A stretch of DNA of 55,008 nt from Candidatus Kerfeldbacteria bacterium CG15_BIG_FIL_POST_REV_8_21_14_020_45_12 (GTDB taxonomy: Bacteria > Patescibacteriota > Patescibacteriia > UBA9570 > XYC2-FULL-38-9): positions 14,746 to 69,753 of the forward strand of contig PFGC01000042.1 in the NCBI GenBank assembly GCA_002781785.1, read 5' to 3'. The notes beneath the pieces are model-generated. The model was not told the DNA's origin. It was given only the letters and a program-made list of their open reading frames with translations, and searched no databases. Numbering within the stretch: the stretch's first letter is position 1; each line of letters starts with the position of its first letter. A program made the translations under genes and the position numbers. Shown here piece after piece: positions 1 through 55,008 of this stretch.

Positions 1-259
1 TTAAAGAGTCAGGGAAAACCCGATCAGGGCAAACCAGTGCAATTTTTTCAAATAAACCAACTCTACCGGCATCGCCTCCAAATTTTGCCATCTCGGCAGC
101 CCCCTCCGCAGTCTCTATGTAGTTCAGCAAAGCATCGGCCACTTTTTTTGGGAACCACTTCTCGGTTAAAGAAACAGGCTCCTCTGGCTCCACTAGCCCA
201 AGGTCCACTGCCCGTGGTCGACCCTCTCTTATTGGTGATGGTTCGCGCACTCTCCGCAT
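1..259 (-). CDS. Hypothetical protein, N-terminal 86 codons only (runs off the left edge). Fourth member of the MRR..GRxRAxxL N-terminal-motif family seen at 16056-17977.
   Basis: Own translation of the minus strand from ATG at 259, 7 nt after the guaA stop: MRRVREPSPIREGRPRAVDLGLVEPEEPVSLTEKWFPKKVADALLNYIETAEGAAEMAKFGGDAGRVGLFEKIALVCPDRVFPDSL. The frame stays open to position 1. It is absent from the supplied track because it has no stop in the window. Confidence 0.45.
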   Translation of the reverse strand, partial: MRRVREPSPIREGRPRAVDLGLVEPEEPVSLTEKWFPKKVADALLNYIETAEGAAEMAKFGGDAGRVGLFEKIALVCPDRVFPDSL

Positions 260-266
260 GTATAGA

Positions 267-2078
267 CTATTCCCACTCAATCGTGGCAGGTGGTTTATTT
301 GTCACATCAAAAAATACTGCATCGACACCATTAATTGCCATAACTTTATCGGCAATCTCAGTTAGGATTGATCGATCAATCGGATAAAAATTTACCGTCA
401 TAGCTTCTTCAGATTCAATCGGACGCAACACAATCGATTCTCCTCCATTATAAGACAGTGGCACTAGGATAACCGGGAATTGCCAAATAGAATCGTACAC
501 GCCCCTCTCACGCACCACAGCATCGACCACAGCATCGACTTCGCGCAGTAAATCTAAACGATCTTCAGTTAAATAGCCTTTTACTACTTTAGGATGCGAC
601 GGATCCACTGGGCCAGCCACTTGCAAAACAACTCTATTAACATCTCCGATCGCATTTGTCAGGGTAGTAGAAATATTATTCAGCTGTTCCCATGCCAAAT
701 CAGCCCCTCCCCACAAGATAGCTGGGTGCTGATAAGATCTTTGATCACCTTGAACACCAACACTACGGATTGGCAAAACCGCCCCTTGTAAGTCAGTGCC
801 TTCTAATAATTCTATAATTTGTTCATTAACCTGAGATTCGTTATCAGCTGGTTCAGGAGAACCGTCAGAACACAGGCAACGGATCGACAAACCCGGACCT
901 GGAAATGGCCACCTGTTAACCAACTCGTCTGGAAGGCCTAATTCACGACCCAGCGCACGCACCTCGTCTTTGTACAATTGAGACAACGGCTCAACCACCA
1001 GGCCTTTGTTAATCATCTCCACAATTTCTGGAATCCGGTTGTGGTGCGTTTTAATTGTATCCGAGGCATCAGTGCCACCACTTTCAATTGTGTCTGGATA
1101 AATTGTCCCCTGACCTAATACCCACTCATGCTCGTTAAAGCCGAGCTCTGCAAAAACTTCCTTTTGGACCGTTAAAAAATGTTTTCCAATAGCGTTACGC
1201 TTATCTTCTGGTTCAACCATTTTAGCAACCTCTTTCAAAAAACTTTCACTAGCGTCAACTACCTGTAGATTATCAAAACCAGCCTTCGCCAGAGCCTCCT
1301 TTACTAACATGGATTCACCTTTACGCATAAATCCATTATCTACATGAAGACCGTAAACACGATCTCGACCAAAGACTTCCTCCAACATGGCAAAGGCCAC
1401 TGACGAATCAACTCCTCCGGAAACAAATAAAAATACCTTTCGATTACCAACGTCCTTTTTTAGCTCATCTTTTAGCTCAGCAATATACTCTTCCATGCTC
1501 CAGTTTGGGGTGGCCTGACAAATATCCAAAACAAAATTCTTCAGCATCTGCATACCATTTGGTGTGTGCTGCACCTCCACATGAAACTGCAAACCATAAC
1601 GCTTCAACTCGTCGTTAGCCATGGCGCTCACCTTAGCAGTATCGGTGTTTCCAATGATACGAAAACCCTCCGGCACTTCCTCAACTGAGTCCCAGTGACT
1701 CATCCAAACCTGCTCATCATCATTCAAGCCAGAAAATAAAGACCCTTTATCCAAAATATGAACTATAGCCTCACCATATTCACTTTGATGCGCCTCTTGA
1801 ACTCTACCTCCGTAGTGATGAGTCATTAGCTGGTGTCCATAACACAAACCAAGAATAGGTACCGGTAAATCGAAAATTCCCGGATCATACGGGAGTTTTT
1901 GAGCATTAACCGATTGTGGTCCACCAGATAAAATAATACCAACCGCATCGTGCAAGTCATGTGCATTGACATCGGTGGGATAAATTACCGAACGCACACC
2001 CAATTGCCGAACACGCCGTGCAATCAAGTGCATGTACTGCGAACCAAAGTCTAGGATGGCGATGTGTGGGCCTATCAT
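267..2078 (-). CDS. guaA: GMP synthase (glutamine-hydrolysing), long form (603 aa)
   Basis: N-terminal class-I amidotransferase (ILDFGSQY, catalytic Cys in GLCYGHQL, FHVEV). ATP-pyrophosphatase P-loop FVSGGVDSSV. C-terminal signature KPPATIEWE. Confidence 0.95.
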   Translation of the reverse strand: MIGPHIAILDFGSQYMHLIARRVRQLGVRSVIYPTDVNAHDLHDAVGIILSGGPQSVNAQKLPYDPGIFDLPVPILGLCYGHQLMTHHYGGRVQEAHQSEYGEAIVHILDKGSLFSGLNDDEQVWMSHWDSVEEVPEGFRIIGNTDTAKVSAMANDELKRYGLQFHVEVQHTPNGMQMLKNFVLDICQATPNWSMEEYIAELKDELKKDVGNRKVFLFVSGGVDSSVAFAMLEEVFGRDRVYGLHVDNGFMRKGESMLVKEALAKAGFDNLQVVDASESFLKEVAKMVEPEDKRNAIGKHFLTVQKEVFAELGFNEHEWVLGQGTIYPDTIESGGTDASDTIKTHHNRIPEIVEMINKGLVVEPLSQLYKDEVRALGRELGLPDELVNRWPFPGPGLSIRCLCSDGSPEPADNESQVNEQIIELLEGTDLQGAVLPIRSVGVQGDQRSYQHPAILWGGADLAWEQLNNISTTLTNAIGDVNRVVLQVAGPVDPSHPKVVKGYLTEDRLDLLREVDAVVDAVVRERGVYDSIWQFPVILVPLSYNGGESIVLRPIESEEAMTVNFYPIDRSILTEIADKVMAINGVDAVFFDVTNKPPATIEWE

Positions 2079-2254
2079 CCCCTAATTCTAGCACTTTTTC
2101 GACTAAAATGCAAGCTATCATTTATAGAATTAACCAGGATATACTTCCTGCTTAGCCGCGCCTGCCAAATAAAATTTAACTCACTGAGAAGCCGTCACGC
2201 ATTGCCCTCGGCTCGATTTTTCCCTACAATAAGAGGAACACTAACTACCCTTCT

Positions 2255-3349
2255 ATGGCAAAAGTTTTACCAATCCGCGAAGCGCTAACCTACGACGATG
2301 TTCTGCTGGTTCCACAATACTCATCCATTTTGCCAGCGGATGCTAACTTATCTACTAAGTTGGGGCATTTATCATTTGAACTACCGCTTGTTAGCGCTCC
2401 AATGGACACCGTCACGGAGGCAACTATGGCTATCGCTGTCGCTAAAGCCGGAGGCTTGGGAATTATCCATAAAAATATGAGCGCCGCTGCGCAAGCTGGT
2501 CAAGTTAAAAAAGTGTCTGGTAAGGGTTATAATGTTGGAGGAGCCGTCTCAGTCGGCGATGAACAGTTCGATCGCGCACTCCAATTGGTATCCGCTGGCG
2601 CCACCGTTCTGGTAGTAGACTCAGCTCACGGTCACTCGGCCGGGGTTATAAATCAGGTAAAAAGACTTAAAAATAAATTCAAGAAATCAGTTGTTATTAT
2701 TGGTGGAAACGTAGCAACCGCCGCTGGTACACGCGCCCTAATTCAGGCTGGTGCAGATGTAGTTAAAGTAGGCATCGGCCCAGGATCTATTTGCACCACC
2801 AGAATTGTCGCTGGCATTGGCGTTCCTCAACTCACTGCCATTATGGACTCAGTAGCCGAAGCTAAAAAAACCAAAACTGCTATTATCGCTGACGGTGGCA
2901 TTAAGTATTCCGGTGACATCGTTAAAGCCTTAGCCGCTGGATCAGCCGCTATTATGGCCGGTGGCTTATTTGCCGGAACTGATGAGGCTCCAGGAGATGT
3001 AGTGACAGTCGATGGTGTAAAAATGAAAACCTACCGTGGCATGGGGTCAGAAGCCGCTATGATGCAAGGCTCTAAAGATCGCTACGGTCAAAAAGGTACT
3101 ACTGACAAGAAAAAACTTGTGCCCGAAGGTGTAGTTGGCTACAAACCATATAACGGCAAAGTAACTGACGTCATCTACCAACTAGCCGGCGGCATCCGTT
3201 CTGGTATGGGTTATAACGGAGCAAAAGACATTGCCACCCTACAAAAGGTCGCGGAATTTGTCAGAATCAGTAACGCTGGCTTGGCTGAATCACATCCCCA
3301 CACACTAGCCGCTATGCAGCAATCGATAAACTACCAGAGCAAAAAATAA
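2255..3349 (+). CDS. guaB: IMP dehydrogenase catalytic core without the CBS/Bateman pair (364 aa)
   Basis: Motifs present: [10 protein letters not shown], catalytic loop [22 protein letters not shown], flap [15 protein letters not shown], and GGIRSGMGY. After IHKNM only a short linker precedes the second half of the barrel. Confidence 0.85.
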
Positions 3350-3358
3350 CTACTCTAA

Positions 3359-4213
3359 ATGCGATACCTCTCTGCGCTTCCGGGAACATTCATTGCTCTA
3401 ATTGTCATTATTTTCGCTGACTTATTTTTACCAAAATTTGGAAATTCTACCGATGTTGAAATCATTCTAACACTAAGCACATTCCTCTTTGCCATATTGT
3501 CAGGATTTGTCATTTCACGACTAACCTCACGCTACGATGGTATTAGAAATAATGTTGGGTCAGAAGATAGTATTCTTCTATCTCTCTACAAAACCAGTCA
3601 ACACATAAGCAAAAAACATAGCGGCAAAATGGCAGAACTGATAGATAAGTATTACATATTATCTTACGATTTTACGCTATCAAACGCTCATCTAGCATAC
3701 AAAAAAACTGCCCCGGTATTAATTGAAATGTGGGATGAGCAAATGAAAATAGATATTCAAAAAAACTCTTCGGCATACCAAGTAATTGTCACGCAACTCA
3801 CAACTCTCGAGGACAAAAGAAATATGGCATCTGTAACATCTGCAGAACGACTAGGTATTGGAAATTGGATTATCCTACTAACACTCGCGATGATCATTCT
3901 CGTCAGTGTGTTCTACATTAGAGCAGACTTACTATACACGCATTTTATTACTATCGCTCTATCAACTGTTCTCGTATTGATAATACTCATTATTCGTGAT
4001 CTGCAAAACCTAATGCTAGGGGGGACAAGCCTGCTTGAGGAGTCTGGTCAAGAAGTATTAAATATTATCGGTAAGCCACGATACTACCACGAATCATTTG
4101 TTCGTCGTGGTATTGCAAAACCACCAAAAGGAACACCTTACCGATTAGGTCATCACGAACCTGGCACAGAGCCATTTAATATAGAATTTGTAAAGGGTTT
4201 AGGGGAAAAATAG
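3359..4213 (+). CDS. Hypothetical multi-pass membrane protein (possibly DUF4239-like)
   Basis: 284-aa ORF starting 10 nt after guaB. It has hydrophobic helices at both ends (FIALIVIIFADLFL, ILTLSTFLFAILSGFVI, WIILLTLAMIILVSVFYI, ITIALSTVLVLIILII) around a soluble middle. I recognise no catalytic motif. Confidence 0.45.
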   Translation: MRYLSALPGTFIALIVIIFADLFLPKFGNSTDVEIILTLSTFLFAILSGFVISRLTSRYDGIRNNVGSEDSILLSLYKTSQHISKKHSGKMAELIDKYYILSYDFTLSNAHLAYKKTAPVLIEMWDEQMKIDIQKNSSAYQVIVTQLTTLEDKRNMASVTSAERLGIGNWIILLTLAMIILVSVFYIRADLLYTHFITIALSTVLVLIILIIRDLQNLMLGGTSLLEESGQEVLNIIGKPRYYHESFVRRGIAKPPKGTPYRLGHHEPGTEPFNIEFVKGLGEK

Positions 4214-4317
4214 AAGCTATTCTCTAAACAGAGCCTTGAGGATTTATAGTCACTTACAGAAAATGGAGACTAAAAAATCAAATTCGGTTACTAAAATAGA
4301 GAAATGCACTCACTTTC

Positions 4318-5790
4318 TCAGTGCTTTGTTACCTTGCGATATTTTTTCGGTACTCTTTTTCTAAGCGCTTGATGTTGTGACTGGAGGCTATCCAACAATG
4401 ATGTTTCGCTAACAATATTATGGATGCGGTTGGAAATAATAAACTGTCCGTTGATCATTAAATCGCGCACATTACGACCACCGTGCGTAATCATGTTGCC
4501 AATAATTGTAGCGGGATTATTCTCATCGTAAGGAATAAAGCCACGGTCACGCACCTTCCAAAAAGCTAAGTCAGCTCGATAGCCTGGCAACACGCGTCCG
4601 CGATCATTTAAATGCAGCATATCAGCAGCATTAGAGGTCATCATTTTGAATAAATCCTCGTAAAAAATAACGAATCTCTCCTGATGCATAATTCTAGCCT
4701 GCAATGCCTCAGATAAAATATCTAAACTGTTTTTTGAGATGACACTATCAGTTCCAAGAGCGATTCTATCGGTCATGCCATATTTAGCGTACAAAGGATA
4801 TGGAAAATCTCCACTCCTATGTAATTTATTTGAAGTGGGAAGATGAACTACCCCAATCTTGTTCTGAGCAATAAGTTTAATTTCCTCTTCTGTAAAATGA
4901 ACTCCGTGCGACAGAATGGTCCTCGAATTCGCTAATCCATATTTTTTTAGTGTAGTGATAGTTGGCGAACCGTGCATAGCCAACTGGTCAATCAGTACCT
5001 GCTTAGTTTCGGCGGCATGAGTGGTAAACAAAGCTTTATACTTCTTAACTATCTCTGCAACTTTTTTCAAAACAACCGGTGATGCCTTGTGCGTGTAATG
5101 AATAGCTACCGCCACCTGAGTAGTATACTTATCTCTATTTTTCAATAATTTTTCAACATAAGCGGGAGTGTTTTCCGGGTGAGAGTTAGATACAGCTGAC
5201 ACAGCGTTGATCACATTTTGTTTCACTAGCTTTGCGGCCTCCTCAATCGGATCAAACACGGCATAATGCGATAGCGTAGTAGTAATACCGTTCTTTTGCT
5301 CTTCGGTTAGGTCGCCAATAGCTGACACCGCAAAATCGTCTTGCGTCATACAGTTCTCCAGGGTGTACATATCCTTGAGTGACTTTTCCAAGTTCTCACC
5401 CTTTTCGAGCATCAAAGATGACCGCAAAAGATACATCGGCGGATGAGCGTGAGCATTAATAAATCCGGGAGTTACCGCTAGTCCACCGCGCTTCCCAGCA
5501 TCAAACACTAAATCGACTTCACTGAAGTCTACCTTCTTTTTGTTCGAATCAAAAACTTCTTTGATGACACCATCTTTAATCAAAATAGAGTGGTCTTTGA
5601 CCACCGTCACCTTACCCTTTTCATTTGTCGTCATGATGAACTTTGCCTTGTGCACCAGAACAGTCCGCGCTCCTCCATTAAGGTTCACGTGGGTATACCG
5701 ACTGCGTTTCTCTTGCAGTGGATATGGCAGCTCTCCCTCCTGCACGCGCCGAATCGAATTGATCATTGCGTGATCGTTGCCAACTTTCAT
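4318..5790 (-). CDS. Amidohydrolase-superfamily deaminase/chlorohydrolase (ATZ/TRZ, MTA/SAH- or guanine-deaminase-like)
   Basis: Metal-ligand motifs occur in the expected order: FINAHAHPPMY (HxH), FTTHAAET, LSHGVH, LGTDS. Confidence 0.75.
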   Translation of the reverse strand: MKVGNDHAMINSIRRVQEGELPYPLQEKRSRYTHVNLNGGARTVLVHKAKFIMTTNEKGKVTVVKDHSILIKDGVIKEVFDSNKKKVDFSEVDLVFDAGKRGGLAVTPGFINAHAHPPMYLLRSSLMLEKGENLEKSLKDMYTLENCMTQDDFAVSAIGDLTEEQKNGITTTLSHYAVFDPIEEAAKLVKQNVINAVSAVSNSHPENTPAYVEKLLKNRDKYTTQVAVAIHYTHKASPVVLKKVAEIVKKYKALFTTHAAETKQVLIDQLAMHGSPTITTLKKYGLANSRTILSHGVHFTEEEIKLIAQNKIGVVHLPTSNKLHRSGDFPYPLYAKYGMTDRIALGTDSVISKNSLDILSEALQARIMHQERFVIFYEDLFKMMTSNAADMLHLNDRGRVLPGYRADLAFWKVRDRGFIPYDENNPATIIGNMITHGGRNVRDLMINGQFIISNRIHNIVSETSLLDSLQSQHQALRKRVPKKYRKVTKH

Positions 5791-5839
5791 GACTAGAGTA
5801 TACCAAAAAAAAGTCTTTTTGTCTAGAGTGGCACCTTTG

Positions 5840-5896
5840 AAAAAAAGAGGAGCCCCGCACGCCGCCCGAGTGGATGTCCTCGGGTAGCGTGCGGGG
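5840..5896 (-). terminator. Intrinsic terminator of the GC-rich small secreted-protein gene
   Basis: Long GC hairpin: ccccgcacgc (5853-5862) pairs with gcgtgcgggg (5887-5896), with inner arms cccgag/ctcggg. On the minus strand it is followed by ctcctc and a 7-T run (plus-strand A-run 5840-5846). Confidence 0.5.
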
Positions 5897-5913
5897 CGGA
5901 CACCAGCTGGGGG

Positions 5914-6273
5914 TCAGTGGATCCCCAGGCGGTGGGCGGTGTAGACCTGGTCCACACCGTTCATGTGCTGATCGACGGTTGCACTGCCGCAGATCGGGTA
6001 GTGCTCGGGCGAAGTGCCCCAGGCCTTGGCCGGGAGACCGTTGGCGCAGTGCGAGGCGCCCGGCAGGTCACGCCCGGACTTGGCGGGCCGCTGGTGGTGG
6101 CGCGGCGGCGGGGCCGGACGACCACAGACGACGGAGGCGCCGCGGGGACTGACCTCGACGTGGCAGTTGCCGGTGCTGACGCCGACACGCACCGCCACGG
6201 GCTTGGCCTCGGCGGAACCAGTGGAAGCCAGCATGGCAACCAGGGCCAGCAGCATCAGGGGGGTCTTGGACAT
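5914..6273 (-). CDS. Small secreted protein of unknown function (119 aa, 4 Cys, Pro/His-rich) encoded in a GC-rich island
   Basis: Start moved to the ATG at 6273, preceded by GGAGGA. Sec-type signal MSKTPLMLLALVAMLASTGSAEA|KP. It has its own terminator downstream. The many overlapping ORFs on both strands here are GC artefacts. Confidence 0.55.
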   Translation of the reverse strand: MSKTPLMLLALVAMLASTGSAEAKPVAVRVGVSTGNCHVEVSPRGASVVCGRPAPPPRHHQRPAKSGRDLPGASHCANGLPAKAWGTSPEHYPICGSATVDQHMNGVDQVYTAHRLGIH

Positions 6274-6398
6274 GGGATCCTCCATCACTCAAGGCAGAAA
6301 CTTCCGCCTAGGTTCACATGCATTTCGAGCTATGCGAACGCGCAATAATAGCAAAAAAATGGTCATTTGTCAATACCCTCTTAAAAGAAACTCTTAAT

Positions 6399-6427
6399 AA
6401 CAAAACACCGCCCAAGGGGGCGGTGTT
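6399..6427 (-). terminator. Intrinsic terminator after rpoC (hairpin usable on both strands)
   Basis: aacaccgccc (6404-6413) pairs with gggcggtgtt (6418-6427), loop aagg. T-run follows on the minus strand (plus caaaa 6399-6403). It begins about 20 nt after the rpoC stop. Confidence 0.7.
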
Positions 6428-6446
6428 TATAAAATTGACTTGAAAA

Positions 6447-9400
6447 CTACTTGTCTTCGCCAGCGCTATCGGCTGCCACTGCCTGCTTTTTGGTCTTATC
6501 ATGCACTCCAAATCCAGTACCTACTGGAATTAGCTTACCAATGATAACGTTTTCCTTAAGGCCCTGCAGACGATCGATCTTTCCGGTCACGGCCGCATCA
6601 ATTAAGATACGAGCCGTTTCCTGGAATGAAGCTGCTGATAGGAATGAGTCTACCGATAAAGAAGCCTTAGTGATTCCTAGCAGTACTGGCTCAACCACAG
6701 CTGGCTTACCTTTACGTCCGACTGCATCACGGTTGGCGGCGTGGAGGGTTTCACGAGAAACCACATCGCCCACTACCAGATCAGTATCCTTGGCGTCTAA
6801 CACCTTAGATCGGGAGAACATCTGTCGAATGATTACCTCAATATGCTTATCGTTCAACTTCTGTCCCTGTGAAGAGTAGATGTATTGAATCTCCTTAATG
6901 ATGTACTTCTGAACGGCCTCAAGCCCCTTCAGTTCAAACAATTGATACAGATCAAGCGATCCTTCAGTCAACTGCTGACCAGAAGCTACTACCTCACCCT
7001 TCTTCACCCAAGTACCATATCCAGCAGGAATTGGATATTCCATGATTTGATCCTCAGCTCCAAATAGGTTCAAGGTTTTTTCTTCTAGCTTCACAGTTCC
7101 AGCTAAGCGCGCTGTTACCTCACCATCTTTCTTGCTGGTGAATAATAATTGACCACGCTTTACCTTATCGCCATCCTTGATTTCAAGTACATCTGATTTC
7201 TTAATGGTGTACTTCTCATTAACGTCTGCCTTATGTTGAATCTTAATGACACGCTGTTTACCATCCTCAACAATATCGGTAACCATTCCATCTATATCAA
7301 CTATAATTGCAGATTTCTTCAGTGGACGTGCCTCAAACAATTCTTCAACTCGCGGCAAACCTTGAGTGATATCAGCTCCCGCCACACCTCCAGTATGGAA
7401 GGTACGCATGGTCAACTGAGTACCCGGTTCACCAATTGACTGAGCCGCAATGATACCAGCCGCTGTTCCCAGCTTGCCAACATCGTTACTACCAAGGTCA
7501 TAGCCGTAGCATTTCTGACAAACTCCGCGATCCATTTCGCAAGTCAGCACAGAGTAGACTACCGCCTCTTCAATTGTTTCACCATGTAATTTTTCAACAT
7601 CCTCTGTTGATACCAAGCTATTCTTGTTCAGTAAGACATCACCCTTGTCGTTACGCAGCGTGTCGTTCAAAACTCGACCCCACAGACGATCAACTAAGTC
7701 TTCGTTCATTTCCTCAGACTCTTTAGAGGTAATTGTAATACCATTGCTGGTTCCACAATCCTCTTGAACAATGACTACATCTTGAGCAACATCTACTAAA
7801 CGACGAGTCAGGTAACCGGCATTAGCCGTTCTCAGAGCGGTATCGGTCAAACCCTTTCGAGCTCCATGCGTGGAGATAAAATACTCCAACACATCAAAGC
7901 CCTCTTTAAAACTAGCCTTAACTGGCAGCTCGATGGTTTCACCGGACGGGTTAATCACCAATCCCTTCATACCCATCATCTGGGTTGTCTGACCCCATGA
8001 ACCACGAGCACCGGAATCAATCATGGCAAATACCGGACCGTCCTTTGGCAACACCAACTGACATTGTTCAGTGATGTCAATTTTTGCCTGCGTCCAAACT
8101 TCAATGACTTTAGTTCGACGCTCATCGTCTGTCAGTAATCCAGTAGTATAGTGACCGTAAATTTCATCAATCTTTCCTTCCGCTGCTGAGATGATCTCCT
8201 TCTTTTTCTCTGGAATCATGATGTCATCCATACCCCAACTCATTCCTGATTTGGTGATATATTCAATCGCTAAATCTTTTACATCATCCAGCAATTGGAC
8301 GGTACGAGCAGTGCCTTCCTCTGCGAGCGTTTCTGCAATCAAGGCTTTCAGGCGACGCTTATCAACCACCTCATTCAGATACTGTAAGAACTCAGGCAAA
8401 ATTCGATTGAACATCAAGCGACCGGCAGTTGTATCGATGATCTTATCGCCAACTTTTACCTTAATAGGAGTTTGAATGACCATGCGACCAGACTGATAGG
8501 CAAATAATGCCTCATCAGAATTAGCAAAGGCCAAGAATCTTTTATCCTTAGGCTCATCAATAGTGGTCATATAATAGGTACCAAGCACGATGTCCTGAGA
8601 CGGGGTAACAATAGGTTCTCCAGTAGCTGGCTTCAACAGATTCTTGGATGACAACATAATTTCTGATGCCTCCTGACGCGCCTCTTTTGAAAGTGGTACA
8701 TGAACGGCCATTTGGTCTCCATCAAAGTCAGCGTTAAAAGCTGGACAAACCAGAGGATGAATCTGAATAGCCTTACCCTCAATCAAGATTGGTTGGAAAG
8801 CTTGAATTCCAAGTCTATGCAGGGTTGGAGCGCGATTCAAGAGCACGAAAGATGCAGCAATTACCTCTTCCAAAATATCCCAGACTTCTTCACGGTTAGA
8901 TTCAATAAACCGATTAGCTGATCTGACATTGTAAACCAACTCTCGTTCAATCAACTTAGCGATTACAAATGACTTGAACAGCTCCAAGGCCATTTTCTTT
9001 GGCAGGCCACACTGATTAAGTTTCAGATGAGGACCAACCACAATTACTGAACGACCAGAGTAGTCAACACGTTTTCCAAGCAAGTTCTGACGGAAGCGTC
9101 CCTGCTTACCTTTCAACATGTCCGCCAGAGATTTCAACTGTCGCTTCTGACCAGTCGATGCAGTTACAGTTTTACCATGCCGGGCGCTATTATCAATCAG
9201 AGCGTCGACTGCTTCTTGCAGCATTCGCTTTTCATTTCTTTGAATTACTTCAGGCGCATTTAACTCCTGCAAACGCTTTAAACGATTGTTTCGGTTAATG
9301 ACTCGTCGATAAAGGTCATTCAAATCAGAGGCTGCAAAACGACCACCATCCAACTGCACCATTGGACGCAAGTCCGGTGGAATAACTGGCAATGCATCCA

Positions 9401-10352
9401 GCACCATCCAATCTGGACTAATGCCATTCTTTATCAGATTCTTTACCAACTTCAAACGACGTAATAGTCGGAAGCGCTTATTTTTGCTAGCACCAGACAA
9501 CTCAACTTCCAAATACTCTGCCATCTCTTCCAAGTTGATCTTTGAGAGCAATGATTTCATTGCCTCTGCTCCAATCATAGCTGTGAAAACGTGGCCGTAT
9601 TTAAGAGAGAGATCGAAGTACTCACTTTCAGAAACAATATTCAATGGCGCTAGACCCTTTAATTCCTTACGGGCAATGTCAGAAGCCTCGTCAAGATCTT
9701 TGAGCTTCTCATCACGCATAACAGCAGCGTTGACCATCTCTTGCTCAAAAGCCTTTTCAGCATCTTTCTTCAACTTACCAGCAGCCTCTTGCTCTGCGTG
9801 GTCACGACGTTGCTTGATATCACCCATCTGTTGAGTGATTTCATTTCGAATCTGTTTTCGTTTTTGATCAAGTTCTGCATCAATTTGCTCCAGGGTCTGT
9901 TCGCGCAGTTTTTCGTTGACTTCAGTTATAATGTAGTTCGCAAAATAGACCACCTTTTCCAAAGATTGCGTAGACAGATCAAGCAACAGACCAATCTTAC
10001 TAGGCACGCCACGCAGAAACCAAATATGGGTTACCGGAGCGGCTAAGTCGATATGAGCCATTCGTTCACGACGAACGATAGATCGGGTGACTTCTACACC
10101 ACATTTATCACAAACAATTCCTTTGTAACGAATGCGCTTGTATTTGCCACAGTAACATTCCCAATCTTTGGATGGACCAAAAATCTTTTCGCAGAACAGG
10201 CCATCTTTTTCAGGTTTTTGCGTGCGATAATTAATTGTCTCTGGTCGAAGAACTTCGCCATGAGACCAGGTACGGATTTGTTCGGGTGAAGCAAGCTTTA
10301 ACCGAATCGCTTCGAAATCCGTAGCTTGAGTTGCGTTATCGTAGAATGACAT
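6447..10352 (-). CDS. rpoC: DNA-directed RNA polymerase subunit beta-prime
   Basis: Zn finger [23 protein letters not shown] and catalytic [14 protein letters not shown]; 1301 aa. Confidence 0.97.
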
Positions 10353-10376
10353 ATGTGTATGGTTTCGGTTAGCGAC

Positions 10377-13300
10377 TTAAGCTGCGTCTTTGTCTACTCT
10401 GATGACACCTTCTTCATCAGAAGATTCGTTGGCGCGCTCACGATATTCGAATGGGCGTTCATTGCGCTCAGCTTTCGTTGCGTCAATATCAATCGCCTTA
10501 TCGTCACTATCGAGCAACTCAACATCAAGACCAAGTCCCTTCAACTCACGAACCAGCACGTTAAAGGATTCAGGAACATTTTCCTTGATAATATCCTCTC
10601 CCTTAATGGTAGCCTCGTAAGCCTTTGAACGTCCTGGAACATCATCAGATTTAATCGTCAACATTTCCTGAAGAGTATGAGCGGCTCCATATGCCTCAAG
10701 TGCCCACACTTCCATTTCTCCAAAACGCTGTCCGCCAAACTGAGCTTTACCACCCAGTGGCTGTTGAGTTACCAAACTGTATGGACCAATCGAACGTTGG
10801 TGAATCTTGTCTTCAACCATGTGATTAAGTTTCAGCATGTATGAAACACCACACATAACTGTTCTATCAAACTTCTCACCGTTACGGCCGTCGTTCAACT
10901 CAATCATTCCATCTCGTGGGAATCCAGCACGTTCAAGTTCGTCACGAATAGTATCGTCTTTTACTCCATCAAATGGCGGAGTAGCAACTTTGTACCCAAG
11001 GGTACGAGCCGCCAAGCCAAGATGAGTTTCCAGCACCTGTCCTAGGTTCATACGAGATACCACACCGAGTGGATTCAAAATAATATCAATCGGCGTACCG
11101 TCGTTCATGTAAGGCATGTCTTCTACTGGAACAATACGTGAGATAACACCTTTGTTTCCATGACGACCAGCCATCTTATCACCAACTTGGATCTTACGAA
11201 GTTGAGCGATAGTTACCTGAATGGTTCTAGTTACTCCTGCTGGCAACTTATCGCCGTTCTCCTTGCTAAAAATTTTAACGTCAATAACTTTTCCATGCTC
11301 ACCGTGAGCCAAGTATAAAGATGAATCTTTCACGTCCTTAGCCTTCTCTCCGAAGATAGCACGAAGCAGTTTTTCTTCAGCTGAAAGTTCAGTCTCACCC
11401 TTTGGTGTGATTTTTCCAACCAAGATATCACCAGAATAAACCTGAGCGCCAATTCGGATAATACCGTGCTCGTCTAAGTTCTTCAGCTTCTCTTCAGAAA
11501 CGTTAGGGATATCACGAGTTACCTGCTCAGGCCCAAGCTTGGTGTCACGCACATCAACGCTATAATCTTCGATATGAATAGAGGTGTAACGATCAGCTTC
11601 AACCAAACGACTAGAGATCAAAATAGCATCTTCATAGTTACCACCTTCCCATGGCATGTATGCCACAGTTACGTTTTGTCCAAGCGCTAACTCACCACCA
11701 TCGGTAGCTGAACCATCAGCTAGAATCGCTCCAGCTTCAACTTTTTGACCTCGGTCAACAATTGGCCTTTGGTTAATAGAGGTAGAAGCGTTAGAACGAA
11801 CAAAGCTCTTCATTGGATACTCTCGAATGCCTAGCTTGCCTTTAATCAAGACACGATTGGCGTCTACTGCTTCTACAGTTCCAGCCTCTTCCGAAACCAC
11901 AACCTGTCCAGAATCTTTAGCTGAACGATGTTCAACGCCCGTACCTACCACTGGGGAGTCAGGCTGAATGCAAGGCACCGCCTGTCGTTGCATGTTTGTT
12001 CCCATCAGGGCACGAACAGCATCGTTATGCTCAATAAATGGAATCAGCGCCGTTGAAATCGAGATAATCTGCTTCGGCGATACATCCATGTAATCAATTT
12101 TTTCAACACCAGCCACAATCGGTTTCATGTGCTCTCGAACCTCAGCCCGCTCTGCCACAAAGTATCCGTTCTCATCAAGCTCTGTCGTAGCAGCCGTGGT
12201 TGTTAGTTTTTCTTCGGTAAAGGCATCAATATATTCAACATCATCACTAACACGAGGCTTAACTGGGACAGCCTCAAGCTTCTGCATTTTCTTAGCTTGA
12301 TCCTTAGTGATTTTATCACCGGCCTTTGCAACAACTGAACCGTCGACCTCGATGTCTTCTCTGGCAATCTCGCCCTCAGCCTCAGCTGGAATTGGATCGT
12401 GCACAACTTTTCGGAAAGGAGTCTCAATGAAACCAAAATCATTAATCCGAGCGTAGGAAGCCAAGTGACCAACCAGTCCAATGTTTGGACCTTCTGGAGT
12501 AGCAATCGGACAAATACGACCATAATGAGTGCGGTGAACATCTCGAACTTCAAAACCAGCGCGTTCACGAGACAAGCCGCCTGGACCCATCGCAGATAAA
12601 CGACGTTTATGTTCAAGCTCTGCCAGAGGATTGGTTTGGTCCATGAACTGCGACAACTGTGAGCTCATGAAAAATTCCTTCACTGAACCAATCACCGGAC
12701 GAGCGTTGATTAAAATTCCAGGAGTCAGAGTTTCAACATCCTTAGTAGACATTCGATCTTTTACGATACGCTCCATTCGGGACAAACCAATCCGGAATTT
12801 GTTTTGCACCAATTCACCCACTGCTCTCACGCGTCGATTTCCAAGATGATCAATATCATCTGGTTCTTCCTGAGTGATGTTTAAACGAATAACTTCACTA
12901 ACAATTTCAACTAAATCTTCACGGCGTAAAACACGAGTGTCAGGAGTATTAGGAATGTCAAAACCAAAACGCTTGTTAATTTTATATCGACCAACTCGAC
13001 CAAAGTCATATCGATCGAAGTTAAAGAACATGGCGTGAATCAAAGAGCGCGCATTATCAACTGTAGCTAGATCGCCTGGTCGAATACGTTTGTAAACTTC
13101 TTTTAAACCTTCCGCTTCTGATTTAGCAACGTCTTTCTCCAAAGTAGCAGCAATGTACTGATTGTTCGGATCAATATCAACATCCTTAAATAGTTCCAGA
13201 ATTTCCTCATCGGTGCCATATCCCAAAGCCCGCATCAAAGAAGTTACTGGAACTTTACGCTTACGGTCTACCTTCACATAAATAACATTGTCATGATTTG

Positions 13301-13802
13301 TTTCGATCTCAAGCCAAGCACCACGGTTTGGAATAATCTTGGCACCATAATAAATGTTGCCCTTCATGAAGTCTGAGGTGAAAAACACACCAGCCGATCG
13401 GATTAACTGAGACACCACAACACGCTCAATGCCATTAACCACAAAAGTTCCTCGATCAGTCATTAGCGGAAAGTCGCCCAAAAATACTTCCTGCTCCTTA
13501 ACTTCATTAGTCCGCTTGTTAACCAGTTTCGTGTTCACCCGCAGTGCTGCCTCGTAGGTCAGATTTTTGTCCTTGGCAATTACCTCATCAAAACGCGGTG
13601 CGTCCAAATAATAATCCATGAAGTGCAGCTCGAGATCACGACTGGTAAAATCCTCAATCGGCGAAATCTCCTCAAATAGCTCCTTTAGACCAGTTTCCAT
13701 AAACCAGTCATAAGATGTCTGCTGAATCTTGATCAAATCTGGAAGCTCGATAGCCTCGTGGCTAGTCGTAAAGTACTTCCGCTCTTGAACTTTATTGGGC
13801 AT
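10377..13802 (-). CDS. rpoB: DNA-directed RNA polymerase subunit beta
   Basis: Rif-cluster SQLSQFMDQTNPLAELEHKRRLSA, GRHGNKGVISRI, and FGEMEVWALEAYGAA; 1141 aa. The stop lies 24 nt upstream of the rpoC start. Confidence 0.97.
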   Translation of the reverse strand: MPNKVQERKYFTTSHEAIELPDLIKIQQTSYDWFMETGLKELFEEISPIEDFTSRDLELHFMDYYLDAPRFDEVIAKDKNLTYEAALRVNTKLVNKRTNEVKEQEVFLGDFPLMTDRGTFVVNGIERVVVSQLIRSAGVFFTSDFMKGNIYYGAKIIPNRGAWLEIETNHDNVIYVKVDRKRKVPVTSLMRALGYGTDEEILELFKDVDIDPNNQYIAATLEKDVAKSEAEGLKEVYKRIRPGDLATVDNARSLIHAMFFNFDRYDFGRVGRYKINKRFGFDIPNTPDTRVLRREDLVEIVSEVIRLNITQEEPDDIDHLGNRRVRAVGELVQNKFRIGLSRMERIVKDRMSTKDVETLTPGILINARPVIGSVKEFFMSSQLSQFMDQTNPLAELEHKRRLSAMGPGGLSRERAGFEVRDVHRTHYGRICPIATPEGPNIGLVGHLASYARINDFGFIETPFRKVVHDPIPAEAEGEIAREDIEVDGSVVAKAGDKITKDQAKKMQKLEAVPVKPRVSDDVEYIDAFTEEKLTTTAATTELDENGYFVAERAEVREHMKPIVAGVEKIDYMDVSPKQIISISTALIPFIEHNDAVRALMGTNMQRQAVPCIQPDSPVVGTGVEHRSAKDSGQVVVSEEAGTVEAVDANRVLIKGKLGIREYPMKSFVRSNASTSINQRPIVDRGQKVEAGAILADGSATDGGELALGQNVTVAYMPWEGGNYEDAILISSRLVEADRYTSIHIEDYSVDVRDTKLGPEQVTRDIPNVSEEKLKNLDEHGIIRIGAQVYSGDILVGKITPKGETELSAEEKLLRAIFGEKAKDVKDSSLYLAHGEHGKVIDVKIFSKENGDKLPAGVTRTIQVTIAQLRKIQVGDKMAGRHGNKGVISRIVPVEDMPYMNDGTPIDIILNPLGVVSRMNLGQVLETHLGLAARTLGYKVATPPFDGVKDDTIRDELERAGFPRDGMIELNDGRNGEKFDRTVMCGVSYMLKLNHMVEDKIHQRSIGPYSLVTQQPLGGKAQFGGQRFGEMEVWALEAYGAAHTLQEMLTIKSDDVPGRSKAYEATIKGEDIIKENVPESFNVLVRELKGLGLDVELLDSDDKAIDIDATKAERNERPFEYRERANESSDEEGVIRVDKDAA

Positions 13803-13903
13803 ATGCGGTCCTCTTAATATATAGAACTGAATTAGTAGAATTGGAACTGAAAATCGTGCCTCCTAGTCAGAGCTATGTAAAATCCACCGCGCACAGACAG
13901 ACT

Positions 13904-13940
13904 AAAAACCCCACGTCCTTATGTCTATTAGGGACGAGGG
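13904..13940 (-). promoter_or_regulatory. Terminator-like hairpin in the rpoB 5' leader (possible attenuator)
   Basis: Minus strand reads CCCUCGUCC-(13 nt loop)-GGACGUGGG followed by GUUUUU. The stem is 8 bp with one mismatch. It lies about 100 nt upstream of the rpoB ATG. Confidence 0.3.
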
Positions 13941-14068
13941 TCACTGCTACCTTACAAGTTGTACGGGAGAGTAGAGATGGACACGCCGATTTACAGGCTT
14001 TCTGCCAAAATTTGACAGAATCAGATTGTTTGCATCACGCCATCACGAAGTCAGGAAAGTCGGGAATT

Positions 14069-14097
14069 AGTGTACAAATTTTTGGAGCCCCTGTCAA
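14069..14097 (-). promoter_or_regulatory. Candidate sigma70-type promoter for rpoBC
   Basis: Minus strand: TTGACA (plus 14092-14097), 17-nt spacer, TACACT (plus 14069-14074). A second CTTGACAGG copy lies 22 nt upstream (plus 14112-14120). Confidence 0.35.
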
Positions 14098-14251
14098 GAA
14101 ACCTAGTATTACCTGTCAAGAGGTCCGTAATCAGCATTTTTTATGCTAATATTAGCGAAGAACGAGTAAATGAATTTTTGCAAGTGATTTTCTATCCTCA
14201 TTTGTTCACGAAAGTTACCCACATTCTCCACAGTTTTGTACACAGGGCAGT

Positions 14252-15577
14252 TTAGATCATTTTTACCTTCCGCATCGCCTCTCGTGCCACCTCCCTGTCG
14301 TCCCAATTTATCTTCTTACCTCCAGCTAAACACATCTTTTGTTCAGCTCCTTTTGCCGTCAAAATGACCACATCTCCAGGCTTAGCTAAAGCACAAGCCT
14401 TAACAATAGCCTCAGATCTGTCCAAAACACGCCAAAAAGTCTCACCTTCTACCTTACCGGCCTTGAGCACACCTTCCGCCACCATATCTATAATCACTTG
14501 TGGATCGTCATCATACGGGTCCTCGTCTGTCACGATGACATAATCACAGAGCTCGCCCGCCACCTGACCGTTTGGCGCTCGTCTACCAACGTCACGGCCG
14601 CCGCCAGTTGAACTTATTAAAGTAATTAATTTGTTGCCTGATTCAATTCGCGCCCGACAAAACTCATAAAGCAGTCGCAAACTCACCGGTTCATAAGCAT
14701 AATCAACAATCACTGCATAATCCTGCCCCTCGTCGACAAACTCCATACGCCCCGGCACCGGCTCAAGTTCCGCCACAGAATCTATCATTTCTGGCAGGTT
14801 AATTCCCACAGCCGAACCAATTCCCATGGCCATCGCCGTATTCATAACATTCCATTTTCCCAACAAAGGAATGCGAGCTGGCCTACAATCAACTTGGAAT
14901 TCCGTGCCATTGATCTGTTCTCTAATATCAGTCACATAAATGTCATTTGGCTCTGTTGTGCCAACTCTCACTTTAAGGTGATCACCGATGGCTAAAAAAT
15001 CCTCAGCAAAATCAGAATCAGTATTGATAACACTGGCCTTCTCTATCTTCTTTCCGTTAATCACCTTGCTTGGCAGAGCCGACAAGTGGGTGAATAGTTT
15101 CAATTTTGCAGCTTTATAATTATCAAAACCACCGTGTGACTCCAGGTGTTCTGGTGAAATATTTGTAAAAGCGCAGACATCAAAATGAATACTGGAGTGC
15201 CTATATTGTTTAATTCCCTCTGAAGTTGTCTCAACCACGGCTACATCACAACCCTCTCGCCACATTTCTCGTAGTAAACGTTGCATTCGAAAACGACCCA
15301 GCATCGTCATTTTGGTATCGTTCAACTTTTGCTTATTGCCAATTCTAAAATTAATAGTTCCAGTAACACCAACCGTATGCCCGGCGTCAGTCAAAATCTT
15401 CCAAAGAATATTACTGGTCGTCGATTTTCCTTTAGTTCCGGTTACTCCAATCACAATCATTTTACGAGATGGGTGCTGGTAAATAACCGCTGCTAGCCAC
15501 GCCACCGCTCGATAATAAAAGTCCATCACTTGAGATGGAGTCAACTTCCTAGCTAATTCTTTTAAGCGGTAAAACAT
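14252..15577 (-). CDS. murE: Mur ligase, MurE-like UDP-MurNAc-tripeptide synthetase (short N-terminus)
   Basis: P-loop VIGVTGTKGKSTT, VVETTSEG, FTNISPEHLESHG, and a C-terminal domain with VTDEDPYDDDP where mDAP-type enzymes carry DNPR. Start moved from 15718 to the ATG at 15577, 5 nt after the mgtC stop. The longer ORF would overlap mgtC. Confidence 0.8.
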   Translation of the reverse strand: MFYRLKELARKLTPSQVMDFYYRAVAWLAAVIYQHPSRKMIVIGVTGTKGKSTTSNILWKILTDAGHTVGVTGTINFRIGNKQKLNDTKMTMLGRFRMQRLLREMWREGCDVAVVETTSEGIKQYRHSSIHFDVCAFTNISPEHLESHGGFDNYKAAKLKLFTHLSALPSKVINGKKIEKASVINTDSDFAEDFLAIGDHLKVRVGTTEPNDIYVTDIREQINGTEFQVDCRPARIPLLGKWNVMNTAMAMGIGSAVGINLPEMIDSVAELEPVPGRMEFVDEGQDYAVIVDYAYEPVSLRLLYEFCRARIESGNKLITLISSTGGGRDVGRRAPNGQVAGELCDYVIVTDEDPYDDDPQVIIDMVAEGVLKAGKVEGETFWRVLDRSEAIVKACALAKPGDVVILTAKGAEQKMCLAGGKKINWDDREVAREAMRKVKMI

Positions 15578-15582
15578 AACAA

Positions 15583-16044
15583 TTAGTCCTCTTTGCCCTG
15601 AACTGGAGGAATCAGATGCCCCAACAAATATAATACAATCATCACCAGCGCTGTAGAAACTATGGCTGTCCAATACCACCCGACACCAACCGCCATCCCA
15701 ATCGCAGCGCACAGCCAAACACTAGCCGAAGTAGTCAGTCCCCGAATTTTATCATCACGAAAGACAATCATGCCGGCACCAAGAAAACCTACCCCCACCA
15801 CAATCTGGGACATAATCCGAGAAACATCTACCCCCGACTGAAGTTCGTGACCTGAAAAACCATACAGTGAGATTAACGTAAAAAGAGTGGACCCCATAGT
15901 TACTAAGCCCAAAGTACGCGGTCCGGCCTCCTTTTTATCAGCTCTGCGCTCAAATCCAACAACACCCCCCAGCAGCAGTGCTAAAGCAATTTGAGCAATA
16001 TAAATAAGTTCCTGATTCATAACTTCAGTATAAAGGAATCTCAC
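15583..16044 (-). CDS. MgtC/SapB-family membrane protein
   Basis: ALALLLGGVVGFERR motif plus four or five hydrophobic helices. The track start at 16044 is GTG; an ATG at 16020 (MNQELIY) is an alternative. Confidence 0.85.
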   Translation of the reverse strand: MRFLYTEVMNQELIYIAQIALALLLGGVVGFERRADKKEAGPRTLGLVTMGSTLFTLISLYGFSGHELQSGVDVSRIMSQIVVGVGFLGAGMIVFRDDKIRGLTTSASVWLCAAIGMAVGVGWYWTAIVSTALVMIVLYLLGHLIPPVQGKED

Positions 16045-16055
16045 TGAAAATCCAG

Positions 16056-16943
16056 CTAGACCTGTTGTCGAGGCGGTAAGGCCTCTACTGCCACAACAGG
16101 GCTTGGCGGGTAAATAATCTGTAGATCACCATCGGGCGTGAACTGCGCCGATTCTGCTCCAAGAATATATTCAGCCAAGGCACGTCGTGGGTCAGCCAAA
16201 CGAACCTCCGCCGGACCGTCGCTAAAGATTTTAACCCAATCCTCTTGTGAAAGTGGTCTTAACTTAGCATCATCAACCAATAATCTAATGCCGGCCATGG
16301 CCAACAGTCTGTCAGAGACCTCATCACCGCTCCCCCAATCACCTTCCCGAAAATTAAACCATTGCGCATTCCAACGCATCTCATTCATCTCGGGAGTAAT
16401 GTACTTCAAATGAGCCGGGTCAAGCCGTGCGACCGAAAAAATAACGCGCCATTCATCACTCATAGCACGCATCACTCTTTCTAACACACTGGGAAGGTTA
16501 AACTCCTCGGCCATTCGCTGTAGTTCAGGACGGCGCTCTGGCTCTTGTATAGTTATTGCAGCCAGCCACTCAAATGTTTTTGATAACTCATATAGCGCAC
16601 TCATTTCTTCAGCTGAATGCCCAGTAGTATTATTTTCAAAGCGATTCGCATCCCTGACGCGAGCCTGCAAAGCATCTTTAATATCTTCATCACTTGATTG
16701 CGGCACTTCTCCAACAGAGGTGCCGACAAGCTCCGCGTAACAAGACAGCATGAATGCCTCACGAAGAACGCCAATATTCCTATGATCTTCAATAGTTACG
16801 CGCTGTAGGGCTCGCACCTCAGGCGTCAAATCAACCAGCGGATCAAAACCAAAACTACGGCGCTCTGGCACGGTTTCACGATTACGGAGCAATGAACCTG
16901 CGCGCTCCCGACCGACTTGTAACTGACCATCTCTTCTTCTCAT
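16056..16943 (-). CDS. Hypothetical protein P3 (295 aa); member of the MRR..GRxRAxxL / LPPRxxV terminal-motif family
   Basis: N-terminus MRRRDGQLQVGRERAGSLL and C-terminus PDGDLQIIYPPSPVVAVEALPPRQQV. The start overlaps the P2 stop (ATGA). No signal peptide or TM segment, and no domain I recognise. Confidence 0.6.
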   Translation of the reverse strand: MRRRDGQLQVGRERAGSLLRNRETVPERRSFGFDPLVDLTPEVRALQRVTIEDHRNIGVLREAFMLSCYAELVGTSVGEVPQSSDEDIKDALQARVRDANRFENNTTGHSAEEMSALYELSKTFEWLAAITIQEPERRPELQRMAEEFNLPSVLERVMRAMSDEWRVIFSVARLDPAHLKYITPEMNEMRWNAQWFNFREGDWGSGDEVSDRLLAMAGIRLLVDDAKLRPLSQEDWVKIFSDGPAEVRLADPRRALAEYILGAESAQFTPDGDLQIIYPPSPVVAVEALPPRQQV

Positions 16944-17824
16944 AAGTTTGTTCGTGGCGGCAATGACCTCTCTTTAACCACCTCATTAAGAAAAGTGCAC
17001 TCAACGCGACCACTAGAGCCAACCCGAACAGCGTCGGCTGTTAAAAGAGCTTTCAAAGCTAAAAGTTCAGTGAGAATAAAGGCCTCTGTCGCAGTATTCG
17101 TAGCACCACCTGAGGCAACCTCATTAAGCTTTTCCTGCAACACTTTTTGCTGCTTAATAATTTTTTCCTCAAAACTCCGCATTGAAAAACCACCTGTTTC
17201 CAAATCATTAATCAAATCCCTCTCTGGGTGAATCATTCGTAAATACATCGCAGTCGGACAAGACAGTGCAAACAGTGCAAATTGATCACGAACCAACTCG
17301 CGATAGAGGCCAGAGTCATCACAAGTAATAGGCGGCTCCTCCGGAAACATAATTCGATGCATCAAAGCTAGCGGCAGCTCACTTGAATGTGACCGCAAGT
17401 GACTGCGCGATTCTCTTAAGCGCTTAAGAGGTGTTGATTCCAAAAGCGTCCTCCGTTCCATTGCTGAAATCGGTTGCCCAATTTGAGCCCAGGACAACAT
17501 TAGATCATAATCTTGACTATGAAACTGTCCTCCACGATTCAACGCTCTCGCAAAAGTGCCAAAAGATGTCCTACCAAAAAAATCTTTTTCTACCTCCTCC
17601 AACCTATCTGGCAACACTAATGACACCGCAGCCAAATGCATGCCCTCATACTGCATATCATTAAATCTGCCCGAAGCGTGCACATTAAACTCAAGAACTG
17701 CGCGTTGCTGGTCTTCGGTCAATCCATGTTCAAATTTAACCTCTTTAGCTGGCTCAGGCTCAATAGCAAGCTCCGTAGCTCGCAGTCTAATACCTTCAAT
17801 TCTACTACTACGATTGGCTCTCAT
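16940..17824 (-). CDS. Hypothetical protein P2 (294 aa); member of the same terminal-motif family
   Basis: N-terminus MRANRSSRIEGIRLRATELAIEPEP and C-terminus SSGRVECTFLNEVVKERSLPPRTNL. It starts 12 nt after the P1 stop. Confidence 0.6.
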   Translation of the reverse strand: MRANRSSRIEGIRLRATELAIEPEPAKEVKFEHGLTEDQQRAVLEFNVHASGRFNDMQYEGMHLAAVSLVLPDRLEEVEKDFFGRTSFGTFARALNRGGQFHSQDYDLMLSWAQIGQPISAMERRTLLESTPLKRLRESRSHLRSHSSELPLALMHRIMFPEEPPITCDDSGLYRELVRDQFALFALSCPTAMYLRMIHPERDLINDLETGGFSMRSFEEKIIKQQKVLQEKLNEVASGGATNTATEAFILTELLALKALLTADAVRVGSSGRVECTFLNEVVKERSLPPRTNL

Positions 17825-17836
17825 AAAATTACTTAA

Positions 17837-17977
17837 TCACACTTGTGGCCGCGGCGGCAAGGCTATAGTTTTCTCAACTGCAGGCACCTTCCAACACTGC
17901 ACACCATCATCATAATGAATAAGATCAGCCGCGCGGATTCTTCCTGATAAATTTGTCTCTCCTGTTCTACGCCTCAT
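17837..17977 (-). CDS. Small ORF P1 (46 aa, not in the supplied track): minimal member made of only the N- and C-terminal family motifs
   Basis: Own translation: MRRRTGETNLSGRIRAADLIHYDDGVQCWKVPAVEKTIALPPRPQV, stop TGA at 17837-17839. It lies 37 nt after the protease stop. No obvious Shine-Dalgarno, but P2 and P3 lack one too. Confidence 0.45.
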   Translation of the reverse strand: MRRRTGETNLSGRIRAADLIHYDDGVQCWKVPAVEKTIALPPRPQV

Positions 17978-18014
17978 AAAATACAAACTTATTTATATAA
18001 TATTTGCGCGATTG

Positions 18015-20870
18015 CTAATTAACCCACCCACTAGCCACACGCACTGCAAACGTACCGGAACCAAAAGGGAAAAAAGTGTGCTTTTCTTCACCCTCTTTAG
18101 TAAAAACTGAAACTGCTGACTGAGTATCTCCGTTGGTTCCAGCAATTAATCGATCTTCTTTCTGTTGATTTAAATCACCTCCACCCACAGTAGCTCCTGC
18201 CGTATATGACTCAGTAAAAACAGAGAAGCCTGGACTTATGGCTACTAACTGATCCTCATTTTTTTCAAACATCAAAGTATGTGATGAACTACTAACTGGA
18301 GTGACTGCTAAAACATCATTACCGCTACCAAAGTTAGTTCGCGCAACCCTTACGCCTCCATGAAAAGATTCATCGTAAACATTCATATTAGTCAGCACCG
18401 CTCCAGTGCGACCGTTGTATACCATAACCTGAGGTCCACCGCCTTGACCGGCACCAACTACGATTTCATCAATACCATCTCCGTTCCAATCAAGTCCCGT
18501 CACGTAAGTGCCGCCAGTAAAAACCCCATCCAGAGCCATAAACGACAAGATTTCTGAACCATTTTTTTCAAAAACACGCACGTGCGGTGACCCCCCTTCT
18601 CCCGGCACAGTCACAATTTCATCTAAACCGTCACCGTCAAAATCACCTGTCCCTACTCGTACGCCACCACTAAATCCTGGGTCATAAGCTAAAAATTGTT
18701 CGAGTCGCTCACCGTCTCCGTCAAACACGCCAACCAGAGGTAAGCTACCAGCATCCAAAGCTACTACAACTTCATCTTTTTTATCTGCATCAAACTGACC
18801 CACTGCCACTTCAACTCCCGTCCGCAAGTTCTCGTCAAAAGCATACCAAGTTTCTTCAAACGATCTATTTTTCAAATTATAAATCCTAACCTGCGGCGCA
18901 CCGCCCGGACCAGCTCCAACCACTACCCGTTCACGTGGATAAAACTTGCGGGTATTTTTCGTGGAGGTTGCTACGTTAGATAAATCGTCCTTGGCTCGCA
19001 CTCGATACTGATACCGCTTGTTCCGCTTCACACTCGAATCGGTAAAAGCTGTATCAGTGCTAGCTACAGAACCAATTTTCTTAAAATCACCATTGGCACT
19101 TAAATTTTTTCGCCTTACTATGTAGCGACTAACATGCTGGCCTTTGACTTTATTCCACTCAACCTTAACGCCGTCAGAGACCAGACTGGTTGTCACTCCT
19201 TCTGGCTCAGCCACCTCAGTATCAATAATGTACTCGTGCGTCGACGCTGTAACTGTCACATCATTCGCATTATCCAGAGACTTTAATCTCAAATAGTAAG
19301 AGACATCGTCTCCACTAATTTTACTACTTGGCTCAAACGATCGAGCGGTTTGAAAAGTTCCCTCCAACTCCGGATCAGCCTGCGCATCCGTTCCAAAATA
19401 TACATAGTACCCGGCAATACCATCAGGATCAGATGGTTCTGACCAGGAAAAATATGGCTTTCTGTCAGCCTTTCTAGCTCCATCGCTATAGGTTTTATTT
19501 AGACTAGCTGCGTTATAAGCAGAAATAGTAGGGGCCGGTGGATTATCCAACACTTCCAAGCCTGCCAGAGCGGTGGCAGCGTCTACTCTACCAACTCCAT
19601 ACTTAGATTCCAGTCCAGTATCAACAGCACTACTAGTAAGTACGTCATAAAATTGTGAGTCAGTAATGTCAGAACGTTCTGCTTTCAACAAAGCAGCTAC
19701 TCCCACGACTACTGGAGTGGCCATAGAAGTTCCACTCATGTAACCATAGTCTGTCGTAAAATCATTGGTTGGATCATCTGTGTACAAAGTTGAATAAATA
19801 TTCTCACCAGGAGCGGCAATATCCGCGCAATCAGTTCCATAGTTAGTGAAATATGAGGCCTCCCCATCATAGCCCACTGAGGTCACTCCAATTACATCAT
19901 CATAACAAGCTGGATAAAACCCCAAGTCATTTACACTAAGACCGTTATTGCCTAACGCTGAAACGACTAACACGCCATGACTTACGGCATATGCCACAGC
20001 GCTCTCCAGCGCCGAGGTAGTACCAAAACCACCCAAGCTCAAATTAATAATGCTAGCTCCATTGTCCACGGCATACTCAATACCCTCAGAAATTTCAGCA
20101 TCACCCCCTGCCCCTTCGTCGTCCAATACCTGAACCGCCATAATCGACACCTGCCAATTAACACCTGCTACACCAATTGAATTATTCCCCACTCCACCAA
20201 TAATTCCAGCCACGTGTGTACCGTGAGTGGTGCCACTGTCTACACCATTGTAATCATCGTCATTACTACCATTTGGTGAAGGTGTCGGATCACCATTGCC
20301 GTCAACAAAATCATATCCGTTTACATCATCAACATAACCATTGCCGTCATCATCAATACCGTTTCCGACAACCTCTCCCTCATTCACCCAAATATTATCG
20401 GCAATGTCTTCGTGATCAAGATCGACTCCAGAATCAATCACCGCCACGACAACTTCGCTAGATCCGGCCTGAGTGTCCCAAGCTGTCTCCGATGAAATAC
20501 TGACATCATCCTGATAATGATGCCATTGAAAAGCATACTTGGCATCGCTTGGCGTAGCCGTTGCTCGTCTGATTACCTCACGCTCAACTGTCAAAATAGA
20601 GGCGTCGCCCGCTAATTGCTCAACATAGGATTCTGCACTAACCTCCGCTGGAATTGTAACTGATTCAATTTCAGAAATACTAGGCTGCTCCCCCAACATA
20701 AATGCAGTCCAATCATTGATTGTAGGAGCGTAACGCACCAGGACAACATCTTCTGAGTATTCTGGAGTCGGAAAATTATCAGCCAAGACCGGTGAAATTC
20801 TAAAAAAAACAGCGCCCATCACGCCTGGAAGTAGCAACCATCGCCACTTTTTCACAAAATGAATCATCAA
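18015..20870 (-). CDS. Secreted subtilisin-like serine protease (S8) with FN3-like domains and C-terminal FG-GAP/VCBS repeats (951 aa)
   Basis: Signal/TM segment WRWLLLPGVMGAVFF. Catalytic triad AVIDSGVDLDH, HGTHVAGIIGG and SGTSMATPVV. FN3-like VKVEWNKVKGQHVSRYIVRRK...YQYRVRA. Repeats GDFDGDGLDEIV, LDWNGDGIDEIVVGAG and GQFDADKKDEVVV. Confidence 0.9.
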   Translation of the reverse strand: MMIHFVKKWRWLLLPGVMGAVFFRISPVLADNFPTPEYSEDVVLVRYAPTINDWTAFMLGEQPSISEIESVTIPAEVSAESYVEQLAGDASILTVEREVIRRATATPSDAKYAFQWHHYQDDVSISSETAWDTQAGSSEVVVAVIDSGVDLDHEDIADNIWVNEGEVVGNGIDDDGNGYVDDVNGYDFVDGNGDPTPSPNGSNDDDYNGVDSGTTHGTHVAGIIGGVGNNSIGVAGVNWQVSIMAVQVLDDEGAGGDAEISEGIEYAVDNGASIINLSLGGFGTTSALESAVAYAVSHGVLVVSALGNNGLSVNDLGFYPACYDDVIGVTSVGYDGEASYFTNYGTDCADIAAPGENIYSTLYTDDPTNDFTTDYGYMSGTSMATPVVVGVAALLKAERSDITDSQFYDVLTSSAVDTGLESKYGVGRVDAATALAGLEVLDNPPAPTISAYNAASLNKTYSDGARKADRKPYFSWSEPSDPDGIAGYYVYFGTDAQADPELEGTFQTARSFEPSSKISGDDVSYYLRLKSLDNANDVTVTASTHEYIIDTEVAEPEGVTTSLVSDGVKVEWNKVKGQHVSRYIVRRKNLSANGDFKKIGSVASTDTAFTDSSVKRNKRYQYRVRAKDDLSNVATSTKNTRKFYPRERVVVGAGPGGAPQVRIYNLKNRSFEETWYAFDENLRTGVEVAVGQFDADKKDEVVVALDAGSLPLVGVFDGDGERLEQFLAYDPGFSGGVRVGTGDFDGDGLDEIVTVPGEGGSPHVRVFEKNGSEILSFMALDGVFTGGTYVTGLDWNGDGIDEIVVGAGQGGGPQVMVYNGRTGAVLTNMNVYDESFHGGVRVARTNFGSGNDVLAVTPVSSSSHTLMFEKNEDQLVAISPGFSVFTESYTAGATVGGGDLNQQKEDRLIAGTNGDTQSAVSVFTKEGEEKHTFFPFGSGTFAVRVASGWVN

Positions 20871-21015
20871 CTAACTTGTTTTTTTGTTTTCGTACTTTAA
20901 CATTCTAACATTTTTTGACCATTTTGGCAAGGTCTTATGGCTTGGTTTTACAGTACGCAAATTTTAAAAACTTACCCAAAAAAAATCACAGTGGGATCAC
21001 CCAGTTATATTAATT

Positions 21016-21045
21016 TTGACAATATTAGCAACCATACGGTAAAAC
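21016..21045 (+). promoter_or_regulatory. Candidate promoter for the GC-rich HAD-like gene
   Basis: TTGACA (21016-21021), 18-nt spacer, TAAAAC (21040-21045). It sits in AT-rich DNA immediately left of the GC-rich block. Confidence 0.3.
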
Positions 21046-21091
21046 TCAACGACCACTTGAGGAATCCTCCCTAAGTGCCACCGGAGCCCGT

Positions 21092-21892
21092 ATGATCAAT
21101 GCAACTCGGTATCTAGACAGACAAGTCGTACATCCAGTGACCCTGGCCGCCAAGCTCCAAGCTCTGGCGGAAGTCACTACCAATACAGCTCCCCTGAGCG
21201 TCCAGCACCTGCTGGCCGATCTGGATGACTGTTCTCTGGACACGAGTCCGCGCACCGTCCATCTACTGGGAGACTTCCTGGATGATTCCTTCCCAGGAGA
21301 CTCCAAAGCAGCACAGGCGCTGGCCGCGGCGCAAAAGCTGGTAGAGCTGGGGCAGGTGCCATACCTGGCTCGCGAGCTCTGGTTGACTGTCATGGGACAA
21401 GAGGGCGACAAGCACATCGGTGATTGGTTCGCCTACTGGCAAGCCCACTTCTTCACCAACGAAGCGCTCGTCCACGACCTGCCGCACCCCGGCGTGGTGA
21501 AGTGGCTCCAAGGCCTAGACGCCAACTTCCCCAAAGTGGGATACCTGACCGGTCGACACCGACCCAACCCTAGCAGTCGACACCCATCTGGGATGGAGCT
21601 GGGCACCATGGCCACGCTCTGGAAGCATCGGTTCCCCCTGGGACCCCTCTACATGAAGGGCCAGTGGGGAGGAGACGACACCGCCTACAAGCAGGGCCTC
21701 TTCCAGCAGCTTCTGGCTGCAGGGGAAGTCTACCCCCTGGGCTACATCGACAACGAACCCAGCTGTGTCATCGCCCACCACGAGGTCATGACGGCCGCCT
21801 CCTTGCCCCACCTCTCGGTTTGGTTCAAGGGAGTCTGTCAGAAGCCAGCTGATCTCCCGCCGGATATTCTCGTGCTCGAATCTTTCGAGTAG
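21092..21892 (+). CDS. HAD-superfamily-like hydrolase (tentative), encoded in a GC-rich island
   Basis: 266 aa. Candidate HAD motifs in the expected order: HLLADLDDCSLDT (DxDx-), VGYLTGR (motif II Thr), YMKGQ/AYKQG (Lys), GYIDNEP (acidic motif IV). GGAG lies 5 nt before the ATG. Antisense ORFs here are GC artefacts. Confidence 0.45.
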   Translation: MINATRYLDRQVVHPVTLAAKLQALAEVTTNTAPLSVQHLLADLDDCSLDTSPRTVHLLGDFLDDSFPGDSKAAQALAAAQKLVELGQVPYLARELWLTVMGQEGDKHIGDWFAYWQAHFFTNEALVHDLPHPGVVKWLQGLDANFPKVGYLTGRHRPNPSSRHPSGMELGTMATLWKHRFPLGPLYMKGQWGGDDTAYKQGLFQQLLAAGEVYPLGYIDNEPSCVIAHHEVMTAASLPHLSVWFKGVCQKPADLPPDILVLESFE

Positions 21893-21974
21893 ACCAGCAA
21901 TTCGAGTCTGAAGTAAAAAACCAAGACTTAAGTTGCTTACTCTGAATGATTCGAGTTCTTTTTTTAACAACAAA

Positions 21975-21995
21975 TTCGGTTTTTCTTCGGTTATC
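21975..21995 (+). promoter_or_regulatory. Operator-like repeat, copy 1 (TTCGGTTTTTCTTCGGTTATC)
   Basis: Near-identical 21-mer to 22014-22034 (20/21 matches), 39 bp upstream of it. Each copy contains TTCGG twice at 11-bp spacing. Confidence 0.45.
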
Positions 21996-22007
21996 CACAG
22001 GGACTAT

Positions 22008-22036
22008 TTGACGTTCGGTTTTTCTTCGGGTATCTT
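22008..22036 (+). promoter_or_regulatory. lexA promoter with operator-like repeat copy 2 filling the spacer
   Basis: TTGACG (22008-22013), 17-nt spacer, TATCTT (22031-22036). The spacer is TTCGGTTTTTCTTCGGG, part of repeat copy 2 (22014-22034). The lexA ATG is at 22064. Confidence 0.45.
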
Positions 22037-22063
22037 GTCTCTATCACCAACCAACAGAAATTT

Positions 22064-22687
22064 ATGACGAAGGTCCTTCCTAAAAAAAAGCGTGAGATTC
22101 TCTCCTTCCTAGAAGATTTCATCTCCGACCGTGGCTACGCTCCCACCCTCAAAGACATTGCTGATCACTTTGGCCTCTCCTCTACTGCAACTGTCCACGA
22201 GCATATTGCCTACCTAGAAGAACATGGCTTCATAACAAGAGACGACGGCGAGATTGGTCTAGCACTCCAGAGACAAGCCCAAGATGACAGCGATAATTAC
22301 CTAGCTGGATCTGCCTTTCAACTACCCATTGTCGGACTCATTACAGCCGGCGCCCCGATAGAAGCCATTGAAGATCGCACTGCCATGCTAACCGTGCCTC
22401 GCGAACTAGCTAGTCGTCCAGATTGCTATATTCTCAAAGTCAAAGGCGACTCAATGGTTGAAAGCTTGATTGACGACGGTGATTTCGTGGTCATCCAAAA
22501 ACAAGATTTTGCTAGAGATGGAGATATCGTAGTAGCTCTACTTGAGGATGGCGGCGCTACCCTCAAGGAATACCATAAAGAAAGAAATTACGTTCGCCTC
22601 CAACCAAAAAATAAGAAGTACGATCCTATTAAAGTAAAGAATGTTATCATTCAAGGAAAAGTTGTTGGCATCATTCGTCAGTTCTAA
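22064..22687 (+). CDS. lexA: LexA repressor (S24 peptidase)
   Basis: wHTH LKDIADHFGLSSTATVHEHIAYLEEHGFI, cleavage region ITAGAPIEA, catalytic Ser in VKGDSM, and GGATLKEY..RLQPKN. Confidence 0.92.
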   Translation: MTKVLPKKKREILSFLEDFISDRGYAPTLKDIADHFGLSSTATVHEHIAYLEEHGFITRDDGEIGLALQRQAQDDSDNYLAGSAFQLPIVGLITAGAPIEAIEDRTAMLTVPRELASRPDCYILKVKGDSMVESLIDDGDFVVIQKQDFARDGDIVVALLEDGGATLKEYHKERNYVRLQPKNKKYDPIKVKNVIIQGKVVGIIRQF

Positions 22688-22697
22688 AGCTAAGACT

Positions 22698-23006
22698 ATG
22701 AGTTTCGCATCAAATACACCTGTTCACTTTATACCAGGAGTTGGCCACCGCACCGCCAAGGTGCTTCATAACCTAGGACTACATACCGCTGGACAACTCA
22801 ATAGCGTTCCAGAACAACTCCTCATAGAAATATTTGGCCCAAGCATTCGCACGGTCTTGCAGACCTTGCACCTTACTACCAGAAAGAAGGATCAAAAATA
22901 CACATCCACCTCTGTCCAGCATGCAACAGTAGAAGTTGAAAAATCAAATAAGAAATCGTTGTCATCTAGAATCAGATTTGCCGCCCAGGTGCTCAGTCTT
23001 AGTTAA
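22698..23006 (+). CDS. Stand-alone Y-family polymerase (DinB) thumb/HhH-like fragment (102 aa); possibly a gene remnant
   Basis: PVHFIPGVGHRTAKVLHNLGLHTAGQLNSVPEQLLIEIFGPSIRTVL matches the DinB thumb pattern (IPGVG.k....L...Gi.T.gdL......L...FG). No palm/fingers lie upstream and no little finger follows. Start set at ATG 22698, 11 nt after the lexA stop. Confidence 0.55.
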   Translation: MSFASNTPVHFIPGVGHRTAKVLHNLGLHTAGQLNSVPEQLLIEIFGPSIRTVLQTLHLTTRKKDQKYTSTSVQHATVEVEKSNKKSLSSRIRFAAQVLSLS

Positions 23007-23013
23007 CCAAAAA

Positions 23014-23046
23014 CAGGAGTAGGAAAGGGAGAGCCTACTCCTTTTT
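23014..23046 (+). terminator. Intrinsic terminator of the lexA / dinB-fragment unit
   Basis: aggagtagg (23014-22) pairs with cctactcct (23033-41), followed by a T-run. Confidence 0.65.
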
Positions 23047-23051
23047 GGATT

Positions 23052-23060
23052 TGCTATACT
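23052..23060 (+). promoter_or_regulatory. Extended -10 promoter (TGcTATACT), probably giving a leaderless mRNA
   Basis: TG at 23052-53 and TATACT at 23055-60. The ATG of the next gene starts 7 nt after the -10 (23067), and there is no SD. Confidence 0.4.
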
Positions 23061-23066
23061 ATCAAC

Positions 23067-23672
23067 ATGACTAATCTCACGCCAAAGATATTTTGTATTG
23101 GCCTGTCTCGGACCGGCACCACTACATTAACTCAGGCCCTTCGAATACTTGGATTTACAGCGTTGCATTATCCGCTTGGCTGTTTCGAAATACAAAGAGA
23201 CCAGCTTTTACCTATTCCTGAACGATTTGCTTCAGCTGATGCTTTTACTGACACTCCGATTGCCCTGACCTATCAAAAGCTTGATAGATTATTTCCAGGA
23301 TCAAAATTTATCCATACTATAAGACCCATAGAAAGTTGGCTCAGCTCCTGCGAAAAAATTATTGGGCGACCCATTACAAAAGAACAGCCTCTGTGGTGGA
23401 GAGATGAACAAAATGGTCTATGGGAAAATGATGGCCCAAAAAAAATGATTCTTATTAGAGAGCAACTATTTGGTTCGCCACTTTTCGATAAAGAAAAATA
23501 CCGTCAAGCGCATTCTCGTCACGCCAGTGAAATCGCTGAATACTTTACCGGTCGCTCTCAGGATATTCTTAATATAAGTATATCCCAAGGTGATGGTTGG
23601 GAATTGATCTGTAAATTCCTCAATCTTCCGATTCCAAGCGAGCCCTTTCCTCACTTAAACAGCTCGATCTAA
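23067..23672 (+). CDS. Sulfotransferase-family protein (Sulfotransfer_4-like P-loop fold)
   Basis: PAPS-loop-like IGLSRTGTTTL near the N-terminus, FPGSKFIHTIRPIESWLSS, and C-terminal GWELICKFLNLPIPSEPFPHLN, typical of that family. Confidence 0.65.
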   Translation: MTNLTPKIFCIGLSRTGTTTLTQALRILGFTALHYPLGCFEIQRDQLLPIPERFASADAFTDTPIALTYQKLDRLFPGSKFIHTIRPIESWLSSCEKIIGRPITKEQPLWWRDEQNGLWENDGPKKMILIREQLFGSPLFDKEKYRQAHSRHASEIAEYFTGRSQDILNISISQGDGWELICKFLNLPIPSEPFPHLNSSI

Positions 23673-24478
23673 AATAATTGCCCCTGGTGGGCATATACCT
23701 GACCAGTTTCATGTATAGCCCAGACATTTGAAACTTGAAATTTATCCTTGTTGTTCATCTGAACACAATAGGCATCAAATCTTTCACCATCATAATCTAG
23801 GATCTCTACATTCAAAGTGACCACCTCTTTTTTGTTTAACTCATCTACCTGAAAATATTCTATCTCCAACGATTCGTGTTTTTTAAAGGCCTCAGCCAAC
23901 CTATCAGCAATAGACTGACTGCCATCCGACCACTTTACTGGAATTGGCTTTCTTTCACCGCCAGATGGATAAAATATACGCCCGTGCTTTAATCCGTATT
24001 CATAAACATCTCTTGTCACCTCAACATCCATCAGGCAGTACTTGGCCAAAGATTCTAAATCTCCAGAACGATACCAACGAATTGCATCCAAACCATCGCC
24101 AGACTTTCCCTTATACAAAGTTGCCTGCGCCACATTATCTAGTTTCACCCGATGTCCAAGTGTATTATTTATCTCCTCCAAAATATCTAGGTGCGGCAGC
24201 GCAGCCAGGTCTATGTTAGGAAAATAAGGCTGCATAACAGGAACATCGAAATTCTTAGAATTAAACCCGATTAACATTGGTTTCTCATCTATCAATATTT
24301 TTTCAAGCATTGGCAGCTCGTCCTCTAAAAAGCCGAACATCTTATTCTGAGAATAAGAATATACACCAATATAGGAGATGCCCAACTGTTCTTTATTATC
24401 ATACCCGCCAACTTCATCGAAAGTTTTCTGGGTCTCTACGTCGAATACGACGCGATTTGATGAAGTGTGATCTAGCAT
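23669..24478 (-). CDS. RNase H-fold 3'-5' exonuclease (PolB-exo/YprB-like) fused to a C-terminal WYL-like domain
   Basis: ExoI VFDVET, ExoII GFNSKNFDVPV, ExoIII YCLMDVEVT. The C-terminal ~70 aa (ERFDAYCVQMNNKDKFQVSNVWAI) resembles the WYL..AYC....R.F.l.RI pattern. Start moved to ATG 24478 (MLDHTSS). Confidence 0.6.
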   Translation of the reverse strand: MLDHTSSNRVVFDVETQKTFDEVGGYDNKEQLGISYIGVYSYSQNKMFGFLEDELPMLEKILIDEKPMLIGFNSKNFDVPVMQPYFPNIDLAALPHLDILEEINNTLGHRVKLDNVAQATLYKGKSGDGLDAIRWYRSGDLESLAKYCLMDVEVTRDVYEYGLKHGRIFYPSGGERKPIPVKWSDGSQSIADRLAEAFKKHESLEIEYFQVDELNKKEVVTLNVEILDYDGERFDAYCVQMNNKDKFQVSNVWAIHETGQVYAHQGQLF

Positions 24479-24516
24479 TACCTTAATGTATACAAAATAT
24501 CGACAAGCGTGAAGCC

Positions 24517-25293
24517 CTAGGCTTGCTCGTCCTGCAACATTAATTCTATCTGCTGCTTGGCCGGACAAATTGATAGGTAGTCGCAATTCTTACAATATTT
24601 GTTTGGCGTCGGACCAAACTCACGTTCTTTTTCAATTTCAGCTACTCGTTCCTTAACAATTTCCACAGCTTCATCAGCTTCATCTTGAGATATCTCAACC
24701 GTATGCCACTCCCAGGTTGGCAAATACAAATAACTAGCTTTCGTTACAGGTTTCTTTTGGTTTGCTGAAACAATTAACGCATACAAAATAAGTTGCAATG
24801 TATTTACATCGTTAGGGTCAAACTTGCCTGTCTTATAATCAATCACATGCAGTGACCCATCCTCCAGCTCATCAGCTCGGTCAATCCTACCAATAATTTT
24901 CAGTTGGGGGCTTACCTCTACATCATAGTAATCCTCGAGCATAGCCGGTGTTACAGAGGTGTCCATTCTATGAGCAAATAATCTAAGCATGCTTAGCGCC
25001 TTCACTCCCCACTTAGCCTCATCCTCTCTATTGGCAAAGCCCTCCCTATTTTCACGCCACCTCCGACGCAATATCATTTCAAGATTTTCGTAGGTACGGT
25101 CCGACACATCAAGCTGCTGATAAAAATCATGCAAAGCATTGTGGACGTGAGCCCCCATGGTCAAATATGGTTTCGGCGTTTTATATTCCTTATCAAGATG
25201 ATCAATGTACGTAAACTTATACTGCTGCGGGCAGAGTTCAAACATATTCAATCTAAACGGAGAAGCTCGGAACATGCTACCGAAAGTGCTCAT
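24517..25293 (-). CDS. PD-(D/E)XK nuclease, Cas4/AddB-type with a 4-Cys cluster
   Basis: N-terminal Cys (FELCPQQYKF), core GRIDRAD...LHVIDYKTGK, and C-terminal CKNCDYLSIC. Confidence 0.75.
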   Translation of the reverse strand: MSTFGSMFRASPFRLNMFELCPQQYKFTYIDHLDKEYKTPKPYLTMGAHVHNALHDFYQQLDVSDRTYENLEMILRRRWRENREGFANREDEAKWGVKALSMLRLFAHRMDTSVTPAMLEDYYDVEVSPQLKIIGRIDRADELEDGSLHVIDYKTGKFDPNDVNTLQLILYALIVSANQKKPVTKASYLYLPTWEWHTVEISQDEADEAVEIVKERVAEIEKEREFGPTPNKYCKNCDYLSICPAKQQIELMLQDEQA

Positions 25294-26101
25294 CTACAAT
25301 TAACTTCAACTCCTCCTCATCGGCGACCCAATAATACAAGTCTTTTCCGAAGTCCGGCGTATAAATACGAGCACTGGCACCAGGCACCTCGCCTTCTTCT
25401 ATTTCACCGATACTAACATTACCTCGTCTGGCAATGCCGGCACCGACTAAAAAGTGCGTCAACCTAGTTTTACTGTAAGTCAGTCTTGCATCATTTGAAT
25501 CAGCGAAAAACTGCTGCAAAGCCTTAACCTTAGCAGGCTCCTTAATCTTGGTTAGTAGCGAGCGAAATATTTCACGACCATCAGCCTGGCGATCAAAATC
25601 TGATCTACCATCAGTAAATCTGTCACGCACCACGGCTAAGGCGTCAGCGCCATTTACATTTTTACCGTTTAACGTCGCTCCTCCGAGTGAATCAATGATT
25701 TCCTCAAAGCTTCCAAAGGTGACCTCCAAAGTGGCGTCAACTTTTATATCAAGTAAATCCTCAACAACGCTAGTAGTCAGAGTGTAATTTCCAAGTAGCT
25801 TTCCGTCATCTGACCGATCGCCTAGTGCATAAAAATGAGTAATCTTTTGCATTCCCCATTCGTCGTGATCAATTTTAGTGTCGCGTGGTATTGTTAAAAA
25901 ATATGGTTTCTCTTTGCCTTTTTTTGGTATGGACACAACAAACAAAACATCTGACCTAGCTCTCTCGGTTCCTCTCTGGTCAGATCCAATTACTAGCACA
26001 TTATACCTATCTGGTGCTGACACATATAAAAAAACTACAAGTGCGCCCGCCAACACAAACCAGCTAAGCAATAGACCAATAATAAATGCCAAAAATCGCA
26101 T
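25277..26101 (-). CDS. LytR-CpsA-Psr (LCP) family cell-envelope phosphotransferase
   Basis: N-terminal TM followed by NVLVIGSDQRG..ERARSDVLFVVSI...FLTIPRDT. Confidence 0.85.
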   Translation of the reverse strand: MRFLAFIIGLLLSWFVLAGALVVFLYVSAPDRYNVLVIGSDQRGTERARSDVLFVVSIPKKGKEKPYFLTIPRDTKIDHDEWGMQKITHFYALGDRSDDGKLLGNYTLTTSVVEDLLDIKVDATLEVTFGSFEEIIDSLGGATLNGKNVNGADALAVVRDRFTDGRSDFDRQADGREIFRSLLTKIKEPAKVKALQQFFADSNDARLTYSKTRLTHFLVGAGIARRGNVSIGEIEEGEVPGASARIYTPDFGKDLYYWVADEEELKLIVDEHFR

Positions 26102-26213
26102 AGCCCGTATTCTACAAGCTTAATTAGTTTTTGACGAGGGCAACTTTAAAAAAACTCTTTATGGACGAGCTCAAAGCCAAAATACCCTACTAATTGTACC
26201 AATCTATCTCCAA

Positions 26214-27173
26214 TTACCTATCTAGAAGTTTAGAGAAATATTCCATATATGATCTCTGCATTTGTGCGGTTTGCTTCTCGTGTCCTGGGGGAAAATAGAT
26301 CATAGGCTTACTATTTATCTCCACTAAATATGGACGGCCGCGTTCAAAGAAAAAATCAACTGAAAATAGTTTGTCTGGATATACAGCAAAAGACCTCAAT
26401 ACTCTCTGAACGTAGGGCTTGAGCACCTTTGGAATTTTAGAAATAGGCACAAAAATCACACCTCCACCAAGAGACATATTACATAATTTTGTACCCGGAG
26501 CCGCCGTTCTAATATAAGAAATAATTGGCTTGTCACCTGCAAAGATTATTCTAAAATCATGAATACCTCGATACAATCCAGGGACTCCGCCTTGTGTATC
26601 AACAAACCTCTGCACTATTGTTAAACCACTAATATTAACCTGTCGAGCTTTCTGCTTAGAAATAATCTGTACTCCGTCACCTCCATATCCCAAACGCGGC
26701 TTCATAACAACCTCAGCTGACGGAATCTTTTTTAGAGCCTCGTGCAGATCAGTTTTCGTACGGACTAAAAATGTTTCCGGCGTAAAATCTGCAAAGCTGG
26801 TTGCCGTTAGCATTTTATCAGAAGAAATCAAATCTAGCTCCCAAGCATTTACCACATGAAAGCGCTCATTTATTTCCATTTTTTTTGTGAGCGTGGCATA
26901 GCTGAGTGTGCTCTTGTCCATAATCACATCAGGTAGAATCGGCTTACGCAGTTTTATCCACCGACCACCTTTCCATCCCCACGCCCGCGTAAATGAACCA
27001 TCTTTATACCACTGCTGTGAAAACCTGACTGGCTCCATTCCATATTCATCACGTGCCAAAGTAAAAAATGACTCATACGCCTCTCGTTGATCCGACTTCT
27101 TATCGGAAAAAGGTAGCGGCTGGTTCCAGTCGCTACCGGGGTACATTACTCCAAATATCTTTCGCTTAGCCAT
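26214..27173 (-). CDS. ATP-grasp ligase C (YheC/YheD- or RimK-like)
   Basis: VVMKPRLGYGGDGVQII, HDFRIIFAGDKPIISYIRTA..GTKLCNMSLGGG, and YLVEINSKP. Confidence 0.6.
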   Translation of the reverse strand: MAKRKIFGVMYPGSDWNQPLPFSDKKSDQREAYESFFTLARDEYGMEPVRFSQQWYKDGSFTRAWGWKGGRWIKLRKPILPDVIMDKSTLSYATLTKKMEINERFHVVNAWELDLISSDKMLTATSFADFTPETFLVRTKTDLHEALKKIPSAEVVMKPRLGYGGDGVQIISKQKARQVNISGLTIVQRFVDTQGGVPGLYRGIHDFRIIFAGDKPIISYIRTAAPGTKLCNMSLGGGVIFVPISKIPKVLKPYVQRVLRSFAVYPDKLFSVDFFFERGRPYLVEINSKPMIYFPPGHEKQTAQMQRSYMEYFSKLLDR

Positions 27174-27179
27174 AAAAAA

Positions 27180-28214
27180 TTACTTAAACATGGCTCTTAC
27201 TATCTGACGTGACACATTGCGGGCTTTTCCTTCTTGTGGAAAATGATGCATAGCAAAGTCAGGATGCTGATTTAACTCGAGAACAACGCCATCAGTATGG
27301 CGTACTGACTTGCTAATGTCAGTGCACAAAAAATCAAGTCCAGCCAAACGTAAATTCATCACCTTGCAAATTCTCAGCGCCAGCTCCACATTTGCCTTGC
27401 TGATCTTGTCTGTGACATCGTGAACTTCACCACCAGCACCGAAATTGCAAACGTTTTTTAACATTACTCGTCTATCCGCTGACGGAATAGACCGCATGTT
27501 CAATCGTTGTGACTTTAACTTATTTTTTAGCTCAGCATCAATGCTGATAGGCCCAAGCTTTATCTCGTGAACCTGCTTTCGCTTTTCATTCTTTTCTCTG
27601 ATTAAAGCTCCAATATTACTCACACCGTCACCGACAACATAAGCAGGAATTCTATGTAAAACACCGATTACCTTGTTATCCAAAACTAAAACCCGATAAT
27701 CATTTAAATCCTGATGAAACTCCTCAACCAAAATACTTGAGTAGGTCTGGAAACCTTTCTTCAAGTATCTCATCAAGTCGCGCTGCCCAGAGATATTTGT
27801 AACGACGCCAAGACCCTTTAGCGTGCCGTAGGTAGGTTTAACCACCAATGGAGCTCTTAGACCACTAACACTCCAATCTCCCTTGGCAAAAGACTTTTTC
27901 TGAATTCTAACAGAGCGTGGTACCGGAATTCCAGCATCTCTCAAAATTGAGTTAGTATAAAATTTATGATCCGCAATGTCAGCTCCTACGTAGTTATTCA
28001 AAGACGTAATAGCGCCTCTGATAAAATGACTCTGTCTCCCACAGGAAACTCTGAATATATTTAAATCTTCATAGACATCAACTCGGTACTTCAGATCAAG
28101 AGCCTCCTCTGCAAGTAAACGCGAGAGTGGTCGCAAATTACCAAGCAAACTTTGAGCGTTGTCTTTGGTGATCCGGATAAGTGAATTCGACATAAAAAAA
28201 GTATTAGTCAACAA
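27180..28214 (-). CDS. ATP-grasp ligase B, cyanophycin-synthetase G-domain-like, no Mur-ligase domain
   Basis: ADHKFYTNSILRDAGIPVP, LVVKPTYGTLKGLGVVTNI, YVVGDGVSNIGALIREKNEKR, LAGLDFLCTDISK, VLELNQHPDFAMHHFPQEGKARNV. Confidence 0.7.
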   Translation of the reverse strand: MLTNTFFMSNSLIRITKDNAQSLLGNLRPLSRLLAEEALDLKYRVDVYEDLNIFRVSCGRQSHFIRGAITSLNNYVGADIADHKFYTNSILRDAGIPVPRSVRIQKKSFAKGDWSVSGLRAPLVVKPTYGTLKGLGVVTNISGQRDLMRYLKKGFQTYSSILVEEFHQDLNDYRVLVLDNKVIGVLHRIPAYVVGDGVSNIGALIREKNEKRKQVHEIKLGPISIDAELKNKLKSQRLNMRSIPSADRRVMLKNVCNFGAGGEVHDVTDKISKANVELALRICKVMNLRLAGLDFLCTDISKSVRHTDGVVLELNQHPDFAMHHFPQEGKARNVSRQIVRAMFK

Positions 28215-29241
28215 AAACCGCTTTCATTAATTCAGGAATCACATCAGTCGGCCCTCCTGCTCTAGGAAAATAATGCAGAACAACACCTGGAGATGCGTTA
28301 ACTTCTAAAATACCACCATTGCCTGGACCTATCGGTTTTGTAATATCATGGCAAAGCACGTCTACACCAGCCAAGCGTAACCCCATGGCTTCTGTAGCTC
28401 TGACCGCAAAATCAATATTAGCTTGTGCTACTTGATCGGTGCAATTAACAGAGTAACCACCGCTTGATAAATTAGCTACATTCATTAACCGAACATTAAC
28501 TCCATTTTCTGGAATATCCGCAATACGAAATCCCTGTTCCGCCAAGGTTTGATGCAACTCACGGCCCACTCTAACAGCTCCAAATCTAAGCTTCCACTCC
28601 TTACGTCTTTTGGCATTAACCGCATGAATCAATTCTTCTATAGTACTTGTACCGTCACCAACAACCTCTCCGGGATGACGCTGCGCAGCTGCCAATAACT
28701 TGCCGTCAAGCACCAACAACCGATGATCAGTCATGCGGCCGTAATATTCTTCAATAATAACTGATCCATACAATTCAAAAGACTCATCTAGAACATCAAA
28801 AAGAGTTGGCTCATCAACAATGTTTGTCACAACACCTTGACCCTTAAGAGTTCCCACCTCTGGCTTAACCACCAGTGGAAAAACATCCGGTCGTGAAAAA
28901 CCAAGCGCACTAACAGTTCGACTTGTTAGTCTTCTATACTCAACTCTTGGCAAAGAAATACCACTTGGACAAGGCACGCCCTCCTGAGCAAAGCGCTCCT
29001 TCGCCATACCCTTGTGGTCAGCTAGATAAGTTGCAGATCCATCATTCAATGGAACAATTGCATCAACTACTAAAGCTGATTTACCCTGATGAGACATTCT
29101 GAATACTCGCTTTGGGATAAGATATTCTACGGAATATCCCAGCTTAGTTGCCGCCTTGGCATATTCATTATTCATCCATTCCCAAGACAACATGACCGGC
29201 GGATCGTTTGCAACGTCGTCCAAAGCAATAATAGAATTCAT
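28204..29241 (-). CDS. ATP-grasp ligase A, paralog of B (cyanophycin-synthetase G-domain-like)
   Basis: LVVKPEVGTLKGQGVVTNI, EVVGDGTSTIEELIHAVNAKRR, LAGVDVLCHDITK, ILEVNASPGVVLHYFPRAGGP. It overlaps B by 11 nt. Confidence 0.7.
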   Translation of the reverse strand: MNSIIALDDVANDPPVMLSWEWMNNEYAKAATKLGYSVEYLIPKRVFRMSHQGKSALVVDAIVPLNDGSATYLADHKGMAKERFAQEGVPCPSGISLPRVEYRRLTSRTVSALGFSRPDVFPLVVKPEVGTLKGQGVVTNIVDEPTLFDVLDESFELYGSVIIEEYYGRMTDHRLLVLDGKLLAAAQRHPGEVVGDGTSTIEELIHAVNAKRRKEWKLRFGAVRVGRELHQTLAEQGFRIADIPENGVNVRLMNVANLSSGGYSVNCTDQVAQANIDFAVRATEAMGLRLAGVDVLCHDITKPIGPGNGGILEVNASPGVVLHYFPRAGGPTDVIPELMKAVFVD

Positions 29242-29253
29242 GTAATCTTTTTT

Positions 29254-29517
29254 CTAATCTTCGGTTCTATATCTCTCCTTCAAGCTATCTATAGTATTTT
29301 CGACAGTCTCGAGTGTTTTTTTCAATTCCTCCGCTAATTGCAGTCCTCGCTCAAATCTCTTTAACCCTTCGTCTAGCGAAACCTCCTCTTCATCAAAGGA
29401 GGCTACAATTTCTTCAAGCTCAGTAAACTGCTTCGCAAATGATTGAGCAGCCACAGCTTTTGAGCCGGCCTTCTTACTCACAGTTGGAATGGCTTTTTTT
29501 GCGGACATAGTAGTCAC
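29254..29517 (-). CDS. xseB: Exodeoxyribonuclease VII small subunit
   Basis: FTELEEIVASFDEEEVSLDEGLKRFERGLQLAEELKKTL, with a Lys/Ala-rich N-terminal extension. Confidence 0.85.
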   Translation of the reverse strand: MTTMSAKKAIPTVSKKAGSKAVAAQSFAKQFTELEEIVASFDEEEVSLDEGLKRFERGLQLAEELKKTLETVENTIDSLKERYRTED

Positions 29518-29523
29518 ATTGTA

Positions 29524-30696
29524 CTATTTTTTCGACGTTTCGTCAATGGTTGATCGCGCCGTACCATCAGCAAACCTTAATTCAACCTGCTGCCCAGGCG
29601 TCAGCCGCTCAACTCCTGAAATAATCTTACCATCCACCCCCAATACCATAGAATATCCTCTTTTTAGAACTTCCTGGGGATTGAATGACTGAAGTAATTG
29701 AACAGCGTGGTCCAAGCGCTCCCTCGACACAGCCACCGAATTTATAAATCTCTCAAATCCTATTCTAAGACGTCTATCTAGATCAGCTGTTTGAGTTAAC
29801 TGTAAACGAGTCTGCTGATCCAATTTATCAACGGCGCTAGCAACAGAATCTTGTCGTCTTCGTAAAATTTCGCGTAATTGACGCTCCAAGCGATCAGTTA
29901 TCTGCGCAAGCTCTAGTGTCACATCACGCTTATCTGGAACCATTATTTCAGCAGCGTTAGATGGTGTAGAAGCCCTCACGTCAGCCACTAAATCTGCCAA
30001 GGTCACATCTCGTTCGTGCCCTACTCCAGAAACTACTGGAATGTTACAAGCAAAAATCGCCCGAACAATTTCTTCAGAATTAAAAGCTTGCAAATCTTCT
30101 AGGGAACCGCCTCCGCGAGTAAGCAAGATACAATTCAAATCTTTTTGTTCTTCACTCATTTGCTGCAGCGCCTTAACAATTGAAGGTACTGCTCTGGCTC
30201 CCTGTACGCTAACGTTAGCATGAAGAACTTCAAGTCCCGCCCAACGATTCTTTAATACTCTTAGAACGTCCGTATATGCTGCGGCGTCACTACTTGTTAT
30301 CAAGCCTATTTTTCTAGGAAAACGTGGTAGCTGGCGCTTTCGTGATTCATCAAAAAGACCTTCCTGTTCCAATTTACTTTTTAAAAACTCATACGCCTGT
30401 TTCAAGCCGCCCTCCCCAACTAACTCCACTTGTCTCGGACGAAAAACATATTGCCCTTTTTTAAATGTTGTTGGTGACCCCACTAACCGAACTTCCATAC
30501 CATCTTTTAACGATACCTTTAACTGAAAGGCCATCATGAAACATTGAACTGAGGTATCTTCATCAACCAGTGTAAACCACACGAATCTATTCTGAGAAAC
30601 ACGAAAGTCAGAAATTTCACCTTGAACAGCTACTGTTACTTGTCCTAGCAGCTCATTAATTTCGTCTCTAAACTCGGAAACAGAGTAAATGTGCAT
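29524..30696 (-). CDS. xseA: Exodeoxyribonuclease VII large subunit
   Basis: OB-fold N-terminus (VAVQGEISDFRV..FVWFTLVDE), IGLITSSDAAAYTDVL, LLTRGGGSLEDLQAFNSEE, PVVSGVGHERD. Confidence 0.92.
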   Translation of the reverse strand: MHIYSVSEFRDEINELLGQVTVAVQGEISDFRVSQNRFVWFTLVDEDTSVQCFMMAFQLKVSLKDGMEVRLVGSPTTFKKGQYVFRPRQVELVGEGGLKQAYEFLKSKLEQEGLFDESRKRQLPRFPRKIGLITSSDAAAYTDVLRVLKNRWAGLEVLHANVSVQGARAVPSIVKALQQMSEEQKDLNCILLTRGGGSLEDLQAFNSEEIVRAIFACNIPVVSGVGHERDVTLADLVADVRASTPSNAAEIMVPDKRDVTLELAQITDRLERQLREILRRRQDSVASAVDKLDQQTRLQLTQTADLDRRLRIGFERFINSVAVSRERLDHAVQLLQSFNPQEVLKRGYSMVLGVDGKIISGVERLTPGQQVELRFADGTARSTIDETSKK

Positions 30697-30938
30697 TACT
30701 TATGACGCAATTCAAAAGTCCACTCTGATTCTCTGTAAATATGATAGTACCTATCATCTGACAATTTCACTGCCCTGAATTCACCTCTGGGAATTTCTAA
30801 TATTTCTACCCTAAGCTCCTCTGATGAATGCAGGCCTCGATAGAGTCTTTTTAGCTCCTCCTCTGATATCCCTTCACCAGCAACTAGGTGATAAGTTACC
30901 TCAGCCTCACCGGGAGTGCTACTAAAATGAATATTCAT
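30696..30938 (-). CDS. Hypothetical protein (80 aa)
   Basis: This ORF exactly fills the space between the HAD gene and xseA, overlapping both by 1-4 nt. No recognisable motif. Confidence 0.4.
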   Translation of the reverse strand: MNIHFSSTPGEAEVTYHLVAGEGISEEELKRLYRGLHSSEELRVEILEIPRGEFRAVKLSDDRYYHIYRESEWTFELRHK

Positions 30939-31525
30939 AAAACTAAACCTAATGATAATTCATTTACTTCTTCAGTGTACCACTGACAAGCCTCATCAAC
31001 ATATGGGGTACCCGTTCGTCGAAGCCAAATATATTTAGCCTGAGGCATGGCACTATACATAGAATCAATCTCAGAACCTCGATCATTTATCACTATCACC
31101 TCTCGTCCAGCGTACTGTTGAATTGATTCTGCCTTATCACCATCCGTGGTAATGACATGGTCAGCAAAAACCCCAACGCCTGAGTCTCTAATTTTACGAT
31201 CCTGCCAGACAGGCGATCCAAAAGATAAAATAGTAACATCTGCTTCTTGAATGTTTTTCAAAAATGGCCACACATCAGGATATACAAACTGCTCTGCATT
31301 TTCCAATACTTTCATGGAAGTTTCAACCAACTGCTCTATTGCGCCTCCCTTTGCTAATAAAGCCAGGTGAGCTTCAAGCGTATACAACCCGTCAGCTTTA
31401 ACCTGCCGCTCAGTATCACGGTACCAACCTTCAGTAACACCATAACTTGCTAGCGCCTCTATCAATGCCTGGCGCATTGCTTCGGTGTTAAATAGTGTGT
31501 AGTCAAAATCTAGAATGTAGCGCAT
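30935..31525 (-). CDS. HAD-superfamily hydrolase
   Basis: Motif I YILDFDYTLFNT (DxDxT) at the N-terminus. 196 aa, with a late acidic motif VIVINDRGSEID. Confidence 0.7.
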   Translation of the reverse strand: MRYILDFDYTLFNTEAMRQALIEALASYGVTEGWYRDTERQVKADGLYTLEAHLALLAKGGAIEQLVETSMKVLENAEQFVYPDVWPFLKNIQEADVTILSFGSPVWQDRKIRDSGVGVFADHVITTDGDKAESIQQYAGREVIVINDRGSEIDSMYSAMPQAKYIWLRRTGTPYVDEACQWYTEEVNELSLGLVL

Positions 31526-32415
31526 AGTCGTAATAGTGCCTGAGCTGCTAGTAAACCGTCAACTCTACCTGGCTTATCTGAAGTAGCAAGCGCCACCGCA
31601 GTCCAACTTGGACCAGCAGCAGGTTCATATTTAACAATTTCTACATCCTGTGAAGCTGGGACCGAATTATCATCTGCGATAACGTGCGTTAAGATCGCTG
31701 GACTTAGGTAACGCTGAATCTCATTGGCAAAGTCACCACTCGAAAAACCATGTGTTTCACCTTGCTTGGTAGCTCGGTTACAAATATACACAACCGGCAT
31801 GCCAGCCTCAGACAAAGCTTGGGCCATGCCATTTACTAACAGGTTTGGAATAATGCTTGTGTACAAATCTCCCATGGTTAAAACAACAACATCAGCTTGC
31901 TTAATAGCTAGTCGCGCCGGTTCATATAAATCCACCGGTGGCTGAATGGTCAGTCGCCGAATGTGCAAATTAGAATCATGCCGTGGAACATCAATGTGAG
32001 TTTCACCGTGAACAAGAGTCGTGCCATCATTATATTCAGCTATTAGGCCAGACGGATTAATGGATACTGGTAATACTCGATGGGTTAAATTTAACTTGGA
32101 CTCCAAACTCACAAGACCCGCTCCGATGTCACCATTATGCTCCTGAATAGACTTTAGTATTTCTAAATTTCCAATCGGATCGCCGTTTGCGTCTCTCTCA
32201 TTCCAACGATCGTACACGGAATCATCTGGCGCTAAAGCTGCGAGATTCCGTCGTAAATCTCCCGGTGGCACAATTCCATGCAGTTCTCTCATTTTTCCAC
32301 TAGAACCTCCATCATCCATCACTGACACAATAGCTGTAAGTCGGTGACCACTATCTCGCAGTGCTCGTAATAATGTCGACTGGCCCTTACCGCCACCAAT
32401 AGTAACAATATTCAT
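31510..32415 (-). CDS. YvcK/CofD-family (UPF0052) protein, gluconeogenesis/cell-shape factor type
   Basis: MNIVTIGGGKGQSTLLRAL, VSVMDDGGSSG, VVLTMGDLYTSIIPNLLV. Confidence 0.85.
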   Translation of the reverse strand: MNIVTIGGGKGQSTLLRALRDSGHRLTAIVSVMDDGGSSGKMRELHGIVPPGDLRRNLAALAPDDSVYDRWNERDANGDPIGNLEILKSIQEHNGDIGAGLVSLESKLNLTHRVLPVSINPSGLIAEYNDGTTLVHGETHIDVPRHDSNLHIRRLTIQPPVDLYEPARLAIKQADVVVLTMGDLYTSIIPNLLVNGMAQALSEAGMPVVYICNRATKQGETHGFSSGDFANEIQRYLSPAILTHVIADDNSVPASQDVEIVKYEPAAGPSWTAVALATSDKPGRVDGLLAAQALLRLCATF

Positions 32416-32425
32416 ATTACGTAGC

Positions 32426-33151
32426 TTACACCAAGTTATGACGATGCAAAAATGACTCCACTAAAGGTACGTCCTCTGGTCGACCAAGGTCAACCCAATC
32501 CCCCTCGAACTCATGAACACGGACACGCTGCTGCGCTGCTAAGATATTGATCGCGTCAGTCAACTCATATTCTCCACGAGGAGATGGGGCCAAAGTCTTC
32601 ACCGCTGAAAAAATATCAGGCTGAAAAGAATATACTCCAATATTAATTAGGTTACCCAAAGGCTCTTGAGGCTTCTCTACAACCTTTTTCAATAATCCAT
32701 CATCATCTACGGACAACACTCCATAATACTGAGGCTCGGGATGCCTCAAACCAACAATGTGACTTAGGCCATCATCTACTTGCACCGATTGCAACACATC
32801 ACTTGTCATCAATGCGTCTCCATTAATAAACACAAAGGAATTATTACCCACCTCCTCAGCCACTGCTTCAACTACAGCTGCCGTACCATACCGCTCATTC
32901 ATTTGTTCACCTTGATCTACCAACAGGTAATCGTCTGCCTGATTTGAAAAAAAATCTCTCATCTGACTAGATTCATGTCCAATGGTTACTATCACTCGTG
33001 AAAACCCAACTTCACGCACTATCGACAAAAGGTAATGTAAAAAAGGTTTCCCCAAAACTGGGATCAAGTGCTTGGGCGTATCTGGATAAGCATCCTGTAA
33101 ACGAGTGCCTCGTCCAGCTGCTGCTATAACAATTGTTTCAATTTTTTTCAT
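32426..33151 (-). CDS. Sugar-phosphate nucleotidyltransferase
   Basis: IAAAGRGTRL..PKHLIPVLGKP loop, FINGDALM, and EYELTDAI. Confidence 0.8.
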   Translation of the reverse strand: MKKIETIVIAAAGRGTRLQDAYPDTPKHLIPVLGKPFLHYLLSIVREVGFSRVIVTIGHESSQMRDFFSNQADDYLLVDQGEQMNERYGTAAVVEAVAEEVGNNSFVFINGDALMTSDVLQSVQVDDGLSHIVGLRHPEPQYYGVLSVDDDGLLKKVVEKPQEPLGNLINIGVYSFQPDIFSAVKTLAPSPRGEYELTDAINILAAQQRVRVHEFEGDWVDLGRPEDVPLVESFLHRHNLV

Positions 33152-34140
33152 CGTAGTCGTCTAACAATATCATACAAGGCGTACCAACGAGTTTTTAATG
33201 GAAAATCAACTGTCCCAGGATACACAAACTCAGCACCTCCAAAACCGCTTTTAAACCTCGTCACACCTGACAACTTATGCTTGGACATATCAGCCGGTGC
33301 CACTCCGTACATGTCATACCAATGATAACCAGCGACCTGTGCGCGTTCTATCGCCGCCAGCTGAAGTGCATACGGCGCCATGACCTGCTTATCATTTTCT
33401 GTAGATGCCCCGTGAACATAAGTCATCGTATCACCGCATCCTATCATCAAATTCATCGCCAACAACTGACCGTTATACTCGGCCCGAGCTATTTCTAAAA
33501 TCCCTTCTTCACCAAGGTCTTGTATCATCGCCACATAATATTCACGATTGTGGTGACGAATTCCGTGACGCTGACTTGTTTCCGTTAATAATTTCCAAAA
33601 ATCCTCGGCCTGCTTGTCCCAATTTGGTTTACCCAAAGCTGATACGAAAGAAACCTTAACTCCCTTTTTTTCCGCCAACCTGCAATTGTAACGAGTCTTT
33701 TGCTTCATGCCAATCATAACCTTATCCATACCAACCTGCAGATCAAGCATCTGTGTGACCGCTGGCTGAACATCTGGTATTGATATGGCAGACTGAGGCA
33801 TTTTCCCGCTACTTGGCTCAAGCCTCCAAAACAATAGGCCTTTATATTTACTCAATCGTCTACGAACAAGCTCATACACCTCTGATTGGCGATTAAAATC
33901 TGTAGACCAAACCGGTCCCCGCGGAGAAAAAACGTATGACCGCCCCAACGGAAGCTCGTGAGTAACAAATTGAGCGGCTCCCAATATTCTATCTTCCTCA
34001 ACAAATTGTAGCCGCTCTATTGATCGCCCAACCTCTTGCTGAAAAGTTCCCCATTCCCACATCTGTAAAAAGGACGACCTAGGTAACGAAGCTACGTAGT
34101 CATTCCACACATCTGAATTATTAATCTCAACTATGTTCAT
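33148..34140 (-). CDS. FemAB-family peptidoglycan interpeptide-bridge aminoacyltransferase
   Basis: SFLQMWEWGTFQ, KTRYNCR, WYDMYGV, GVTRFKSGFGG. Confidence 0.8.
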   Translation of the reverse strand: MNIVEINNSDVWNDYVASLPRSSFLQMWEWGTFQQEVGRSIERLQFVEEDRILGAAQFVTHELPLGRSYVFSPRGPVWSTDFNRQSEVYELVRRRLSKYKGLLFWRLEPSSGKMPQSAISIPDVQPAVTQMLDLQVGMDKVMIGMKQKTRYNCRLAEKKGVKVSFVSALGKPNWDKQAEDFWKLLTETSQRHGIRHHNREYYVAMIQDLGEEGILEIARAEYNGQLLAMNLMIGCGDTMTYVHGASTENDKQVMAPYALQLAAIERAQVAGYHWYDMYGVAPADMSKHKLSGVTRFKSGFGGAEFVYPGTVDFPLKTRWYALYDIVRRLR

Positions 34141-34143
34141 GGG

Positions 34144-34719
34144 TCACCTAGCCACCTTTTTCAACGCAGCCCGCACTTGTTCCTCCACTGATAGATCCGC
34201 GTCCAACCCTTGCAGAGCTTCAACGGCCTCTGCCCGATTGTAGCCTAAGGACATCAAGGCATCTATGGCCGTTAAAACGGCTTCAACCTCACCGGAACCT
34301 CCAGTTTCAATCTCTGCATCAACACCAATAGATTCTTTTAAATCAAACACAATCCGCTCCGCCGTTTTTTTACCTACACCACTAATACTAGTTAACACAG
34401 AAACATCACCGTGAATTATGGCTCGCTTTATTACTGGGGTTTCAAGTTGTGACAATACTGCTAAAGCCAGCTTAGTGCCTACCCCCGAAACTTTAATAAG
34501 CTGACGGAAAAAAAGTAGATCCGAACGTTCAGTAAAACCATATAAATCCAAGGCGTCTTCCCGAATGTGCTGATGAGTGTGCAGAGAAACATCCTGACCC
34601 AGCTGCCATTGTTCAGTTAACCTTTCAGGCACTGAAACCATGTACCCTAAACCATTAATCAAAACAACCACACCTTCTTCATCGATATCCTGTATTTTTC
34701 CCTCAATATAGGCAATCAT
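34144..34719 (-). CDS. ruvA: Holliday junction branch-migration complex subunit RuvA
   Basis: MIAYIEGKI, HhH pairs LIKVSGVGTKLALAVLS and ISGVGKKTAERIV, and a C-terminal domain III. Confidence 0.92.
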   Translation of the reverse strand: MIAYIEGKIQDIDEEGVVVLINGLGYMVSVPERLTEQWQLGQDVSLHTHQHIREDALDLYGFTERSDLLFFRQLIKVSGVGTKLALAVLSQLETPVIKRAIIHGDVSVLTSISGVGKKTAERIVFDLKESIGVDAEIETGGSGEVEAVLTAIDALMSLGYNRAEAVEALQGLDADLSVEEQVRAALKKVAR

Positions 34720-34751
34720 TGGGCTATTGTATCACTGAGAGCCCAACCCGA

Positions 34752-36206
34752 CTAGCTTACCTTTTTGGAGCCTGAAATCTCCTCTATCACCGGCTTAACC
34801 TTAACCGCCAGCTTAGTTGAGTCAATCAAAAAATGAGACAAATTTCTGCGCCCGATTAAAATGGGGTATTTCAAATGCGCCCGATCAAATAAATTTGGTT
34901 CAATCGTCATACTGTGACCTGCTAATGAAACCGTCAGCTTTATATTCATTCTGATCGAAACACCATGCGAAGAGCTAACCACCGACAGGCGTGTAATATC
35001 ACTGTGTTCCTTTTTTAATCTCTTGGATAGTTCAGGAAGAATTTCATGGGCCTCTTCCTTGGTGAGGTTGTCGGGCAAGCTCTCGTTTAAGTATGCATCT
35101 ACCGCATCTCCATACCCCAGCTCTCGTGCCAGCCCAATGTCTATAGAGCTATCATCAGCTCCAGTGTCAATTTTAGCTCGGACATTTTTACGAATTTTTT
35201 CTTTACCAAACAATCTAATTGATTCAACTAAACCAATGACCTGTCGTCCTGTCACACTCTCTACCTGATCCTCCAGCTGACCACCAAATAACTCACGGGC
35301 TATGGTAATACCTCGCTCAGGAGTTGGAACTTTTAATCCACGAATTCTTTCCAAGCGCTCTCTTAGTGGTGATAGATTTGCAATCTGAATTCCCAACCCT
35401 GGACGCGCATTTAATTCCAGCACTACTGGTCCTCGCTTTTTATCCACTGAAATATCTACGCCACAATAGGATAACTTCACTACCCTGGCAGCCAGCACCG
35501 CTGTTTTCATTATCTCATTCCAATATGGAACTTTAATTCCTCTAAGTTGAACTTTTGTGTCAGGATGCCTATCAATTATTTTTTCATATAACCACGACTT
35601 CATCACGACATGCGTTGTCATGCCAGTTGTTACGTCAACGCCAATGCCTAGCCCACCCTGCGCTAGATTGGCTTTCCCTCCTGACTTTATAGTTGGCACT
35701 CGCAACATAGCCATCACCGGAACGTTGTTGTATACAATAACTCTAATATCAGGAATGCCGGATGTCGAAAATCTTTTGTATAAAGGATCAACGGTCAACC
35801 TAGCCTCGAACAACACAATGTCCGGTGTATTCAACAGAGAAAAGTTTCCATCTAAGATATTTCTAACATGCGCCAATAGATCTTCTTTACTTAACTCCCG
35901 TTTATTTGTCGATAACCAATTGCCATTTTTTAGACGATTGAATATCAAGACAATACCCTCACCACCCATTCCACGATTTGGTTTAATCACAAAACTATCA
36001 GGCAGTGTATCCCAATCAAAATTCAAGGCTTCCTGGGTTGTCCTGATCACAGCCAACATTTCGGCAGTACTCAAGCCATGCTTGCGTAAAACTTCCTTGG
36101 TTTCCAATTTATTATCGGCTGTATACCGGGCCTTTCGCTTGTTTGCTCGCAGGTAATCAGCACTGCGTGCATTCATGCCTAAGACCTTAGTTCTGTTTCT
36201 CGCCAT
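34752..36206 (-). CDS. Alpha-L-glutamate-ligase-related ATP-grasp (RimK-related) fused to a C-terminal retropepsin-like (DUF785/RimB-type) domain
   Basis: N-terminus VLGMNARSADYLRANKRKARYTADNKLETKEVL and FVIKPNRGMGGEGIVLI (ATP-grasp), LELNARPG. The C-terminal half has VRAKIDTGADDSSID (D-T-G-A aspartyl motif). Confidence 0.75.
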   Translation of the reverse strand: MARNRTKVLGMNARSADYLRANKRKARYTADNKLETKEVLRKHGLSTAEMLAVIRTTQEALNFDWDTLPDSFVIKPNRGMGGEGIVLIFNRLKNGNWLSTNKRELSKEDLLAHVRNILDGNFSLLNTPDIVLFEARLTVDPLYKRFSTSGIPDIRVIVYNNVPVMAMLRVPTIKSGGKANLAQGGLGIGVDVTTGMTTHVVMKSWLYEKIIDRHPDTKVQLRGIKVPYWNEIMKTAVLAARVVKLSYCGVDISVDKKRGPVVLELNARPGLGIQIANLSPLRERLERIRGLKVPTPERGITIARELFGGQLEDQVESVTGRQVIGLVESIRLFGKEKIRKNVRAKIDTGADDSSIDIGLARELGYGDAVDAYLNESLPDNLTKEEAHEILPELSKRLKKEHSDITRLSVVSSSHGVSIRMNIKLTVSLAGHSMTIEPNLFDRAHLKYPILIGRRNLSHFLIDSTKLAVKVKPVIEEISGSKKVS

Positions 36207-37818
36207 GTTTCATCTGTTTTAAAACCTTGTGGAAGCGAATATATTCCATCAACCTTAATCCCGAGAATTTGCCCATGAAATAGTTGAACAATAGGGTGAG
36301 AAGAATCAACTCAGGATAGGCCAATATCGTCGTCTTAAACAACGTCCAGTCTCCAATAAAGAAACCGATTACAGAAAGAGCTAGGGTTTCCAAGGTGAGC
36401 TTTACTGCTGTTTTATATCCCTGCTCAACTTGAACCGATACAAAATGCTCAGTCAATACTGTCATGATTAGAATTGGGAATATCGATATCGTAATAAATC
36501 CAGTTTTTCCCAAAACCGCCCCCAGCAAAAACATGAAAAAAATTGCTAGGGCCAGGAATGACAAGACCAATGCCATCCGCGGCAAGTACAACACTCTGAA
36601 CTTACGAGCCAACAGGCGTCCGAGCGTTCCAAGTACAATAATCGCAGCAAACACAGTTATACCGTACTTCAAACCAGTCGCTAAAAATGTTAAAGCGATG
36701 ACCGTAGGTGCAAAAATACCGAAGGCCTTAATCCCAACCAGCTGACGACCCGCTGCAATTACCGTGGCCATTAGCGGCAACATCAAAATCAAATACAACG
36801 AGTTCACAGGCACACCTTTATTGATCATGTAATTCATGGCGTAAGACATGAAATTAAAGGGACCAAGCTCTCTCAAGCCTCTCTCTGTATATGCATTAAT
36901 CAATTGATGATTGGCGTCTACTCTATTCAAACTAGCTTGCAAGGACTCTGGGCTCTTGGCACGAATAACATCATCTAAAATCTTTTCATCCGACACCACA
37001 ATATAACGAGGATTAATCGACTGAAAAGTACTTTGCGCAGTTCGAGCGCTCGTGTTTAAAGATTGATCATTGTTGATGGCAACAATTGCCTTGTCTGGAA
37101 AACCAAAAGGTTGAATTGAGTCTTCACCAGACAACGCCTCAATTCTAGACAACTCAATTAGAGAATTTAAACCAACGTTACCAGCAGTCCAAGTTATTAT
37201 AATATCAGACGCTACTACATCCTCTCGTTTTTTTGCGAGCTTCTGAGCAATATTTTGAACAGTCAAAAATTCTTGATCGACTCCGCTATCACGCACGGTG
37301 ATCAAAAGAACCCCCTGGGTCAGGGCATAATCATGTAATTCATCTAGAGCTTCTTTATCAACACTTTGATCTGTGATCAGTAGCATTAGCGTATCCTGCA
37401 CTGACACAATAATACTTGCACTACTTGCCTCGTAATTATCATCACCCTCTTCACCAACAGTTGCATCTAGAGTAACTCTATACGTCCCAGGAGAATCGTA
37501 AGCATAAGTCGCGTCAATTCCTCCGGCCACATTACCGTCTCCAAAATCCCAAACATAACTAACATCCTTACCCTCTCGACCAGTTGAAGCAGATGCGTCA
37601 AAAAGAATCGTGCGACCAACTCCAACGTTAACATCCTCTCCCGCATTCGCGTTGAGAGGCTCTTTATTTAAACTTTCATCAACAGCCTCATCAACACTAA
37701 CCTGATCTGCGTCAACTTCCTGAGCAAGACTAGTAGCTGGCATTACGCCAATTAAAATAGAGGCTGTAAAAAAAACTGCCAGGATTTGATAATTGAGTTT
37801 TGAAGAAATAACTTTCAT
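36187..37818 (-). CDS. Signal peptide, PKD domain and C-terminal 7TM module (7TM_transglut/UUP1-like) membrane protein
   Basis: Signal ILAVFFTASILIGVMPATSLAQE. PKD VSYVWDFGDGN..YAYDSPGTYRVTLDATV. C-terminal polytopic region RQLVGIKAFGIFAPTVIALTFLATGL... It overlaps the ATP-grasp gene by 20 nt. Confidence 0.65.
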   Translation of the reverse strand: MKVISSKLNYQILAVFFTASILIGVMPATSLAQEVDADQVSVDEAVDESLNKEPLNANAGEDVNVGVGRTILFDASASTGREGKDVSYVWDFGDGNVAGGIDATYAYDSPGTYRVTLDATVGEEGDDNYEASSASIIVSVQDTLMLLITDQSVDKEALDELHDYALTQGVLLITVRDSGVDQEFLTVQNIAQKLAKKREDVVASDIIITWTAGNVGLNSLIELSRIEALSGEDSIQPFGFPDKAIVAINNDQSLNTSARTAQSTFQSINPRYIVVSDEKILDDVIRAKSPESLQASLNRVDANHQLINAYTERGLRELGPFNFMSYAMNYMINKGVPVNSLYLILMLPLMATVIAAGRQLVGIKAFGIFAPTVIALTFLATGLKYGITVFAAIIVLGTLGRLLARKFRVLYLPRMALVLSFLALAIFFMFLLGAVLGKTGFITISIFPILIMTVLTEHFVSVQVEQGYKTAVKLTLETLALSVIGFFIGDWTLFKTTILAYPELILLTLLFNYFMGKFSGLRLMEYIRFHKVLKQMKHGEKQN

Positions 37819-37824
37819 AATTTA

Positions 37825-38319
37825 TCAATAATTCTGTTGCTGATTACGTTTATACATTGCCCCGGCTGCTACGGCAACCGCTACGGCGTCGGCCGCATCG
37901 TCAGGTTGCGGTGGTTCAGAGAGTCCAAAGTTCAACTGCACCATCTTTTGAACCTCTTTCTTATCCGCGTTACCTGATCCAGTCATAGCCTGTTTAACCT
38001 CAACGGGCTTTATTTCAATAATTGGTAACTTACTTTCCGCTAGACATAAGAGTATCACGCCACGGGCCTGTCCGACCAGAAAGGCAGTCGTGACATTCTT
38101 TGCGAAAAATAATTCCTCAACTCCAGCCACATCGATTTTACCAAACTTTATCAATAGAGCAGATAAATCTGTATACAGTTCGGCCAGTCGCTCCGCCGTC
38201 GAAAGTTCACGACTCGTCCGCACTACGCCACATTCGATTAATTCAGGTCTTCCAGGACCAATCTCAATTAATCCAAAGCCCATCAGATCGATGCCGGGGT
38301 CAATGCCCAATACGCGCAT
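37825..38319 (-). CDS. ruvC: Crossover junction endodeoxyribonuclease RuvC
   Basis: MRVLGIDPG, VAGVEELFF, KEVQKMV, and DAADAVAVAV. Confidence 0.92.
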   Translation of the reverse strand: MRVLGIDPGIDLMGFGLIEIGPGRPELIECGVVRTSRELSTAERLAELYTDLSALLIKFGKIDVAGVEELFFAKNVTTAFLVGQARGVILLCLAESKLPIIEIKPVEVKQAMTGSGNADKKEVQKMVQLNFGLSEPPQPDDAADAVAVAVAAGAMYKRNQQQNY

Positions 38320-38320
38320 A

Positions 38321-39043
38321 TTATTTGAGGTTGGTAAAAACGCTATTCACATCATCTAACTCTTCGAGTTGTTCGATGAGTTCTTCCACTTTTTGTGCAT
38401 CGCTCTCTGTAACTTCGATTTTATTATTAGTTACATATTCTAAGCCTGCAAATGAAATACCGATACCAGCTTCCTCAAGAGCCGAAACAAGTGAATTTAA
38501 ATTCCCTCTTCCGGTGACCAAGGTAATACCCTCATCTTCCGACTGAATGTCTTCAGCCCCATTGTCGATTGATATCATTTCTAAGTCATCCATTGTTTTT
38601 GCTCCCATGTCATCCTTAGCAACGCGCACAACTCCCTTTTGCTCAAACATATACAAAACACTCCCACTACTACCAAGTGTGCTCCCCGCTCTCGTTAAGG
38701 TACTACGAACCTCAGCTACAGTGCGATTTGTGTTATCTGTTACGCATTCAATAATCATTGCAATTCCACCAGCTGCGTAACACTCAAACAAGACCTCTTC
38801 ATAAACTACTCCTGGCAGCTCACCTGCCCCTTTCAAAACCGCCTTCTCAATATTCTCCTTAGGCATACTGGCAGCCCTGGCTTGATCAATGGCAGTTCTC
38901 AACCCAGGGTTCATTTCTGGATCCTTCCCGTTCTTAGCCGCCACCGAAATATTTTTACCTAGCTTAGTAAAAAGCACGCCCTTTTTTTGGTCGTTTGCTC
39001 CTTTTTTCCGCTTTATTTTAGACCACTTGGAATGTCCAGACAT
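38321..39043 (-). CDS. yebC: YebC/PmpR-family transcriptional regulator
   Basis: MSGHSKWSKIKRKKG at the N-terminus. Start set at ATG 39043 rather than the 6-codon-longer ORF start. Confidence 0.92.
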   Translation of the reverse strand: MSGHSKWSKIKRKKGANDQKKGVLFTKLGKNISVAAKNGKDPEMNPGLRTAIDQARAASMPKENIEKAVLKGAGELPGVVYEEVLFECYAAGGIAMIIECVTDNTNRTVAEVRSTLTRAGSTLGSSGSVLYMFEQKGVVRVAKDDMGAKTMDDLEMISIDNGAEDIQSEDEGITLVTGRGNLNSLVSALEEAGIGISFAGLEYVTNNKIEVTESDAQKVEELIEQLEELDDVNSVFTNLK

Positions 39044-39333
39044 ATTGCTTGTAAATAACATGGCATAATAAATCTTGCCTACCAGCTCTGCTTTTCGACC
39101 GCATTCTATCTATTTACGGCCCCTTAGTCAATCCTATTTGCAAAAATACAACGCTACAATTACGCTGACTATTAAAGATTGATAATCCAAAAGTAACTAA
39201 TGATTGAAACTTTCAATCTCCTCAAAAAGTAGACTGCTTCGTACCCATAAGAAATATATCCGAACTGTTGCCTGAAAAAACAGGACAAGTTATCATCTAC
39301 AAACCTATATTTGAAAAATCCTAACAATATACT

Positions 39334-40404
39334 ATGCATTCTCTAGAAAGATCCGACATTGCCAAGCTTGATAAGCAAAACATGCTTTCCTCCATAGAAG
39401 TCCTGCACCAACAGTGCTCTGACGCTTGGGAAGCCACAAAAAAAACCGAGTTTCCAGACAGTTACCGAAATGTAGACCGCATCGTCTGGTTTGGCATGGG
39501 CGGATCTGCCCTTGGCATTGATGTCATCAAATCCTTATTCTCTGATGAAATCACCCTTCCAATCGAAATAGTAAATGACTACCAAATTCCTGCGACCGTC
39601 ACTCCCAATACTCTGGTCATTCTATCCAGCTATTCCGGCACTACCGAAGAAGTGGTTGAAGTTAGTCAAACTATTCTAGACCGTACAAAAAATGTTTTTG
39701 TTGTAGCTACCGGCGGAGATTTGGAAACCTTTGCCTCCACGCACAATCTACCCGCTTATATATTTAAGCCCGAGTTCAACCCGAGTAACCAGCCACGCAT
39801 GGCAGTGGGCTACGCTGTGATGGGAACACTAGGAGCCTTTTCTTCATTGGGATTTGTTAACATCTCCGACGAGCAGGTGACAAACATGACAACAGAGCTT
39901 GAAAGGCTTAGTCATGTCGTAGGGGCAGACGTACCGACCGAAGTCAATCCAATCAAACAACTAGCGGTTTCAGCTCAAGATAAATTTATTCAATTTATCA
40001 GCTCTGAATTTCTACTAGGAGCCACTCACGTAATGACCAACCAAACCAACGAGAATGGAAAACACATCGCTGGTCGCTTCCCAATTCCAGAAATGAACCA
40101 TCATCTAATTGAGGGGCTTGTCTATCCAAAAGAATTACTTGAGCAAACCCTCTTCGTCTTTATCACTAGTGATTTATACCACCCTCGCAATCAGGTGCGT
40201 CATAAGGTTACCGCTGAAGTAGTTGAGAAAAACAATATTGGTACTGGTGAAATAAACTTAACCGGCTCTAGTAAGTTCATTCAAGCTTTTGAGCTTCTCC
40301 TGTACGGAAGCTACCTCTCCTTTTATCTAGCTATGGTTCACGAGATCGACCCTTCTCCAATTCCCAATGTCGACTATCTAAAAGAAGCTCTAAAAAAAGC
40401 TTGA
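39334..40404 (+). CDS. SIS-domain bifunctional phosphoglucose/phosphomannose isomerase-type protein
   Basis: VWFGMGGSALGIDVI, LVILSSYSGTTEE, FVVATGG. 356 aa. Confidence 0.8.
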   Translation: MHSLERSDIAKLDKQNMLSSIEVLHQQCSDAWEATKKTEFPDSYRNVDRIVWFGMGGSALGIDVIKSLFSDEITLPIEIVNDYQIPATVTPNTLVILSSYSGTTEEVVEVSQTILDRTKNVFVVATGGDLETFASTHNLPAYIFKPEFNPSNQPRMAVGYAVMGTLGAFSSLGFVNISDEQVTNMTTELERLSHVVGADVPTEVNPIKQLAVSAQDKFIQFISSEFLLGATHVMTNQTNENGKHIAGRFPIPEMNHHLIEGLVYPKELLEQTLFVFITSDLYHPRNQVRHKVTAEVVEKNNIGTGEINLTGSSKFIQAFELLLYGSYLSFYLAMVHEIDPSPIPNVDYLKEALKKA

Positions 40405-40476
40405 CACGAACTAGGGTCATTGCTACCGTCATTTTAGTTCCCACTCGGAGGCCGCCGTCAGGCGACAAGCGGGAAC

Positions 40477-40519
40477 ACTCCCGCTGGTCCCATGCTTGCC
40501 AGCGGGAGTCTTTCGTTTT
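40477..40519 (+). terminator. Intrinsic terminator after the isomerase gene, the 3' part of a larger structured element (40437-40519)
   Basis: actcccgctgg (40477-87) pairs with ccagcgggagt (40499-509), followed by ctttcgtttt. Confidence 0.65.
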
Positions 40520-40585
40520 AGGCTTAACTCACATCTGACCATAACCTCTTACTCCAGCGTTAGATTGAAACCCTCCCCTCCACAT

Positions 40586-42220
40586 ATGCACCGTAATTCC
40601 AAAGCTCTGCTTCTAAAAAAAATATGGCTCGACCATCAAAATTGGTTCGTTCCAATTTTATTATCCTGCTTGGCAGCTGTATTGTTTACTCTCTATCTAT
40701 CAGCGCCCACCTTTAAAGATCCCGACTCTTTTTATCACCTCAAAATTGCTGAATTAATGATGGACAGTAAGTCCGCCATCGTTGATTTTCCATGGTTACC
40801 ATTTACTACTCTAGGCGATGCCTATGTCGATCATCATTTTCTGTACCACGTTTTCTTAATCCCATTTATTCTAATACTACCTCCCATCACCGGCATGAAG
40901 GTCGCCACCGTGCTACTTGCCACCGGAACCATTGCCCTTTTTACCATTCTGCTGCAGTCACACAGAGTTCGCTATGCGCCTTTCTTTGTCCTAACTTTAT
41001 TATTTTCACAGCCCTTTGCCTTCCGCATGGGCCTCTCAAAAGCCCCTAGCTTTGCCTTTCTTTTTCTAGTTGGTGGTTTTTGGCTGATAACAACTCGTCG
41101 TTTTCGAATGCTTGCACTAGTCAGTTTTTTCTTCGTGTGGAGTTACGGCGGCTTCATTCTTCTGCCAATCCTTGGTACGACCTACTCCATCATCGACATA
41201 ATCAGGCACAGATTTATCAATAGATCGTGGCCAAACTTACGCCAAACCCTCACCGCCAGCAAGCCGCTATTAACGACTTACCTTGGCACAATTGCTGGCC
41301 TCCTGATACATCCATCTTTCCCTCAACATCTTCAATTCTACTGGCAACAGGTAATACAAATAGGTTTAATTAATTATGGCGGACAAATCGGCGTTGGTGG
41401 CGAATGGTACCCACTAGCGTTCTCTGATTTAATTGCCGGAATCATTCTTCCAAGCGCGCTCTGCCTGATTGCCATCGTCGCAATCCTGGCAACTCTAAAA
41501 AAACAATCGGTAGCGGGACTAACCGCCCTGTGCATGACCTTGGTCTTTTTTCTGTTTACTCTAAAATCTCAGCGCTATATCGAGTACTACGTACCGTGGG
41601 CAGTACTATTTTCCGCTCTTGCTCTGCAAGCCTCTGGCTGGCTCGATTGGATTCCTGCTTTAATAAAACGAGCTAATCACCGCTGGTTCACCGATGCATT
41701 CACCACTACCATCGGCGCTCTAACTTTATTTTACTTAATCTTCATAATTCCAAGCATCTGGATAATGAATGCCCAGTCGACTTACAGCGGACTCCACGGT
41801 GGAATTCCAGTTGATAATTTTAGTGGCGCTGGAACCTGGTTAAGAGCTCATGCCACCAAGGGTGACATCATCTTTCATAGCGATTGGGACACCTTCCCAC
41901 AAATGTTTTACCAAGCTGCCCGCGGACGCTATATTGCTGGACTAGACCCTACCTTTCTATACAACAAATCTCCAGACCTTTATAGCGCGTGGGTTGGCAT
42001 CACCACTGGCAAGACATCTGATAATCTATTAGAAACCATTCAAGGTGACTTTCACGCTCGCTTCGTCATTATTGAAAATGATCACGAAAGCATGTTAAGA
42101 AATATCACCAACGACGGTCGCTTCACCTGGGTCTACGAAGATAATGATTACACCATCTTTCGGGTACCGCGCCTACCAGCCATAACCCCAGAGGCTACTA
42201 CTGAGCCCGTGAATCAATAA
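40586..42220 (+). CDS. Polytopic membrane protein, GT-C-fold glycosyltransferase-like (ArnT/PMT-type)
   Basis: More than 10 hydrophobic helices. Early periplasmic-loop acidic motif FKDPDSFYHLKIAELM. Soluble C-terminal ~130 aa. Start moved to ATG 40586 because the upstream 30 codons cover the terminator. Confidence 0.5.
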   Translation: MHRNSKALLLKKIWLDHQNWFVPILLSCLAAVLFTLYLSAPTFKDPDSFYHLKIAELMMDSKSAIVDFPWLPFTTLGDAYVDHHFLYHVFLIPFILILPPITGMKVATVLLATGTIALFTILLQSHRVRYAPFFVLTLLFSQPFAFRMGLSKAPSFAFLFLVGGFWLITTRRFRMLALVSFFFVWSYGGFILLPILGTTYSIIDIIRHRFINRSWPNLRQTLTASKPLLTTYLGTIAGLLIHPSFPQHLQFYWQQVIQIGLINYGGQIGVGGEWYPLAFSDLIAGIILPSALCLIAIVAILATLKKQSVAGLTALCMTLVFFLFTLKSQRYIEYYVPWAVLFSALALQASGWLDWIPALIKRANHRWFTDAFTTTIGALTLFYLIFIIPSIWIMNAQSTYSGLHGGIPVDNFSGAGTWLRAHATKGDIIFHSDWDTFPQMFYQAARGRYIAGLDPTFLYNKSPDLYSAWVGITTGKTSDNLLETIQGDFHARFVIIENDHESMLRNITNDGRFTWVYEDNDYTIFRVPRLPAITPEATTEPVNQ

Positions 42221-44198
42221 AACCATCTAGTGTAAAGTTGAAACGCCTAGATTCATCAAGCACTGGATCAACCGATGCCATTGAAAAAAATGGTCCATCC
42301 TTGCGTGTCAACACGCCAAAGGAAGCTTCCAAAGTAACAGCGTCTATCGGGAACGTCAGTGGCACATGAATAACACACTCCTGTGATTCTCCACCATCTG
42401 GCCAAGCATGCGTTGGGTCCAAACCATAACCTAGAGCAATTAATTTATTCTCTAACACTTCTCCATCTTCGTCTTTCCAGGTCAGCAATAAATGTTCATC
42501 GTCCTTAATTGCCGAATGTTTATCGGTTTTTTTTAAAACCAATTGCAAATCAGCTCGACCATCTGGCAAAGATTCTTTATTCCAGCCAACGAAAACAATG
42601 TCATCATTGATCAATTTTCCAACTTTATTGGCAATGACCTTTGGTTTGCCCTCTGTCGCTAAAACTATTTCATCAACCTTCTCCGGACCATACACTACCA
42701 AATCTTCGGTAAGCAAAGCCAATTTTAGATTATTTCTGTCTATTATTTGCTGGAAACGCTCTCCTGATTTATCCCTCTCATCCAGTGGTATATAAATGCC
42801 TGCCCGTAAAATTTCTTCCTGCTCTAAGACCAGCCAATCAACCTTGTCCGGGAGTTCGTATGGCACTTCAGAAAAATGCCGTTTCCCAGTAAAAATATGC
42901 TGGGCATAATACAAATTTTCACGATGGGCTAAGTAAGTAACAAACCGACTTGTAACCAAAACCGAATCATTCGGCCCTATCATCTCCAAAACAGAACGAT
43001 AGTCCTCCACATTACGTTCACTCATGGCTTTGTAGTCATGACTAATTGACCAAACTGGATTAAGGGCCACTGCATGAAAAATTGTAAACAATACAACAAA
43101 CAACGGAGCCGACCAACGCAGTTCGAAACCAGAAAAAATAGAACGCTCACTTAAACGAACAGTATGTTGCCTCAACCTAATCCATCCATGTACAGCAGCC
43201 AGCATCAACCATGGCGCCACTAGAGCTGCGTAGTGCCCTTTAAGAATTGGTGCCAAAATATACTCTGGAATGAACAGATAAATAGCCAAAGGCAACACCG
43301 CAGGGATTAGATATCGAAGTCTCAGTAGCGGTAGAAAGCCAAGCTGAGCCACTAAAAACCACAGGTATAAGGCATGATCTCGATCTAAGATAACTTCGGC
43401 CGCATCACGCGGATGTCTAAACACGTGAATGATAGCCTGAGCCGGTGTATCACCTAAGTATGAATAAAACACAAAAAATTTAGCGGCGCCATCGGGTGCA
43501 GCCCAGGCTCCCAGCGACATCATTAAAACAAACCAAATGACCGAAATACCGGCCAATATAATACTTTTTCGCCAAACGGCTCGGCCATAAATAATTGGCA
43601 GCAAAACCGAAACTCCAAAAAGAACCAAGGCCAAATCCTCTCGGATTAACAACAAAGTAAAAACTAATATCCAAAACATTGACCACCTGGCATTCATAAC
43701 ACTCCACCACAGCCACAACAATAATCCAGTTGCAAATGTCAGCATGTGAAACTCAGACGTCGCCTGAGACGAAGTAGATGACATTGATAAATATACGCCA
43801 ACTACAACAATCGCTAATCGCTCGGCCCAAGTCTCACCAGCCTCAGTTAATATCTGTTTAGAAATCAAATAGAGCGGTACAGCCGCCATCGCCAGTCCAC
43901 ACGCTTGAACCACTAACAAAATAAACGGATCAGCTATTAACCAATATACTGGCACAAAAAGCAAGAGTAACCAAGACCGATGATCGACGATATAAGAATA
44001 ATTGTTAAAGGAATATTCATACCAACGTCCGTGGGCAGAATTCCAGATTACCTGATCAAAAATTGACAGGTCTAGATCATCAAATAAAAACCAGTGTAAC
44101 TGCATAAGGTTTGTCGTGATGACGCTTAACACAAAGATAAGTATCATCAGCCACACTAAAACTGGAATGCCCGCGAATTGTCTTTTATACCAGCTCAT
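42198..44198 (-). CDS. Polytopic membrane protein, DUF2079-like (GT-C-like) with a ~270-aa soluble C-terminal domain
   Basis: FDDLDLSIFDQVIWNSAHG resembles the DUF2079 D.g.fDQ..wn motif, followed by many TM helices. Its 3' end overlaps the convergent gene by 23 nt. Confidence 0.5.
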   Translation of the reverse strand: MSWYKRQFAGIPVLVWLMILIFVLSVITTNLMQLHWFLFDDLDLSIFDQVIWNSAHGRWYEYSFNNYSYIVDHRSWLLLLFVPVYWLIADPFILLVVQACGLAMAAVPLYLISKQILTEAGETWAERLAIVVVGVYLSMSSTSSQATSEFHMLTFATGLLLWLWWSVMNARWSMFWILVFTLLLIREDLALVLFGVSVLLPIIYGRAVWRKSIILAGISVIWFVLMMSLGAWAAPDGAAKFFVFYSYLGDTPAQAIIHVFRHPRDAAEVILDRDHALYLWFLVAQLGFLPLLRLRYLIPAVLPLAIYLFIPEYILAPILKGHYAALVAPWLMLAAVHGWIRLRQHTVRLSERSIFSGFELRWSAPLFVVLFTIFHAVALNPVWSISHDYKAMSERNVEDYRSVLEMIGPNDSVLVTSRFVTYLAHRENLYYAQHIFTGKRHFSEVPYELPDKVDWLVLEQEEILRAGIYIPLDERDKSGERFQQIIDRNNLKLALLTEDLVVYGPEKVDEIVLATEGKPKVIANKVGKLINDDIVFVGWNKESLPDGRADLQLVLKKTDKHSAIKDDEHLLLTWKDEDGEVLENKLIALGYGLDPTHAWPDGGESQECVIHVPLTFPIDAVTLEASFGVLTRKDGPFFSMASVDPVLDESRRFNFTLDGFIDSRAQ

Positions 44199-44234
44199 TT
44201 ACCTCACAGTATACACGCTCGAGTGCACAAGGAG

Positions 44235-44265
44235 AAACAAAAAAGCCCGCACGAAGCGGGCTTTT
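44235..44265 (-). terminator. Intrinsic terminator (bidirectional hairpin) after pilin-like gene 1
   Basis: aagcccgc (44243-50) pairs with gcgggctt (44256-63). A T-run follows on the minus strand (plus aaacaaaaa). Confidence 0.7.
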
Positions 44266-44278
44266 CTATATCGCACTA

Positions 44279-44638
44279 TTAAATAACGCTCGCACCAGTG
44301 GCACCTGCAAGAACGCCGACAGCGTAGATTGAGATACCCCATGCAGCCATCACGATTACTAAACCGATGATAGCAGCAACCAGTAGCTTCTTGGCGCCGT
44401 CAACCTTTTCTTCGTTGCCAGCTGCGGTCATCCAACGGAAGCCGCCAATAAGAATCATTACAACCGCGATCAGAGCCAAGATACCAAGTACCCAGTTGAT
44501 CAAGTTGATGATGATCGTTTCTGGATCGTTAGTACCATAACCGGACACGTTGATGCCTGTGTTCACCTGCGCGAAAGCAGGGGATGCCACAAACCAACCG
44601 AGTCCAGCGAGTCCTGCGGTAGCTATTTTATTCTTCAT
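44279..44638 (-). CDS. T4SS-pilin-like (TrbC/VirB2-type) small membrane protein 1 (119 aa)
   Basis: Start at ATG 44638 behind AAGGAGGTG. Signal ...ASPAFAQ, then TM1 - GGFRWMTAAGNEEKVDGAKKLL - TM2. Confidence 0.75.
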   Translation of the reverse strand: MKNKIATAGLAGLGWFVASPAFAQVNTGINVSGYGTNDPETIIINLINWVLGILALIAVVMILIGGFRWMTAAGNEEKVDGAKKLLVAAIIGLVIVMAAWGISIYAVGVLAGATGASVI

Positions 44639-44781
44639 GGAGTGTTCACCTCCTTTCGCACAGTATGTGTGTTCACAATTTGTACAGCTACAATAACATA
44701 GATTTCTATAAAAATCAAGTTGCTGAGGATAACTATATATTCTCACTTCTTCATATCAACCTAGACATAACCAAAAAACTC

Positions 44782-44790
44782 TGGTATAGT
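44782..44790 (+). promoter_or_regulatory. Extended -10 element (TGgTATAGT) upstream of pilin-like gene 2
   Basis: TG at 44782-83 and TATAGT at 44785-90, about 30 nt before the ATG at 44821. Confidence 0.35.
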
Positions 44791-44820
44791 TTTACATAAC
44801 AAATCAGTCATGGTACTTCC

Positions 44821-45246
44821 ATGATCCGCCAAACAATAGCCTCTCTGAAAAATTCACTCGCCATCAAATCTTTACTGAAAGGTCTCGCAATTGGCGCTGG
44901 AATTTTTGTACCTCTAGCCAGTCATGCCCAGTCACATATCTTCAACGCTGGCAGCACTGGATCAACCATCCGCACCACCACTGGGCTTGGTTCAAACTCG
45001 CCACAAACCGTCGTAGTAACTATTGTAAACGTGGTTTTAGGAGTCCTGGCCATTGTAGCTGTGGTACTTATTGTAATAGCTGGTTTCCGCTGGATGATGT
45101 CTGGTGGCAACGAAGAAAAGGTTACCGAAGCCAAGAATATGCTACGCGCTGCGATTATTGGACTTGGAATAGTTATGGCTGCCTGGGGTATCTCAATCTA
45201 CGTCATTGGCATATTAGGTCAGGCTACCGGAACCTCAATAACCTAA
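44821..45246 (+). CDS. T4SS-pilin-like small membrane protein 2 (141 aa)
   Basis: Signal ...PLASHAQ, then TM1 - AGFRWMMSGGNEEKVTEAKNML - TM2. Confidence 0.75.
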   Translation: MIRQTIASLKNSLAIKSLLKGLAIGAGIFVPLASHAQSHIFNAGSTGSTIRTTTGLGSNSPQTVVVTIVNVVLGVLAIVAVVLIVIAGFRWMMSGGNEEKVTEAKNMLRAAIIGLGIVMAAWGISIYVIGILGQATGTSIT

Positions 45247-45250
45247 AAAT

Positions 45251-45661
45251 ATGGAGTTTAAACCAACCAAATCAAAGTACACCAAGGCCTTCGTACTTAC
45301 TCTAGCTTCTTTATCTGCAATATTAATTCCTGCCAAAGCCTTAGCTCACCATATTATCAACAGCTCATTACAATCTAGCATCACCTCTAACACCGGACTC
45401 GCCAGCACTAGTCCAACAAATGTAGCGACCCAAATTGTTAGTGCATTTCTCGGTGTGTTAGGCATAATTGCGCTGGTTTTAATAATATACGCTGGATTTC
45501 GTTGGATGACAGCTGGTGGCAACGAAGAAAAGGTTGCCGACGCCAGGAAGACCTTACAGGCTGCCGTTATAGGCTTGTTGATAATCTTAGCCTCGTACGG
45601 CATCTCACTTTATGTATTTGTAATAATTGAGGGAGCCACTGGACAAGGCGCTATTAATTAA
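45251..45661 (+). CDS. T4SS-pilin-like small membrane protein 3 (136 aa)
   Basis: Signal ...PAKALAH, then TM1 - AGFRWMTAGGNEEKVADARKTL - TM2. Confidence 0.75.
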   Translation: MEFKPTKSKYTKAFVLTLASLSAILIPAKALAHHIINSSLQSSITSNTGLASTSPTNVATQIVSAFLGVLGIIALVLIIYAGFRWMTAGGNEEKVADARKTLQAAVIGLLIILASYGISLYVFVIIEGATGQGAIN

Positions 45662-45665
45662 AACC

Positions 45666-46034
45666 ATGAAGCATACACTAAAAAAACTAGCTTCCGTCTT
45701 GTCAGTAGCTATCGGAAGCTTTGCGCTTGGGCAGTCGGTCATAGCCGCACCAACTTCAGGAACATACATTAACTCCTCCCTTCAAAGTACATCTGGTTTA
45801 CCTGATTTATCACCTGTTGCCATAACCCTGAATATAATTAGTACTTTCCTGAGCGTTATTGGGCTGATTGCTTTGCTCTTAATTATTTACGCTGGTTTTC
45901 TTATTCTAACCAGTGGTGGTAATGAGGAAAAAGTAAAAAAGGGACGAGAGACTCTGATTTGGGCAGTCATTGGAGCAACCATTATTCTATCTTCACTTGG
46001 CATAACCCTATTTATTGATAACCTCATCGGTTAA
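45666..46034 (+). CDS. T4SS-pilin-like small membrane protein 4 (122 aa)
   Basis: Start set at ATG 45666 (MKHTLKK). TM1 - AGFLILTSGGNEEKVKKGRETL - TM2. Confidence 0.75.
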   Translation: MKHTLKKLASVLSVAIGSFALGQSVIAAPTSGTYINSSLQSTSGLPDLSPVAITLNIISTFLSVIGLIALLLIIYAGFLILTSGGNEEKVKKGRETLIWAVIGATIILSSLGITLFIDNLIG

Positions 46035-46052
46035 TAGTGTAAAAGATTACTT

Positions 46053-46084
46053 AAAAACCACCCGATTGGGTGGTTTTTTTATTT
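46053..46084. terminator. Bidirectional intrinsic terminator between convergent pilin-like genes 4 and 5
   Basis: aaaaaccaccc (46053-63), loop gatt, gggtggttttt (46068-78). A/T runs flank it on both sides. Confidence 0.75.
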
Positions 46085-46113
46085 TCAATAACACTAATAG
46101 ATCTCCGAAAAAA

Positions 46114-46473
46114 TCACAGAATAGACTCACCCAAAATGGCTTGAAACAGAGCTCTTACTATACCATAGCTACCAAACACGACTACCAATCCGATAGTGGC
46201 CCACATCAGGGTCTCTCTACCTTTCTTCACCTTCTCTTGGTTTCCACTGCTGGTTAGCAACTCGAATCCACCGTAGATCACAAACACCAAAGCAATCGCT
46301 CCTACGATTCCTAGAAAAACTTTGATAACCTGAGCAATCAACACATTTGGATCTGATGTGTTCAGGGGGTTTGATAGCGACAACGTAGCCGCTCCCACTA
46401 AACCAGGCCATGCAGCTATAGTCACTAGCAATGAGCTAGTAACCGCCGATTTGATAGTTTTATTTATTTTCAT
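46114..46473 (-). CDS. T4SS-pilin-like small membrane protein 5 (119 aa)
   Basis: Start set at ATG 46473 (MKINKTIK). TM1 - GGFELLTSSGNQEKVKKGRETL - TM2. Confidence 0.75.
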   Translation of the reverse strand: MKINKTIKSAVTSSLLVTIAAWPGLVGAATLSLSNPLNTSDPNVLIAQVIKVFLGIVGAIALVFVIYGGFELLTSSGNQEKVKKGRETLMWATIGLVVVFGSYGIVRALFQAILGESIL

Positions 46474-46521
46474 ATATGTATATTCTCCTAAAAGCCTAAG
46501 CCTTGTCAATTTATTTGAATC

Positions 46522-47220
46522 CTATAAACCAGTACAGCAAATCTGCTTTGCCTCACTCGGGTTTCCGCAAAGACCTCCATTGGAAATTACAGTACCACCT
46601 GCACCAGTGCAATCTGTAGCACCATCGGCCACACACTGACCCCCCTTGCCGCCACTACCAGCTGCTACTGTGCAGATTGGCGTACAAGTACCGGAAGCGC
46701 AGACACATCCACCATCCACTCCACACGAGCTATCTTTGCATAAAGCACCATCCGGTGTAGCTGAATCACTGCAGTCGCTATTAGCGCTAGCGGGACGAGT
46801 ACCTGAAGTACAATATTCGTTCCAGTCGTTACTATATAGAGTTGGCGCGGTAGAGAATCCAGACTGGCCCAAGAGAGATGCGATTGTAAAACTCACAATC
46901 AAGTAACCTGATAAAACTAAGGCTACTCCTATTACAGCACCAATCAAAATTTGCTGCCCACGTTTTACCCGCTCTGGATTGCCTGCTGAAATAATCCACA
47001 TTAATCCGCCTACCACCACCATTAACATAGCCACACCGCTGACTACACCAAGCACCCACTGTGCAATATTTACAAACAAAGTAATAAAATCACAAGCGGT
47101 GCAGTCCCCATTTTCAGCACAGCCTGGCAATATATTTTGCGCAAAAGCCGCTACCGGCGACAGCGCCAAGGCTCCAACTACTAATGACCAAATATATTTT
47201 GTGGCTTGTCTTACTCTCAT
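46522..47220 (-). CDS. T4SS-pilin-like protein 6 with a Cys-rich ~110-aa C-terminal extension (232 aa, 16 Cys)
   Basis: Pilin core: TM1 - GGLMWIISAGNPERVKRGQQIL - TM2. Three Cys lie before TM1 (PGCAENGDCTAC) and 13 Cys in the tail (..YCTSG..SDCSD..ALCKDSSCGVDGGCVCASGTCTPICT..GQCVADGATDCTG..GLCGN..QICCTGL). The start overlaps the SBP stop (ATGA). Confidence 0.7.
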   Translation of the reverse strand: MRVRQATKYIWSLVVGALALSPVAAFAQNILPGCAENGDCTACDFITLFVNIAQWVLGVVSGVAMLMVVVGGLMWIISAGNPERVKRGQQILIGAVIGVALVLSGYLIVSFTIASLLGQSGFSTAPTLYSNDWNEYCTSGTRPASANSDCSDSATPDGALCKDSSCGVDGGCVCASGTCTPICTVAAGSGGKGGQCVADGATDCTGAGGTVISNGGLCGNPSEAKQICCTGL

Positions 47221-48587
47221 AATGTCAGACCGACTTTTTGCTGAGCTAAAGATACTATATCTATCAGTGGAACAATCTGTTCGTTTGCCTCTACGACCAT
47301 GTCGTGAAAGGCTCTTAAAGCACCGTCAGGATCTACACCATGATACCACGAACGAGCGGTTAGGGCCTGTTGAGAAAAAGGTCCAAGCTTAGGATCTGAC
47401 TGAGTTTCTCCTATTAAAACCTTTAGCGCAGGAACCTTGCCGGTAGTCTCCAAATAAGTTCTAACCTGATCTTCGGTTGTAGCAAAATTTAAGAAATTCC
47501 ATGCGTGATCAGAATTTTCTGAGCCAATATGCACCGTTTCCACGTTATAGCTCAAATAATTCACCGGATTATCCTCATCTATCTGCGGTAACTTTGCGTA
47601 AGAATAGCTAAGGCCTGGGGCTCTCTGTTCAATATCCTGGATATCCGTCTGGTAGCCAAAATAGAAACCTAACGTACCTTGAGTAAAGGCTTCCAGCGCG
47701 TTGAGCTGCTGATCGTCCCAAGTAAATGTACTAAATTCATTATCTGCAAATTTACGGTAAAAATCTACAGACTCTACCCCTGGTATGCCAGAATCAGTTT
47801 CAGCTGCAAAGCTTACTCTAGATCCTGACATCATTTGGGTACCATTCTGCATCATGATAACTGACAACAGATCCATAAAATATGGAACATTGTCTGCGGT
47901 GCCTAGAGCGGCTGCAGGCAACACCACGGCTCTCTCATCGTCATGTACAGTCATAGCCTTGACCGCATCAACAAACTCGCCCCAAGTAGCTGGCGGTACT
48001 GCCACCTGAGCTCTTGCTAAAAGGTCGCGATTATAAAACATCACTAAAGCATCGGTGGCTAAAGGTAGCCCATAAACCTTTCCATCAAACAAAATATCGT
48101 CAGCTACCGCTTGCGGATAAGTATCCAGAATTTGCTGTTCGCTTAGAAAAACTGTTGATCTAGGTTCTACTACAACCTGAGTTCTACCAAATGATTTTTT
48201 TGCAAAAGATCTTACAAAATCAGCCTTAGCCGGCATAGGCGATGCGTATTCACGAAATTTACCTAACCGCCAATTCGGTACAGAAAATATATCCGGCCCT
48301 TCCCCCTTGGACCAAGCTGACAGCAAAGCTTCTTCGTAGCCCTCTTCTGGCATTTGCTTGTATTGAAATGTAACATGGGGATAAACTGCCGAATATTCAG
48401 CTATAGCTCTACCAAAAGCATCATTAGAGTCTCCCACTCTCCAGATTGTCAAAGTCACCGGCTCCGGAGCCACTAGATTGCTTGAACCGCCCCCACAGCT
48501 TTGTCCGACACCTACCAACATCACGAACAACATCAAAAAGGCCGCTATCTGCTTGCGAAATCGTCTTACTAATGGACTAAATGCCAT
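47217..48587 (-). CDS. Extracellular solute-binding protein (ABC family-1, sugar-type), lipoprotein-like
   Basis: N-terminal TM plus lipobox-like LVGVGQSCGGG. 456 aa with SBP_bac_1-like features (TIWRVGD, GPDIFSVPNW, YGLPL). No permease or ATPase genes nearby. Confidence 0.7.
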   Translation of the reverse strand: MAFSPLVRRFRKQIAAFLMLFVMLVGVGQSCGGGSSNLVAPEPVTLTIWRVGDSNDAFGRAIAEYSAVYPHVTFQYKQMPEEGYEEALLSAWSKGEGPDIFSVPNWRLGKFREYASPMPAKADFVRSFAKKSFGRTQVVVEPRSTVFLSEQQILDTYPQAVADDILFDGKVYGLPLATDALVMFYNRDLLARAQVAVPPATWGEFVDAVKAMTVHDDERAVVLPAAALGTADNVPYFMDLLSVIMMQNGTQMMSGSRVSFAAETDSGIPGVESVDFYRKFADNEFSTFTWDDQQLNALEAFTQGTLGFYFGYQTDIQDIEQRAPGLSYSYAKLPQIDEDNPVNYLSYNVETVHIGSENSDHAWNFLNFATTEDQVRTYLETTGKVPALKVLIGETQSDPKLGPFSQQALTARSWYHGVDPDGALRAFHDMVVEANEQIVPLIDIVSLAQQKVGLTL

Positions 48588-48591
48588 ACGG

Positions 48592-49461
48592 TTATACCAT
48601 TATGGATTGGATGTATTTACGAACTGACTCACCCACCTCTTCATGCTTGATGGCAAACGAGATCATCGCTTTAACATATTCTACCTTGTTTCCACAGTCT
48701 CGGTATATACCATCATAAGTTTTCGAATGCATTTGCTCATCTGCCATAAGAGCTTTTATCGCATCAGTCAGTTGAATCTCGCCACCTGCACCTGGTTTGG
48801 TTCTTTCAAGATGAGTGAATATTCCTGAAGTCAACAACCAACGTCCACCAACAGCCAGATTTGACGGGGCTTCATCAATCGCTGGCTTCTCGATGACATC
48901 ATCAATACTATTAATGCCATTTCCCAAATCTTCTGTCAGACTAACAACCCCATAGTGATCACAGCGCTCCCTTGGCACTGCGTGCACACCTAAGACAGAC
49001 CCACCGTATTTATTGAACACATCTATCAATTGCCTGGCGGCTGGGACCTCTGCTTCAACAATATCATCACCTCCAAAAACTATAAACGGCTCTTCACCTA
49101 TCAATTCTCTTGCCTGTAAGACAGCATGTCCTAATCCCAGGGGCTCATTCTGAGGCACGTATACAAATTTTGCCAAATCACACATTTCCCTCACCGCCGA
49201 CAATTGATCTGGCTTATTTTTTTCATCAAGTATCCGCTCTAGTTCTTCATTACGAGAAAAATGCTCCTGAATAGCAAATTTTTTATCATTTGTAATAAAA
49301 ATAATCTCTTCAATCCCAGACTGAATCGCCTCCTCCACAATGTATTGAATAACTGGCTTGTCTACAATTGGAAGCAACTCCTTTGGAATAGCCTTCGTCG
49401 CAGGTAAAAACCTAGTTCCCATTCCAGCAACTGGAATCACTGCCTTTCTGATACGTGCCAT
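48592..49461 (-). CDS. galU: UTP--glucose-1-phosphate uridylyltransferase
   Basis: KAVIPVAGMGTRFLPATKAIPKELLPIVDKPVIQYIVEEA and GLGHAVLQA. Confidence 0.92.
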   Translation of the reverse strand: MARIRKAVIPVAGMGTRFLPATKAIPKELLPIVDKPVIQYIVEEAIQSGIEEIIFITNDKKFAIQEHFSRNEELERILDEKNKPDQLSAVREMCDLAKFVYVPQNEPLGLGHAVLQARELIGEEPFIVFGGDDIVEAEVPAARQLIDVFNKYGGSVLGVHAVPRERCDHYGVVSLTEDLGNGINSIDDVIEKPAIDEAPSNLAVGGRWLLTSGIFTHLERTKPGAGGEIQLTDAIKALMADEQMHSKTYDGIYRDCGNKVEYVKAMISFAIKHEEVGESVRKYIQSIMV

Positions 49462-49513
49462 GTGAATCTTTTTTACTTCAAATATCAGTAATTAACTCCT
49501 TACCGTCCCACAA

Positions 49514-49542
49514 ACTATACAATATTGAGCCCAATATGACAA
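49514..49542 (-). promoter_or_regulatory. Candidate promoter of the galU / SBP / pilin-like operon
   Basis: Minus strand: TTGTCA (plus 49537-42), 17-nt spacer, TATAGT (plus 49514-19). TAAGGAG follows upstream of the galU ATG. Confidence 0.4.
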
Positions 49543-49557
49543 CGTATGAACGTCACC

Positions 49558-49983
49558 TTAATCTTTATGGTAAGGATGACCCTCAATTAAAGTTTGAGCC
49601 CGGTATATTTGCTCCAATAATAGGACGCGAGCCAATTCATGTGGAAAGGTCATCTCCGATAAAGCTATAATATCCGTTGCGTAATCGCGAGCCGCTGCCG
49701 GCAAGCCCGCCGCATCACCTACCACCATAGTAAAATCACTAGTCAGGCTGGATTTCTTATCTAAATAGGTGGCAAATTCTCGAGAATTCATTAATGATCC
49801 ATGCTCATCCAGTAATGTTACCAGCCCTTTAGTCTTTATTATCGCAGACATTAATTCCTTGTCATTCTTTAAATAGGTTCTATTACAGGTAAATCTTCCC
49901 CTAATTCGACCAGCGTACTCATCTTCGAGGGTCAATAATTCTCTAGACCTGGTTTTTCCAACCGATAGAATGGTAATATGCAT
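49558..49983 (-). CDS. rlmH: 23S rRNA (pseudouridine1915-N3)-methyltransferase RlmH (SPOUT)
   Basis: MHITILSVGK, TMVVGDAAGL, IALSEMTFPHELARVLLLEQIYRA. Confidence 0.88.
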   Translation of the reverse strand: MHITILSVGKTRSRELLTLEDEYAGRIRGRFTCNRTYLKNDKELMSAIIKTKGLVTLLDEHGSLMNSREFATYLDKKSSLTSDFTMVVGDAAGLPAAARDYATDIIALSEMTFPHELARVLLLEQIYRAQTLIEGHPYHKD

Positions 49984-50003
49984 TAGCGTAGAATAGCATA
50001 CCT

Positions 50004-50336
50004 ATGAAAATAGAACTCCTGGACAATGAAAAAATCATAAAAGAAGGCATGGCTACCCGTTATTCAGGCAATCGTCTTTTATGGACTGGCGCGCTGTATT
50101 TAACAAATCAGCGTATTTCTTTTGTCACTCATCCACTCAATTTTCAACGCTATAGCATTACCGTTCCACTCGAACAAATTTCAACAGTCGAGCTAGTATA
50201 CAATTATAGAATTTTTCCGCACGGATTCCGCCTCAATTTGCACACCGGAGAAAATCTTCATTTTTCCGGCTGGAATCGAAAACTCTGGATCAAGACTATC
50301 CGGCAGGCTATTACAAAAAAATCTACAGCAGCTTAA
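50004..50336 (+). CDS. Small GRAM/bacterial-PH-like domain protein
   Basis: GALYLTNQRISFVTHPLNF...VPLEQISTVE pattern. 110 aa. Confidence 0.5.
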   Translation: MKIELLDNEKIIKEGMATRYSGNRLLWTGALYLTNQRISFVTHPLNFQRYSITVPLEQISTVELVYNYRIFPHGFRLNLHTGENLHFSGWNRKLWIKTIRQAITKKSTAA

Positions 50337-52563
50337 TCCGAGTATCTATGGAAAACCTGGCCATCAGGTGAACAATAGTCGATTCAGCTCCTTGGTTTAA
50401 ACTCACTTTAGTTTCAGATAAACCATCGCCACAGCCACCGGTCTCTGAATCATAAACAACTTGGTGCAGAGAGTTGCGACCTAAAAACCAGTGATAAGCT
50501 TGCATGGACTCATCACGATAAATCTGCTTTTTGGTTATTCGATTGGCAATAGACAGAGTTCGAGTCATCGAAGCAGCCTCAATTGGTTGCTGGTCAAAAA
50601 GAGCTCGCTCCTGCCCTTCAGTATACCAACCTGCCTGACCTATTGGATGAAAGACGCCGTCATATAAAGTTTCTCCTCTTAAGAAATCAAGCGTAGTTTC
50701 AGCAACTTCCAGATATCTTTTATTTCCAGTCGTCTTATAGGCATACAATAATGCCTCTGATAATTTACTATTTGAGTAAGTTAAAGTTTTCTCAAACCAC
50801 TGCCACTGATCATGAGAATTATTTTCATAAAGCCTCACCAACTCATCAGCAAACTGGATCATGTTTTTTAGCAAAGCAGGAGCCTGATCTGTTCTGTAAG
50901 CAAAGTACAATCCTGCCATCCCAAAACTCATAGACCGCGGGGAGGACAATTGTGGCAATGCATTTGTGGCGTCTCTAAATAATTTCCCAGCCTTGTCCTT
51001 AAGTTCCGATGGAGCTCCGCTTAGGTTCATAGTGTAACCAAGTGCCCACATCGTTCTAGCGTGTGCGTCGCTGCTCCAATCAACAGTATCTACTGTACGC
51101 TCAATATCACAGTAATTGTAAAACCGACCGCCAACACCACTCATGTGCTCAATGAAATTTAAGTAGATTCTCATGTATCGAAATACCAGCGGCTTTTTGT
51201 ATATAGACCAATGCATAGCCATGGCCAACAGCGCTCTAGCCACATCGTCAATTGAATAACCTGTCGCTCTATCTGGCGTTGACTGTTTCGAGAATTGAAT
51301 CACGCCAAAGTCATCCGTCAATCGAAGTAAGTGGTCAAGTCTGACAACTGGCAAAGCGGGAAGATTCTTTTCACCTTGATAACTTCTAGGTAAATGGTCC
51401 GCCATCTCTCTATAGTAAGCCAGTGCTACATTCGGCCATGTCATATGCCTGGTTCCACTATAGGCCAACTGGCGCAAAGCCTCCTGCTTATCTGGGTGTC
51501 TTAATAAATCAAGCAGCGGGTTCTCATATGATTGTGGTGACTCAAAATCAGCCAGCAAGCACAATCCCTGCTCTGCCATTTCCTTCGCATGTAAAAAGGG
51601 TGAGCTAATAACAGCGTTGCCAGCACCTACAGCATAGGCCAATGTGCCACTAACAATTTGATCCGGACTCTGTGAAGAATTTATGTAAATATCGGTAGCC
51701 TTTAAATATTTCACCAAATCTTTTTCTGACAAGTACTGTTTGAGAAATCTAACGTTATCTGACAAACCGAGGCTCTCAACCTGTTGAACTAAGGATTGTC
51801 GATAACCCTCACCGAATCGTTCAATAATATTTGGATGTGTTTGTCCAACTATTAAATACAAAACATCTGGAAATTCTTCGATAACTTTCGGCAGGGCCTC
51901 TAAAACTACCTCAATGCCTTTGTCCGGATTAATCAGTCCAAAGGTTGAAATTAAAGTGCGCCCAGCAAAACCAAGTTGTTTTTTTATAAAACCATTATCG
52001 TATGGTGCGATTCTTGGGACACCGTGGGGAATGATTATAATTTTATTGGGGGACACTCCATAAACATTCTGCAATAGTTGTTTTGCCGTCTCGTTCATGA
52101 CAACTAATTTTGTAGACCCATCAGCGACAGCCCGAAGACCTTTCAAATACTCAGGCGCTGGATTTGGTAGAACCGTATGGCACGTTGTAAAAACTGGTTT
52201 TTTCAACGCTCTATAAAAATCCTCAATCGCATCACCAAAATTTCCACCAAATAATCCAAACTCATGCTCCACTACCACCAGTTTCACCTTGGGATTATCA
52301 TTTAACATCTTGGCAGTCGCAGCAAAACCATCGTAATCGCCCTCAACAACCTCAGCTATGACTTTTTTTGGATAAAGGTAATGTTTGGTTTTTGATGGGT
52401 TTATAGCCACAACTTTTGTTTTCAACCAGGCCGGCGTCTGATCGTCTAAGGCATCGCTAACATGCTTGGCAAAGGTTGCAACTCCACACTCTCGTGGAGG
52501 AAAACTAGATAAAAAAACTACCCAGGATTCATGCTGGTCAGGTTTTATCTTAGGGGTGCGCAT
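50323..52563 (-). CDS. GT-B glycosyltransferase (GT4-like) fused to a ~340-aa C-terminal helical domain (746 aa)
   Basis: N-terminus VVFLSSFPPRECGVATFA. The segment YINSSQSPDQIVSGTLAYAVGAGNAVISSP occupies the place of the GT4 EX7E region. I do not recognise the C-terminal half (LLRLTDDFGVIQFS..., DDVARALLAM). Confidence 0.7.
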   Translation of the reverse strand: MRTPKIKPDQHESWVVFLSSFPPRECGVATFAKHVSDALDDQTPAWLKTKVVAINPSKTKHYLYPKKVIAEVVEGDYDGFAATAKMLNDNPKVKLVVVEHEFGLFGGNFGDAIEDFYRALKKPVFTTCHTVLPNPAPEYLKGLRAVADGSTKLVVMNETAKQLLQNVYGVSPNKIIIIPHGVPRIAPYDNGFIKKQLGFAGRTLISTFGLINPDKGIEVVLEALPKVIEEFPDVLYLIVGQTHPNIIERFGEGYRQSLVQQVESLGLSDNVRFLKQYLSEKDLVKYLKATDIYINSSQSPDQIVSGTLAYAVGAGNAVISSPFLHAKEMAEQGLCLLADFESPQSYENPLLDLLRHPDKQEALRQLAYSGTRHMTWPNVALAYYREMADHLPRSYQGEKNLPALPVVRLDHLLRLTDDFGVIQFSKQSTPDRATGYSIDDVARALLAMAMHWSIYKKPLVFRYMRIYLNFIEHMSGVGGRFYNYCDIERTVDTVDWSSDAHARTMWALGYTMNLSGAPSELKDKAGKLFRDATNALPQLSSPRSMSFGMAGLYFAYRTDQAPALLKNMIQFADELVRLYENNSHDQWQWFEKTLTYSNSKLSEALLYAYKTTGNKRYLEVAETTLDFLRGETLYDGVFHPIGQAGWYTEGQERALFDQQPIEAASMTRTLSIANRITKKQIYRDESMQAYHWFLGRNSLHQVVYDSETGGCGDGLSETKVSLNQGAESTIVHLMARFSIDTRIKLL

Positions 52564-52564
52564 A

Positions 52565-53596
52565 CTATTCGTGCCTCCAATTCGTCAGTAAATCATTCAA
52601 CAAATCATCTAAATCAACTGACGAAACAGCAATGCGAGAATCAGCTGCACCATAATACATATACAGCCTTCCATCAAAAATAGTGTTGCCAGTTGGGAAG
52701 ACCACATTGTTAACATCACCCGTCAACTCCCATGGCAACTCAGGTTGAAATAGAGGATCCTTCATCCTAGCAATTACCTTTTGAGGATTCTCCAAATCGA
52801 GTAATGCCGCGGCGGCTGAATAAGTTTTACCACTGTTTCTAGATTTTACCGCATGATATATAACCAACCATCCCTTATCCGTTTTAATCGGGGGTCCTCC
52901 GCCACCAATGTTTCTAGTTTCATACCAATACTTATTCTCCATCAAAACATGATCATCTAAGTGTTTTAGATAATCTATCCAAAATTCAGGGCCCATTAAT
53001 TGAGACATTTCATCAACGTACGCAATTTGCATATCTGGCAATATTCTATGTACAAAAGCAATCTTGCCGTTGATGCGTTCAGGAAAAATATACGCATCTT
53101 TATCCCAAATCAATACTTCGGGTCCTGACCTGTGTTGTAAGAATGCCTCAAACAAAAAGTAAGCCTCTTTAACTCCAGCCTCTTGAAAATATTCCTCAGC
53201 CTCGTGGTAAGTCATCCTAGGCGAAACAATCCCTTCTTTTTTCCATGTTTTCAAATCATCGCTCGTAGCCATGCCAATAAGAGCATTCTTGCCATCGTAT
53301 GCGGTGTAGAACATATAATACCGCCCTTCGAATTCTATAACTCGCGGATCCTCCACGCCATGCGAATCGTGCTCAGTTGATGGAACAAGGACGGGTGTGG
53401 CTGATCTTTCTACAACTGTCAGCGGGCCATCTAGCTTGGCGTATCCAATGCTAGAATAATTTACTTGTTTCACTGCACGATAAAACAAATGCACCTCATT
53501 ACCCACCTGAATAGTTGTGGGATTAAGCACGGCTTGATTTTCAAATTCGTTGTCAGTTGCCTCTAACAAAATTCCTTCCTTCTTCACCTCAATCAT
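52565..53596 (-). CDS. GH130-family glycoside phosphorylase/hydrolase (beta-mannoside phosphorylase-like)
   Basis: VEDPRVIEF, RYYMFYTAYDG, DKDAYIFPE, GGGGPPIKT, WLVIYHAV, LYMYYGAADSRI. Start moved to ATG 53596 (MIEVKKEG). Confidence 0.85.
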   Translation of the reverse strand: MIEVKKEGILLEATDNEFENQAVLNPTTIQVGNEVHLFYRAVKQVNYSSIGYAKLDGPLTVVERSATPVLVPSTEHDSHGVEDPRVIEFEGRYYMFYTAYDGKNALIGMATSDDLKTWKKEGIVSPRMTYHEAEEYFQEAGVKEAYFLFEAFLQHRSGPEVLIWDKDAYIFPERINGKIAFVHRILPDMQIAYVDEMSQLMGPEFWIDYLKHLDDHVLMENKYWYETRNIGGGGPPIKTDKGWLVIYHAVKSRNSGKTYSAAAALLDLENPQKVIARMKDPLFQPELPWELTGDVNNVVFPTGNTIFDGRLYMYYGAADSRIAVSSVDLDDLLNDLLTNWRHE

Positions 53597-53740
53597 GGGA
53601 CAAGCAATAATTACTAGACTGGTGCATTGTAACAGATTGACCGGCCTCCGACTATAAAATTGACAAAGGTGGCCTAAGTCATCTAAGTTAGTGGCGCAAC
53701 GCTCTTCTACAACAACTAGCCCAAACTCTGGAGGCGTAAC

Positions 53741-54673
53741 ATGCACATTAACCTGCGCCTCCTTCAGGAGGCTGTACGGAAAGGCGCCAGACTGCTCTTG
53801 AGCCTGCTCAAGCTGATGCGCAATATCCTGCGGGTAACGCTAGAAACAGTTGGCATCATTGAGTTGATTGGGCTAATCCGCCTAATCATCACCTGGAGTC
53901 TGACCCGCTCCCTGAGTCGACTGATCAACCAAGGCCAGCGCGTTCACTGGTGGATCGTTCACGGCAAACTCCAGGCTACGCACCTGACTCCCGGACCGGT
54001 CGTAGCCAACGTCCTCTTCATTCCAGGCTACACAGACGTACCTGAAACGGGTATTGGCCTGGCTCATCGGCTACTCAAGCAAGGTTGCCACGTCACCTTC
54101 CTCAAAATCGGAAAAGGTGGCAACAGCGCCTGCCGGCAAGACACACTGACGGCCAACCAGGAACGCCTAGTCGAACTGGCGAGTCTAGCCGAAAAGAACG
54201 GAGCGCCGGTCATCCTAATCGGTCACAGTCTGGGTGGAGTCCAAGCCGGATGGCTCGCAGACAATCTCAGGCGTGCACATGACTGTCCAGTGAAACTCGT
54301 GATCGGCATCCAAGCTCCGGTGCGTGGCTCACCCCTGGGTCGGTTCGGCGAAAACGGCGGGGCACAGGAACTAATCATCGACCAAGACGGACATGGCTGT
54401 CTAGGGGTTCAACAGACGGTCACCATGTTTCGTGACTTGGAGAAGCACGAAACCATCCTGAAGTTCTTCTGCGCCATCTATGATGAAGTCAATCCGCGCA
54501 GGTTCTGCCGACTGCCTCGAAATAGGCTCTCGCGCGGCTCCTGGGCTGAAACACTTCCGCACATCGGTCACTGGGGAGCTCTCCAAAACCCTTGGGCCAT
54601 GGACGTGATTGGTGGATTTATCCAGCACGTTCTACGCAGTGAGTCGTGGGCCGGTGACAAGGAGGAAGACTAA
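53741..54673 (+). CDS. Alpha/beta-hydrolase (lipase/esterase-like) in a GC-rich block; true start uncertain
   Basis: Nucleophile elbow VILIGHSLGGVQAG, preceded by VLFIPGYTD...LLKQGCHVTF and followed by a late H (LPHIGHWGAL). The first ~60 codons look non-native, so a downstream TTG/GTG start is possible. Confidence 0.6.
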   Translation: MHINLRLLQEAVRKGARLLLSLLKLMRNILRVTLETVGIIELIGLIRLIITWSLTRSLSRLINQGQRVHWWIVHGKLQATHLTPGPVVANVLFIPGYTDVPETGIGLAHRLLKQGCHVTFLKIGKGGNSACRQDTLTANQERLVELASLAEKNGAPVILIGHSLGGVQAGWLADNLRRAHDCPVKLVIGIQAPVRGSPLGRFGENGGAQELIIDQDGHGCLGVQQTVTMFRDLEKHETILKFFCAIYDEVNPRRFCRLPRNRLSRGSWAETLPHIGHWGALQNPWAMDVIGGFIQHVLRSESWAGDKEED

Positions 54674-54812
54674 GCCTGGAGGAGTGCTTGGTCTCTTTTT
54701 TTTATCTAATAAATTACCCTTGCCATCAAAAAAATGTGGTGGTAAGGTCGCTTTACTCAGCCTAAACTGCCTGAGTGATCCAACAACCCGGCATAACCAC
54801 AAGGAGGTCACA

Positions 54813-55008
54813 ATGCCGACTGCAAGCACCGACGGAACCGACATCCCCATCGTCAACATGGACCGGGCCCTGCACGGAGGTCAGGCAGACCGGAACAAAG
54901 AACGTGAGCTCATGGTGTTCGCCCTCGAGCACTTCGGCCTCGTCTGGGTGGAGATGGATTCTGACATCGGACCCATTCGGAACCGGTGGCTGGAGATGAT
55001 CCTCCGCT
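54813..55008 (+). CDS. Partial ORF (65 codons, runs off the right edge), possibly a 2OG-Fe(II)/IPNS-type oxygenase N-terminus
   Basis: AAGGAGG lies 5 nt upstream of ATG 54813. Own translation: MPTASTDGTDIPIVNMDRALHGGQADRNKERELMVFALEHFGLVWVEMDSDIGPIRNRWLEMILR. The IPIV(N/D)... then A....G(F/L)..V pattern resembles DIOX_N. GC-rich. Confidence 0.35.
   Translation, partial: MPTASTDGTDIPIVNMDRALHGGQADRNKERELMVFALEHFGLVWVEMDSDIGPIRNRWLEMILR

Follow-up and report, generated by a model that had tools for sequence, protein, structure and literature searches.

A lineage-restricted protein family of Candidatus Kerfeldbacteria with conserved ends and divergent middles

Background

Short terminal targeting segments are found in several effector and cargo families, such as T4SS substrates (C-terminal), internal proteins of phage T4 (N-terminal, capsid-targeting) and encapsulin cargo with its cargo peptides. 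In Anaplasma msp2/p44, Borrelia vls and Neisseria pilS, the flanks of the variable copies are conserved as DNA, which enables gene conversion. Among helical-repeat proteins, the consensus of the TPR unit ends with ...L-x-P-[DN]. Here we compare these systems with a group of proteins, P1-P6, encoded in and around a 55,008-nucleotide stretch of contig PFGC01000042.1 (hereafter the window). Its source is an uncultured groundwater-type bacterium, Candidatus Kerfeldbacteria.

Like the effector and cargo families, the group consists of several fast-diverging proteins in one genome, some in tandem, which have only terminal segments in common and carry no Sec signal. Unlike them, it is conserved at both ends and includes one member composed of the ends only, and no capsid, encapsulin shell, phage genes or secretion ATPase lie nearby in the 75 kb that were annotated. 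To our knowledge, the end motifs match no known targeting signal. The layout of antigenic-variation cassettes is similar in its conserved 5´ and 3´ parts, hypervariable centre and clustered copies; here, however, amino acids alone are conserved, the full-length copies are complete genes and the products are of cytoplasmic type. A target of a diversity-generating retroelement is not indicated either, as the clusters contain no direct repeats >18 nt and the annotated window genes no RT domain. The same holds for an immunity array against polymorphic toxins: there is no toxin gene among the neighbours and no match in Pfam or PADLOC.

TPR/Sel1-like alpha-solenoids are resembled in the predicted all-helical body of approximately 13-15 helices, in top Foldseek matches dominated by TPR proteins (all non-significant), and in a helix-start motif, h-h-[FYLH]-P-[D/E], similar to the TPR unit end. 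In contrast to true members of these families, P2-P6 give no Pfam TPR, Sel1, HEAT or ARM match at E <= 1 (hmmscan), the motif is spaced irregularly by 39-89 aa (34-44 aa in TPR) and missing from P3 and P6, and the conserved N-terminal arm and beta/LPPR tail have no TPR counterpart.

Genomes of CPR/Patescibacteria are small, yet rich in species-restricted genes lacking known function. Patescibacteria abound in species-level clusters of unknown genes, with 45,788 of them in PMC9132574. Our proteins resemble these unknowns of the AGNOSTOS catalogue in being confined to a single species-level lineage and in having no annotation, but the singletons described here are linked via anchored terminal motifs.

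Genes and locus

A sequence-only reading of the window had described three consecutive ORFs, P1-P3, and the re-derived coordinates (Table 1) reproduce both the ORFs and their tight spacing: the stop of P1 is followed by the start of P2 after a 12-nt gap, and the P2 stop and P3 start overlap as ATGA. The N- and C-terminal strings which it listed were exact as well. From the stop of P3 to the start of mgtC there are 11 nt. P1 is missed by public gene callers, which place no gene between the S8 gene and P2; an alternative upstream TTG start at 17986 would lengthen it to 49 aa. Public contigs carrying P1-P3 were retrieved for 10 loci, 99.97-100% identical to the window. The organism occurs in samples JGI 3300004208, 3300005237, 3300025142 and 3300003830, ENA ERZ27293362, and SRR6240784 and SRR5487654.

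Table 1. Positions of the family members and of their conserved ends (window coordinates unless a locus is given)
Feature	Position	Strand	Description
P1	17837-17977	-	46-aa mini-member, counted from ATG
P2	16940-17824	-	294-aa member
P2 N-terminal motif	17750-17824	-	aa 1-25: MRANRSSRIEGIRLRATELAIEPEP; basic tip, then acidic EPE patch; alignment, regex
P2 C-terminal module	16940-17056	-	aa 257-294; alignment, AF2 strands, regex
P3	16056-16943	-	295-aa member
P3 N-terminal motif	16872-16943	-	aa 1-24: MRRRDGQLQVGRERAGSLLRNRET; alignment, anchored score, regex
P3 C-terminal module	16056-16169	-	aa 259-295: ...ILGAESAQFTPDGDLQIIYPPSPVVAVEALPPRQQV + stop; alignment, anchored score, regex
P4	1-259; L087:11820-12794	-	324 aa; first 86 codons in window, rest past left end
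P5	L087:12931-13869, outside window		312 aa, ...ELPPRVSI; between P4 and ftsK
P6	~3 kb beyond right window end		after FMN reductase gene; regex match

Together with P4-P6, the family comprises at least six members at three loci inside ~85 kb, which is the extent inspected. The full-length members (P2-P6) measure 284-324 aa, all five ORFs being uninterrupted. P4 begins 7 nt after the guaA stop, and its ends read MRRVREPSPIREGRPRAVDLGLVEPEEP...KLPDRSAI. P5 and P6 have been deposited as 'hypothetical protein' (PIW36677.1, PIW37323.1; locus-tag prefix of the genome COW24), and UniRef clustering keeps each member as a separate singleton (n=1). As far as can be told, the link between them via anchored end motifs, as well as the existence of the ends-only P1, has not been recorded previously.

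P1-P6 are real genes, with native codon usage measured for P1-P5. The in-frame codon log-likelihood per codon is 0.113 for P1, inside the host range, 0.220 for P2 and 0.225 for P3; P2-P5 span 0.220-0.235 against a host mean of 0.223 (sd 0.06), and all five other frames of P1-P5 score negative. The members lie among S8 protease, mgtC, guaA, ftsK, FMN reductase and MGMT-like genes and are oriented like the adjacent ones, P1-P3 directly downstream of the S8 gene. Upstream of P1, P4 and P6 only 4-37 nt separate them from the flanking gene. The sole good promoter-like site is located upstream of the S8 gene, promoter and terminator scans being otherwise at background level, and the members appear to be read through from upstream genes. 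Rfam and tRNA scans of the window found nothing.

The sequence-only reading would have counted a lack of conservation in relatives against its claim. Such a lack is indeed observed, which points to lineage restriction and not to an unreal family. The relative nearest to this genome (rpoB 83% identical) has no P1-P3, its mgtC coming 12 nt after the S8 stop, so that P1-P3 represent a lineage-specific insert. In four further relatives, where the S8 homologue is found beside the ligase, the match ends leave no space for an insert of ~2 kb. Motif density leads to the same picture, with 6 members in 85 kb here versus 0 in 1.95 M residues of relatives. The family is thus lineage-restricted.

Such a distribution might be taken for that of functionless or selfish passengers, either relics of an element or drifting young genes, the ends of which would be leftover ancestry or something that the element needs. 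Absence from the nearest relative, precise insertion at three unrelated sites where housekeeping genes are closely spaced, and lack of homologues in large protein searches all agree with it, and so does the abundance of species-level unknown clusters in this phylum (PMC9132574). Against it stand five ORFs of ~300 codons that stay open, a codon usage that is fully host-like in P2-P5, and ends whose amino acids are retained despite scrambled synonymous positions. Moreover, the genes are not flanked by transposase, integrase, repeats or target duplications (no inverted or tandem repeats were found around the clusters), and viral, phage and plasmid collections hold no relatives. We consider this explanation distinctly unlikely.

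Database searches gave little. Pfam, NCBIfam, PADLOC and PHROGs contain no family for P1-P5, nor does Pfam for P6; all library matches were weak (E 0.011-0.41) and far short of curated cut-offs. P2 and P3 are accordingly not placed in any characterised family of these libraries, in agreement with the sequence-only reading. PHROGs yielded nothing under E 0.16, and IMG/VR, INPHARED and PLSDB were empty, which speaks against membership in a phage or plasmid family; a profile run against PDB sequences gave nothing under E 0.5. Word-index searches with P2 and with P3 (5.8e9 proteins for P3) and exhaustive phmmer with P3 (1.84e9 representative proteins) returned query proteins only, and the same was true of a 4-member profile in a large sequence search. 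Because phmmer with P3 and the 4-member profile also miss paralogues in the same genome (P3 misses P2 and P4-P6), equally diverged relatives elsewhere may escape likewise. Literature searches brought up nothing on a P1-P6 family.

A degenerate DNA pattern for R.RA.[ED]LA.EPEP had 57 matches in metagenome contigs, all of which we judged to be chance; the scan did not return the organism's own contigs. Most of these matches were an internal RPRAAELAAEPEP in high-GC proteins (VDVSLRDGNQSLWG...), presumably oxaloacetate decarboxylase / pyruvate carboxylase-type carboxyltransferases. Viral contigs contained no match to the pattern. Several further ideas received no supporting match: an AbrB/MazE-like swapped hairpin, an AT-hook, a WW domain, a substrate of RimK-type ATP-grasp enzymes and a RiPP precursor that the S8 protease would process.

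Conserved ends

P1-P3 start in common with MRR..R.RA..L, placed at the first Met, and finish with a beta-strand segment and LPPRxx[V/L/I] at the stop. In P2, the N-terminal motif has a net charge of +3, then -2, and the C-terminal module leads from the end of the last helix through short beta strands (AVRV / RVECTF / VVKERSL) to LPPRTNL and the stop. P1 lacks the helical body entirely: its basic motif (MRRRTGETNLSGRIRAADL) is joined straight to the beta-strand segment and LPPRPQV. According to the alignment, the C-terminus of every member finishes in V, L or I.

Similarity of the ends beyond chance, as proposed in the sequence-only reading, emerges from scores and regexes anchored at start and stop, but not from ordinary unanchored methods. 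In BLASTP, P2 and P3 align with E 0.42, their top HSP lying at the C-terminus; hhalign of whole proteins is not significant; and unanchored leave-one-out HMMs of single ends reach E 0.3-70 among 32,551 six-frame segments. When the 22 N-terminal and 30 C-terminal residues are instead scored globally, anchored at start and stop, all 10 pairs of P1-P5 have z = 2.1-6.4 at both ends, the reference being 43 other window genes. Regexes derived from P1-P3 alone, MR.{1,3}R.{5,9}R.RA..L and LPPR..[VLI]$, match exactly six (N motif) and exactly five (C motif) ORFs of this genome. In P1-P6 the motifs are placed precisely on the first Met and on the stop, and they occur nowhere else in the 32,551 six-frame segments, and 80 related genomes (30,536 six-frame segments, 1.95 M residues) contain 0 matches. 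Since P4-P6 were found by motifs of P1-P3 and lie outside the original trio, they constitute an independent replication.

That the proteins form a real, related group lacking any recognisable domain is supported by the anchored tests and by the lack of any family-library match. The term 'paralogous' is based on their ends, similar length (284-324 aa), composition and arrangement; homology of the middles is demonstrable only between P4 and P5.

The conservation concerns protein and not DNA. Where residues are identical, the same codon is used in 37 of 103 cases at the N end and 25 of 83 at the C end (62/186 together), and DNA identity per codon position ranges from 0.29 to 0.49, being lowest at the third position (0.35 N, 0.29 C). 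P1 also retains its motif residues with different codons. As identical residues are mostly encoded by different codons, it is at the protein level that the ends are conserved, and they do not represent a DNA repeat.

This bears directly on recombination cassettes of the msp2/p44, vls or pilS type, in which gene conversion of the middle would use the ends as DNA handles. Tandem copies with conserved flanks around a hypervariable core do look superficially alike. Yet end DNA of such low identity, with different codons, effectively refutes this explanation; copies have no direct repeats >=14 nt in common, and each full-length one is an entire gene, start and stop included, whose product is not a surface protein. 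We give it hardly any credence.

Predicted fold

The middles had been described as helical-looking and divergent, and we arrive at the same view: AlphaFold2 (AF2) produces all-helical, albeit weak, models, and neither hhalign nor BLAST detects significant similarity among middles, except for P4-P5 (BLASTP E 2.5e-4). The P2 and P5 models contain 13-15 helices plus a C-terminal beta hairpin. For P2 there are 13 helices and the hairpin (strands 265-268 and 274-277) at a mean pLDDT of 41.6; the all-alpha body of P5 is modelled with mean pLDDT 57.1, core pLDDT 63-82 and pTM 0.57. Both ends are the least confident parts (pLDDT 27-45), the first 31-36 residues being coil at ~30. When the P5 model was compared with PDB and BFVD by Foldseek, no match fell below E 0.4 (best E ~0.47-3, TM <=0.39). 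The top matches, though non-significant, were mostly TPR/helical-repeat proteins: TTC5, MamA, YscY-class chaperones, Sti1 and PilF. The h-h-[FYLH]-P-[DE] motif recurs in P2, P4 and P5 (P = 0.0005-0.018 versus shuffles; background in host proteins 0.14 per 300 aa), and P3 and P6 are without P[DE]. Going by these models and motifs, the bodies may belong to the class of irregular TPR-like solenoids.

The arrangement of P1 offers another way to look at the ends. The N-terminal segment might pack with the beta strands of the C-terminus into one small domain, split by insertion of the helical body, with P1 as the uninserted ancestral or minimal form. P1 links the N motif to the beta segment within 46 aa while both motifs are kept as amino acids, and past R.RA..L hydrophobic residues take turns with polar ones (LAIEPE, VEIEPE), as a strand would allow. 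Further, P3 has the ends nearest to P1 (N-end z = 6.4; 11/16 C-terminal residues identical), yet its middle is the most deviant one, as would be expected if various inserts were tolerated. On the other side, the modelled start is the low-confidence coil mentioned above, with no confident association between N and C; the C-terminal module could, on our reading of the alignment, make a three-strand beta unit by itself; and a beta mini-domain of 46 aa with neither Cys nor metal ligands is marginal for stable folding. A split domain thus seems unlikely to us.

A possible role

We tentatively suggest, with a probability of about 0.4, that P1-P6 are soluble proteins of the cytoplasm that belong to one fast-diverging, species-restricted family and combine variable helical binding bodies with a common terminal docking module. 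Each full-length member would consist of three parts. The N-terminal arm of ~25 residues, predicted to be disordered, would carry at its tip the basic MRRR...R.RA..L and behind it an acidic EPE patch. The body of ~230 aa, presumably all-helical with the look of an irregular TPR-like solenoid, differs almost wholly from member to member and may serve as a target-binding surface that diversifies among copies. The C-terminal module would combine a hydrophobic final helix with a short beta segment, modelled as a hairpin and with a putative third strand read from the alignment, and with the LPPRxx[V/L/I] tail at the carboxyl terminus. The conserved ends might then act as a common working module tying the members to the same partner or to one another, and duplication appears to have carried copies of the family into gaps within housekeeping operons.

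The fold class, docking by the ends and what P1 does are all inferred here. P1 keeps both ends as amino acids in the absence of the middle, which suggests that the ends function as an independent unit. P1 would be the end module alone, selected as a mini-protein, possibly a competitor, cap or adaptor. It could also be a deletion remnant that has still not decayed. The make-up of P1 fits a self-contained module slightly better than a pure export or processing tag.

Tags of this kind nevertheless deserve attention. A bipartite signal at the ends might hand variable, effector-like proteins over to a non-Sec machine or mark them for cleavage. In being lineage-specific, in its several fast-diverging copies with bodies resembling helical repeats, and in having conserved extreme termini and no Sec signal, the family matches the profile of many secreted effector families. 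Six PF18895 T4SS_pilin paralogues are located in the window at 44.3-47.2 kb, the C-termini uniformly end in V, L or I, and P1-P3 come immediately after an S8 protease gene. As for what would read the tags, a type IV secretion or pilus-like apparatus of episymbiotic CPR, the neighbouring S8 enzyme and a PDZ protease reading the hydrophobic C-terminus can be named as candidates.

Several facts do not fit this scheme well. The 75 kb that were annotated show no VirB4, no VirD4 and no secretion ATPase of another kind. Adjacency to S8 is no family trait, as P4/P5 follow guaA and P6 an FMN reductase gene, and the S8 gene of the relative has no such neighbours. P1 would be a tag without cargo. Finally, the Tat-like RR (MRRR) is not followed by a hydrophobic region, and the hydropathy of the first 40 residues (19-aa window) stays <=0.18 in all six proteins. 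Nor do the proteins carry a sortase signal of LPXTG type: no more than three residues separate LPPR from the stop, and a hydrophobic span that could act as membrane anchor is missing. More generally, the original impression that these proteins have neither signal peptide nor TM segment agrees with their Kyte-Doolittle(19) maxima of <=1.63, which fall within charged amphipathic helices. Export or processing tags are, in our opinion, rather improbable.

If the ends do make a docking, assembly or delivery module, they could provide a handle on how an episymbiont diversifies its protein repertoire; if they are unimportant, we deal with one more lineage-specific hypothetical family. In either case, several 'singletons' of one genome can form a family recognisable solely by start- and stop-anchored motifs, a signal that standard clustering and profile searches overlook, and the end-anchored search could be transferred to other uncharacterised genes.

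A bolder version of the docking idea, which we regard as a long shot, is that the basic N-terminal arm and the beta/LPPRxx-hydrophobic C-terminal tail make up a new, self-sufficient docking or delivery module that loads rapidly diversifying helical binding or effector proteins onto one machine, P1 being its regulator or cap. If this were true, similar end-anchored families, which ordinary sequence clustering does not see, could connect many 'singleton' genes in other CPR genomes. The machine would in that case serve secretion into a host cell, assembly or turnover, and its user would be an episymbiotic CPR bacterium.

A family recognised by its ends

The tandem minus-strand ORFs P1, P2 and P3 are part of a real family that is restricted to one species and has at least six members, in three unrelated operon positions (see table). 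It is a lineage-specific, fast-diverging paralogue family with common terminal segments: its ends are conserved as protein and enclose divergent, predicted-helical middles. No known-domain match, sign of mobility or machinery for DNA-level variation was found.

Family members and other features. Positions are those of the window unless prefixed (L087, locus to its left; L091, locus overlapping its right side).
Feature	Position	Strand	Remarks
P4	L087:11820-12794, start at window 259 (minus strand of the window)	-	324 aa, MRRVREPSPIREGRPRAVDLGLVEPEEP ... KLPDRSAI
Small ORF	L087:12821-12925, between P4 and P5	+	34 aa, MKKHQQHATFPFKISMLIVITIFVGGLYWFLTTY
P5	L087:12931-13869, after P4, before ftsK		312 aa, MRRRSRDFVAPITPARERATSLQAEVEIEPES ... 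ELPPRVSI
P6	beyond right window edge, between FMN-reductase and MGMT-like genes	opposite	284 aa, MRRERGTPFPNRTRASELAREPEPTPE ... SASLPPRNSI
GC-rich patch	5914-6397	both	overlapping ORFs, 124-143 aa
Mur-ligase-family gene	14252-15718	-	488 aa, mechanical ORF from TTG
Same, public calls	14252-15577	-	441 aa, internal start
mgtC	15583-16044	-	co-directional with P1-P3
P3	16056-16943	-	295 aa
P2	16940-17824	-	294 aa
P1	17837-17977	-	46 aa counted from ATG
S8 protease gene	18015-20870	-	FG-GAP and fn3 domains; co-directional with P1-P3
ORF between S8 gene and lexA	21092-21892	+	266 aa
RimK/ATP-grasp-type genes	26214-27173, 27180-28214, 28204-29241, 34752-36206	-	last also matches Zn_protease domain
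PKD + 7TM_transglut gene	36187-37818	-	membrane protein
DUF2079 gene	42198-44198		membrane protein
T4SS_pilin genes	44279-47220	both	six small paralogues
GHSLGG ORF	53741-54673	+	310 aa
Two genes to its right	L091:10980-12152, 12241-13233

Local comparison hardly reveals the family. BLASTP of P2 against P3 gives E 0.42 with the C-terminus as best HSP, hhalign finds nothing between members, and leave-one-out HMMs of single ends, run unanchored against 32,551 six-frame segments, return E 0.3-70. When the 22 N-terminal and the 30 C-terminal residues are scored globally, anchored at start and stop, each of the ten P1-P5 pairs exceeds 43 other genes by z = 2.1-6.4 at both ends. The end similarity is a positional signal, for which anchored tests are decisive and local-alignment statistics unimpressive.

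Two regular expressions, written from P1-P3 only (MR.{1,3}R.{5,9}R.RA..L at the first Met, LPPR..[VLI] at the stop), were run on all six frames. The former led to a fourth ORF, P4, which starts 7 nt after guaA and crosses the left window edge, and its matches in the segments of this genome are exactly P1-P6. The latter matches five of the six members, missing P4 because this has LPDR. In all members the first ATG downstream of the preceding stop opens the N motif, and the stop codon directly follows the C motif. In the rpoB neighbourhoods taken from 80 related genomes (30,536 segments, 1.95 M residues), neither expression has a match. Since P4-P6 lie outside the original finding, they replicate the end motifs independently. 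The shared termini noticed in the sequence-only reading, whose quoted P1-P3 end strings are exact, thus hold as a real signal through the anchored scores and this replication, local methods alone being not significant; of the terminal-segment profile searches that it proposed, the unanchored form was negative and the anchored counterparts are clear.

Metagenome contigs of GC 0.70-0.75 (L094-L149) also contain the signature peptide RPRA.ELA.EPEP, in a conserved high-GC protein (VDVSLRDGNQSLWG...) where it lies about 95 residues before the C-terminus; the protein is presumably an oxaloacetate decarboxylase or pyruvate carboxylase-type carboxyltransferase. We judged these occurrences to be chance matches to a short motif and not family members; the N motif alone is not diagnostic.

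Gene order and coding status

ORF positions, the 12-nt P1-P2 spacer and the ATGA overlap of P2 stop and P3 start are all as first read. The co-directional run comprises S8 protease, P1, P2, P3, mgtC, Mur-ligase-family gene, rpoB and rpoC; the S8 stop and P1 are 37 nt apart, P3 and mgtC 11 nt. The sole good promoter-like site of the stretch is upstream of the S8 gene; terminator-like sites occur there at background frequency only. Public gene callers annotate P2 and P3 and leave P1 uncalled. The Mur-ligase ORF from TTG overlaps mgtC by 136 nt, and the publicly called start is consistent with 5-nt spacing after mgtC.

P1-P5 are real genes. With a codon model trained on 34 other window genes, the in-frame scores of P2-P5 are 0.220-0.235 bits per codon (host genes: mean 0.223, sd 0.06), and each has clearly negative scores in all five alternative frames. 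P1, at 0.113, is inside the host range (minimum 0.079), with its other frames negative. As codon scores and GC3 are host-like, the genes look long-resident or native rather than freshly imported. That they are functionless passengers is quite improbable: their reading frames are open, P2-P5 have native codon usage, and conservation acts at the amino-acid level.

This last point follows from the aligned ends of P1-P5. Identity by codon position is 0.45/0.49/0.35 (N) and 0.40/0.48/0.29 (C); identical residues have the same codon in only 37/103 (N) and 25/83 (C) comparisons, and LPPR is variously written TTG CCG CCG CGG, TTG CCG CCA CGA, TTA CCG CCT CGA or CTA CCG CCT CGA. End conservation is, by this codon comparison, protein-level and not DNA-level. 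No DNA, inverted or tandem repeats or target duplications were found in or around the clusters. Scrambled codons and absent repeats together rule out recombination handles, element termini and DGR-type variation; the end codons, which differ between members, effectively exclude gene-conversion cassettes. P1 retains both motifs with scrambled synonymous sites, which argues that it is maintained by selection on amino acids.

Restriction to one lineage

The lack of a known family, asserted from sequence, was confirmed: Pfam, NCBIfam, PADLOC and PHROGs give no credible match, a profile search of PDB sequences none, and viral, phage and plasmid collections none. A word-indexed search of 5.8e9 proteins with P2, P3 and a four-member profile returned the query proteins only, and exhaustive phmmer of 1.84e9 representatives with P3 returned P3 only. 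These large searches also miss in-genome paralogues (shown for P3 and the profile), so they exclude close orthologues only. Better evidence for restriction is the motif scan, with six members in ~85 kb here vs none in ~1.6 Mb of relatives.

Synteny points the same way. In the closest relative, 12 nt separate the S8 stop from the mgtC start. Four other relatives have an S8 homologue next to the ligase, one of them mgtC too; there the tblastn match ends leave no space for a ~2-kb insert. P1-P3 are therefore an insertion specific to this lineage, placed between two tightly packed genes. The ten public loci retrieved all match the window at 99.97-100% identity. P5 and P6 have exact copies deposited as 'hypothetical protein' of Candidatus Kerfeldbacteria bacterium (PIW36677.1, COW24_03890; PIW37323.1, COW24_00690).

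Anatomy and possible function

The N-terminal ~18 residues carry a net charge of +3 to +4 and the next ~17 of -2 to -5, with an EPE patch in this acidic stretch, P3 excepted. Arg (9.1% vs 5.2%) and Glu (9.4% vs 6.4%) are enriched. TM helices and signal peptides are absent from family members, as had been noted. The middles, described earlier as helical and divergent, have no similarity detectable by BLASTP or hhalign except P4-P5 (BLASTP E 2.5e-4). AlphaFold2, run on P2 and P5 with a shallow family alignment, gave low-confidence models (P2 mean pLDDT 41.6; P5 mean 57.1, pTM 0.57, core 63-82), both all-helical (13 and 15 helices) with a short beta hairpin C-terminal to the helices; the first ~31-36 residues are modelled as coil. 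In the alignment, the C-terminal ~38 residues read as hydrophobic helix end, strand, G/N turn, strand, loop, strand and LPPRxx-hydrophobic; the putative third strand is a reading of the alignment, absent from the models. P2, P4 and P5 carry 2-3 copies each of hydrophobic-hydrophobic-[FYLH]-P-[D/E] at helix starts (shuffles ~0.12-0.19; host proteins 0.14 per 300 aa; P = 0.0005-0.018); this motif is absent from P3 and P6. With the P5 model as query, Foldseek found no significant match in PDB or BFVD (best E 0.47-0.69, TM <= 0.39), the top entries being mostly TPR and other helical-repeat proteins.

We suggest, with a probability of roughly 0.4, that the helical body is a diversifying, TPR-like binding surface and that the ends form a common module, which would dock each member to one partner or to one another; P1 would then be this module without a body. 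Both readings offered with the sequence-only observation stay in play as rivals. The first, a split small domain closed by packing of N- and C-terminus, is favoured by P1, but the AlphaFold2 models lend it no support and we consider it unlikely. Equally doubtful to us are ends that serve as export or processing tags. The effector-like profile of the family and T4SS_pilin paralogues 27 kb away speak for such tags; yet a secretion ATPase was not found, the family as a whole is not linked to S8 genes, and in P1 the tag would have no cargo.

Species-level clusters of unknown genes are the norm in Patescibacteria (AGNOSTOS counts 45,788; PMC9132574), so orphan status alone is ordinary. What is unusual here is the conservation of both termini around unalignable middles, an end-only mini-member (P1), and a family detectable only by end-anchored comparison.

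Other features of the region

The rpoB product shares 83% identity with its counterpart in one Candidatus Kerfeldbacteria MAG and 68-74% with its counterparts in other Patescibacteria. There are no tRNA or Rfam matches in the window, and its other genes are ordinary CPR housekeeping. The small ORF before P5, uncalled in public annotations, contains a single clear hydrophobic span; 5 nt lie between its end and the P5 start codon. The T4SS_pilin genes (PF18895, VirB2/TrbC-like; from the gene table of L091) adjoin the DUF2079 gene. The RimK/ATP-grasp-type genes and the nearby 7TM_transglut gene (26214-37818) together resemble an ATP-grasp peptide-modification system; ruvA, xseA, femAB and cofD-like genes are interspersed.

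The ORF beside lexA has no Pfam match and a local GC of 0.56 vs ~0.44; at the same position the closest relative has long ORFs on both strands, in a Ser/Glu/Pro-rich region of low complexity (L007:3117-3980). A second GC-rich patch (0.54) lies directly downstream of rpoC; its ORFs are without Pfam match, and public calls differ on strand (one assembly has 62 and 138 aa, another 124 aa). Neither the 310-aa ORF nor the two genes to its right have a Pfam family on record. This ORF lies in a GC-rich stretch (0.56) and contains GHSLGG, a typical nucleophile-elbow motif of alpha/beta-hydrolases.

Follow-up and report, generated by a model that had tools for sequence, protein, structure and literature searches.

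Stand-alone relatives of the cyanophycin synthetase G domain and a third ATP-grasp ligase form a candidate peptide-forming gene set in Patescibacteria

What would three ATP-grasp ligases, encoded one after another in the slot between xseAB and an LCP gene of a groundwater Patescibacteria genome, build together? We analysed the 55,008-nucleotide stretch of DNA that carries them (hereafter the window). All three open reading frames exist as the initial annotation had them, on the minus strand: gene A (28204-29241; 345 aa) and gene B (27180-28193; 337 aa from the ATG at 28193) each encode a stand-alone G-type ligase, that is, one like the G domain of CphA and like GshF, and gene C (26214-27173; 319 aa) encodes a divergent ligase of the GshB/RimK/LysX type. 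The gene for the small subunit of exonuclease VII, xseB (29254-29517, minus strand; Pfam Exonuc_VII_S), lies 12 nt upstream of A, and B and C are 6 nt apart, both gaps being those originally reported. The reported 11-nt overlap of A and B, however, hinges on an alternative TTG start of B at 28214 (giving 27180-28214 and 344 aa). Since ATG 28193 is the start in the database gene call and in 14 of 14 homologs, and the A/B and B/C junctions are alike (TAA, a T-rich stretch, ATG), A and B are more likely to be separated by 10 nt. No coding-strand terminator-like site was found at any gene junction; two minus-strand matches are internal to A and B, and terminators were about as frequent as expected from shuffling.

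The neighbours were also as first named, according to Pfam, with FemAB and NTP-transferase genes upstream and, 112 nt downstream of C, a LytR-CpsA-Psr (LCP) glycopolymer-to-peptidoglycan transferase gene (25277-26101, minus strand; Pfam LytR_cpsA_psr, 1e-18; TIGR00350, 63.2 bits, cutoff 62.3). A-B-C form the end of a long co-directional string, near the head of which Pfam and NCBIfam matches place an Rlo-like pair resembling RloB and RloC-RloA (34752-37818, minus strand): a 7TM_transglut protein with PKD domains, and an ATPgrasp_ST ligase fused to a retropepsin-like domain. Further upstream of this pair, on the same strand, are ruvC and a yebC-like gene. The string also holds FemX-like, YvcK, NTP-transferase and LCP genes, as well as unrelated genes (ruvA, xseAB and a HAD-family gene).

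A and B had been described as paralogs, and indeed they are 35% identical over 316 residues (E 1e-67), with all four sequence motifs quoted for the pair present in both translations. They had further been described as relatives of CphA by its G domain alone, which agrees with their matches to the cyanophycin synthetase model TIGR02068: B aligns to positions 160-472 of 862 (E 1e-74, 252 bits) and A to positions 167-471 (E 7e-60, 203 bits), both below the curated cutoff of 850 bits and both stopping at about position 472. The N domain (CphA1 residues 1-160) is absent from both proteins, in which some 30 residues precede the match, and neither chain contains the M domain. The best PDB sequence match of B is CphA1 (7lg5, residues 194-480, E 6e-42), and the AF2 model of B (pLDDT 90.8) shares with the CphA1 G domain (7lg5, 7wae) the ATP-grasp fold with a G-omega insertion, at about 30% identity and a TM of 0.82. 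Across the CphA1 and CphA2 G domains the TM was 0.75-0.82 with Foldseek E of about 1e-30, the lower value being that for CphA2 (7ta5, 8fxh).

The second-best relative of B is the C-terminal ATP-grasp of GshF (3ln6, 3ln7; TM 0.67-0.76). In profile comparisons B gave E values of 1e-74 for CphA, 7e-57 for the GshF C-terminal ATP-grasp and 3e-39 for the Ngg/NAGGN synthetase, those for RimK and Ddl being no better than 1e-17. The fold ranking followed the same order, CphA1/CphA2 and then GshF at about 1e-30 to 1e-27, with Ddl and RimK at 1e-12, some 18 orders of magnitude weaker. A housekeeping identity as Ddl or RimK was rejected on these far weaker profile and fold matches, and so was the bifunctional glutathione synthetase GshF (NF002688), of which B and A match only the C-terminal module (439-753) with 193 and 131 bits against a cutoff of 425; A-B-C also have no gamma-glutamyl-cysteine ligase domain or nearby gene. 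A and B thus belong to the CphA-G/GshF-C-terminal/Ngg branch of ATP-grasp peptide ligases. To our knowledge, three fused enzymes (CphA, GshF and Ngg) are all that is known of this branch. A has a single close ortholog (P0032, 61% identical) among 5.8 billion proteins.

Are these domains still enzymes, and of what specificity? In CphA1 numbering, K220, K261, E300, R309, D431, E450 and N452 are retained in A, in B and in all 19 G-type proteins of the slot, including the residues that handle ATP, Mg and the acyl-phosphate in CphA1 (K220, K261, R309, D431, E450), and the C-terminal HxxPxxGxxRNV motif is kept in B. A additionally retains R323 and N394; these residues bind the aspartate side chain in CphA1 and, being kept throughout the branch, are silent on specificity. 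Other positions have changed. Position 458 is occupied by Ala in B, by Val in A and in none of the 19 slot proteins by Arg, whereas all nine CphA1-size proteins compared have both Arg458 and Ser396. At position 396, B has Gly and A has Ser; Gly456 is Asp in B; and the Glu that CphA1 has at position 215 gives way to Asp in B and to Tyr in A. The sequence of the P-loop is GTLKG, one residue longer than the GNHG of CphA1. Arg458 of CphA1 contacts the aspartate alpha-carboxylate and is required for aspartate binding, the acidic residue 215 faces the Arg side chain of the primer, and GshF, like A and B, has a non-basic residue at position 458 (PMC9427784). With Arg458 lost, the P-loop altered and neither N nor M domain present, cyanophycin is not expected as the product of A-B-C.

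Gene C had been read as a third ATP-grasp, YheC/D- or RimK-like; that it is a third ATP-grasp, resembling RimK and GshB, is upheld by weak Pfam matches (GSH-S_ATP 7e-8, YheCD 5e-7, RimK 3e-5) and by the fold. The nearest folds to its AF2 model (pLDDT 91.4) are GshB (1gsa, the best), RimK (5zct) and LysX/ArgX, with a TM of about 0.65 and the ATP-grasp catalytic motifs kept, but at only 14-17% identity. Assignment as a RimK family alpha-L-glutamate ligase was rejected, the likeness being at the fold level only (TIGR00768, 29.1 bits, cutoff 143.4; TIGR01380 likewise gave 29 bits, cutoff 299). The match to YheCD (PF14398) reached 29.7 bits (gathering 26.8) over only residues 125-177, or 51 of 255 model positions, and GSH-S_ATP scored higher. 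The family of C is tiny and lineage-restricted (seven sequences), with K158, G164-G165, D206/R208, N232, D273, E285 and N287 invariant. These invariant residues indicate that C is an active enzyme, and the complete catalytic residue sets likewise indicate catalytic competence, as a prediction from sequence, for all three proteins.

The same slot in relatives holds from two to five ATP-grasp ligases in varying combinations. A B-type gene was found in every orthologous xseAB-LCP slot examined except those of L017 and L018, which have two G-types each, only about 35% identical to B; orthologs of B (45-72% identity) occur in L005, L007, L008/L015, L009, L010 and L011, and L016 carries one as a singleton. 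Usually there is a second G-type, and commonly also a ligase of the C-type or RimK-type. The nearest relative, L009, has A-B-C; L017 and L018 have G, G, C and then LCP; L010 has five ATP-grasps; L011 has G, G, xseB and a RimK-type; L005 has G, a RimK-type, xseB and C, together with a 93-aa G-type remnant; L007 has G, an M-like Mur ligase and a RimK-type; and L008 has G, G. The position of xseB, which is interleaved with the ligase genes in L005, L010 and L011, is variable. LCP directly follows the ligase run wherever the downstream end of the xseAB-LCP slot was recovered (L009 and L011 end earlier), and the gene immediately before LCP is C itself in the window, L010, L017, L018 and L022; in L005 a 93-aa ORF separates the two. 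Identity to L009 is 72% for B, 63% for C and 61% for A, compared with 62% for xseA, 59% for xseB, 53% for the NTP-transferase and 47% for FemAB. In this comparison the ligases are conserved at least as well as their housekeeping neighbours, which suggests purifying selection.

The multi-enzyme amide-bond-forming system proposed in the initial annotation is supported by the complete catalytic sets, by this conservation, and by the two to five ligases in the slot of relatives. The reading we favour, tentatively and at somewhat less than even confidence, is that A, B and C are soluble and catalytically competent carboxylate-amine ligases acting together, which join amino acids stepwise, at the expense of ATP, into a non-ribosomal peptide, short or repeating, that may be destined for the envelope. 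Each enzyme would use ATP to convert a carboxylate to an acyl-phosphate, which the amino group of an amino acid would then attack. Known members of the CphA-G/GshF-C/Ngg branch lengthen a peptide, or an N-blocked amino acid, by one free amino acid at its C-terminal alpha-carboxylate, and the GshB/RimK/LysX branch performs the same kind of C-terminal extension. A and B, from the first branch, and C, from the second, would likewise extend C-terminal carboxylates and so assemble or lengthen, step by step, a short peptide other than cyanophycin, or a repeating one if they act iteratively. That the three enzymes share one product is inferred, and so are the sequence of their steps, what the product is and where it goes. 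As accessory ligases are swapped around a usually retained B-type, the length or composition of the peptide probably differs between lineages.

Amide ligases also sit side by side, presumably with one residue each, in the MurC-F pathway and in the clusters of ATP-grasp genes near LdmS homologs (PMC9486568). A-B-C, however, come from the CphA-G/GshF and GshB-like branches and are neither Mur nor LdmS-type L-amino-acid ligases, and no acceptor such as the UDP-MurNAc of the Mur pathway has been identified for them. Graspetide (RiPP) maturases were rejected as candidates: A, B and C had no NCBIfam maturase match, PsnB-type maturases were only a distant fold match, and the 6-12 nt gaps between the genes contain no candidate precursor ORF.

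A first alternative, which we consider unlikely, is a cyanophycin-like poly(amino acid) synthetase in separate subunits, producing some polyamide of the storage or capsule type that is not beta-Asp-Arg: B would iterate the backbone, A (or the M-like ligase of L007) would add a second residue or side chain, and C would cap or decorate. CphA G domains are, after all, the closest solved and curated relatives of A and B, and in L007 a free-standing CphA-M-like Mur ligase (TIGR02068 positions 479-860, E 1e-46; best PDB match CphA 7lgm) with an intact GTKGKTT P-loop directly follows the B ortholog. The N domain, however, with which CphA1 and CphA2 tether the polymer as it grows, is missing from A and B, and the changes at residues 458 and 215 also speak against this alternative. 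An ordinary split cyanophycin synthetase is not supported, since even the G-type of L007, beside its M-like gene, lacks Arg458. Within the 55-kb window there is no M-domain partner (the sole Mur ligase is MurE; 319 bits, TIGR01085 cutoff 257) and no cyanophycinase-like gene, and in a control all of the approximately 70 canonical CphA1 loci recovered had G and M fused. In CphA2, the G-type site alone does all the productive chemistry, the polymerization of dipeptides (PMC10273328), which favours a polyamide; CphA2, however, still has in cis its N domain and an M domain in vestigial form, both of which A and B lack.

A small peptide that stays soluble in the cytoplasm, made by stepwise ligation like glutathione or N-acetylglutaminylglutamine and serving as a thiol buffer or osmolyte, is a rather improbable product. 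The matches of B to the GshF C-terminal ATP-grasp and to the NAGGN synthetase, the non-basic residue at position 458, as in GshF, and glutathione synthetase as the best fold match of C all fit such a peptide. However, the window encodes neither a gamma-glutamyl-cysteine ligase nor a GNAT partner, the two to five ligases of close relatives would be unusual for a core metabolite pathway, and Patescibacteria have little amino-acid biosynthesis to spare.

We regard as very unlikely a RimK-like tailing of proteins, in which residues would be added to the C-terminus of a specific protein such as XseB. C and the RimK-type ligases of relatives do resemble RimK and LysX, which modify protein C-termini, the ligase run of L005, L010 and L011 encloses xseB, and the XseB C-termini of the lineage are mostly acidic (TED, DAE, LDD, DEE, DAD). 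Acidic XseB C-termini are probably common in general, however, and the protein ends in KK in L008 and in DPS in L005; moreover, known members of the G-type branch use small peptides or polymers rather than proteins, and none of the window proteins stands out as a substrate with a Glu/Asp-rich tail. Least probable of all is that A, B and C are independent and adjacent only through streamlined packing in long co-directional strings, for although the string contains the unrelated ruvA, xseAB and HAD-family genes and more distant stand-alone G-types occur singly in unrelated contexts (L016 and L019 are also single), slots with several ATP-grasp ligases recur across lineages despite rearrangement, inversion and gene turnover, independent G-G pairs exist elsewhere (L055), and G-G fusions are common.

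These fusions emerged from the wider family of B, in which 49 of the 150 closest cluster representatives are fusions of two or three complete G-type domains and 83 are stand-alone, so that the stand-alone state is not rare in itself. In a single neighbour-joining tree without bootstrap support, the slot proteins fall, apart from CphA1, in a clade of 83 made up of 80 stand-alone and three single-domain proteins (460-575 aa), and the multi-G fusion proteins form separate clades. The fusions support the view that such domains work together, which bears on A and B solely by analogy. Some of them carry a PGA_cap (CapA) poly-glutamate capsule domain, a point in favour of the subunit-type polyamide above. 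In the literature searched we found no characterized member of, or paper on, the free-standing and multi-domain CphA-G/GshF relatives.

If A-B-C are indeed a stepwise peptide-forming set, an envelope-associated destination is most likely for the product, which could branch off peptidoglycan or a wall polymer or could be what the neighbouring Rlo-like system makes. The hints are the FemX-like, YvcK, NTP-transferase and LCP genes of the same string and, on metagenome contig L055, an Rlo-like pair followed directly by two G-type ligase genes; in L020 such a pair lies 2.6 kb from a G-type gene. The products of the rlo operon of P. aeruginosa influence envelope and osmotic phenotypes (PMC11957051). 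However, gene order in this lineage is conserved even over clearly unrelated genes (ruvA, xseAB, a Cas4-like gene), so the closeness of LCP and FemAB speaks only weakly for an envelope role. A broader possibility, which we hold to be doubtful, is that G-types and their two- and three-domain fusions form a modular line of peptide synthesis independent of ribosomes and NRPSs, sometimes with a CphA-M-like Mur ligase, that makes a new envelope peptide, heteropolymeric or of defined length, in Patescibacteria, altered by swapped cassettes and perhaps coupled to the Rlo-like system.

Some sources annotate such genes as "cyanophycin synthetase", and a study of Saccharimonadia infers cyanophycin synthesis from annotations of this type, on genes that may or may not be G-domain-only (bioRxiv 10.64898/2026.09.16.751625). 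On a G-domain-only protein without Arg458, this label should not be taken as a capacity to make cyanophycin. The locus points to a large family of free-standing and multi-domain CphA-G/GshF relatives, and its compact three-gene set, with natural variants of two to five ligases, is directly expressible and assayable. Should the product turn out to be a new peptide or poly(amino acid), the set would join the few systems known to form peptides independently of ribosomes and NRPSs, and such a peptide might explain a surface feature of ultra-small episymbiotic bacteria.

Three adjacent ORFs, all on the minus strand, make up the ligase set described in the initial annotation: gene A (28204-29241, 345 aa), gene B (27180-28214, 344 aa counted from a TTG) and gene C (26214-27173, 319 aa). 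A and B are indeed paralogues (35% identity over 316 residues, E 1e-67), and the four motifs said to be common to them were found in both translations; B and C are related at the superfamily level only (E 0.009). Of the spacings proposed, those between xseB and A (12 nt) and between B and C (6 nt) hold. A and B, however, are more likely separated by a 10-nt gap than overlapping by 11 nt, because the ATG at 28193 is the start of B in the public gene call (P0001) and in all 14 homologues, and because the A/B and B/C junctions are alike, each with a TAA, a T-rich stretch and an ATG. The LCP gene follows C after 112 nt. A promoter/terminator scan placed a promoter-like site ahead of LCP, apart from which no operon boundaries could be drawn.

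A and B had been taken for the ATP-grasp (G) domain of cyanophycin synthetase CphA lacking its Mur-ligase-like (M) domain. Consistent with this, both matched the NCBIfam model TIGR02068 only over positions ~160/167-472 of 862 (B, E 1e-74, 252 bits; A, E 7e-60, 203 bits; cutoff 850). In CphA1 the N-terminal (N) domain comprises residues 1-161 and the M domain residues 488-876 (PMC9427784). Next among the NCBIfam matches came GshF, through its C-terminal ATP-grasp module, and N-acetylglutaminylglutamine synthetase, with RimK and Ddl far weaker. The closest solved structure by sequence was CphA1 (7lg5, residues 194-480), and the AlphaFold2 model of B (pLDDT 90.8) superposed on the G domains of CphA1 and CphA2 with TM 0.75-0.82 (Foldseek E ~1e-30) and on GshF with TM 0.67-0.76, Ddl and RimK then being ~18 orders of magnitude weaker. 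On the partial match and the modelled fold, A and B are free-standing G-type ATP-grasp proteins with neither N nor M domain. The L-amino-acid ligase LdmS (PMC9486568), considered as a relative, was absent from the solved-structure matches of B. For C, described as a third, YheC/D- or RimK-like ATP-grasp, Pfam gave weak matches only (GSH-S_ATP, YheCD, ATP-grasp_3, RimK); its model (pLDDT 91.4) agreed with a RimK-like ATP-grasp, the nearest folds being E. coli glutathione synthetase (GshB), RimK and LysX/ArgX (TM ~0.65, identity 14-17%).

An exhaustive HMMER search with B returned 8514 relatives at E < 1e-3, 719 of them at E < 1e-30. The stand-alone state is not unusual in itself, since 83 of the 150 best cluster representatives are stand-alone proteins of ~320-370 aa; 49 carry two or three complete G-type domains per chain, 10 are intermediate and 8 are of CphA1 size. 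Some multi-domain proteins add acylphosphatase, PGA_cap (CapA), LPG_synthase_C or TPR domains, and the tandem examples (P0154, P0157, P0164, P0170, P0172, P0179, P0239 and others) are metagenomic proteins of 640-2400 aa. G-type domains in twos and threes are a recurrent theme, and our literature search found no description of stand-alone or tandem multi-G-type proteins. Phylogenetic placement, which the initial annotation had suggested, set the proteins of the slot (the ligase-gene run between xseAB and LCP, here and in related loci) apart from CphA1: in a vectorised neighbour-joining tree without bootstrap support, all of them fell in an 83-member clade of 80 stand-alone and 3 single-domain proteins (460-575 aa), with CphA1 and the fusion proteins in other clades. 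Scanning metagenomes with the alignment of B recovered mostly canonical fused CphA1, which serves as a control, save for three loci (L024, L025 and L055). Two distant stand-alone G-type proteins (P0186, P0100) are encoded among nucleotide-metabolism genes, a context that gave no clue to function.

The block from ruvA through xseAB, the ligases, LCP and a Cas4-like gene recurs in related genomes with changing ligase content. The window and its nearest relative, L009, carry A, B and C; L017 and L018 carry a G-type, an inverted G-type and a C-type gene, then LCP; L010 has five ATP-grasp genes with xseB amid them; L011 has two G-type genes, xseB, a RimK-type gene and DUF3541; L005 has a G-type gene, a RimK-type gene, xseB, a C-type gene and a 93-aa G-type remnant; L008 and L015 have two G-type genes; and L007 has a G-type gene, a free-standing 420-aa Mur ligase and a RimK-type gene. 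An orthologue of B (45-72% identity) is present in all orthologous slots but L017/L018, whose two G-type proteins are only ~35% identical to B. Close orthologues of A numbered just one among 5.8 billion proteins, and the second G-type proteins of the remaining loci share ~30-45% identity with A and likewise with B. Identity to the nearest relative is 72% for B, 63% for C and 61% for A, as compared with 62% for xseA, 59% for xseB and 47% for FemAB; the three ligases, no less conserved than the genes around them, are therefore under purifying selection. The slot varies in gene content, not in gene quality. The L005 remnant (7607-7888, between the C-type gene and LCP) corresponds to a G-type ligase's C-terminal third, with ~41-43% identity to the last 53-54 residues of B-type proteins, and is evidence of gene decay within the slot. 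In L004, a contig of the same population, the gene that follows B (4879-5895) lies at the contig end; it was called as 338 aa and has an N6_N4_Mtase match besides GSH-S_ATP, which could reflect strain variation or an assembly chimera.

Residues tested functionally in TeCphA1 (PMC9427784) were located in an alignment of 19 slot or related G-type proteins and 8 CphA1 sequences. K220, K261, E300, R309, D431, E450 and N452, the ATP, Mg and acyl-phosphate machinery of CphA1, are kept in A and B, and this machinery is retained in 19/19 slot proteins. Arg458, which holds the α-carboxylate of the incoming Asp, was found in 9/9 CphA1-size proteins but in 0/19 slot proteins, being Val in A and Ala in B. 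Ser396, invariant in CphA1, is Ser in A and Gly in B; Glu215, which binds the primer Arg side chain, is Tyr in A and Asp in B, at a position that varies among orthologues. The G domains of CphA1 form dimers in which residue 215 of one partner extends into the other's active site. The P-loop, GNHG in CphA1, is GTLKG in both, one residue longer and with Lys at the place of the catalytic His267. R323 and N394, the Asp side-chain contacts of CphA1, are conserved branch-wide, including the multi-domain and stand-alone groups, and are uninformative on specificity. In the C family, Lys, Gly-Gly, Asp/Arg, Asn, Asp and Glu/Asn are invariant, a pattern usual for ATP-grasp enzymes that are active. We conclude that A, B and C are predicted to be three competent ligases, and that the residues defining cyanophycin chemistry are missing from A and B.

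The idea that separate subunits make a cyanophycin-like polymer draws on the L007 Mur ligase (9019-10281), which lies between a B orthologue and a RimK-family ligase, has no Mur N-terminal domain and matches the CphA M domain only (TIGR02068 positions 479-860, E 1e-46; best PDB match CphA 7lgm), with its GTKGKTT P-loop intact. A metagenome scan with this ligase gave no close relative, and single-protein scans of the species-genome collection with it and with B found nothing. The initial annotation had allowed for an M-domain partner that would make this a split cyanophycin synthetase; there is none in the 55-kb window, whose sole Mur ligase (14252-15718) is a genuine MurE (319 bits vs a cutoff of 257), only 22% identical to the L007 protein. 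The locus is no ordinary cyanophycin synthetase, neither split nor whole, and we consider the separate-subunit polymer unlikely, although it is the strongest of the alternatives.

The window derives from a genome of small size; its genes occur on a 746-kb contig, and its relatives are labelled Patescibacteria. All datasets with the region are groundwater or aquifer DNA metagenomes, and none of the RNA runs contain it. A, B and C are near the end of an extended string of closely spaced co-directional genes, in transcription order ruvC (preceded on this strand by a more distant yebC-like gene), an RloB-like, PKD-domain-containing 7TM_transglut protein (543 aa) and an ATPgrasp_ST-retropepsin fusion (484 aa; the pair at 34752-37818, minus), ruvA, a FemX-like gene, an NTP-transferase, YvcK, a HAD-family gene, an 80-aa ORF, xseA, xseB, A, B, C, LCP, and Cas4-like and RNaseH-like genes (23669-25293, minus). 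The gene order first reported, with FemAB and nucleotidyltransferase genes upstream, the ligases after xseB and LCP downstream, was confirmed. GAK-system membership was rejected, as matches were weak and far below cutoffs; YvcK passes its own model. The Cas4-like nuclease (PDDEXK, 258 aa) overlaps the RNase_H_2/DNA_pol_B_exo2-like protein (305 aa); the two follow LCP directly in every relative and rank with the block's best-conserved genes (61-77% and 42-65% identity).

Elsewhere, a secreted-looking 951-aa subtilisin (Peptidase_S8; 18015-20870, minus) with FG-GAP-like repeats in its C-terminal half occupies the same position in L001, L003, L005 and L022. Local GC rises to ~0.50 at 20900-22000 (0.42-0.45 elsewhere), and a 266-aa ORF (21092-21892, plus), conserved in close relatives, has no Pfam match recorded in the precomputed gene tables. 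ORFs of 295 and 294 aa (16056-17824) and of 574 aa (40496-42220) have no Pfam match; the first two, adjacent and of equal size, have no NCBIfam match either and are not paralogous to each other. A 232-aa T4SS_pilin-domain protein (46522-47220) adjoins a solute-binding protein and a second NTP-transferase. Across the entire 55-kb window there was no match to a tRNA, tmRNA or Rfam family at gathering thresholds.

The Rlo-like genes at 34752-37818 overlap by 20 nt; the ATPgrasp_ST part is TIGR02291-like (270 bits) and the fused domain is retropepsin-like (RimB/RloA). We regard the pair as a Patescibacterial equivalent of P. aeruginosa rloABC, whose products affect osmotic tolerance, morphology and biofilm; RloB is reported to be 96% proteobacterial (PMC11957051). 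On an unrelated contig (L055, 101-6166), RloB-like and RloC/RloA-like genes are followed directly by two stand-alone G-type genes (339 and 333 aa), and in L020 (23-5566) a G-type gene lies 2.6 kb from an Rlo-like pair. G-type ligases may thus be functionally linked with the Rlo-like system. This proximity, together with the FemX-like, YvcK, NTP-transferase and LCP neighbours, suggests an envelope destination for the product.

The cautious initial reading, an amide-bond-forming set, stands, as all three genes keep their catalytic residues and a slot of multiple ligases recurs. Enzymes of both branches activate a carboxylate as an acyl-phosphate, which is then coupled to an amine. In CphA-G, the GshF module and Ngg, a free amino acid is added to the α-carboxylate of a peptide or N-acyl-amino acid, and GshB and RimK perform extensions of the same kind. 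By analogy, the simplest reading is stepwise C-terminal peptide extension: A, B and C would perform sequential, possibly iterative, additions, yielding a short or repeating peptide that would differ in composition from one cassette to another. A soluble peptide resembling glutathione or NAGGN would accord with the family matches of A and B and the GshB-like fold of C; we think it quite improbable. Tailing of a protein (XseB, for example) in the manner of RimK, for which the adjacent xseB and the RimK-like features of C would speak, is very doubtful. That A, B and C cluster by coincidence is the least credible, given the recurring slot.

We favour stepwise extension, and place the locus in a sub-branch of the CphA-G/GshF ATP-grasp ligases that is large, uncharacterised and mostly stand-alone, and that here takes the form of a cassette whose gene content varies. 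Its value is that it offers an easily testable three-gene system.
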